Source: a virus (lineage: Duplodnaviria; Caudoviricetes). From it: a DNA stretch of 35,926 bases. The number at the start of each line of letters is the position of its first letter. Positions within the stretch are counted from its first letter, which is position 1. The translations under genes were made by a program, and so were the position numbers. The stretch covers positions 1-35,926 of IMG/VR virus record IMGVR_UViG_3300010052_000172; one strand, written 5' to 3'. This document shows, in pieces, positions 1-35,926 of the stretch. A model generated the notes under the pieces. The model ran no database searches. It was not told where the DNA came from and saw nothing but the letters and a program-made list of their open reading frames with translations.

Positions 1-687
1 TCATTTCACACCGCCGTTGTAGTCTAGGAGTTCGAGAGTGATCGAATCCCTCTTCCTCGACAGGTACATTCTATCCGCCTCGTACAGGAAGTTCCCTGTC
101 GACTCTTGGAAAACGGCCACGTGGGTCAACAAGATCTCTGCATTCTCGTCGAGATCCGAGAATGCTTGGATGTAGCCTTGGTACATGAAATCGTTGTCCA
201 AGTCACGGAGAACTGCCCACTTCGCCTCTCTGGAATTCAGAGCGTGCGACCACACATTCAGTTCGGCAAATCTTGGAGTGGCACTCAGCTTGTCGGCCAG
301 CCAGTACCACGTTTTGCGCTTGTGCAGAAAGCCGAGAATCAGGGAGAATGTACAGGCGATCACTGCGACGAGAAAGATTTCCACGTAATCCATCGAAGCT
401 TTTGGATCGGTGAGAATCTTTGTGAAGTTGAGGGGAGGTGGCGGAGTCACCGTCAAAGCACCGGTCTCCGTCGCAGTCACGGCCCGGTAGGCGATGGTGA
501 TTCCGAAGCAGAGAAACGAGAGAACTCCGTAGATCAAGTAGCAGACCACGCCGTAGACGAACGAGTAGACGACGACGTGGAATGGCTGCCGCTCCTTGTG
601 AACGGTGAGCGAGTCGACCATCAGATGACAGAGGATGCCCGGGAAGAAGATGAGCATCAGCCGGAATGTCAGATCAGAGAAGTTCAT
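1..687 (-). CDS. Membrane protein, DUF6338-like
   Basis: 228 aa; three hydrophobic segments (LIFFPG start), then a soluble beta-rich domain with W...YQGYIQAFSD...EILL pattern. Confidence 0.6.
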   Translation of the reverse strand: MNFSDLTFRLMLIFFPGILCHLMVDSLTVHKERQPFHVVVYSFVYGVVCYLIYGVLSFLCFGITIAYRAVTATETGALTVTPPPPLNFTKILTDPKASMDYVEIFLVAVIACTFSLILGFLHKRKTWYWLADKLSATPRFAELNVWSHALNSREAKWAVLRDLDNDFMYQGYIQAFSDLDENAEILLTHVAVFQESTGNFLYEADRMYLSRKRDSITLELLDYNGGVK

Positions 688-769
688 CTAGCGACCCGAG
701 AGAAAACAAAGAGTCGACCATCATTGATCTCGGTCGGCACCCTTGTCTAGCCCCCAGCGAGCAATCCGA

Positions 770-1195
770 ATGATCCGAATTCACTTCAATGCCGATCGTC
801 CACCGCTCGAACTCGAAGAAGAATGGCGAACGGAAATCTTGGACGGGTACAAAGCCTTTCTGAAGGACCGTATGCCTAAAGGAGCGTGTCAGCGCATTGG
901 CGACTCAGCGACCGTCCTTTCGTTTGCGACCGTTTGTTGCATCGAACTCATTTCCGGCAAGCCAAAGGTCTCTGAACTCACGGTCAAGTTCGACGGGAAG
1001 ACTGACCCCGTCAAGCTGCACATGTTCGATGACCGATATGCCTATCAAAATCACAAATCGCCGATCTCAATTTTCTCCACATGGTTGAATGGCGAATCAG
1101 GAGAGCCGTACCTCGAATCCACTGCTCGGGGTTACGTGTTTGTGGCTGACGTTTCGAAGATTGAATACTTGCAGAGCCGCTACATCGACGAGTGA
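770..1195 (+). CDS. Hypothetical protein
   Basis: 141 aa from ATG 770 (track start TTG 743); two similar short beta-rich halves; fills the gap between neighbours. Confidence 0.55.
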   Translation: MIRIHFNADRPPLELEEEWRTEILDGYKAFLKDRMPKGACQRIGDSATVLSFATVCCIELISGKPKVSELTVKFDGKTDPVKLHMFDDRYAYQNHKSPISIFSTWLNGESGEPYLESTARGYVFVADVSKIEYLQSRYIDE

Positions 1196-1254
1196 ACCCC
1201 GTCCAACTCCAAAAGCTGGACAGGGTTCCCAAGATCGATCCACAGGGCAGAGGG

Positions 1255-1623
1255 TCAGACCTTGTTCGTCACGGCAACGGACTGTTGCCAGAACGGTTTC
1301 GAGATCAGACGGACGAAGACCTTGGCCGTCCACGTTGGTCCTGCCGCAGTGCCCTCCGCAGCGATGAGACCTGAGTTGCTGGCCTCGATCGTTTGACGGC
1401 CCGCAACAGTGGTCGTGTAGTAGATCTCCGGACTCCACGTCAGGCGGAGTTCGTCGATTCGGCTCGTGTTCGCCGGGAGTTTCCGTGCGAAGTCTTCCAG
1501 AACGCTGGCCAGCGTTCTGTTCTCGACGTGGCCAAATCTCCGATTGTATTCCTCGTTGAGAACCGAGAGCCGATTCCCGAGCAGCCGTGTCAGGTTTTCG
1601 AGGGACAGTTTTTGTTGTGGCAT
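1255..1623 (-). CDS. Hypothetical protein
   Basis: 122 aa from MPQQKLSLENL; start chosen to avoid overlap with the upstream ORF. Confidence 0.55.
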   Translation of the reverse strand: MPQQKLSLENLTRLLGNRLSVLNEEYNRRFGHVENRTLASVLEDFARKLPANTSRIDELRLTWSPEIYYTTTVAGRQTIEASNSGLIAAEGTAAGPTWTAKVFVRLISKPFWQQSVAVTNKV

Positions 1624-1666
1624 GGTGCCTTGGTTGGTGAGGGAGCAGGATGGGAACCGGCAGAGG

Positions 1667-2119
1667 TCAGTCGATGACCGGGGCGAATTCGCTCTTCCTG
1701 TACCAGCCGAGTTCGATGAGATCGCAGACCCTCGCAATGACCGGCTGGTGGCCGTTCTTCCCGACGAGGTGCTTTGCCAACGCCTTGAGCGTCGTTTTCC
1801 GGAGAAGCCCTGTGGATCGATCGTCAATTCGGGTCGGAGCGTACGTGCGGACCTTGCGGTCAATCTTCCTGTCTCCCCGAAGACCGTAGCTGACTGCGCC
1901 GGTGTTGCTGACGATGCAGACCACGCTCCTCTCAGCTTCCGCCAACTGCTTCTCGAACGCCTCGCCGTCGACCAACTGCTGCTCGTTGGACAGGACGCCG
2001 AGGGCCGAGAGCTTGGCCCCTCGTGAAATGATCTGAGTGACCGAAGCGGTCTTGCGGGTCGGAGCCGTCCGCTTCTTGGGAGCCATCTTGCTGGTCGTCT
2101 GTGCGGTCTTCTTGGTCAT
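1667..2119 (-). CDS. Hypothetical protein with basic N-terminal tail
   Basis: 150 aa, K/T/A-rich N-terminus; CTAGATA motif upstream at 2235-2241. Confidence 0.6.
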   Translation of the reverse strand: MTKKTAQTTSKMAPKKRTAPTRKTASVTQIISRGAKLSALGVLSNEQQLVDGEAFEKQLAEAERSVVCIVSNTGAVSYGLRGDRKIDRKVRTYAPTRIDDRSTGLLRKTTLKALAKHLVGKNGHQPVIARVCDLIELGWYRKSEFAPVID

Positions 2120-2299
2120 TGCCCTGTTTCCATCGTCCCCAGCTATCCGCTTCTCATCGTCGTTGTGAGGTTGGCGTCAGCGTGTCGGGATACCGCTAAC
2201 CCCGGTGTCAGATGTGGAGAGCCCGTCTTTTTGTTATCTAGCACAGCGATCGGAGCCGGACTCGACAGGAAATCCACCGTGAAGCCCAAGCGAACTCGG

Positions 2300-3076
2300 A
2301 TGGCCCAGCGAAACTCCGAGGATTTCGCAAATCTCCTGAAATCCTTATTTAGCACAGTCCGAAAACTGACCGGGGAGAACTTGGCCCAGCTTGCCGCCTC
2401 TGTCACGGGGAAAGGACCAGAGCGCACGGCGTTCCACAACTGGCTCCGGCGAGCCAGTTCGGCCGGGGTGAAGTTCGTCCACGGCGGAAACCGGCAGAAG
2501 CTCGACGCACTTCTGGCTCGCCTGTTTTCCATCCCCGGAAAGACCACGTGGACGGACGAGGAGTTGTTCGAGACTCCCGCTCCAAACTTTGTACGGCAGT
2601 ACGAGGAAGCTAGGACGGCTTACGAGCAGCGGCGGGGCAATCTGGAATGGATCAAGACTCATGAGCCTCGTACGTACTGGACAGTCGCCTTCGCAATGGG
2701 GGAAGAGAGGGCGAACTCATTCATCCACGAGTGTTTCACTGAGCTTCCGAACAGGGCCGAAGCCGTCCATCATCTGAAGTGGGAAGCCGCCAACATCACT
2801 CACACTTTCACATTCACTCCGGCATGGCCTGACAATCCAGAAGAGTTCTGGCAGCAGTTCAGTCAGAAGTATCCGAACGAGGCAGCCCTCTACGAGCTAT
2901 GGCATGGACGACAGAAGGTGATCGAGAAGCTGAGCGGTGCCATCCAAAAGGCGAGACAGGCTCTTCATGCTCTCAATGATCGATGGGCCGAAGGGCTGCG
3001 CCAGAAGATCCTCCAACGTGCGACCCCCTCTCCAATTGGAGAGTCCGAGAACGAAGAAACCCCGGACGACTCGTAG
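2300..3076 (+). CDS. Hypothetical protein, possible N-terminal HTH regulator
   Basis: 258 aa from MAQRNSEDF; helical N-terminus (LAQLAASV...TAFHNWLRR) loosely Xre-like; divergent from 2119. Confidence 0.55.
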   Translation: MAQRNSEDFANLLKSLFSTVRKLTGENLAQLAASVTGKGPERTAFHNWLRRASSAGVKFVHGGNRQKLDALLARLFSIPGKTTWTDEELFETPAPNFVRQYEEARTAYEQRRGNLEWIKTHEPRTYWTVAFAMGEERANSFIHECFTELPNRAEAVHHLKWEAANITHTFTFTPAWPDNPEEFWQQFSQKYPNEAALYELWHGRQKVIEKLSGAIQKARQALHALNDRWAEGLRQKILQRATPSPIGESENEETPDDS

Positions 3077-3166
3077 AACCGTCCAGGGGGCTGTAGCCGC
3101 CTTGCAACTCTTCACGCTCGGAGAGACGATTGCCTTGACGATCTTCACCTTCAGACGGGCGCAACC

Positions 3167-4642
3167 ATGTTGATTTTGGGCACCGGTAACGACGACAAGG
3201 GCACTCAGCTTGAACAACTCGTCAAGGACATTCTCATATCGCTCGGATATCCGAAGATAGTGACGAACATGATTCGCAGCGGTGGAGAGGAACTTGATCT
3301 ATCTGGCGACTTCCCCATCCCTCGACTTGGCGCAGGACCGGGAGGGGAGCCGATGATCGGAGAATGCAAAGCGTACAAGAATTCGATCAACCTCCCAGTG
3401 CTTCACAACTTTCTTGGAAAGATCTACTTGGAGGAGAAGCGAACTAAAGGCAACGTGCGAGGAATACTGATTGCGCTGAACGGAGCTAACGGCCCCTGCC
3501 TCGGTGCGTATAGGGATCTCCAACGGGATGCCCCTCACATTCAACTCGTGACGCAGGACGAACTTCTCCCCTATCTCATTGAGAAGCATGCCGTCTGCAA
3601 AGAGAGAGACCTATCCGTGTCCGTCTCTCGGTTGACTCGGCGAATCGTGACTCTAATGGAATTGGCGTACTACGACCGTAAAGTCTACTGGCACGTCCGC
3701 TTCGACGACGGAGCTTTTACGGTCCTCTTGGGTAACGGCGAGCTTCTACCGAGAGAGAAGTCTGCCCCAATCGTAGAGATGATTCGACGAGTGGAAGCGG
3801 ACGGAGAATTCATCGATCTGGCAGAAGAGGAAAAGGCACGTGTACAACATTTTCTCTCTCGCTCGACGCTGATTGAGATGCTGCTAGTCAGCGGCGGTCG
3901 GTGTGGCCTCAAGGATTTCACCGAGAAGTCCAGAATTGAAGCGAGTTTCGCTGAGGCCATCGTTGCCGAGTTGGAGAAGCACAGCCTCGTGATTCGCCAA
4001 GGGGACGAAATCCTCCTCCCTGCATTGTCAGCACGACAGCGGGTAGTGCTGCTCAGACTCATGTTGCTGGGGTCGATATCCTCAGACACATTGGACTGCG
4101 ATGCTTACCGAGCACTTTTCGACGACGAATTGGTATCGGCGATACTCGCATATCACGGCGGCGTCACGATGACAGAGAGCCAGAGAGATGAGTTGCGGAA
4201 GATCCTAGAGATCAGTCCATCTGCGATTCTGTCTGTCGCCCAACCAATTCCAAAGATCGACAATCATCGAGGCCCAACTGAGACAATCACTGATATCATC
4301 AATGACCTAGACGTAGCAGTGTTGATGGAACTCTGTGTCGACGCACTGGCGAAGGACTTCCAATTGGAGCCACTTCGCAAACATTTCTACGAGACAAGAG
4401 GAGTCGTCGAATACGAGCGCAAAATCGAAGTGTCTCTCAAGACCTTTTCAGGCCCGTATCTGCGATTGAATCTTCGCCCCCGACTGGCTCTCGGTCAGTT
4501 GGACCACTCAATGACCAATGGCAGGGATATTTTCGTGATAGCCCAATCGCATCCAGACATGCCTGAGCCGTGGGAAGAGATCCCGGAGGCGTTGCGAAAG
4601 GAGCTTGAGAACGACGGTAAGAGTCCGGCGGAAGAGCCGTAG
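3167..4642 (+). CDS. Mrr-like PD-(D/E)xK restriction endonuclease with a long C-terminal region (possible winged helix)
   Basis: KGTQLEQLV..ILISLGY...EELDL...IGECKAY...FLGKI...RGILIA matches the Mrr_cat pattern; 491 aa. Confidence 0.75.
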   Translation: MLILGTGNDDKGTQLEQLVKDILISLGYPKIVTNMIRSGGEELDLSGDFPIPRLGAGPGGEPMIGECKAYKNSINLPVLHNFLGKIYLEEKRTKGNVRGILIALNGANGPCLGAYRDLQRDAPHIQLVTQDELLPYLIEKHAVCKERDLSVSVSRLTRRIVTLMELAYYDRKVYWHVRFDDGAFTVLLGNGELLPREKSAPIVEMIRRVEADGEFIDLAEEEKARVQHFLSRSTLIEMLLVSGGRCGLKDFTEKSRIEASFAEAIVAELEKHSLVIRQGDEILLPALSARQRVVLLRLMLLGSISSDTLDCDAYRALFDDELVSAILAYHGGVTMTESQRDELRKILEISPSAILSVAQPIPKIDNHRGPTETITDIINDLDVAVLMELCVDALAKDFQLEPLRKHFYETRGVVEYERKIEVSLKTFSGPYLRLNLRPRLALGQLDHSMTNGRDIFVIAQSHPDMPEPWEEIPEALRKELENDGKSPAEEP

Positions 4643-4675
4643 ACCAATCCGTGAGTGCGCCAGCCAAAAGCAGAT

Positions 4676-4703
4676 CTCCTGTCCCTACATACGGGAAAGG
4701 AGG
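4676..4703 (+). promoter_or_regulatory. CTACATA motif in a hairpin that overlaps the SD of the 4709 gene
   Basis: CTCCT-G-TCCC [TACATAC] GGGA-A-AGGAG; SD AAGGAGG lies on the 3' arm. Confidence 0.65.
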
Positions 4704-4708
4704 CCCCT

Positions 4709-5122
4709 ATGGCTTTGAAATTTCCCAACGCTGGTGAGCAACTCGGTCTGGACTGGATGATCAAGGCGACCAGCACGCCCGAGAATCTGACATGCAAGCT
4801 CTACAAGAACGACTTCACTCCGGTTGACGCATCCGTCGCCGGGGACTTCACGGTTGCCGACTTCACAAATTATGTGAACAAGACTCTGACCCGTGGCAAC
4901 TGGAGCACTGTGACCACGGTGAGCGGCAAAGCATCGGTCACATACAACGATGTTCAGACTTGGACCTGTGGAACGACCGGCAACACGATTTACGGGTATG
5001 ACCTCGTCGGAGCCACGAGCGGAACCCTGTTCTGTGCAGAACGGTTTGCCACTCCTCGTGTTCTTGCCAACGGTGACTCGCTCAACCTGACAATCACGAT
5101 CTCCCTTTCGACGGAGTCGTAA
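4709..5122 (+). CDS. Virion structural protein, tail collar/fibre-attachment-like
   Basis: 137 aa, T-rich; LYKND...TIYGY...SGTL...ERF..PRVLANGDSLNLT pattern; strong SD. Confidence 0.65.
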   Translation: MALKFPNAGEQLGLDWMIKATSTPENLTCKLYKNDFTPVDASVAGDFTVADFTNYVNKTLTRGNWSTVTTVSGKASVTYNDVQTWTCGTTGNTIYGYDLVGATSGTLFCAERFATPRVLANGDSLNLTITISLSTES

Positions 5123-5979
5123 TGCTGGGAGCCGTTACCTGTCACTTCAATCCCTTCGGGTACACGAGACTGCGGGACAACTACTTTCGTTTCCGGGACA
5201 GCCTCAACTATCCCATCACGACAGTGGAACTCGCTTTCGATGATGACCCGTTCCAGATCGATGATGCCATCCATGTTCGTGGCACCAGAGCCAAGAACTA
5301 CATGTGGCAAAAAGAGCGATTGCTCAATATCGCCATCGAGAGCTTGCCGCAGGAAGTGGACAACGTGGTTTGGATCGATGCGGACTTGCTCTTCATGAAC
5401 AAGGATTGGGCGCAAGACACAGAGGAGCAACTGGAGAAGTTTCCAGTGGTCCAGCCGTTCCGCTCTCTCTTGGATCTCGATGCCAAAGGAAACCATCTGC
5501 TCCATGGCCAAGGCTATGCGGCGGCGGAAGCGGGTTCTGACGACAAGATCCACGTGAAGCGTCCCGGCGGTGCCTTTGCCTTCCGTCGATCCATCCTTCC
5601 CGAAGGACTGTATGACCGAGGAATTCTTGGCAGTGGCGATTCGATCCAACTCAACGCTTGGATTGGAGACTGGAACGCTCTGCATCTGAAGTTGATGGGA
5701 CCGAAGTTCAAAAAACACTGGCTCCAGTGGGCGGTTCCCCATTACGAGCGGGTCAGAGGACAGGTTGGATTCGTCGAAGGGTTGGCGAGTCACATGTATC
5801 ACGGCTCCCGGAAGGATCGGCAGTACGGGGAACGCACGTGGTGGCTCGTCGAGTCAGACTTTGAACCGATGGCAGACATCAAGATCGATGAGAACGGATT
5901 GCTGGCGTGGGCAACAGACAAACCGCTGTTGCATGACCGGTGCCGGGGATACCACGAGTCCCGGAGAGAGGACGACTAA
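5122..5979 (+). CDS. GT-A fold glycosyltransferase-like protein
   Basis: WQKERLLN, VVWIDADLLF (DxD), VVQPF, GSGD and HMYHG motifs; TAATG-coupled to the previous gene. Confidence 0.75.
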   Translation: MLGAVTCHFNPFGYTRLRDNYFRFRDSLNYPITTVELAFDDDPFQIDDAIHVRGTRAKNYMWQKERLLNIAIESLPQEVDNVVWIDADLLFMNKDWAQDTEEQLEKFPVVQPFRSLLDLDAKGNHLLHGQGYAAAEAGSDDKIHVKRPGGAFAFRRSILPEGLYDRGILGSGDSIQLNAWIGDWNALHLKLMGPKFKKHWLQWAVPHYERVRGQVGFVEGLASHMYHGSRKDRQYGERTWWLVESDFEPMADIKIDENGLLAWATDKPLLHDRCRGYHESRREDD

Positions 5980-7622
5980 TGGACGCACCAAACCAAGCGT
6001 GGCTCGATGCCGTCGCTGAGAACGAAAGAGAACTGGCCGAAGGCATCACGCCGGAACCGGAACTCTACATCATGTCCGGCGGGTACGACTCGTACGACTG
6101 CATCAACTACAGCACGGTTCAGCCGATCTCTGACGCATCGTTCTCCAATGGCGAGCCGTGGCCTGTCTCTCCAGATACGGGTTGGGACAAGATCGACGAT
6201 GATCCGGACTTGCTCAACACGTCAGACTTCATCGAATACGAGTTGAGCTATCCCGGCCCGGATCTCGTCACAGTTGTTGGAGACTCCTTCAACGCTGGCG
6301 GAATCCCAGCATGGCCCACGGTCGCCAAGATCCGGATTTCCTGTGCGGACTTCTCTGGTGGCGGAGCTTCTGGACAGTGGCACCAGTGTTCATGGAAGAG
6401 TGCCGACAACAAGACGATCGGCGTCACGGCTTACGAAGACATTCCATCGATCATCGGCACGACCGCCACGATTCACGAACTCGACTTCGTTATCAGTGCT
6501 GAAGACCTGACGGCCGATCTCTCCTCAACCAAGATCGGTTTGAGACTCCTCAACGGCAACGTCTGCGAAGTCCGGGTCTATGGCGTGGAAGTCCTGTACG
6601 GAATCGAGTGCGGCCCGTGCGATACCACGCTGATCGCTCGACCGAACGGCACGCAATTCAACGGATGGACCGGCGATGTTGTCTCACCGAGCCCCCCGCT
6701 TGACCGCTGGGAAATCCTCGCCACGAACAACTTCACCGATTCGAGCTACACCCGTTACGTGAAGATCGCTGAAACGGTTGGCCCTGAACCATGGGAGCCC
6801 GCTGACCAGTTCAATATCGGTCCCCAGCTTTCGGCGTGGCCAATCTCGTGCAAAGTCAGAGTCCGACTCTCGCAACATGCCGTCTCCGTGTACTCCGGCG
6901 TGATGGAAATCAATGTCTTTGACACAACGTACGGAGACCCTGTTGCCTCGTGGGGACCAGCATGGGAACCGCTCGACTACGGGACGTCCCCCACAACCAA
7001 AGAATTCGTCCTTGAAGTCCACGACTACAACGAGGCTGTTGACCTATCCAATCTGGTCATGTCGATCCGGTACAGCTTGTCCTCTGGTCTCGGTTCCGAT
7101 TCGGACCTTCGGCTCTATGCCTACGAAGTGGAGTTCGAACAGTCCTGCCCGGAATTGGAACTTGGCACCGGCACGCTGCTCTCTGGTGGTTCCCATACGA
7201 AGACTCTGACATTCGTTCCCGGAACCTCTGGTGGCGTCCTTGCTGGTGGCTCGTCTTATGTCCTCGCCGGGATGATTGCTGCTGGTGGTGCTCGTGTTGG
7301 TGGCTCTGCATCGATCGACGGCACGACCAATCTGATCGGCACCGGCGGAATGAAGCTGAGCGGGAAACAATACCAGTACCGGCGAACCATCACGGTCCCG
7401 GCCGAGAAGGTCAGTCAGGACTTCGACAGCTTCTATTTGGGAGTCGTCGCACAGATCAATCCGGCGCATGTCGGTTCCGGATTCTTCGTGACGTCTGCCG
7501 CTGGTCCTGCCGTGCCGTATGAAATCCGGAGCTTCACCGATGGCAAGCTGTCCTTGTGGGTCCGCACGCCGGTGAAGGCAGCGCAGGACACAATCCTCTA
7601 CCTGTACTACGGAGCGACCTAA
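5979..7622 (+). CDS. Putative tail appendage/adhesin: two repeated beta domains, Gly-rich linker, C-terminal DUF2341-like domain
   Basis: 547 aa from the TAATG junction; repeats AWP..K.R....DLS....R.Y..EV; ends YRRTITV...LWVRTP...TILYLYYG. Confidence 0.65.
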   Translation: MDAPNQAWLDAVAENERELAEGITPEPELYIMSGGYDSYDCINYSTVQPISDASFSNGEPWPVSPDTGWDKIDDDPDLLNTSDFIEYELSYPGPDLVTVVGDSFNAGGIPAWPTVAKIRISCADFSGGGASGQWHQCSWKSADNKTIGVTAYEDIPSIIGTTATIHELDFVISAEDLTADLSSTKIGLRLLNGNVCEVRVYGVEVLYGIECGPCDTTLIARPNGTQFNGWTGDVVSPSPPLDRWEILATNNFTDSSYTRYVKIAETVGPEPWEPADQFNIGPQLSAWPISCKVRVRLSQHAVSVYSGVMEINVFDTTYGDPVASWGPAWEPLDYGTSPTTKEFVLEVHDYNEAVDLSNLVMSIRYSLSSGLGSDSDLRLYAYEVEFEQSCPELELGTGTLLSGGSHTKTLTFVPGTSGGVLAGGSSYVLAGMIAAGGARVGGSASIDGTTNLIGTGGMKLSGKQYQYRRTITVPAEKVSQDFDSFYLGVVAQINPAHVGSGFFVTSAAGPAVPYEIRSFTDGKLSLWVRTPVKAAQDTILYLYYGAT

Positions 7623-8425
7623 TGGCCAGATACTGCTGTCCCCTCGATTTCCAGACTCCAACAACCGGTCTCGTGAGCGGTGGCGGATGCGTCGTCGAAA
7701 TCACGAATGACACTTGGGACGGTCTGGCGGGAAGCTGGCCGCTCAATGAAGACGGAGACGGCACGGCCGGAGAGTTCAAGGACCGGACCCGCAATCATCT
7801 TCACGCCACCGGCGGCAACGGATCGGACCCAACGGTTGTTCCGGTGTTGGACGAGGGAGTCTTCTGCCAGAACTCACAGCGTTTCGACGGACGACAGTTC
7901 ATCACGGTTCCGCCGGATAGGGTTGGCATCGATCAAGGCTTCTCCGCCTCATACTGGATTCGCATCGGGACGTTCTACACGCCACGTGCTGGGTTCTCCC
8001 GAGGACATGTCACGCCGGACGGAGACCAATGGGTTTTCTCGCTCGGTCATTCCTTCTTGAATCAGATCCAAGCCTCGATCCAGACCTATGCCACGGACGG
8101 AACCCGCACGACCTACACAATGAACGGGTCCACGATGCTGAGCCAAGATCAGTTCTACCACTTCGGCGCATCGTGGGGACCGTCTGTTGGACTCAAGCTG
8201 TACGTCAATGGCGTCCTCGATGGAACGCTGGCCGTGCCTCAAGCTTATGTTCAGCCTCTGACCAATGCGGGATACTTCTCCCGCTACAACCTTGGCGGAT
8301 ACGTGACCGGCAATCTGCAAGACATTCGCCTGCATCCTGTGACCCGTCCGGCCGCTTGGTTCCTCGCTGAATATCAGAACTACTGTTTGCCGGGGTTCTT
8401 CAGCGTTGGATACGAGGAAGGCTAG
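7622..8425 (+). CDS. LamG/concanavalin-A-like domain protein
   Basis: 267 aa; SWPLNE...KDRT.N, FDG, FSASYWI, FYHFGASW, LKLYVNGVL, GNLQDIRL. Confidence 0.8.
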   Translation: MARYCCPLDFQTPTTGLVSGGGCVVEITNDTWDGLAGSWPLNEDGDGTAGEFKDRTRNHLHATGGNGSDPTVVPVLDEGVFCQNSQRFDGRQFITVPPDRVGIDQGFSASYWIRIGTFYTPRAGFSRGHVTPDGDQWVFSLGHSFLNQIQASIQTYATDGTRTTYTMNGSTMLSQDQFYHFGASWGPSVGLKLYVNGVLDGTLAVPQAYVQPLTNAGYFSRYNLGGYVTGNLQDIRLHPVTRPAAWFLAEYQNYCLPGFFSVGYEEG

Positions 8426-9069
8426 CCCCTGAGCGGCTCGATTCCTGCCGCTGCTAGATACTTGTCGTGTTCGCCGTCACGTACATCGACCAACAACAGT
8501 CCCGGACGGACGTGTCTGGCGCACTCGGTGCCATACCCTTCATTCGTAAGCCAGATGCCGCCTTCATACAGAGGACGTCCCCACTGGTCTAACACCGGCC
8601 CGCCTTCATCGTCTCCGACTGGTCTAAGCTTCAGATCCTCAATCGTGCCTTGGCCCACGAATGGCCCGATTCCATACGGGTTGAGTTCATGTAGGGCTGG
8701 CCCTGCTGAGACGTCCAGCGTGTACGGTTGCATTCTCCACGTGAAGAGCGGTCCTTGTGCTGGTGCCGGACCATCGTCGAACATTTCCATCTTCCAACCC
8801 CACTGCCTCACGCCCACGCAAAGGACGGTGCTGGTGTAGTCCGGGACGTACTGGCGGAATCGGAAATGCATTCCCCCGGCGAGGATGTTGCCTCTGAGTT
8901 GATGTGCTCCATCATCTTCGACCGATGCAGGCGAGTCACAAAAGATATCGCACGGTTCAAAGTCAAACTGTGTGGTGTAATTGCTCGTCGAAGTGATGAA
9001 CCAAAAGTATGCAGACGGTGGAGGGTCACAACATGGACAGCCCGGTGAGTTTCGAATGTTGGTTCCCAT
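8422..9069 (-). CDS. Tail-tip region protein with Cys-rich N-terminus
   Basis: 215 aa, NSPGCPCC; TAATG-coupled to the upstream gene; last gene of the tail operon. Confidence 0.6.
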   Translation of the reverse strand: MGTNIRNSPGCPCCDPPPSAYFWFITSTSNYTTQFDFEPCDIFCDSPASVEDDGAHQLRGNILAGGMHFRFRQYVPDYTSTVLCVGVRQWGWKMEMFDDGPAPAQGPLFTWRMQPYTLDVSAGPALHELNPYGIGPFVGQGTIEDLKLRPVGDDEGGPVLDQWGRPLYEGGIWLTNEGYGTECARHVRPGLLLVDVRDGEHDKYLAAAGIEPLRG

Positions 9070-9692
9070 TAGCAATCACTTCCTTGAATCCACCACTTGC
9101 CACTCTCACCGAAGTTGACTTGAGCCCAAGAATTTTGGCTCAATGAAATGGTCGTTTTGTAGCCATTGAAGACCTTCAAGATTTGACCGGCACCCCACAC
9201 ATCGTCTTCGTCAGTCGGTCCAGCGTGATTGTCGGTCACTTTCAGGAAAGTCAGTTCGTAGCCACCCGGAGATTCATTGCCTTGCCGCTTGGGAAAGTTG
9301 ACTGAACCATTGGTGGGCCGTGCCCAATGCGGTCCCGGATGGTATTCGAAGACGTAGCAGTCCCGGCCCGGTGCTGGCGTACCCCAAACGATGGACCCTT
9401 CCAAGACATACTCAGAGCGGGACTTCGCTTCAACGGCAAAGCCCCCTTCCTCTGTGTGGTCTCCGCTACCCCAGTCCTCGTCATCTTCAAACCGGCCCTC
9501 GTCGTTCATCTTCTGAGCGACCCATGAATACTTGCCGCCCTCGCCCTCGCCGATCTTCATCCATCGGCCAGCCGTGACAGACGATCCTCTCCGCTTAGCT
9601 GGTGGCCGGTCATTCTGCGTCCAGCGTCCAACGGTCTCTACCGTGTCCCTGACTTTCTCTGCGGCTTTCGGTGTGAATGTGACTCCGGCCAT
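9069..9692 (-). CDS. Putative minor tail protein
   Basis: 207 aa; second gene after the tape measure; ends WWIQGSDC. Confidence 0.65.
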   Translation of the reverse strand: MAGVTFTPKAAEKVRDTVETVGRWTQNDRPPAKRRGSSVTAGRWMKIGEGEGGKYSWVAQKMNDEGRFEDDEDWGSGDHTEEGGFAVEAKSRSEYVLEGSIVWGTPAPGRDCYVFEYHPGPHWARPTNGSVNFPKRQGNESPGGYELTFLKVTDNHAGPTDEDDVWGAGQILKVFNGYKTTISLSQNSWAQVNFGESGKWWIQGSDC

Positions 9693-9694
9693 GG

Positions 9695-10531
9695 CTACCC
9701 GATGTTGAAGGCTGAGAATGAGGTCTCGTTGTAGACCTTGAATTCGTGAATGTGTGGAGGTCCGCCCGGCGGAACCTTCTTCCCTTTCTTGTCGAGCAAG
9801 GCCGGGTCGTTGATCTCTTTCCCTTGGACCAGAATGTTCTCCAACTTCCCGTCGTCATTCTTTTCTCTCAGGCCCGCTGAAACGATCTTCTTTTCGAAGC
9901 CGTCTGCACTGAACTGGAACTCGTACGTGACCTGCCAGTAGTACCCATAGTTGGCGTCGTACTGGCGAGCCCCGGAGATGTTCGAGACCTTGACTTGTCC
10001 CGGTCCCGCTCCCATGAACGAGTCCGAGTTCACCGTGTCTCGATAGCTGTAGGCCAAGCTTGCGTTGAAGCTGGCTTCGTTTCGGGAGTAGGAGAAGACG
10101 GGACGGGAATCGTCCCGCATGATCTCGTTGGCGAACGGGTCGCCTGCGCTGTTGACGATCGCTTCGCCGTCAACGGTCTTGTCTACCGGCCGTTCGAACT
10201 GAGCGAAGGACCATGCGACCGAGGCAGGAGCCGCCAGCGGATTCTCAGTGGGGTTCTCTTGGCCCGCTTCCGGTGGTCCATAGCTGACGGTGACAGTCCA
10301 GCCCTTGCCGTCATCGTCCTTGCAGCTTGCCGAGATGCTCTTGCAGAAGGCGAAGTTGTCGTACTCGGTTGAGGTCTCGTAGGTCTGGCCACGAGCAATG
10401 CCGACAGCTTCCCGGACAACTCCCGCTCCAATGTCAGGATCATCGGTGACGACGAGGAACGTCCGGGTGTAGGTTCGCTGGCCCTTTTCGTTGAGTTCAG
10501 ATGTGCGGGTGTAGAGTTCTGTGACTTCCAT
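9695..10531 (-). CDS. Putative distal tail/hub protein
   Basis: 278 aa, directly after the tape measure; beta-rich (YTRTFLV, WTVTVSY, NSAGDPF, WQVTYEF). Confidence 0.7.
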   Translation of the reverse strand: MEVTELYTRTSELNEKGQRTYTRTFLVVTDDPDIGAGVVREAVGIARGQTYETSTEYDNFAFCKSISASCKDDDGKGWTVTVSYGPPEAGQENPTENPLAAPASVAWSFAQFERPVDKTVDGEAIVNSAGDPFANEIMRDDSRPVFSYSRNEASFNASLAYSYRDTVNSDSFMGAGPGQVKVSNISGARQYDANYGYYWQVTYEFQFSADGFEKKIVSAGLREKNDDGKLENILVQGKEINDPALLDKKGKKVPPGGPPHIHEFKVYNETSFSAFNIG

Positions 10532-10552
10532 CCAGTATCTAGCTGGACTGGA

Positions 10553-12514
10553 TCAGAAATCCATGACGCTCCCGCCATCGGTTCCGGCCTTAGTGACCAT
10601 CTGCGTCAAGAGCCTGTTGGTCTCCCGAGCCTGTGCCACTTGTTCCTTCGTGTTCGCCTCGACCTTGTTCATCGGGTCTTTGCCGCCGATCCCACGGTTG
10701 CGCAGAATTGCCGCTCTCGCATCGTTCGATCCGAGTTCGAGTGCGTTGGCAAATGGAGACCGCTGCGCATCCTCTTTCTTGTCCTTTGTGCCAGAATCCT
10801 TGAGGGTCTTCTGTGCCTCAAGCTGAGCCCGTTGGAACGTCTCCGGATTGATCAGACCCTTGCCCAACATTTCCTTCAGCTTGAGGATTTCGCTGTTGTA
10901 CTTTTCGAGCGGGGTTCGGGTTGCCTCGATGACGTTCTTGGCTTCGGCCTTGAGGTCTTTGTCCGGGTCCACAACCTTGGTCTTGGTGGCCTCGTCCAAT
11001 GCCTTCTTGGCTTTCTCTGCGGCCCGCTGGCCCATGTCAGGGCTGAGTGCCCCACGCTGGACGAGAGCGTTGATCTTCTCCAACTCTTGCTGGTACTTCT
11101 CAAGCGGGGTCCGGTTGGCTTCCATGATGGCCTTGGCATCGGCAGCCATCTGCTCGTCCAACTTCTTCTTCTCTTCCATGGCAGCAATCTGCTTCTGGAT
11201 CGCTGAGACGTTGGCAATGACTGCGTCTGTGGCTCCCTCCTGCTTCAGCTTGTAAAGCTCGATCTGATCGGCCGTCATGCCGAACGTGGCAAGCTGGTCC
11301 TTGACCTTGTCTTGGACGGCCTGAATCTTGTCGGCGGATTTCTTCGCTTCCTCCCCGGCCTCTGCGAAGTCTGTCCCCATACCAGCCACAGCGTCCCCGG
11401 TGGACGATGCCGAGATCTTGATTGCGTCCAGCTTCTCCCCGTAGCCAGCCAGAGCGGCGACTTCTCCGCCCGCTTCACCGAATTGTTTCTTGGCCAACTC
11501 TCCAAGGTCTTTGGCGATGGCCCGCCCGGCGTCACCAAGCCCAGTTCCCATGCCGGGAATCTTACTGGTGATCCAGTCAATGGCATCCAAGATCGGCGTG
11601 AAGATCGTGGCAGCAACGTGGCCGAGTGTGGTGATCGTCGCTTGGACCGTCTTGAACGTGGCCCCCAGCAAGTTGACGCCTTTGATGACCAGCCAGACCG
11701 CTGCCTCAACCAGATAGACGCCTGCTTGGATGATCTCCCCGGTTCCGCTTCCGTTCTTGGCAAGCTGGACGAACTGCATCGAGACTCGCTCGATGGACGG
11801 TGCCAGCGCAATCGTCATTGCGTTCCCGATTCCGGTCATCGCTCCTGACGCTCGGTCCAACGCATCCTTGGCCGCTCCAACATTTGCAGCGTCGATATCG
11901 TTGAAGGCAATTCCGAGAGAAACTGCTTCATCCATCAGAGCCCGGATCGTCCCCTCACCAGCGGACAGCGTGTTCAGCAGTCCTGCGGAGCCACGGCCGA
12001 AAATTGCGACGGCGGCAGATGCTCGGTCAGCTTGGATGGGAACCTGTGAGATGGCATTGGAGATGGCGACGAATGCGTCAGCCGGGTCCATGTTCTTGAG
12101 CTTCTCTGCATCAAGGCCCAGCTTGGAGAACGCTGCCTGTGCGGTCTTCGAATCCTCACCAGCCTTCGACAGGTTGATGGACATCTTCTGGAGGGACGGA
12201 GCCAGCGCACTGGCTTCGGAGCCTGTCAGCGTGACGGCATGCTGGAGAGCGGAGAGATTTGAGGCCGTGGTTCCAAGCTGGGAAGACGTGTCGCCCAGAT
12301 CGTCCATGGCGTCGATCGTCTGACTGACCACGCTGTTGAGAGTTTGGAATGCGGTGTTCGCAGCGATGACTGCGGCGAAGCCCGTGAAGGCAGTGGCCAC
12401 TCCGCTGATCTTCGATTGGAACCCGCCGAGAAGACTTCTCGCCTTGGCGATTCCCTTCGCAAGACCGGAGGTCGAAAAACTACTGCCGATGTCGATATTG
12501 CCGATGTTTGCCAT
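10553..12514 (-). CDS. Tail tape measure protein
   Basis: 653 aa, A/G-rich helical; follows the chaperones; two RTPLEKY repeats. Confidence 0.9.
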   Translation of the reverse strand: MANIGNIDIGSSFSTSGLAKGIAKARSLLGGFQSKISGVATAFTGFAAVIAANTAFQTLNSVVSQTIDAMDDLGDTSSQLGTTASNLSALQHAVTLTGSEASALAPSLQKMSINLSKAGEDSKTAQAAFSKLGLDAEKLKNMDPADAFVAISNAISQVPIQADRASAAVAIFGRGSAGLLNTLSAGEGTIRALMDEAVSLGIAFNDIDAANVGAAKDALDRASGAMTGIGNAMTIALAPSIERVSMQFVQLAKNGSGTGEIIQAGVYLVEAAVWLVIKGVNLLGATFKTVQATITTLGHVAATIFTPILDAIDWITSKIPGMGTGLGDAGRAIAKDLGELAKKQFGEAGGEVAALAGYGEKLDAIKISASSTGDAVAGMGTDFAEAGEEAKKSADKIQAVQDKVKDQLATFGMTADQIELYKLKQEGATDAVIANVSAIQKQIAAMEEKKKLDEQMAADAKAIMEANRTPLEKYQQELEKINALVQRGALSPDMGQRAAEKAKKALDEATKTKVVDPDKDLKAEAKNVIEATRTPLEKYNSEILKLKEMLGKGLINPETFQRAQLEAQKTLKDSGTKDKKEDAQRSPFANALELGSNDARAAILRNRGIGGKDPMNKVEANTKEQVAQARETNRLLTQMVTKAGTDGGSVMDF

Positions 12515-12517
12515 ACG

Positions 12518-12844
12518 TTATGTAGGCTTCTGAGCAGCAAACATCGCATCGAGAATCGCCAAGTGTTCGCCCGCACTCTGACGCTTCTTTGGCTTGCTCC
12601 TCGTGATCGGCAGGAAGTCCTCAAGCTTCGGCTTCCGCTTCAGTTCGGGAGTGCAGTCCGCAATCGTTTTGGAGATTGCCGCCCCGATCCAGTAGGGGTC
12701 CGGCAACGGATGGATCTGGTCGTATGCCATCCACTCCGACAACTCCTCAGAGTCCATCTCATTGAGAAGTTGTCGGACGGTTTTCTTGAGATGGCCCGCC
12801 AGCTTGAATGCGAACATTCGAAGCGGGTTGGCCCTTAGACGTTT
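12518..12844 (-). CDS. Tail assembly chaperone GT extension (-1 frame)
   Basis: Open -1 frame from the slippery site; LAGHLKKTVRQLLNEMDSEELSEWMAY is typical of gpT. Confidence 0.8.
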   Translation of the reverse strand, partial: KRLRANPLRMFAFKLAGHLKKTVRQLLNEMDSEELSEWMAYDQIHPLPDPYWIGAAISKTIADCTPELKRKPKLEDFLPITRSKPKKRQSAGEHLAILDAMFAAQKPT

Positions 12845-13170
12845 CCCAGTTCGTCCACGTCCTGCTTGGTGAAGCCGTTGATACGGCAGGCCAGAGCAAA
12901 GACTCTGTCGAGAGCGGCGGCAGACTTCTTGCCGACAGCGTCCACATCTGCGGGAGAGAACAGCAATTCGCCGTTCTCATCGCAGACAGTCTGAACCGCC
13001 ATGCGTGCCCGGAAGTCTTTGTGCGGGTCTTTGAGTTGGACGCTCTCGAAAGCATCCCGCTCAGAGCCTGACATGGTGCGAACGAACACAGAGCCGCCCC
13101 ATTCGGGAACGGCCACCTCTTCTTTCTTCAGGTCGGTAGCTGTGAGAATTGAATCACGAGAGAGAGGCAT
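12835..13170 (-). CDS. Tail assembly chaperone (gpG-like)
   Basis: 111 aa; VPEWGGSVFVR, DENGELLFS; lies between major tail and tape measure. Confidence 0.88.
   Translation of the reverse strand: MPLSRDSILTATDLKKEEVAVPEWGGSVFVRTMSGSERDAFESVQLKDPHKDFRARMAVQTVCDENGELLFSPADVDAVGKKSAAALDRVFALACRINGFTKQDVDELGNV
12841..12847 (-). other. -1 programmed frameshift site G GGA AAC
   Basis: X XXY YYZ in the correct phase, one codon before the stop; the -1 frame joins ATG 12817; hairpin GAATG-TTCG-CATTC downstream. Confidence 0.85.
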
Positions 13171-13172
13171 GG

Positions 13173-13604
13173 TTATTCCTCCTCTTCCGGAGGAGCCCCT
13201 CCGCCAGCCTTGACCACGTTGCCCGTCGGCTGAATCTCAAAGCTGACCGAGACGTTGTCTTCTGGTGTGTGGCCCGAGATTTCAAACTTGGAGAGGTAGC
13301 CCGAGAACGTGTAGGTCGTCGGTGTTGCCGTGGCCACAGTGATGACCCACGTGCTCAACCCCTTGCTCGCAAGCAGCGCATAGACAGCAGCGTGCTGAGT
13401 GTCGTCTGGATCAAACCAGAGTTCGCCCGATACTGGATTGACCTTGTGCATTCCCGGCCGGTACGTGCGTCCGGTCGTGGTGCTGTTGCTCGTGGTCTCG
13501 ACCATGTCGACTTCGACGCCGATTCCGGTCAGCGTGTAGATCTCGCCGATGACGTTCGATCCAAGCTTGAGCGTTGTGCCCTTTCCTTCAATTACATTTG
13601 CCAT
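13173..13604 (-). CDS. Major tail (tube) protein
   Basis: 143 aa; GKGTTL, TYTFSGY, VSFEIQPTG; position in the operon. Confidence 0.85.
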   Translation of the reverse strand: MANVIEGKGTTLKLGSNVIGEIYTLTGIGVEVDMVETTSNSTTTGRTYRPGMHKVNPVSGELWFDPDDTQHAAVYALLASKGLSTWVITVATATPTTYTFSGYLSKFEISGHTPEDNVSVSFEIQPTGNVVKAGGGAPPEEEE

Positions 13605-13638
13605 AGATACTCCACCAAAAAGCTGTGGAGGTATCTAG
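13604..13638 (-). promoter_or_regulatory. CTAGATA motif in an inverted repeat covering the SD and start of the major tail gene
   Basis: Minus strand: C TAGATAC C TCCAC agctttttg GTGGA GTATCTA TG. Confidence 0.65.
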
Positions 13639-13649
13639 GGGTCTCGCTT

Positions 13650-14078
13650 TCAGAATTGAGGCTTGGGCTCTCGGTAGATCACCATGTAATCGCTGGCGAT
13701 GTGATGCCGCCAAACGTCAGTCCCGGCCTCCGGTGGTTCAGGCAGAACAGCGATGTTGTCCAGCAGAATGGACATGGCGTAGACATCCTCTGTCAGAGGC
13801 CCTCGATAGCCTTGCAGGACGAGCCGGATCTCTTCCGCCACGTGCTCGGCGTCCTCTGGATCTAGGCTCCACGTGTCGACCTGAATCCTCGCACGTGCCA
13901 CGCCGCTTCCGCCGTCCAAGCTGTGGTCATGAGTCTCGGAGACTCTCCACAAACTGACAGCAGGCCCGCCCCAATCGAACGTCTGCGGAAGATGGTATTT
14001 CCAGATGTTCGTCCCCACTTCATCAGTGATGGACTCAAAGCCAACGAGGTACTGGTAGACAGCGGTTTCGATACTCAT
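13650..14078 (-). CDS. Tail terminator/completion protein (DUF3168-like)
   Basis: 142 aa; ARIQVDTWS...AEEIRLVL. Confidence 0.82.
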   Translation of the reverse strand: MSIETAVYQYLVGFESITDEVGTNIWKYHLPQTFDWGGPAVSLWRVSETHDHSLDGGSGVARARIQVDTWSLDPEDAEHVAEEIRLVLQGYRGPLTEDVYAMSILLDNIAVLPEPPEAGTDVWRHHIASDYMVIYREPKPQF

Positions 14079-14090
14079 GCGAGTATCTAT

Positions 14091-14516
14091 TCAGTTGCGA
14101 TTGGCTTCCTTGAGGATGCCTTTGCCGATCTCGTCCTTGATGATCTTGGCTGCTTCCTCTTTCTTCTCGTCGAACGCTCGCCGCATGAAGCCACGGCCCG
14201 GCATCTTCGAAGTGCCCAGTTCGACGTTGGCGGCATACCACGTGGGACCGGTCCAATCCTTCTTGCCGATTCCAACCGTGACCCCGAACCGCTTCCGAGA
14301 CCGCTTGAGAGAACGAATCTTGGAGCCCGCTTCCTTCATTGCTCCCGTCTCGCCGACAGGGATGTTCTGATCGATCGCTTTCTTGATCGGCTTCATCGCT
14401 TTACGGAGTGCCGATTGGATGAGCTTCTTGGCAACCCTCGCCTCAAGGGTCTTGAGTTCAGCGAGGATCTCTTCAACGCCATCGATCGTGAACTGTGCTG
14501 CGCCCGCCTTAGCCAT
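14091..14516 (-). CDS. HK97 gp10-like neck protein
   Basis: IDGVEEI, PVGETG, WYAANVELGTSKMPGRGFMRRAFD. Confidence 0.88.
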   Translation of the reverse strand: MAKAGAAQFTIDGVEEILAELKTLEARVAKKLIQSALRKAMKPIKKAIDQNIPVGETGAMKEAGSKIRSLKRSRKRFGVTVGIGKKDWTGPTWYAANVELGTSKMPGRGFMRRAFDEKKEEAAKIIKDEIGKGILKEANRN

Positions 14517-14793
14517 GAGCCTCCCGGCAGAGGACAGTCGTTTCCTCTGCGGCAGGGTTGAAGCTGATGACGTTCACTACGTGGAGCGACCGGGAGCCAT
14601 GGCCGATGACGTCGCCCGGTCCGATGTCGTCTCGGTAGCGCAGGACAACCTCACAGGTCTTCGACTTCGGCGGCTCCGCTGTGATGCTCAGGGACTCAGT
14701 CCCTTTGACCTTCCCAATCTCCGCCCAGATCGGACCCGTCATGACGGGTCCTCGTGTGAGCATGACTTTCGATAGACAGCCTACGTTCTTCAT
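14509..14793 (-). CDS. Second head-closure/adaptor-like protein
   Basis: 94 aa; IWAEI...GTE...LRYRDDI...LCRE resembles the SPP1 gp16 family. Confidence 0.6.
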   Translation of the reverse strand: MKNVGCLSKVMLTRGPVMTGPIWAEIGKVKGTESLSITAEPPKSKTCEVVLRYRDDIGPGDVIGHGSRSLHVVNVISFNPAAEETTVLCREAHG

Positions 14794-15134
14794 TTCTTCA
14801 GTTCCTTCACTGTGAGGACAAGGGTCTTGAACTCCATGTTGACGTTGTCGGTAGCGACGATGCCGAAGACCTTTCCGTCAAAGAGAACCCGGTGTTGTTC
14901 TGTGATCTGAGTGTCCCCCCGCTTCGGATGGCGGAGCGTCACTCGGTACTGAGCGACAACTTGGACCTGCTTTCCGTTGACGGCTTCAGTGGTCCCAAGC
15001 GAATCGATCTCCGCCTTGATGACCTTGTCCGGAAACAGATTGACGTACGGTCCCTGCGTGATGGTTCCGCCCTCCGACTTCCCGTTCGTCGGCCGCTGGA
15101 TCTCGACGATTCTCTTGAACTTCCCTGCTTGCAT
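14790..15134 (-). CDS. Head closure protein (SPP1 gp16-like)
   Basis: 114 aa from MQAGKFKRIVEIQRP; YRVTLR, HRVLFDGKVFGI. Confidence 0.8.
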   Translation of the reverse strand: MQAGKFKRIVEIQRPTNGKSEGGTITQGPYVNLFPDKVIKAEIDSLGTTEAVNGKQVQVVAQYRVTLRHPKRGDTQITEQHRVLFDGKVFGIVATDNVNMEFKTLVLTVKELKK

Positions 15135-15142
15135 GGTTCCCC

Positions 15143-15721
15143 CTAGGCGTAGTAGCTCCACCGATCCAAGCTCAGCAAAGCTTGGATGCCGAGCGGAACC
15201 TCTTTGAACGTGAACGCCTCAGAAGAGAACGCTTCCCGGTTCTCGTAGTAGTGAGCAGCGAGCATGACCAACGCCGTCTGCGTCTTCTCTGGAATCGACT
15301 CATAGCCAGCCGTGTAGGTCACGGTGATGGCGTTTCGCTTGCAGCGGACCGATGGCCAGCACTTGTTGTAATCCGGGACGATGACTCCGGGAGTGGAGTA
15401 GATGTCCACTTCGTACTCATCTGGGTGCAAAGTTTGGACGGTGCCGTTCTGATCCACGTAGGTGATCGAGTCGACCTCGATCAGCGGTGGCTTCGGAATC
15501 TCGATGGCGCACGGAAAGACGTGGTCAATCCTCATCTCGAACGTGGTTGGCAACAGCGTCCGTTGCTGGAAGTTCTCGGCGTACTGCCAAGCGGCCCGAA
15601 TGACTCGGTCCAACAGGTCTTCATCCCCGTCAGTCCAGATATTCGAGTTCTCTCGAACCTGCTCGATGGAGACCGGCAGTCCTTCCGGTGGCGTGATTAT
15701 CTTCGGGTCTTTGATGCTCAT
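15143..15721 (-). CDS. Head-tail connector (gp6-like)
   Basis: 192 aa; PVSIEQVR, ITVTYTAGY, LAAHYYENRE. Confidence 0.88.
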   Translation of the reverse strand: MSIKDPKIITPPEGLPVSIEQVRENSNIWTDGDEDLLDRVIRAAWQYAENFQQRTLLPTTFEMRIDHVFPCAIEIPKPPLIEVDSITYVDQNGTVQTLHPDEYEVDIYSTPGVIVPDYNKCWPSVRCKRNAITVTYTAGYESIPEKTQTALVMLAAHYYENREAFSSEAFTFKEVPLGIQALLSLDRWSYYA

Positions 15722-15729
15722 GGAGGTAT

Positions 15730-16206
15730 CTAGCCCTCCACGGCTTTCTTCTTTCGAATCCGCTTCGGTTTCGGTGGTGGTAGCTCAAGCTCGACTCGTC
15801 CCGCTGGCATGTGCTCGGACTGGTCCAACGTCACCAGTTCAAACTCGAACGGCTTGCCCGGTGGCTTCGGCTCGTTGTCCACAACGTAGTTGGCAATGTC
15901 GTCCTCTGGCGGCAACCAGATTCGCTCACACAAAGAGACCCACTCCGGAGTCCGATCGAGGAGCGGGAACATCTTGATCCGGTTGAGGAACATGAGGACG
16001 TCATGATCGTTCTCGCCCTTGGCCCTCGCCTTCCGCAGATACTCGGAATACTCGACCGCTCGACCGACGACCAAGCCGATTCCTCTCTCCTCTAGGATCT
16101 CGGCCCGTTCTGGACTGCCAACGTCAACGAGTTCGTGAGAGTGCCAGCTTCGATTGCCGATGAAGGCAGGTTCCAGCAAGTACAAAAATTGGTTCAGTGT
16201 GCTCAT
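15730..16206 (-). CDS. Hypothetical head-region protein
   Basis: 158 aa from MSTLNQFL; start supported by CTACATA-TTTGC-ATG; basic C-terminal tail. Confidence 0.65.
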   Translation of the reverse strand: MSTLNQFLYLLEPAFIGNRSWHSHELVDVGSPERAEILEERGIGLVVGRAVEYSEYLRKARAKGENDHDVLMFLNRIKMFPLLDRTPEWVSLCERIWLPPEDDIANYVVDNEPKPPGKPFEFELVTLDQSEHMPAGRVELELPPPKPKRIRKKKAVEG

Positions 16207-16231
16207 GCAAATATGTAGAGCGTGGACGGCG

Positions 16232-16274
16232 CAAACGAACAGAGGGGAGTCAGGTTTCCCCAACTCCCCTCTGT
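16232..16274 (-). terminator. Intrinsic terminator after the major capsid gene
   Basis: 12-bp stem ACAGAGGGGAGT/ACTCCCCTCTGT followed by TCGTTT. Confidence 0.7.
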
Positions 16275-16298
16275 GATTCTTCACTCACTCAGACCGGC

Positions 16299-17582
16299 CT
16301 AGTTCGTTCGAACATCGACACACTTGGCGAAGCTTTCCGGATGGCGGAGAGCGACGTCAAGTTCCTGAAGGACGGTGATCTGGACTGCTCCCGCAGTGTC
16401 AGCCGAGTACGGGTTGACGTTCACGTCCAATCCGCCCCACATACCAACCAGAACATCGCTCCAATTTGCGAAGATCGCAGCCGAAAGGCTGGTCCCGTAT
16501 GGACCCTTGGTGAGGTTGCTTGGCAACTGGTTCGAGGCGTAAGCCTTGTAACCGTTGATCGAATCATTTTCCCAAATGAAGCGAGCGGTTGAGGACGAAA
16601 TCTCGGTGGACTTCAATTTTCCACGACCGGCCGGAGTCGTGACGTAAGCAAGGTTGCCAACGTCTGCATTGCCAGCGGCAACAGCGGTTTCCATTTCGAC
16701 GAACTTGGCGAAGGTTGGGTAAGCCGTCCCGTCTCCGATAGAGACGGTAGAGACAGAGGAGTTCTGGAGAACCCCTTCCGGCTCTGCGCCCGAGCCCGAT
16801 CCGTTGAAGATGACCCGGTCAAGCTCGTGAGCAAGGCAAGCCGTCAGATCGTCGATCACGAACTTTTCGGCGTCCATGCTTGTCTGACGCATGAATGCTC
16901 TGGTGTACTTCGTGTGCGCTCCGCAGGTCGTTGGCGACAGCGGAACCTGACCGATGGTTGGGTTGCTGGCAGTGATGGTCGAAGAGCCATCGGCACTGAT
17001 CCAGTAAGCCGTTGCTCCGCCAGTCTGCTTCGGAACCTGAATGACTCCCGACAGGTCAGACAGCATGGTCACGCCAAGCTCTGATCCGAGCATCTTCTTA
17101 CGGAGAAGTTCAATGAACGAATCGTGCTTGACGGTTTCGTCGAGAGCCCCGGCACCGGTGGTGAGATCGAGGTTGCCGTACTGGAGAGGCATGAAGAACC
17201 CTTGTGGATTCTTGCCGCTCTTCTTGGCAATCTCGGCAGAGACTTCAGCCTCAAGCCCAACCTGACGGCCGAACTCAAGCTGATTGCGGAGAGCCCGGAG
17301 AACCGAGTACCGCTTGATGTCCTTGTGGATCGGTTCAGCATCGAGAGTGCTGAAGTTCGAGATCCGGCCAGTGGATTGCTTGAGCGAGGACTCAACAACT
17401 TCCAGCTTGGCCGACTGATCACGGAGAGCCTTCAGCTTCTCCACTTCGGCGATGATGTTGTCAACGAGAGCTTGTTCGTCGGCATTGACGTCACGCCCCT
17501 CACCTTCAGCGAAGTTCGTAATCTTGCGAGCTTCCGCTACCTTTGCGGCAATCTGTTCATCGTACTGCTTGGCATTCTTCAT
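16299..17582 (-). CDS. HK97-fold major capsid protein with N-terminal delta domain
   Basis: 427 aa; coiled-coil N-terminus, NGSGSGAEPEGV, DVALRHPESF; SD GAGGAAG. Confidence 0.95.
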   Translation of the reverse strand: MKNAKQYDEQIAAKVAEARKITNFAEGEGRDVNADEQALVDNIIAEVEKLKALRDQSAKLEVVESSLKQSTGRISNFSTLDAEPIHKDIKRYSVLRALRNQLEFGRQVGLEAEVSAEIAKKSGKNPQGFFMPLQYGNLDLTTGAGALDETVKHDSFIELLRKKMLGSELGVTMLSDLSGVIQVPKQTGGATAYWISADGSSTITASNPTIGQVPLSPTTCGAHTKYTRAFMRQTSMDAEKFVIDDLTACLAHELDRVIFNGSGSGAEPEGVLQNSSVSTVSIGDGTAYPTFAKFVEMETAVAAGNADVGNLAYVTTPAGRGKLKSTEISSSTARFIWENDSINGYKAYASNQLPSNLTKGPYGTSLSAAIFANWSDVLVGMWGGLDVNVNPYSADTAGAVQITVLQELDVALRHPESFAKCVDVRTN

Positions 17583-17718
17583 TCTTCCTCAGAGGCCCAC
17601 GTGTAAAACACGAACAGCGAACGCAGTCGTATCGTGGTGCCATGTTTGTGAATGGCATCCGCCGAAACGTCCGCAGTTCGCCGCTAAGACCGTCTCAAGG
17701 ATTTGATTCTCGGAGCGA

Positions 17719-17751
17719 GGCGGGAGATCAACTACACGGTGATCTCCCGCC
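17719..17751. repeat. 12-bp perfect inverted repeat in the capsid 5' leader
   Basis: GGCGGGAGATCA-N9-TGATCTCCCGCC. Confidence 0.85.
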
Positions 17752-17769
17752 ACCACTCACTTCAATTAG

Positions 17770-18411
17770 TTAGAGTCCCGCCTCCAAAATTCTCAGCTTC
17801 GTTTTCAAAAGATTTCTTCGGATCGGTGCTGGCTTCTGACTCTGGAGATATTCCTCCAAGCTCTTCAACGCCTCTGGCGATGACTCACTCAGCGAGAAGA
17901 GTTCCGGCTTGGCTTTGTCCTGAGAGTGCAGATCAACAGTTGTGTTCTGGAAGCTTGGGTCAAACACGACCGAGACCTCTATGAGACGTCCTTTGACGTG
18001 GTCTCTCACGTGGTACTCGCCAGAGTGGTCCCACTCCCACGAGTCCGGCTCATATCCAAACGACATTCCCTTGAGGTCTTTGCGTCCAACGAGGAACGCC
18101 GTGTCCCGGCCGTCAGTCGTGTCAGGGAGATCGAGATCAAACCAGAGACCGACCTCGTCGGATCTCAACGTGAGCGAGCCGTTGCTCAACTGCCCGAGGT
18201 AGATGTCGTAGTTGTGGTCTCGATACGCCGTGACGTTCACGCCCTCTTGGCCAAGGTTGGCAAAGCTCTCTCGTGAGAACCTGTCACGGTATCCGCCTCG
18301 ATCAGATGAAATCTGATTCCACTTGGTGGCGTATCCAGACAGCTTTCCCGGAGTGCCTTCCTTGGTCTCGGAGAAGATCGAAGTTGAACAGAAATATTTT
18401 TCCATGGTCAT
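17770..18411 (-). CDS. HK97-family prohead protease
   Basis: LSGYA, DHN, DEVGLWF, GMSFGY, LIEVSVV.DP; alternative start at 18405. Confidence 0.92.
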   Translation of the reverse strand: MTMEKYFCSTSIFSETKEGTPGKLSGYATKWNQISSDRGGYRDRFSRESFANLGQEGVNVTAYRDHNYDIYLGQLSNGSLTLRSDEVGLWFDLDLPDTTDGRDTAFLVGRKDLKGMSFGYEPDSWEWDHSGEYHVRDHVKGRLIEVSVVFDPSFQNTTVDLHSQDKAKPELFSLSESSPEALKSLEEYLQSQKPAPIRRNLLKTKLRILEAGL

Positions 18412-20109
18412 CTATTTACCCAACATCATGAGGATTTCGACCGCCTTGGCCTGACGCTGCCCGATCCATTCTTCGACCGCTTCGGCAAGAGTGTCGGCCT
18501 TGGCCTTGCCGCTGAGTTCGATCAGTTGTTCTTGCCCCTGCTTGACCAACAGGTCAGCCAAGAGTTGAGGAACTCCATCCCGATTCGAGACCGCTGCGTA
18601 TGCGGTAACGCTGGGGTCCATGTGCTGGACCGAGAGGTTGGCCTGACCGCTGTAAAACTGCTCGACGTTTTGGAGAAACTTCTCTGGCTTCGCCGCATAC
18701 TTCCTGACGGTCTCGGCTTCCTTGCGGAGCATCCGCTCAAGGTTGTCTTGGAGACAGTACAACGAAGCGCAGACCGCTTGAGGGTTGGCTGAGAACGAAG
18801 CGTCCTGTGGTTTCTCCTCTGGCTTCTGCTCCAGCGTTGGACCGGGGAGCCGTGGGACTGGAGCTTGCTGGACCTGCTGCGGAGCCTGCTGTTGCTGGAG
18901 GTACGCTGAAGCCGGGACCATGTTGAGAGGATTGAGATAGACGTCCCCTTCCTCGCCGATGCCGTCCATGTTCTCCTTGCCTCTGACATCATTCACGCTG
19001 AGCCAACCCCACTGACGGCCGATGGCGTACGTGGCGTTTCTTGTTGCTGCGTCCCCTCTCATGAGTCCGTCGATCAGATGCTCAGAGAAGAACTCCCTGC
19101 GCTCGGCTTCCGTGTAAAGCTTCCGATTGACTTCGGCTTCAATCCTCCGGCAGAGAGGAGTGACCGACCCCACAACGAAGCTCGTCATCTGTTGCTCGGT
19201 GTTCGAGAACGTCCCTTGCGACAGGTCGTAGACGATTGCTGGTGGAACCCGAATCAGACGGCAGATTTCCTGTAGCTGGAAGAGTCTCGTGGACAAGAAC
19301 TGAGCGGCATCGGGAGCCACGCCGATTTGCTCAAGCGTCATGCCTTCCTCAAGGATCATGATTCGGTTGGCCCGGTCTGGCCCTCGATGTACATGCTCGA
19401 TCGACTCACGGAGATTGACCTTGGACTTGTCGTCCAGCTTCTCCGGATGCTTCAGGACGCTCTGACCGATCGAGCCGTTGCCGAACCATGTGGCTCCGAA
19501 GCGTTCCGCCGCCATGCCGAGACCGATGGCTTCTCGACCTTGCAGGAGCGGCGACGTTCCACGCAAACCGTTGCCACCGATCTTCACGTGGAACATCTTC
19601 CACGAGGGGATCGGAACCTTCGATCCTTCGACCTTGTAGATGGTCTCTCCGGACTTCGTCTTCTCGACAGACCGGACCTTGTTCGGTGGGATCAGATGCA
19701 GTCCGAGGAACTCCCCGCCTCCCGTGAACTCGATCTCTGAGAACCATTCTCCCCACGCTTCAAGATGGCTGATGCCGATCTCTCGGAAACTGAGGTAGTC
19801 CATCTCTCCATCGGGAGACTCATTGAGAGCGAGGTGGACTGGATGGTCCGAGACCTTGTCCTTTCCCCGTTGGAGTCGCTTGTATGTCGGGAGAGGGAGT
19901 GGAGCGACGTACTCACACTTGGCCCGGATGCAGGCATAAACGGAAACCAAGTTCTGAGCAGTAATCGGATTGACCGTCACGCCTGACGAGACGTTGCCAA
20001 TGTGGCGAATCTCGCTGAGATTGTGCGGTCCGCTCGGCTGAGTTGGGGCCGGTGGATTGCTGGAGTACGACTGCTGCCGCTGGTGATTTCTGCGTGATCT
20101 CTTGCTCAT
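18412..20109 (-). CDS. HK97-family portal protein with C-terminal extension
   Basis: VYACI, ILEEGM, DAAQFLSTR, FSNTEQQ, GWLSVNDVR. Confidence 0.95.
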   Translation of the reverse strand: MSKRSRRNHQRQQSYSSNPPAPTQPSGPHNLSEIRHIGNVSSGVTVNPITAQNLVSVYACIRAKCEYVAPLPLPTYKRLQRGKDKVSDHPVHLALNESPDGEMDYLSFREIGISHLEAWGEWFSEIEFTGGGEFLGLHLIPPNKVRSVEKTKSGETIYKVEGSKVPIPSWKMFHVKIGGNGLRGTSPLLQGREAIGLGMAAERFGATWFGNGSIGQSVLKHPEKLDDKSKVNLRESIEHVHRGPDRANRIMILEEGMTLEQIGVAPDAAQFLSTRLFQLQEICRLIRVPPAIVYDLSQGTFSNTEQQMTSFVVGSVTPLCRRIEAEVNRKLYTEAERREFFSEHLIDGLMRGDAATRNATYAIGRQWGWLSVNDVRGKENMDGIGEEGDVYLNPLNMVPASAYLQQQQAPQQVQQAPVPRLPGPTLEQKPEEKPQDASFSANPQAVCASLYCLQDNLERMLRKEAETVRKYAAKPEKFLQNVEQFYSGQANLSVQHMDPSVTAYAAVSNRDGVPQLLADLLVKQGQEQLIELSGKAKADTLAEAVEEWIGQRQAKAVEILMMLGK

Positions 20110-20145
20110 GCAGTAGTTAGGGGAGCCGCCTGCTTTTCCCCTGAC

Positions 20146-21768
20146 TCAGACCACCATGATTCCCCGGTCCCGGTAGACGCTTGGCTTCTCGACCTTGGAC
20201 GCCATCCACAGCGCAACACTCATGGCCGTGCTGACCACTCCGTCCACCTTCTCTTTCGATTTGCTCTTAGAGATCTTCACGTTGTCAGCGTCGTCCCGCC
20301 GAATCATCACGTTGCCCATCATCCATCTGAGGACGGGGTTGCCGCCGTGGCTGAGCTTCCCGTCGTAGACGAGCCGCTCCAACTCTTTGATCGGAGCCGT
20401 CATGCTCTGGTAGCCCTGCCCGAAGTAGCACAGATCGAAGCCGTCACCGTCCAACTCTTGGACCAACTGTGAAGCGTTCCACCGGTCCACGGCTAGCCGC
20501 TTGATCTTGTACTTGCCGCCAAGCTCATTGATGTCACGCCTAATCGTGGCGTATTCGATCGACTTGTCCCCGGCAACTTGGATGTGCTTCTGCTTGATCC
20601 ATGTGACATATGAGACTTTGTCCCGAGTCTGCCGCTGATCGGCCTGAGCCTCACAGACCCAGAAGAACGGCAGAACAATCAACTGGCCATTGTGCTCTCC
20701 CACCAGCGTCAGCGCAGTAACGTCTTCGGTGGATGCCATGTCCAACCCGCCGAACCATTCGATTGTCTTGAGTTCTTCAGCCGTGAGTTCAATGGAGCCC
20801 TTGCAGGTCATCCATTTGTCATCGGGAATCCAGCTTGCGAGAGCCTGACTCCACATGTTCAGACGGTATCGCTTGAATGTGTTCTGATCCGATGGCGTGG
20901 CCTGAGCTTTCTCGAACTCCCGGCGGAAGTCCTCAAGCTTGAGCGTCAGACCGAGAGAGGGATTGGCCTTTTTCCACGTCTCTTCCTTGGTCCAATCGTC
21001 ATCCTGCTCGGCGGCATAGATGGCGGGAAGGAAGCTCGTGTCCTCGACCACTCCATCCCTAACGTCCTTTGCGTAACACCACTGCCGCCAAGCAATGGAA
21101 TCCGGCTCGTAGACTCCGGCAGTCGAGATCGTGACGAACAACGGCTGATCCCGAGCGGCTCCCCCGTATCGCAGAGCGTTGAACAGATCAGGGTTCTTCT
21201 GACGGTGAAGCTCGTCGAAAAAGCATGCGTGAATATTCCATCCTTCGGCCGTCGCTGAATTGGACGAGAGGACTTCGTAGTAGGAGCCAGTGGCCGGAAA
21301 GACGATGCGGCTCGTCGATGGGACGCACTGAAGTTGCTCACTGAGAAACGGAGAAGACTTCATCATCTTCTCGGCTTCTTGATAGATGATCTTGCCGTGC
21401 TTGAGACTCGATGCGCACGAGTAGACTTCGGCCGATCGTTCTCCATCGGCTACGAGCGTCAGCAGCACGAGCCCGCTGCAAAGCGTGGACTTGCCGTTCT
21501 TCTTGGGGAGCCAGATGCTCGCCTCTCGAATCCGGCGAGTCCCGTCCTCCCGCTTCCAACCGAACATCTTGGAAACGATCTTGCGTTCCCATGGCAGAAG
21601 CTCGAACGGCTCGTCAGCCCATCGCCCTTTGCTGTGCCTGAGGCAGTCAGGGAAGAACTCGCAAGCGAAGTCTCCTGCGGCCTTGTCGTACCAACAGCCC
21701 TCCTTGACGGCGAGTTCGTCCAGCTTGTTCTCAATCCATCTATCAGCAACTTTTTTCCTACGTCCCAT
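20146..21768 (-). CDS. terL: Terminase large subunit
   Basis: Walker A PKKNGKS, Walker B FFDELH, ISTAG, KKANPSLG, GLDMA, KVDGVV. Confidence 0.96.
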   Translation of the reverse strand: MGRRKKVADRWIENKLDELAVKEGCWYDKAAGDFACEFFPDCLRHSKGRWADEPFELLPWERKIVSKMFGWKREDGTRRIREASIWLPKKNGKSTLCSGLVLLTLVADGERSAEVYSCASSLKHGKIIYQEAEKMMKSSPFLSEQLQCVPSTSRIVFPATGSYYEVLSSNSATAEGWNIHACFFDELHRQKNPDLFNALRYGGAARDQPLFVTISTAGVYEPDSIAWRQWCYAKDVRDGVVEDTSFLPAIYAAEQDDDWTKEETWKKANPSLGLTLKLEDFRREFEKAQATPSDQNTFKRYRLNMWSQALASWIPDDKWMTCKGSIELTAEELKTIEWFGGLDMASTEDVTALTLVGEHNGQLIVLPFFWVCEAQADQRQTRDKVSYVTWIKQKHIQVAGDKSIEYATIRRDINELGGKYKIKRLAVDRWNASQLVQELDGDGFDLCYFGQGYQSMTAPIKELERLVYDGKLSHGGNPVLRWMMGNVMIRRDDADNVKISKSKSKEKVDGVVSTAMSVALWMASKVEKPSVYRDRGIMVV

Positions 21769-21787
21769 GCAGGTAGGTAGGAGCCGC

Positions 21788-22264
21788 TCACGCCTTTCTG
21801 TGGACGTACTTGTTCATCAGTGCCGAGTGAGCCCCTGATTGTTGAGACGGGATGGCCATTCGAGAGCGAGCGGCAGGGGTCAGACCGAACTCAATTAGCC
21901 ACTTCCGGCACTGCTCTGCGGCCTGATTCATGGCGGTTTGGTAGCCAGTCAGAACAGGAAAGCCTGAGTCCTTCCCTTCCATGATGCCGAGCCCTTGGTC
22001 AACCAGAGCTTCCGCCTTTCGGTAGCGACTGTAGGCCGCTGCGTAGAGTTCGAGTGACCGAGCGTCGGCGTTCGAGAGCATCCCCATGAGATCAAGCTGC
22101 GCCGTGATGAAGTGCCACTCAGCTTTTGCAACGTCGCTCAGATGTTCGGGACACGTTGGCTTTTCCTTCGGCGGGACTGGCTCAGCCCTGTGTCTACGAC
22201 GCTTGCCGGGATCTCCCTTCAGATCGTTGATCGCCTTCGGTTTGGGAATTCGTCCTCGTGCCAT
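21788..22264 (-). CDS. terS: Terminase small subunit (P27 family)
   Basis: GRIPKP..KGDPGKR, PEHLS..AKAEW, EFGLTPAARSR. Confidence 0.93.
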   Translation of the reverse strand: MARGRIPKPKAINDLKGDPGKRRRHRAEPVPPKEKPTCPEHLSDVAKAEWHFITAQLDLMGMLSNADARSLELYAAAYSRYRKAEALVDQGLGIMEGKDSGFPVLTGYQTAMNQAAEQCRKWLIEFGLTPAARSRMAIPSQQSGAHSALMNKYVHRKA

Positions 22265-22324
22265 ACCCTATGTACGAGGCGATGCAGCAAATTCGAAGGC
22301 GATGGCGGGGAGCGAGCGGGAACC

Positions 22325-23521
22325 ATGAAGGCCGAGATGAAGCAGCACATCGTCGAACACCTCATCTCGCTGGTCCCGCAATGGTACATCGCAGACTACG
22401 GGACCAGCCCAAATGAGATTGAGGTGAACGGACACAAGCAGAAGTTCTACTCAAGCCGCACGCTGACGCCAGCCCTGCGCAAACTTCTCGAAACGATCAA
22501 TCTGAATATAGATTCGCTGATCGAGAATCCTCTGATTGGGCAGCCCCTGTTCGTCCAAGTTCTCCAAGAGCACTTTGCAATCGAGTGGCTCAAAAGCATG
22601 GCAACTGGGGTGAATTGGGCGAGCGCCGTGAATTACTTGAACAAGGTCGCCGGACGAACAAACGAGAACAATCAGGTCAGTCTGAACTTGGTAATCTCGC
22701 CCGGAGAAGCAGAAGAGCACATCGGGAACGACTGTTGGCAGAAGCTCGTCGATCAGTTGGCATCTTCACCTTTTTCCTACATTCGAGTGAATAAGAGAAT
22801 TCACTTCATGGGATATGAGGAGGTTCGCTGGGACGAGATAACAGAGTCCACAAGCTACCGGTTCTACCCTTCATTCTTGCACCCGATCCACTGCATCCTC
22901 AAGGACGGAGAATACTCTGCCCACGTGACGAGCAATGGCGACATAGTCATCATGGATCGAAGCGGCTTGCTCGCCTCCAAGAGGAAAGGACGATGGAAGC
23001 TGTACGACATGCCTACGTTCAAGAACTGCATTGTTGGCTATGTCAAAGACTATTGGACGGGTGCAAATCTTTTTGAATTGTGCTTCGATCTCAGCTTCAG
23101 GAGACATGGTGCGCTGCTCGTGTTCGACCCAGCACACAAGGTTCTCGCCCAAGTCTCAAATCCGCATTGCCGGTTAGATACGACAGAAGCGAAGTCGGGG
23201 CAACGGCTGATTGCGCCAGCACTCCGGAACATCAGTCTCAGCAGCGAGGGAGCAACGAAAGACAAGCGGCGGTTGCTCGCCGAAATCGCCAGCGTGGACG
23301 GTGCCGTCATCTTTGACACCAAAGGGGTTCTCGCATTTGGTGCGGTCATCAATCCCCACGAAAGTGTCGGCAGTCACATCGGTGCCCGAACTACCGCAGC
23401 CTTGTCTGCGTATCGGCATGGCGGTGTACCACTCAAGATTAGTTCTGATGGAGAGGTGACCGTCTATTTTGAAAGCTCGGATGGAACGAACACGTGCGAC
23501 GCTCAACTTGATTTCCACTGA
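22325..23521 (+). CDS. DisA_N (diadenylate-cyclase-like) domain protein with an uncharacterised N-terminal region
   Basis: 398 aa from ATG 22325; C-terminal RHGALLV...IASVDGAVIFD...FGAVI...GARTTAA...KISSDGEVTVY. Confidence 0.8.
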   Translation: MKAEMKQHIVEHLISLVPQWYIADYGTSPNEIEVNGHKQKFYSSRTLTPALRKLLETINLNIDSLIENPLIGQPLFVQVLQEHFAIEWLKSMATGVNWASAVNYLNKVAGRTNENNQVSLNLVISPGEAEEHIGNDCWQKLVDQLASSPFSYIRVNKRIHFMGYEEVRWDEITESTSYRFYPSFLHPIHCILKDGEYSAHVTSNGDIVIMDRSGLLASKRKGRWKLYDMPTFKNCIVGYVKDYWTGANLFELCFDLSFRRHGALLVFDPAHKVLAQVSNPHCRLDTTEAKSGQRLIAPALRNISLSSEGATKDKRRLLAEIASVDGAVIFDTKGVLAFGAVINPHESVGSHIGARTTAALSAYRHGGVPLKISSDGEVTVYFESSDGTNTCDAQLDFH

Positions 23522-23620
23522 CCCCCTCGGCCCTCAATTCTGCACGAAAACGTGTGCGCCCCTTGGGCGTATCAGGAATCTTCTCCGTTTAGAGATCCAA
23601 CGCCCCCTAGGGGGGCGGCC
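23522..23620. other. Candidate cos/packaging-initiation region
   Basis: Longest non-coding gap between HNH and terS; dyads CGCCC-ctt-GGGCG (23557-23569) and CGCCCCC-tag-GGGGGCG (23601-23617). Confidence 0.45.
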
Positions 23621-23666
23621 GATGGCCGCTGACCGACCACAGACTCCGAGAGACCAAGGCGATTCT

Positions 23667-24884
23667 ATGAACTATGAAGCAGAAAAGTACGTCTGTACTC
23701 GATGCATTCGAGACCCCTGCGTTGCAGAGTTCATCGAAGAACACAATGCGAGCGAGAAGTGTTCATATTGCCGCAGTAGGGAGCGAGCCACCTACGAACT
23801 CAGTGAAGTCTGCGGCTTCATCGAAGATCGAGTTCTCACCTTCTACACGACAGACCCGAGTGAAGAGGGACCGCTCGACAAAGAAACAGGTGAGTTTTGG
23901 GGAGTTGAGGAAGACTACATTGAGAACATTCTAGGCGAGATGGAACTCAAGCTTCGCAGCAAGAGGCTAATGAGTGACATCGTAGAGTCCATTGGAAACA
24001 CCGAGTATTACTCGAAAGGAAGCATCTCCGGAACACCTAGCCAGCGAGCCGCTGACGCATGGGAAAAGTTCTGCAACAAGGTCAAGCATAGCCGCCGGTT
24101 CACGTTCTGGACCGATTCAGAGTTCGAGATCGGGATAGACATCAATCCCTCAGAGATGCTGAAGGAGATCACGCAGCGAGGAGAAGCCGAAGGTCTTGGC
24201 CAGATCTACCCGGCAGGGACGAAGTGGTGGAAAGTCCGCATACACCGGGAAGACGAGCCTCTTGAGGCTCGACCTGAGGAGTTCACTACAGTGAAGACGG
24301 AGGGAGCGTGGGCAGCGAATCGAATGAGCCCGGCAGGCGTTCCGATGTTCTACGGTGCCGAGAAGTTCGAGACCGCCTGCCTCGAAGTCGTGAACCTGGC
24401 AGATCGAACCTTGTCAAAGAAGTTCGTCACTGGTGCCATTGTCCGAACGCTGAGACCGATGGCGTTTCTGGACCTGACGAAAGCCCCAACTCCCCGAAGC
24501 GAATTCGAGCCTTGGGATGAAGAGCGATGGCATGATGTTGCGTTCCTTCGTCACTTCGTGACCGACCTGTCCAAGCCGGTCATCAAGGATGACAAGGCTC
24601 ACATTGAGTATGTACCAACTCAGGCGTTCACCGAGTATGTGCGGTACGAGATGCAGCAGCCCAACGGACCGATGGACGGTATCGTCTTCCCAAGCTCAAA
24701 GGATGGCTCGCCCTGCGCCGTCATATTCGCCACAAGGGAACAGTGCCTTCCATTGGAAAGACACTTCGGTGAGCAACTCCTCGAAGTTGACGTCCAGACG
24801 ATTCGGTCGGTTCCTGCGACCGAAGTGCGGACGTACAGGAAAGAAGCGACGAGACGGATGAGGGCTCGCAAGCGTCGTCGCTAA
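23667..24884 (+). CDS. RES-domain protein with N-terminal Zn-binding HEPN/RES-associated domain
   Basis: 405 aa; CTRC/CSYC; KVR, NRMSPAGVPMFYGA..TACLE, EYVPTQ, DGIVFPSS. Confidence 0.88.
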   Translation: MNYEAEKYVCTRCIRDPCVAEFIEEHNASEKCSYCRSRERATYELSEVCGFIEDRVLTFYTTDPSEEGPLDKETGEFWGVEEDYIENILGEMELKLRSKRLMSDIVESIGNTEYYSKGSISGTPSQRAADAWEKFCNKVKHSRRFTFWTDSEFEIGIDINPSEMLKEITQRGEAEGLGQIYPAGTKWWKVRIHREDEPLEARPEEFTTVKTEGAWAANRMSPAGVPMFYGAEKFETACLEVVNLADRTLSKKFVTGAIVRTLRPMAFLDLTKAPTPRSEFEPWDEERWHDVAFLRHFVTDLSKPVIKDDKAHIEYVPTQAFTEYVRYEMQQPNGPMDGIVFPSSKDGSPCAVIFATREQCLPLERHFGEQLLEVDVQTIRSVPATEVRTYRKEATRRMRARKRRR

Positions 24885-25210
24885 GCTGTCGGCTTGGGCT
24901 TGGCCAACTGATTGGCCCTCGTGACCCTTGCATGACATGACTTGGTCATGCTCTTCAGGTTCTCCAGTACGAACGCCAAGTCAGGTCTCTCAATTCGATC
25001 GATGACGTGGTGGACCTCAGTCGCCAATTGGAGACAGGGTCGATTCCGTGTTCCGTCTTGGCACTGACAGGTTGGCGAGCGGCGCAGCTTGATGGCTCGC
25101 AGTGCCCTCCAACGTGGCGAGGAGTAGAAAGCTTTCGCTTCCTTCCTCTCGTCAGTGGTCTCAATCGTCGGACGTCTGGGGTCTCGGAACGTGGGGATCT
25201 TGTTCGGCAT
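24881..25210 (-). CDS. HNH endonuclease (HK97 gp74-like terminase cofactor)
   Basis: 109 aa; FYSSPRWRALR, ATEVHH, ENL...CHARVT. Confidence 0.88.
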   Translation of the reverse strand: MPNKIPTFRDPRRPTIETTDERKEAKAFYSSPRWRALRAIKLRRSPTCQCQDGTRNRPCLQLATEVHHVIDRIERPDLAFVLENLKSMTKSCHARVTRANQLAKPKPTA

Positions 25211-25397
25211 GCAGGTATGTAGGAGCAACCGCCTCAGTCTCCGCCAGCATCTCGATGATCTCCGCCGGAACTTTTCGCTGTCCTGCCGCCGTTGTGACGA
25301 CCGGCATCAAGCCCACGTCGATCCATGTCCGGATCGTGGCCAGCGTTTCGCCAAGCCGTCTCGCAGCCTCACCGAGTCGCAGTGTCTTCTGTTTCAT
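25161..25397 (-). CDS. Excisionase/MerR-like HTH protein
   Basis: LRLGEAARRLG..TIRTWID.G...TAAGQRK; SD GAGGAG. Confidence 0.75.
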   Translation of the reverse strand: MKQKTLRLGEAARRLGETLATIRTWIDVGLMPVVTTAAGQRKVPAEIIEMLAETEAVAPTYLHAEQDPHVPRPQTSDD

Positions 25398-25623
25398 AGT
25401 CAAGATCTCCTCTTGAGTGCTTGTCATTCTTCCCCTGATAGATCTCCTCTATCGCCCGCAGTTGGCAGGCATCCACAAGGCCCCGTGCGATTCCGAACGC
25501 CAAGCAGCCGATTGCCACGAGCGTCCACAGAGCCCTTTCGTTTCCGTCCTTCGCCATCCCGTAGAGCAACGGCAGCCCGATCACTACCACGAGCCCGCCG
25601 ACCAACAACGCCGTCTCGATCAT
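25369..25623 (-). CDS. Small two-TM membrane protein
   Basis: 84 aa; two hydrophobic segments and a charged C-terminus. Confidence 0.6.
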   Translation of the reverse strand: MIETALLVGGLVVVIGLPLLYGMAKDGNERALWTLVAIGCLAFGIARGLVDACQLRAIEEIYQGKNDKHSRGDLDYETEDTATR

Positions 25624-25687
25624 TGCGCCTCACGTGAAAAAATGTGCCGGTCTGTTCCCGACTGCCAAGCCCCTCGAACCGTCGAGT

Positions 25688-25757
25688 CAAGGCGGGAGTT
25701 GAACCCACTTCCCCTTCCAAACCTCGGCTAGCGATCCGGAGTCGAACCGGAATTGCT
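25688..25757 (-). other. Two tRNA T-arm-like hairpins (no complete tRNA)
   Basis: TCCGG-TTCGACT-CCGGA (25735-25751) and GTGGG-TTCAACT-CCCGC (25692-25708). Confidence 0.55.
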
Positions 25758-25765
25758 TCACTGTC

Positions 25766-25945
25766 TCAACTTGATGTGCTCAGGCGATCCCGAAAGGCAA
25801 TTATCTCGCTCTCTCTGAATCGACGGTGATTTCCTACCGTCCTGATGGCAGTCAGATGTCCCTTCCGAGACCACTGCCGGACCGAGTCGACGGTGACGCC
25901 GAGTAGCTCTGCCGCTTGCCCGATTCGTAAAAGTTTGTCGTTCAT
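25766..25945 (-). CDS. Excisionase/BldC-like HTH protein (59 aa, absent from the ORF track)
   Basis: Manual translation MNDKLLRIGQAAELLGVTVDSVRQWSRKGHLTAIRTVGNHRRFRESEI...; ATGA overlap with the upstream gene. Confidence 0.82.
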   Translation of the reverse strand: MNDKLLRIGQAAELLGVTVDSVRQWSRKGHLTAIRTVGNHRRFRESEIIAFRDRLSTSS

Positions 25946-26412
25946 CCAATCCCCTTCGGCCTTCCCGGCTTTCTGAACGGCACCACGAGCCCTGCGTCTT
26001 TCATCTTCTTGGCGATCGCCTTCACCGCACTGGCGTGGACGCCGTGGTCTCGTGCGATTTCGTGGTACGGCTTCAGCGTATTCATCAACGAGAATGCAAT
26101 GGCGAACAGAGCCTCTTGGGTCAGTGCTCGGCTCTTGTAAATTCCCATGCTGACACGGAGCCTCTGGACCATGGCGGGACAGTATCCGGTCCGGTCCTCG
26201 ACCTCTGAGTCAGACAGTCCTTCAAGGATCAGAGCCTTAGCTTGTTGCCGCCTCGTGGTTCGTTTCAGATTCGGTCCCTTGTCCCGGACCTGACCTTCCG
26301 CAAGCTTGGTCCGATCGAAGTTCTCTTTAGCCTGCGCCACTGCCCGCTGCTCGATCAGTTCGGCGGCATATCGTGTGATCTCGTCGAGGAGATCCGGTGG
26401 TAGTTGGTTCAT
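25942..26412 (-). CDS. Double-HTH DNA-binding protein, candidate late regulator
   Basis: GLSDSEVEDRTG..PAMVQRLR and PYHEIARDHGVHASAVKAI; C-terminal KPGRPK. Confidence 0.65.
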   Translation of the reverse strand: MNQLPPDLLDEITRYAAELIEQRAVAQAKENFDRTKLAEGQVRDKGPNLKRTTRRQQAKALILEGLSDSEVEDRTGYCPAMVQRLRVSMGIYKSRALTQEALFAIAFSLMNTLKPYHEIARDHGVHASAVKAIAKKMKDAGLVVPFRKPGRPKGIG

Positions 26413-26624
26413 TCGGTCCCCAGCACTTGCGCAAAGATGCCCTCGATCAATGTTGCGTCCACGCCAGCGTTGACCAGATCTGCCTTCGCCATAGAGAACA
26501 GTTCATCCACAATCATCGTCGTAACCTGATCGAATTCGTCGTTGTAAACGAAGAACTCCGCTTCGCCACGAATCCATATCAGGTTGTTGTTCTCGTCCCG
26601 TCGAAACGTCAGTTTCTCTCGCAT
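26409..26624 (-). CDS. Hypothetical protein
   Basis: 71 aa; overlaps neighbours in a coupled run. Confidence 0.55.
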   Translation of the reverse strand: MREKLTFRRDENNNLIWIRGEAEFFVYNDEFDQVTTMIVDELFSMAKADLVNAGVDATLIEGIFAQVLGTE

Positions 26625-26803
26625 CCATCCCCCATCAGTTCCTTCGTTGCCTTGAGTGTGAAGTTGCCGAAATCCAGAACGGCCAACGTGGCATTCCCGA
26701 TCGACTCCTCACCACGGCGGCAACGCTGGAGGGTCTGCTCCACTCTCTCCTTGAGCCGGTGATACTGCTCGATCAGAGCGACTCTCTTCTGGTCACTCGT
26801 CAT
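26609..26803 (-). CDS. Hypothetical protein
   Basis: 64 aa; part of the coupled run. Confidence 0.5.
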   Translation of the reverse strand: MTSDQKRVALIEQYHRLKERVEQTLQRCRRGEESIGNATLAVLDFGNFTLKATKELMGDGCERN

Positions 26804-27002
26804 CGCCCAACACCTCTCCGTTGGCCATGCGTCGGTTGATATCCCAACGCAATCCGTTCATGGCTTTGACTTCCTCGATCAGCGTCAGCGTGTCGCTGAC
26901 GAACAGCCCGGCGTCAGGCGAGTAACCCACAATCGGCGAAACGATTGCTCGCTTCTCAAGCTCGTCAAAAATTTCTCTGACCGTTGCCAGTTCAAGTTCC
27001 AT
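26793..27002 (-). CDS. Hypothetical protein, paralog of 27291-27503
   Basis: 69 aa MELELATVREIFDELEKRA; SD GGAGG. Confidence 0.65.
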   Translation of the reverse strand: MELELATVREIFDELEKRAIVSPIVGYSPDAGLFVSDTLTLIEEVKAMNGLRWDINRRMANGEVLGDDE

Positions 27003-27294
27003 CTGATTTCCCTCCATCGCTCTCCAATTGGAGAGCGGGTCTCGAGAGATCGCTCGGCGTCCCCTGTCCATCAAAGAACATCCGCCGTGCGATCTCGATC
27101 TCATCTGCTGTCATTGGCCGTGAGACAAGATCCGTGTCCCAGATCAGACAGCGATTGCCCTTGGCGTGTTGTGCCGCCCGCTCAGCTTCCGTGATCCGGA
27201 GGAACGCCTCTCTGGAGTATTCCGTCCAGAACGCATCACACTGGAAACTCTCTGGAGACTGCCCGGCACTGGCCCAGAAGTGTCTGCCGCTCAT
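26992..27294 (-). CDS. Hypothetical protein
   Basis: 100 aa; ATGA overlap. Confidence 0.55.
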   Translation of the reverse strand: MSGRHFWASAGQSPESFQCDAFWTEYSREAFLRITEAERAAQHAKGNRCLIWDTDLVSRPMTADEIEIARRMFFDGQGTPSDLSRPALQLESDGGKSDGT

Positions 27295-27503
27295 TCGGCC
27301 CCCTCAGTGGCCTGCTTCAGTGTCGCCACTGACGTCAGAGCAACGGCCAACGAGAGAACGTCTGAGACGGTCATTGTTTCGCTCACGAGGAGTTGATTGG
27401 TCTCCTTGAGGAACAGAACGTATTTCGCCATCCGCTGACTTTCAGAACGCTTCGCCAACTCGGCGAAGATGTCAGCCAACGTCGCAAGTTCTAGGTCCAT
27501 CAC
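27291..27503 (-). CDS. Hypothetical protein, paralog of 26793-27002
   Basis: MDLELATLADIFAELAKRS. Confidence 0.65.
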   Translation of the reverse strand: MMDLELATLADIFAELAKRSESQRMAKYVLFLKETNQLLVSETMTVSDVLSLAVALTSVATLKQATEGAE

Positions 27504-27865
27504 TCGTCTCCGTTCGGAGCTTCTCGCTCCTCAAATTGCAGTCCCTCGTCGGTGAGATACGTTCCCCGGTATTTGCCGCTGTTCAGTTCGTCCCGGAGTC
27601 GATCCCTGAACGCCTGATACTTCTCCGGATCGTTGAAGTCCGGAACGCTGAGTGAGATGTTCATTCGCTGATCCGGCTTCGGATGCGCCTTCCAATCGCC
27701 CCATGGAATCTCGTCCAACTGGCTCGGCGTCAGCGTCTCCAACTTTTGGAGTCGTGGTGCCGGTGGCCTGCGAGCCTCCAGCGGTTCAGCACGTTCCAAT
27801 GCCCAAAGCTCTCGGCGGATCTTCGCATCCTCACGCTTCGACTTCCTCAATTCACTCTGCTTCAT
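27500..27865 (-). CDS. Hypothetical protein
   Basis: 121 aa from MKQSELRK; ATGA overlap with the upstream ORF. Confidence 0.55.
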   Translation of the reverse strand: MKQSELRKSKREDAKIRRELWALERAEPLEARRPPAPRLQKLETLTPSQLDEIPWGDWKAHPKPDQRMNISLSVPDFNDPEKYQAFRDRLRDELNSGKYRGTYLTDEGLQFEEREAPNGDE

Positions 27866-28026
27866 TCGGCCCCCTTCGTACCCTCGATTTCCGCCCGGTA
27901 AGCCGTCCACATTCGGTGAAGAGCTTTGAGGAACTCCTCGACCGTCAGCCCGATCTCATCAGCGTCCGCTCGAATTTGGCTCGCTGTTTCCTGCGAGCAC
28001 TCGACCGAGAAAGTTGTGTTGTCCAT
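27862..28026 (-). CDS. Small protein, possibly ribbon-helix-helix (54 aa, absent from the ORF track)
   Basis: Manual translation MDNTTFSVECSQETASQIRADADEIGLTVEEFLKALHRMW...; CTACCTA-TTGC-ATG start. Confidence 0.6.
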   Translation of the reverse strand: MDNTTFSVECSQETASQIRADADEIGLTVEEFLKALHRMWTAYRAEIEGTKGAE

Positions 28027-28125
28027 GCAATAGGTAGAGGGTCACTCCTTAGATTTCCGCAGACTTTTTCTCCAGAATCTGTGAAATCTTTCGGCCACTC
28101 AGAATCGGGCAAAGCGAGAAACCTT

Positions 28126-28398
28126 ATGGGTTGGACATTCACCGCAGTCTCATTTCAAAGAGGCGGCAAGACGGCCGACGTTCATGCCGATGGGAACAAC
28201 GTCGCATGGAAATGCGAGGAGTGCGGCTGGCCGGTTCTGTTCGTCTACCAGCTAGGGAGATTCGGCTCGTCGCAGAGCAGGGCGACGACGTGCCGTGGGT
28301 GCAAGAAAACTTATTACCTCAGCCCCGAGTACGGCACTCAGCCGGAGCCCGCCGCTGGCAATCCTCAAGCTCCGGCCAACCCGATGCAGATCATGTGA
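28126..28398 (+). CDS. Zn-ribbon protein (opposite-strand accessory gene)
   Basis: 90 aa; CEECG and CRGCK. Confidence 0.6.
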   Translation: MGWTFTAVSFQRGGKTADVHADGNNVAWKCEECGWPVLFVYQLGRFGSSQSRATTCRGCKKTYYLSPEYGTQPEPAAGNPQAPANPMQIM

Positions 28399-28711
28399 TC
28401 GGTCTGGCATTCCTCACGAGCCGGAGGAACTCAGCGAGCGGCATCACGACCATATCCGGTTTGTTGTCGGCCTTGGTGACGAGGAGCGGAACTCCCTCGC
28501 CTGAGATCTCCTCGATTGCCGTGATCGGAGCGTAGGCCCGGCCTCGTTTGCACTGAACCAAGTACGGTCCGGTGTTCTTCAGATCGACGCCGTTCGCCTC
28601 GTCCGTCTGGTACTCCAAATGACGTCCGGCTTCCGGGAAGCCGTGATCACGGAACGCCTTCGCAATGGCTCGCTCGTACGAGTGACCCTTGGTTCGGGAG
28701 AGTGCGCCCAT
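28391..28711 (-). CDS. Holliday-junction-resolvase-like PD-(D/E)xK nuclease
   Basis: SRTKGHSYERAIA, GVDL, VQCKR. Confidence 0.78.
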   Translation of the reverse strand: MGALSRTKGHSYERAIAKAFRDHGFPEAGRHLEYQTDEANGVDLKNTGPYLVQCKRGRAYAPITAIEEISGEGVPLLVTKADNKPDMVVMPLAEFLRLVRNARPIT

Positions 28712-28932
28712 CAGTCCTCGTCACCGAACGTAGTCTCAATCTTCCATCTGTCGAATTCGACTTGGACGGCCGTGGTCTTGGTGAGCGGGATTGCGACCGA
28801 GGACACTTCCAGTTCATCAGGATCACACTCGACCCACGAGAACTTGCCGTAGTCGTCTCCCTCAAAGAGACGCCCCCAGCGGAAGACCTTGGGAGGGTGA
28901 GCCCTGTGCCTGTTGATCCAGTGATTGTCCAT
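28711..28932 (-). CDS. Hypothetical protein
   Basis: 73 aa; TGATG-coupled to the downstream gene. Confidence 0.55.
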   Translation of the reverse strand: MDNHWINRHRAHPPKVFRWGRLFEGDDYGKFSWVECDPDELEVSSVAIPLTKTTAVQVEFDRWKIETTFGDED

Positions 28933-28935
28933 GAC

Positions 28936-29202
28936 CTACATCTCCGAAGCTTGGGGTTCAGCCGCCCGGTAGCTCGGCGATGGCCGGTTGGCGGCAGTCA
29001 GCCGCTCAGCCTTGCGAGTGGTGTTGGCCATCCGCTCGGCGGCATCCTTTCTGACGCCGACCTCCACGGGGAGGTCTACTTCGTTCAGAGCGTCCAGCTT
29101 GGCGTCCAAAGTTTGGATGGCGTCCCGAACGTCCTCGATTGCTGCCCTGAGTTTCGCCGTGTCGACTGACACGCCGAAGTTGATTGATCCGATGTTGCCC
29201 AT
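28936..29202 (-). CDS. 88-aa protein resembling the tape-measure N-terminus
   Basis: MGNIGSINFGVSVDTAKL...; CTACCTA-AGAGC-ATG start. Confidence 0.6.
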   Translation of the reverse strand: MGNIGSINFGVSVDTAKLRAAIEDVRDAIQTLDAKLDALNEVDLPVEVGVRKDAAERMANTTRKAERLTAANRPSPSYRAAEPQASEM

Positions 29203-29229
29203 GCTCTTAGGTAGAGTGGCGTCGGCCAG

Positions 29230-29264
29230 AAAACGCAAAAACCTCGCCAGCAATGGCGAGGTTT
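29230..29264 (-). terminator. Intrinsic terminator
   Basis: AAACCTCGCCA-ttgc-TGGCGAGGTTT followed by TTGCGTTTT. Confidence 0.75.
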
Positions 29265-29318
29265 CTGGTCGTTCATTTCTCAAACAAGGATGGCGGACCA
29301 CACAGTCCGACAGAGTAT

Positions 29319-30008
29319 CTAGGCTTGGCCTCCAAACTTTGCTCGATCGGCCAGCAACTTCTCTTGGTTGCGATTGTTCTTCTCCATGACCATTTCGAAT
29401 TTGTCCCGGCCAGATGGACCGCTCTCTCCATGTTCGAACCGTGCGCCCCGAGCCCGGTTGAAGTCTTTCTGAGCGAGCGGACTTTGGATGTGCTCGGCAA
29501 TCTTCATCCCCGGAAAGGGGATGAGGTTGTTCGGAGCCGTCCACTCTCGATCAGACCTGTCCTCGCCTGCGTTCAGACAGAGACGGCCGAGCTTGTCCCG
29601 GCTCCACGGAATCGGGACATCACCACAGTGGATTCTGATCTCTCGAAACCATTGGCCACAGGTTGCTCCGCCGTCGCTGACCTCACCACAGAAGACGTCA
29701 ATCCGCTTCCCGGCTTCGTCAGGCAGGCCCCAAGCGATGACGACCGCTCGTGATGTTGCCCAGCCAAGCTCCTCGCAGAGTTGGCGTTCTTCCGCAGTCG
29801 GCTTCTCGCCTTTGATCTCCAGCCAACAGTTCATGTCCTGAAGCCAGAAGTCCGGGAGATACTTCCGGGTTGGCAGATCGTATCCCTGCTTCTCGTACTC
29901 CCACGGCTCTCCAGCGGAATCCAGAAAGACAGCCCAACGAGCCTCAGTCCTAGAACGAAATCGATAACCCTTATATTCGGTCGGAATGACAGACGAATGG
30001 TCAGCCAT
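29319..30008 (-). CDS. PD-(D/E)xK nuclease-like phage protein
   Basis: YKGYRFRSRTEARWA, WEYE, YLPDFWL, LEIKG; SD AAGGAGG. Confidence 0.82.
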   Translation of the reverse strand: MADHSSVIPTEYKGYRFRSRTEARWAVFLDSAGEPWEYEKQGYDLPTRKYLPDFWLQDMNCWLEIKGEKPTAEERQLCEELGWATSRAVVIAWGLPDEAGKRIDVFCGEVSDGGATCGQWFREIRIHCGDVPIPWSRDKLGRLCLNAGEDRSDREWTAPNNLIPFPGMKIAEHIQSPLAQKDFNRARGARFEHGESGPSGRDKFEMVMEKNNRNQEKLLADRAKFGGQA

Positions 30009-30056
30009 TGAAACCTCCTTGCACTACTTCGCACACAATCCAATCACGAGGCCGTA

Positions 30057-30293
30057 GGTGTACAACAGGTACACCAAATCAGACGTTCGTGATTTCCTTT
30101 CCCGCCTTGCAGGCGGTGTACAAAATGTTCAGTAAATCAGTCTTCACAGACTGTCAGAACGCTCCCAACGCTCCCAATACATCTGAGAACGTTGTGAGAA
30201 CGTTTCGCTTGGTAAAAAGCACGGTCTCAGCCTCGTTCTTCTCTCGTTCTCACGTTCTCACACACCTTTAGGTGTGAGAACGTGAGAAGAACG
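30057..30293. repeat. Iteron-like repeats with a 17-bp inverted repeat; putative replication origin
   Basis: Multiple GAGAACG copies in both orientations; TTCTCACGTTCTCACAC (30247-30263) / GTGTGAGAACGTGAGAA (30272-30288); GGTGTACAA x2; AACGCTCCC x2. Confidence 0.65.
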
Positions 30294-30306
30294 TATGGCC
30301 CCGGCA

Positions 30307-31920
30307 TCAACTGAGGGTGGGGAGCCAGACATAATTCGTCTTGCCAATCTGACGCTTGGCAATGTGTCCTGCGGCAACAAGTGAAATGACCATTCTGGAC
30401 AGCTTCGATTTTTCCAAACCGCAAAGCTCTCCAAGTCTGGCCTGTGAAACCGCACCAGACGCAACCAGTTCGTCTGTGAGGCCCTCTGCCGACAATCCGG
30501 GCAGATGGTTCATGAGCGTCAGTTCGTCCACGGAGAGGCTCGCCACCGGCGTCGTGGAGTATTCCGCTTGTGTGCAGCTTTCCAACGATAGACTGGTTTC
30601 CTCGTCCCCGTCCTCGTCGCAGTACCCGAGGGTGTGCCGAACTGACCGCAGGTAGACCGGCTCGGACTTGGCGTCCTCTTTCATTTTCTCGGTCGTCAGT
30701 CTTGTGGTCGTTGACATCGCTTCCGCCTTGAGACACTGCACGACAACGTCACAAGCGTTGGGGAGTCTGTTGTCTCCCTTGGAGCCTCTCGCCACGTCCT
30801 TCCCGGTGTGGTGAACGAGGATGACGGCAACCTCCATTTCCCGGATCAGTCTGACCGCAGCGTCCACGAACTTTTTCATGTCCTCCGTGGAGGACTCGGA
30901 ACCGACCATGCAGCGATCGACAGTGTCGAAGCAGACGACCTTGGCTTCCCAGTTCTCGATATGCTTGACGATCTGAGGATACTCGGTTGGATCGTCGAGC
31001 TTGGTTTCGTGGGTCAATGCCCGGAAGTTCTCGGCGATCTCTTCCGCAGAGACCTCATTCGCCATCGCCCAAGCATCGATACGCTTCTTGAGGTTCTCGC
31101 CCGACTCGGCGCAGACGTAGAGGACTCGTTCCTTTTTGACCTTCCGGCCCTGCCACTGTCTCCCGGTGGCAATCGACAGGCACCACTCCAGTGCCACGAA
31201 TGATTTGTACGAGCCGCTCGGACCGTACAAGAGGACCAAGTCCTTCTGCCCAACGAAGCCCTTGAGGTAGTGGCGTCGTGGTTGGTAGGTCGCTGTGGCG
31301 TAGTTCCAGAGTTCGTCCCCTCCGGGAGTGATCTTCTCTGCCGCCCGGATTGCCTCGAACAGCTTCGCAGCGTCCTGATCGTTGGCATACTCGCCGTAGG
31401 CGTTCTTGATCTTCCACTCACGCTGCCGCCGATACATTTCCTCGATCCAATATTGGGTCGAAGCGATGTCGGTGTAGTCGAGCGTGGCGGACGCTTCGGT
31501 CAGTTGCCACAGATGCTTCTCTGTGTCTTTGACATTCTCCCGTAGATCTTTGCGGAGCAAGGTCATCAAAAAGTCCGGCTTGGGAGCCTCGCCAGTCTGT
31601 TCGTAATACGAGAATGCAAGCTTGACCATCCTCTGGTGAGCGAGGTTGACGACCGCCTTGGGGTCGTACATTCCGGCCGCTACGGCAAGGACTCGTTTGT
31701 CTCGGCAGATGTGAGCCACGAGGCTTCGACTCAATTCGTCGCTTGTCGCTGCCCATGACGATTGTGGAGCGTCCGGAGCGTCGATGGATGCGACAGCATC
31801 CGGATCAGCGAGGAGCGGATCGTACTCAATGTTTGGTTCGAGCTTCTGGCAAGCTGTTTCAATTTCTTGGAGAAATGGCGTTGCGCCATTCAAGGATTCT
31901 GTGATATTGTTCGAAGGCAT
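30307..31920 (-). CDS. AAA_25/RepA-like replicative helicase with C-terminal HTH
   Basis: Walker A GPSGSYKS, YVCAE, Walker B VVCFDT, HHTGKD; start MPSNN (track start GTG 31971 falls inside the terminator). Confidence 0.87.
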   Translation of the reverse strand: MPSNNITESLNGATPFLQEIETACQKLEPNIEYDPLLADPDAVASIDAPDAPQSSWAATSDELSRSLVAHICRDKRVLAVAAGMYDPKAVVNLAHQRMVKLAFSYYEQTGEAPKPDFLMTLLRKDLRENVKDTEKHLWQLTEASATLDYTDIASTQYWIEEMYRRQREWKIKNAYGEYANDQDAAKLFEAIRAAEKITPGGDELWNYATATYQPRRHYLKGFVGQKDLVLLYGPSGSYKSFVALEWCLSIATGRQWQGRKVKKERVLYVCAESGENLKKRIDAWAMANEVSAEEIAENFRALTHETKLDDPTEYPQIVKHIENWEAKVVCFDTVDRCMVGSESSTEDMKKFVDAAVRLIREMEVAVILVHHTGKDVARGSKGDNRLPNACDVVVQCLKAEAMSTTTRLTTEKMKEDAKSEPVYLRSVRHTLGYCDEDGDEETSLSLESCTQAEYSTTPVASLSVDELTLMNHLPGLSAEGLTDELVASGAVSQARLGELCGLEKSKLSRMVISLVAAGHIAKRQIGKTNYVWLPTLS

Positions 31921-31958
31921 GGTAGATACGTGTGTCCATTTGCGAAGACCTTTCAGGT

Positions 31959-31995
31959 CGAAAAAACCCACGCCTCACGAGCGTGGGTTTTTTCG
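31959..31995. terminator. Bidirectional intrinsic terminator
   Basis: CGAAAAAACCCACGC-N7-GCGTGGGTTTTTTCG. Confidence 0.85.
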
Positions 31996-32000
31996 TTGAT

Positions 32001-32252
32001 TTACTCTCCGGCGACGAGCCGAGAGAGACGTGCTTGTTCGCTCTTCAGACGAGCGAGTTCCGTGAGCGTGCTCACGAGCCTGTCATACTGCTCCGCAGAG
32101 TAGTATTTCCTCTTGCCAATCAAGACCGAGGGAGCCTCGATCAGTCCTTTGCGGACCTTGGTGGCGAAATGTGATTCGTCGTGACCTGTCGCCTTAGCGA
32201 CGTCCGACATGTTGTAGACGTTGAAGTGTTCTCTGACGCTAACGAATGGCAT
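32001..32252 (-). CDS. MerR/excisionase-like HTH protein
   Basis: YNMSDVAKATG...RKGLIEAP...KRKYYS; SD GGAGG. Confidence 0.72.
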   Translation of the reverse strand: MPFVSVREHFNVYNMSDVAKATGHDESHFATKVRKGLIEAPSVLIGKRKYYSAEQYDRLVSTLTELARLKSEQARLSRLVAGE

Positions 32253-32273
32253 GGGTTCCCTCCCTTTCCATTT

Positions 32274-32302
32274 ATATTAGCGTTGACATCCATTTTCTGC
32301 AA
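32274..32302 (-). promoter_or_regulatory. Sigma70-like early promoter
   Basis: TTGCAG-N17-TAATAT upstream of 32252, in an AT-rich divergent gap. Confidence 0.55.
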
Positions 32303-32333
32303 AAAATTCTGTGCGTGCCTCCTAGATACAGGC

Positions 32334-32627
32334 ATGACACAAGAATTTGACTACGACGAATACAAGGCATACCTCGCCTCCGCTCGCTGGCTCTTCACCG
32401 TGCGACCCAAGGTCTATGAACATTACCGTGGGATGTGCTGTTTTTGTGGTGAAAAATGCCGCCGCATCTATGTTGTGCATCACCACAACTACAGACATCT
32501 GTACGACGAGCTTGAGAACATAGACTCTGTTGGCGTAGCACATAGAGAATGCCACCACGAACACCACTATCCGCCATGCTCCCTGAGAGAGCTAGACAAG
32601 CAGATCAAGAAATGGTGCCGAGAATAA
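32334..32627 (+). CDS. HNH endonuclease
   Basis: 97 aa; YKAYLASARW, CCFCG, VHHHNY, CHHEHH. Confidence 0.78.
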   Translation: MTQEFDYDEYKAYLASARWLFTVRPKVYEHYRGMCCFCGEKCRRIYVVHHHNYRHLYDELENIDSVGVAHRECHHEHHYPPCSLRELDKQIKKWCRE

Positions 32628-32751
32628 AACATTGCATTAGTGTTTCCTAACAACTAATATGACCACCGGAATCTTGTGGCATGGCCCCCTCTAAAGCTCG
32701 TTGCAATGGAGGGGGTCTCTACGAGATCACCAAACCACAAGGAAGTTTTCA

Positions 32752-33144
32752 ATGGAACCGAACGAACTGTTTATCTGTCCGCCAGAGGGCGGTAGCTACC
32801 TGCCCGGACAAGGGTTTTCAACGAGCCGAACCAATCAAACAATTCAGAAGACGCTGGCTCGCTGGGGACGCTGGGTCTACGACGAGGACGAGTCCCGTCT
32901 CTGCTTCTCGGCTGATCGATACTTCAACCCCGCCGAGAGTGATCCAGACTGGGAGATCAATCTGGCTCCCGGAATTGGCCCCGGCCTCCTGTGTGACGCT
33001 CTGAAAGAATTCGCCGACTACGCCAACACTCACATGGTGATCACAGGATTTCTGAACAAGCTGGAAGACCTCCATTATCTCTGCGATGCGCTGGGAGATC
33101 TCATGTCCGAGGAATTCAAAGTGAGGTACGATCCACGAGCATAG
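32752..33144 (+). CDS. Hypothetical protein
   Basis: 130 aa from MEPNELF; SD AAGGAAG. Confidence 0.55.
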   Translation: MEPNELFICPPEGGSYLPGQGFSTSRTNQTIQKTLARWGRWVYDEDESRLCFSADRYFNPAESDPDWEINLAPGIGPGLLCDALKEFADYANTHMVITGFLNKLEDLHYLCDALGDLMSEEFKVRYDPRA

Positions 33145-33231
33145 ATAGTCCAACTCAGCATGGTCTCGAACCCCGGTGAAAGCTTGTCGCTCCACCGGGG
33201 TTCCTCGTTTTGCCATCCAAACGTTGGTCGG

Positions 33232-33336
33232 TCACTTCGGCTTCTTGCGTGCGAGCCATTCGGCGAATCTCATCTCGCCTTCTGGCTTCGGTGGTTTAGG
33301 TTCTTTGGGACTCTCGCTCTTCGGCTTCTCTGCCAT
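33232..33336 (-). CDS. Possible 34-aa basic peptide
   Basis: MAEKPKSESPKEPKPPKPEGEMRFAEWLARKKPK; SD GGAG. Confidence 0.35.
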   Translation of the reverse strand: MAEKPKSESPKEPKPPKPEGEMRFAEWLARKKPK

Positions 33337-33487
33337 GTGTTTCTCCGTAAAAGTAGAGAGGCATTTTATCGAGCCGGTCCGACTGTCTACAAACGATCCA
33401 AATAGACTGTCTATTGGTCGGAACTTTCATGTCGAAAGTCTGTCCGGAGAAACAAACATTCGCTTCCGGCGGATCGTAGATAGTTCT

Positions 33488-33712
33488 ATGAGAACGAAGA
33501 TCAATCCTGTTGCTGCGTGGCTCGTCTACGTTGCCGTCCTGGCGTCGCTCGGTCTCGCACTGATGTCGGTCATCACCGCTCCGAAGCAGGCAGAGAACTG
33601 GATCTGGAGTAATCGGTGGCCGGGAGATCGTCAGCCACGGCGAATAGATACGTCTGCCCACGAGGCGGAAAGCATCGAGACCCCGCAACCAGGGAGATTG
33701 GTCCCTGACTGA
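33488..33712 (+). CDS. Small single-TM membrane protein
   Basis: 74 aa; GTAGATA-GTTCT-ATG start; hydrophobic N-terminus. Confidence 0.55.
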   Translation: MRTKINPVAAWLVYVAVLASLGLALMSVITAPKQAENWIWSNRWPGDRQPRRIDTSAHEAESIETPQPGRLVPD

Positions 33713-33749
33713 AGGGGTCTCGTGTTGCGCACGTACAAAGTTTGGAGTC

Positions 33750-34262
33750 TTACTCGTCTTGCGACTCCGTCTCCTCGTCGCACTCAGGTGTTTCGTCATT
33801 CATTTGGCTTGGAACGTCGCTCCACTTGTAGCCAACTTCCCTTCGCCGAGGCTTGCACGGCCAGAAGCCAGCTTTCTGAAGCGGGCGATGCGATGGCGGT
33901 TCTAGGCCGCTGGCGAACACTGCCGATTTGCCACTCGCCATTTTCTTGAGTTCCGTCAGCAGCGTGGTGGCGATGCCCTGTAAGCGGAACTCCAGCAGCA
34001 CAGCGAGATAGTGTAGTTCCAGCCTAGTTGGATCTACGGTCTTGTACTGAATGAGACCGACAGGCTTGTCGCCTTCCACCCAAAAGATGTACTGGAACGT
34101 TTGCCGGTCGCTGAGAAGATGGCCAAGCGAGAAATCAAACATTCCCCTGCAAGCGTCACCCGGAGTCGAAGTGGGGTAGGTGGCTTTGAACCATGTGTGC
34201 CACTCCCGAGCAGTTCGGGGATCAATTGGCCCGTGAACAATCATTTCGTTTTGCCTCGTCAA
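33750..34262 (-). CDS. GNAT-family acetyltransferase
   Basis: LHYLAVLLEFRLQGIATTLL (motif A), LQKAGF; alternative start ATG 34244. Confidence 0.8.
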   Translation of the reverse strand: MTRQNEMIVHGPIDPRTAREWHTWFKATYPTSTPGDACRGMFDFSLGHLLSDRQTFQYIFWVEGDKPVGLIQYKTVDPTRLELHYLAVLLEFRLQGIATTLLTELKKMASGKSAVFASGLEPPSHRPLQKAGFWPCKPRRREVGYKWSDVPSQMNDETPECDEETESQDE

Positions 34263-34282
34263 CTAGGTCGAGAAATTGAGAG

Positions 34283-35926
34283 TCAGGCCCGGAGCCCCGC
34301 CCGGTCAACGTGCCTATAGACCGTCATCAGGGAGACCCCAACCTTTCGAGCAATCTCGGCGGCAGGGGTCTCAGCTTTCCACAGATCCACGATCGTCGTG
34401 GCCTTATTGCCGATGTAGTCCTTGGCCGTCTCCTGCTTCTCCACGATGAACGGTCTGACGGCCTCTCCATACGCTTTCTGAGCGGCGTAGAGCTTCTTCC
34501 ACGGCAACGTGACGTACGCCGAAAGGATATCGTCGTCCTGCGATGCGGAGCCGTGAGCGAGCAGCATGGACGCTGTGGACGGATCGGCCATTTCGATGAT
34601 GCGGATTGCCGCCGTCTTCCGGAGCTTCCCAAAGCTGTACTCGTAGAAGTCCGGATGATGCTTCCGGACTCTCTGGATCAGGTTGTCCCAACGCTTCGAA
34701 ACATTGTCGGTGTAGTTCCCGGCCGCAGTGATCTTCCACAGGGGACGGCCGGAACCGGTCAGGAAGACAATGTCCTTCGCTTCATCTGTCTTCGGAGCAG
34801 CACTCCGCCGCCGAAGCTCTGCCGCAAGCTCGTGGGCGGTCTCTGGCCACAGATGATGCCTTGTGTCGTTCCCCGTCTTGAACCGGATGCCGTCGATCTC
34901 GCTCGTGCTGAGCTTCACGTAGGGGACTCGCAAGTTGCCGATCTCCCCGGCTCCGAATGCGCAGTTGAGACCGAGCAGCAATAGAACCCGCTCTGACTCC
35001 GTCGCATGACTGAACAGAATTCGGATCTCATCGTTGCTGATCTCCCAGCGGTCTTTGGCCATCTTCTTTTCGTGCCGCTCGTCGGCCGTCAGCGTGGAGA
35101 CCGTGTAGTCCAACTTGCGGAAGCGAGGCGGCTCCTGCCACTTCCAATCGTCCGAAAGGTCGAGCCAGTCCCAAAAGCAACGGACGGTCTTGAGGATGTT
35201 GCTGGCCGTGGAAGGGGTCATTCGCTCCCGATGCTTGCTCCGGATCGTGAGGGGACGGGTCCGGATGGCGTCGATCATCTCTTGCGCCTTGGCGATGGAG
35301 ACGTCCGAGAGATCGGTCTGGAGGAGTTCCTCCGTCTTGCCCATGTACGCTGCCCACGAGCGAGCTTGGTCACACTGAGTCTTCCCCCAACCGGAGAGAC
35401 CCTTGCCGGGGATGGTGTACTGCTTCACGACTGAAGCCACGTAAGCCTCAATTGCTTTCTCGATCGTCTGGCCGGTCTGACGTGGGACCGTCTTGCCGCC
35501 GGTCAGCCGCCGCAAGTTCGACTCTGCCCCGTAGAATTCAGCCTGCTTCGTCCGAATCATCTCCTTCATCATGGCAGGGTCGGCCTCGAACCCGCCTTTG
35601 GTGCGGATGTTGGCGACTTGGAAGACCTCGTCATATGTCCTGTCTGATTCTGGATAGCCTTCGAATTTGAGTGGCGGAAGGACTGCCGGTTCGCCCTTGG
35701 CGATTCCCTTCGCTGTGGCGAGGTACTCGGCGCACCACTGCGTCCCGTTCTTCCCCCGGAAGCTCGAAAGCTCGTGTAGAGCCACGATCAGCTTGAGCCG
35801 TCGAGTGGCCTCAACCTTGTCCTTCCCGAGTCGAAAATTCTGCTTCGTGCCCTTCTCGTCGACGCCGATCCAACGGGACCAAGTGCCATCCGATCCGAGC
35901 TTCAGGTCTTTGTCGTAGGTCGCCAT
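34283..35926 (-). CDS. int: Tyrosine recombinase/integrase with C-terminal HTH
   Basis: LLLGLNCAFGAGE, RFKTG, FGKLRKTAA, LLAH, SAYV; terminal AEIARKVGVSLMTVYRH. Confidence 0.85.
   Translation of the reverse strand: MATYDKDLKLGSDGTWSRWIGVDEKGTKQNFRLGKDKVEATRRLKLIVALHELSSFRGKNGTQWCAEYLATAKGIAKGEPAVLPPLKFEGYPESDRTYDEVFQVANIRTKGGFEADPAMMKEMIRTKQAEFYGAESNLRRLTGGKTVPRQTGQTIEKAIEAYVASVVKQYTIPGKGLSGWGKTQCDQARSWAAYMGKTEELLQTDLSDVSIAKAQEMIDAIRTRPLTIRSKHRERMTPSTASNILKTVRCFWDWLDLSDDWKWQEPPRFRKLDYTVSTLTADERHEKKMAKDRWEISNDEIRILFSHATESERVLLLLGLNCAFGAGEIGNLRVPYVKLSTSEIDGIRFKTGNDTRHHLWPETAHELAAELRRRSAAPKTDEAKDIVFLTGSGRPLWKITAAGNYTDNVSKRWDNLIQRVRKHHPDFYEYSFGKLRKTAAIRIIEMADPSTASMLLAHGSASQDDDILSAYVTLPWKKLYAAQKAYGEAVRPFIVEKQETAKDYIGNKATTIVDLWKAETPAAEIARKVGVSLMTVYRHVDRAGLRA

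What the first reader, a model, noticed from the sequence alone, without database searches (positions are those of the whole stretch)
22325..24884. DisA_N cyclase-like gene paired with a RES toxin: candidate nucleotide-signalling anti-phage system
Seen: two co-oriented genes lie antisense to the late operon between terS and HNH. One has DAC motifs (DGA, GARTTAA, ISSDG) behind about 230 aa of unknown domain. The other has a Zn-binding N-terminus and a full RES motif set. Neither has the late TA..TA start motif. Established: DisA_N domains make c-di-AMP; RES domains (MbcT, ParT) consume NAD+; CBASS, Pycsar and Thoeris pair a signal synthase with a killing effector. Inference: a sensor-cyclase makes a nucleotide that switches an NAD+-depleting effector on, or holds it off, and so protects the lysogen. 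I know of no characterised DAC+RES system.
Basis: partly seen in the sequence, partly recalled or inferred. Interest (0 to 1): 0.85.

Follow-up and report, generated by a model that had tools for sequence, protein, structure and literature searches.

The report
aRES gene beside unrelated orphan cyclase
This prophage carries two passenger genes side by side: one meets the published definition of a known single-gene anti-phage enzyme that destroys NAD+ (aRES), the other is an unstudied c-di-AMP-synthase-like protein, and since their relatives are almost never neighbours they likely work separately rather than as one signalling system.

Summary
Both genes are real and intact: a 398-aa DAC-fold protein (22325-23521) and a 405-aa Zn-ribbon/HEPN_RES_NTD1/RES protein (23667-24884), antisense between terS and HNH of a provirus. 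The coupled system is not supported. The RES protein meets the operational definition of aRES (300-600 aa, RES plus PF18870; Osterman 2026 preprint), a stand-alone NAD+ phosphorylase defence. None of 120 loci of the DAC family carries an aRES-type gene. One has a distant RES-like gene, and its 92%-identical sister lacks it. None of 14 aRES-type loci carries the DAC. Among 401 Planctomycetota genomes the two families never share a genome (6 and 3). The DAC belongs to an unnamed ~400-aa family: helical domain, likely degenerate DAC copy, catalytic DAC (DGA and Arg kept, RHR changed to RTT). It resembles CdaG/DS-2C, sits beside Cap15/CBASS in two loci, and otherwise has no fixed partner. A dimer model pairs one copy's catalytic domain with the other's middle domain. 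Verdict: two likely independent cargo genes; aRES is known, and the orphan cyclase is the open question.

The parts
22325..23521 (+). Orphan DAC-family protein, 398 aa (helical N-terminal domain, middle alpha/beta domain, catalytic DAC domain)
22607..23014 (+). Middle domain (about residues 95-230), likely a degenerate, DACNH-like DAC copy; conserved RTxEN, KxxD, HxTxxGD, RKGxW
   Evidence: Element order like the DAC domain; whole-length Atlas matches to DACNH+DAC clusters, TM 0.57-0.73; pairs with the partner's catalytic domain in the dimer model; profile-profile test not significant
23027..23518 (+). Catalytic DAC domain: D325-G326-A327, G353-A354-R355, S373-S374-D375
   Evidence: D325, G326, G353 in 204 of 204 and R355 in 203 of 204 family proteins; CdaA/DisA fold
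23522..23666 (.). 145-nt intergenic gap with short hairpins; no terminator or sigma-70 consensus found; fold z -1.4
23667..24884 (+). aRES-type protein, 405 aa: Zn ribbon, HEPN_RES_NTD1, RES NAD+ phosphorylase domain
23694..24119 (+). Zn ribbon (C10, C13, C32, C35) and HEPN_RES_NTD1 (residues 27-151), the likely sensor half
   Evidence: architecture described in PMC3710099 Table 2
24243..24746 (+). RES domain (residues 193-360; R191, R219, Y229, E240, S343)
21788..22264 (-). Terminase small subunit, left flank, divergent from the DAC gene (60 nt)
24881..25210 (-). Packaging-type HNH endonuclease, right flank, convergent with the RES gene

Best explanation
The prophage carries two passenger genes in the slot between its HNH and terminase genes, and they likely act independently: an aRES-type protein predicted to destroy NAD+ on its own when a phage infects, and an orphan DAC-fold enzyme predicted to make a cyclic dinucleotide for a receptor encoded elsewhere. 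Shown: the genes, their folds, the kept catalytic residues, the fit to the aRES definition and the lack of co-occurrence in relatives. Inferred for aRES, from the tested E. coli, Klebsiella and Enterobacter proteins: it is made in the lysogen and held off by its own N-terminal half, which senses an incoming phage protein directly. [quoted passage not shown] Inferred for the DAC: it dimerises so that each catalytic domain packs on the partner's degenerate copy, and makes c-di-AMP or an asymmetric product such as cUA. It would act as an add-on cyclase for a host CBASS/Cap15-type effector or another host receptor, as DS-2C does in CBASS-DAC. The aRES part is about 0.9 likely, independence about 0.9, an active cyclase about 0.8 and a defence role for it about 0.6.
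For: aRES is defined as 300-600 aa with RES and PF18870, and as not operon-associated; P0002 is 405 aa with both over cut-off. aRES-type relatives sit in defence islands beside changing neighbours: IetAS, PifA-like and Gabija, Hhe and PDC-S08, Mrr. No aRES-type gene in 120 DAC loci, of which 79 have at least 1400 nt downstream and 61 on both sides. No DAC-family gene in 14 aRES-type loci. 171 plasmids hold an aRES relative but only 2 hold a DAC relative. 40 of 43 DAC-family genomes have no aRES-type match, and the 3 matches are on other contigs. DAC catalytic set kept in 88 of 89. The family lies directly before Cap15 and a CD-NTase in L124, and between Cap15 and a type II CBASS in the distant L126. 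Its nearest relative with context lies before Shedu. Dimer model: score 0.48, best of 3 controls 0.22; the mark was reached by 20 of 30 solved homodimers and 1 of 23 single chains; runs agree in at least 98% of contacts, pLDDT at least 87. HNH and terL are about 0.75-1.1 kb apart in 5 of 6 distant phage loci, against 3.1 kb here.
Against: The contexts of the closest relatives (DAC 59-69%, RES 82%) could not be fetched, so a young coupled sub-lineage would be missed. L091 does have a co-oriented RES-like gene 600 nt upstream of its DAC. The genes are co-oriented, with no terminator found between them, and have similar codon scores (0.041 and 0.035), which fits arrival as one piece. Only 8 of 40 GTDB DAC loci have a defence-type neighbour within two ORFs, with no background control, and most planctomycete copies sit among housekeeping genes. 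Cap15 is found in only 2 of 43 DAC-family genomes, so the receptor is unidentified. RHR is RTT (His 0 of 89, second Arg 0 of 89). The internal duplication is not detectable by profile comparison (probability under 2%). Many genomes are incomplete MAGs.
Confidence: 0.75

Rival explanations
1. Coupled DAC-RES signalling system: the cyclase's nucleotide switches the RES NADase on, or holds it off as in Panoptes/Panoptoo.
For: Co-oriented, 145 nt apart, no terminator found; similar codon scores; a second DAC locus, L091, has a RES-like neighbour; DAC enzymes do gate effectors in Panoptoo/PanDA and CBASS-DAC.
Against: 0 of 120 and 0 of 14 loci paired. The L091 RES-like protein lacks PF18870, is not alignable to P0002 (E 0.30) and lies in the other order; its DAC is 37% identical to ours on another branch, and its 92%-identical sister L125 has no RES gene within 8 kb on either side. 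No nucleotide-sensor domain (SAVED, STING, CARF, Cap15) was found in P0002. aRES works alone.
Confidence: 0.07
2. aRES is independent, but the DAC is not a defence gene: it is a second-messenger synthase that alters host physiology (osmolyte/K+ or other c-di-AMP control), carried here as lysogenic-conversion cargo.
For: 32 of 40 GTDB loci have no defence-type family within two ORFs; planctomycete genomes keep up to three paralogues (G001); no PADLOC match.
Against: Patchy spread across many phyla, with copies beside DISARM, PARIS, GmrSD, Shedu, Septu-like and CBASS genes, and in Tn7 or recombinase cargo; its closest described kin, DS-2C/CdaG, is a defence cyclase.
Confidence: 0.12
3. The DAC-fold protein makes no cyclic dinucleotide: it binds or consumes nucleotides, or makes a linear product, because one half of each composite site is degenerate and RHR is lost.
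For: His and the second Arg are absent in 89 of 89; the dimer model puts D325 against the partner's middle domain rather than a second catalytic domain.
Against: PanS also lacks RHR (GGR) and is active, needing only the Asp and Arg that are kept here; DS-2C, with a DACNH domain, makes c-di-AMP in vitro.
Confidence: 0.04
4. The prophage uses the DAC as counter-defence, supplying a decoy nucleotide that keeps host guard effectors (OptE/PanE type) repressed during induction.
For: It is on a provirus; guard effectors are repressed by c-di-AMP or cUA.
Against: The family was not found in two scans of viral contigs, has one weak match in 50,697 phage records and none in PHROGs or BFVD; it is antisense to the lytic genes.
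Confidence: 0.02

Closest known systems
aRES (Osterman et al., bioRxiv 10.64898/2026.01.28.702374)
   Same: Stand-alone 300-600 aa protein with HEPN_RES_NTD1 (PF18870) plus RES; defence-island and mobile contexts; catalytic R, E, S kept.
   Different: Here on a prophage of an unknown, possibly planctomycete host. Identity to the three tested proteins is unknown (supplements closed). Cys350 stands where an Asn is expected; activity untested.
CdaG / DS-2C, the cyclase of CBASS-DAC (DS-2, Liu-DS2; PMC13092281, PMC13069673, 10.64898/2026.08.10.743927)
   Same: C-terminal DAC behind a likely degenerate DAC copy; whole-length structural likeness to DACNH+DAC clusters; two relatives lie beside Cap15/CBASS.
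   Different: 398 aa, not about 550; no DACNG or DACNH profile hit in 89 members; no CBASS in the window and in only 1 of 120 family loci.
PanS of Panoptoo / PanDA (10.64898/2026.08.10.743927; PMC13640721)
   Same: Divergent DAC with RHR lost (GGR there, GAR here) and Ala at the DisA T111 position, as in the cUA-making EcPanS.
   Different: PanS is a minimal ~150-aa enzyme next to an S2TM-beta effector; this protein has 230 extra residues and no such neighbour.
RES-Xre toxin-antitoxin toxins (MbcT, ParT, NatT)
   Same: RES fold and active-site residues (Z 10-12).
   Different: Fused N-terminal domains instead of a separate Xre/MbcA antitoxin gene.

Membership tests
aRES | Length 300-600 aa | tested here: met
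   405 aa; rule from the paper's methods
aRES | Hits to both the RES Pfam and PF18870 | tested here: met
   PF08808 61.5 bits (cut-off 23.2) and PF18870 85 bits (cut-off 27.4), by hmmscan rather than the paper's hhsearch. The paper prints 'PF00808', which I read as a slip for PF08808.
aRES | Stand-alone, no conserved operon partner | tested here: met
   14 relative loci show changing neighbours and no DAC-family gene
aRES | RES active-site residues intact | tested here: inconclusive
   R191, R219, Y229, E240, S343 kept, together in 87 of 97; Cys350 at the presumed Asn position; no residue-level alignment to a tested aRES was possible
aRES | NAD+ phosphorolysis to ADPR-1P on infection and phage defence | not testable with these tools
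   Needs expression, plaque assay and LC-MS
DAC (DisA_N) superfamily | DAC fold | tested here: met
   71 Foldseek matches at E<=0.001, the listed ones all CdaA/DisA-type; DisA 3c1y Z 12.0, rmsd 3.0, 126 aligned
DAC (DisA_N) superfamily | DGA motif and catalytic Arg | tested here: met
   D325 and G326 in 204 of 204, R355 in 203 of 204
DAC (DisA_N) superfamily | Canonical RHR motif | tested here: not met
   RTT; His 0 of 89, second Arg 0 of 89; active PanS also lacks it
DAC (DisA_N) superfamily | Synthesis of a cyclic dinucleotide | not testable with these tools
   Needs purified protein and LC-MS
CdaG / DS-2C | About 550 aa with an N-terminal DACNG domain | tested here: not met
   398 aa; no DACNG hit in 89 members or in 28 more distant relatives
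CdaG / DS-2C | DACNH (degenerate DAC) before the DAC | tested here: inconclusive
   No Pfam hit; profile test negative; Atlas structure and feature neighbours carry DACNH in 10-97% of members; dimer model consistent
CdaG / DS-2C | Encoded in a CBASS operon | tested here: not met
   None beside the gene in the window; 1 of 120 family loci (L124) plus the distant L126
PanS (Panoptoo/PanDA) | Minimal ~150-aa DAC adjacent to an S2TM-beta effector | tested here: not met
   398 aa; neighbours are terS and the RES gene
RES-Xre toxin-antitoxin | Small Xre/MbcA antitoxin gene directly upstream | tested here: not met
   145-nt gap, then the DAC gene; NF049844 only 12.3 bits against a cut-off of 110

The most novel reading that the evidence does not exclude
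In this prophage lineage an orphan pseudo-DAC/DAC enzyme has been recruited to gate aRES. Its asymmetric composite active site makes a non-canonical dinucleotide that arms or restrains the RES NAD+ phosphorylase: the first signal-controlled RES effector, and a defence system caught in the making.
Probability: 0.07. Interest if true: 0.8.

Novelty: new member of a known kind. Interest (0 to 1): 0.3.

Why it matters
The pair itself is most likely ordinary prophage defence cargo: an aRES on a temperate phage, outside the enterobacteria in which it was tested. What is worth taking forward is the DAC family. It is a widespread ~400-aa group with invariant catalytic residues and no fixed effector, and its predicted dimer pairs a live with a degenerate cyclase domain. 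Characterising it would test what DACNH-like domains do, which the PanDA preprint calls unknown, and what an effector-less immune-type cyclase signals to. If the RES coupling were real, it would add a new synthase-effector pairing to bacterial immunity.

Tried and rejected
PADLOC, NCBIfam and PHROGs give no significant match for either protein. Sequence searches of the PDB with both profiles gave nothing under E 0.4. BFVD gave no match for the DAC model. Residues 1-230 had no clear PDB match (best Z about 4), but were not folded alone, so this excludes nothing. Profile comparison of middle against catalytic domain was not significant. Viral-contig scans found no DAC relative and only 4 aRES-type contigs. 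No close relative of the phage was found (terL at most 36%), so no empty site in a near relative was seen. No flanking repeats above chance, no sigma-70 consensus, no terminator between the genes. No RNA holder listed. A sample of 401 genomes from the phylum of G036 (Bacillota) gave only the centre genome. The zero overlap in 401 Planctomycetota genomes rules out obligate pairing, but independence predicts the same, so it shows no avoidance. Cap15 as the general partner was rejected (2 of 43 genomes). L091 as a second instance of the system was rejected. Earlier scan notes had nothing on these sequences or this genome. Galperin 2023 and Burroughs 2015 were not held, so I cannot say whether this DAC subfamily is among the 22 named families.
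Full report
Setting. The window is an IMG/VR provirus record, 35.9 kb, about 51% complete. It has an integrase, an AAA replication gene, HNH, terS, terL, portal, protease, capsid and tail genes, read on the - strand. The host is not given; 21 of the 40 GTDB loci of the DAC family are titled Planctomycetota, so a planctomycete host is a guess.

Observation. Both ORFs are as described: P0001, 22325-23521, 398 aa, and P0002, 23667-24884, 405 aa, 145 nt apart, between a divergent terS (60 nt) and a convergent HNH. Contigs of run X1 bridge all three junctions without differences (possibly the source sample). In 5 of 6 distant phage loci holding both HNH and terL matches, the gap is about 0.75-1.1 kb (two of the five look near-identical); it is about 3 kb in the sixth (L141, other cargo) and 3.1 kb here. 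The two genes are therefore likely cargo in a variable slot. Their codon scores (0.041, 0.035) are at the bottom of the range of 15 core genes (0.038-0.204, leave-one-out), a mild sign.

The RES gene is an aRES. P0002 has a Zn ribbon, HEPN_RES_NTD1 and RES, both Pfam hits over cut-off. Its model (pLDDT 93.8) matches MbcT, NatT and ParT. R191, R219, Y229, E240 and S343 are kept together in 87 of 97 aligned proteins; the presumed terminal Asn is Cys350 (60 of 97). The architecture was described in 2013 (PMC3710099, passages). A 2026 preprint (10.64898/2026.01.28.702374; parts 1-3 of 5 and methods passages read, supplements closed) names this family aRES: stand-alone, not operon-associated, in about 4% of genomes. 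Three members defend E. coli alone by turning NAD+ into nicotinamide and ADPR-1P. Its detection rule is 300-600 aa plus RES plus PF18870, which P0002 meets. An editorial (PMC13728456, one passage) adds that aRES is activated by binding the T7 DNA polymerase; I did not see the primary data. Relatives here behave as solo defence cargo: 171 plasmids hold one (40 rows shown, 6 opened). They sit beside IetAS in a Mu-like prophage, between a PifA-like NTPase and Gabija, near Hhe, or beside Mrr.

The DAC gene. P0001 has 176 relatives at E<=0.001, of which 120 were listed, mostly full length, and 130 representatives at E<=1e-30. The model (pLDDT 94.3) has a helical N-terminal part, a middle alpha/beta domain and a C-terminal domain with the CdaA/DisA fold. 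D325, G326 and G353 are invariant in 204 proteins and R355 in 203; RHR is RTT. The PanS papers show that the Asp and Arg are what matter, and that an enzyme with Gly and Ala at DisA T107/T111 makes cUA (PMC13640721, part 1 of 8 and passages; 10.64898/2026.08.10.743927, parts 1-3 of 5). By motif register this family has Ala at both, so the product need not be c-di-AMP (inference). Pfam names only DAC in 87 of 89 members. The Atlas puts the whole protein beside DACNH+DAC clusters (TM 0.57-0.73 over 297-354 residues), and the middle domain repeats the element order of the DAC domain, but two profile-profile tests were negative. A homodimer model with ATP and Mg passed its mark: score 0.48, best of 3 controls 0.22, reached by 20 of 30 solved homodimers and 1 of 23 single chains, contacts at least 98% reproducible, pLDDT at least 87; the counts hold only roughly for this job and likeness to solved DAC dimers may help. 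Its interface joins residues 290-299 and 316-325 of one copy, including D325, to residues 131-173 of the other. That is the arrangement expected if the middle domain is a degenerate DAC that completes the site in trans. This is a prediction, not a measurement.

Co-occurrence, the key test. I fetched 40 GTDB loci and 80 of 93 metagenome loci of the DAC family; 79 of the 120 have at least 1400 nt downstream and 61 on both sides, the latter about 51 distinct at 90% identity. Six-frame searches with the aRES profile and a RES-domain profile found no aRES-type gene in any, and one distant RES-like gene, in L091. That gene lies upstream, lacks PF18870 and does not align with P0002. Its DAC is on another branch, and its 92%-identical sister on a Bacillus plasmid has no RES gene within 8 kb on either side. 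From the other side, 14 aRES-type loci (4 viral, 6 plasmid, 4 Planctomycetota with only 1.5-kb flanks) hold no DAC-family gene, and only 2 plasmids hold a DAC relative at all. Whole genomes agree: of 401 Planctomycetota, 6 have the DAC family and 3 the aRES type, none both. Of 43 DAC-family genomes, 3 have an aRES-type match, on other contigs by number; 12 of 39 have any RES domain. Limits: many are incomplete MAGs, and the nearest relatives' contigs could not be fetched.

What the DAC goes with. No fixed partner. Of 149 neighbouring ORFs scanned from the 40 GTDB loci (2 of 151 dropped for the cap) and 150 from the metagenome loci (of 181 picked, six near-duplicate loci skipped), none forms a recurring operon. 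Eight of the 40 GTDB loci have defence-type neighbours (DISARM, AbiL-like, HsdR, two methylases, GmrSD, AbiJ-NTD3, PARIS); there is no background control, and most planctomycete copies sit among housekeeping genes. The nearest relative with context lies before Shedu. Two loci tie the family to CBASS: L124, where a C-terminal fragment (108 bits over 72 aa) precedes Cap15 and a CD-NTase, and the distant L126, between Cap15 and a type II CBASS. That is the CdaG/DS-2C setting, in which the DAC's activity is needed for defence (PMC13092281, passages; PMC13069673, passages and section 21). Cap15 is present in only 2 of 43 family genomes, so in most hosts the receptor is unknown.

Mechanism. Most likely both genes are expressed in the lysogen, antisense to the late operon (inferred; no promoter found). 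aRES would sense a superinfecting phage through its N-terminal half and drain NAD+. The DAC would dimerise, make a cyclic dinucleotide and act through a host-encoded receptor. Their adjacency is what two defence-island genes sharing a cargo slot would give.

Literature on the pair. Searches for DAC with RES (of 28 listed papers, one held both 'diadenylate cyclase' and 'RES domain', a Geobacillus toxin-antitoxin screen, seen as a listing only), for RES in defence, for HEPN_RES_NTD1 and for the DACN domains showed no DAC+RES system. Galperin 2023 and Burroughs 2015 were not held, and bioRxiv supplements are closed; either could bear on whether the DAC subfamily is already named. NatT and RES background came from passages of PMC11535050 and PMC9503650.

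Verdict. Observation confirmed; coupled system not supported (about 0.07); aRES member plus orphan CdaG-like cyclase (0.75). New member of a known kind; interest 0.3, carried mostly by the orphan cyclase family.

Noticed in passing
window 10531-25210, - strand starts: TAnnTA lies 3-6 nt before the ATG of HNH, terS, terL, portal, the head-tail connector, tape measure and three more late genes (9 of 18 starts checked, 15 of 987 ATGs overall). It could be a promoter element of leaderless transcripts or an unusual translation-start signal.
   Followed up: partly
window 2165-4642 +: A 303-aa orphan ORF followed by a 491-aa protein with an N-terminal Mrr-like nuclease domain (Pfam E 2e-4) and low codon fit: a second likely defence-cargo slot beyond the tail genes.
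   Followed up: partly
window 4655-8425 +: Four tail-fibre-like or carbohydrate-related ORFs (including a LamG domain and a 285-aa glycosyltransferase-looking ORF with no significant Pfam hit) lie on the strand opposite to the tail operon, as if the distal tail module were inverted.
   Followed up: no
window 32181-34262: Between the replication genes and the integrase: a 148-aa ORF with an HNH-like motif, a 147-aa orphan and a GNAT acetyltransferase with low codon fit; possibly more cargo.
   Followed up: no
L124:3-1196: A close member of this DAC family directly precedes Cap15 and a CD-NTase, a CBASS-DAC arrangement with a subfamily that lacks a DACNG hit.
   Followed up: partly
L126:4157-11084 (NZ_AP023285.1): A 426-aa distant relative, annotated hypothetical, lies between a divergent Cap15 gene and a convergent type II CBASS with a patatin effector.
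   Followed up: partly
G001 (L150, L156, L157); L026, L029, L033, L039: One planctomycete genome holds three paralogues of the DAC gene, and several planctomycete copies look frameshifted or split.
   Followed up: no
L042:5551-10449: An aRES-type gene overlaps the start of an IetAS operon inside a Mu-like prophage, between the late regulator and the lysis genes.
   Followed up: no
L091:3149-4366: A 405-aa RES-like protein with several CxxC motifs and no PF18870 hit, in a Bacillota-like defence island; possibly another stand-alone RES type.
   Followed up: partly
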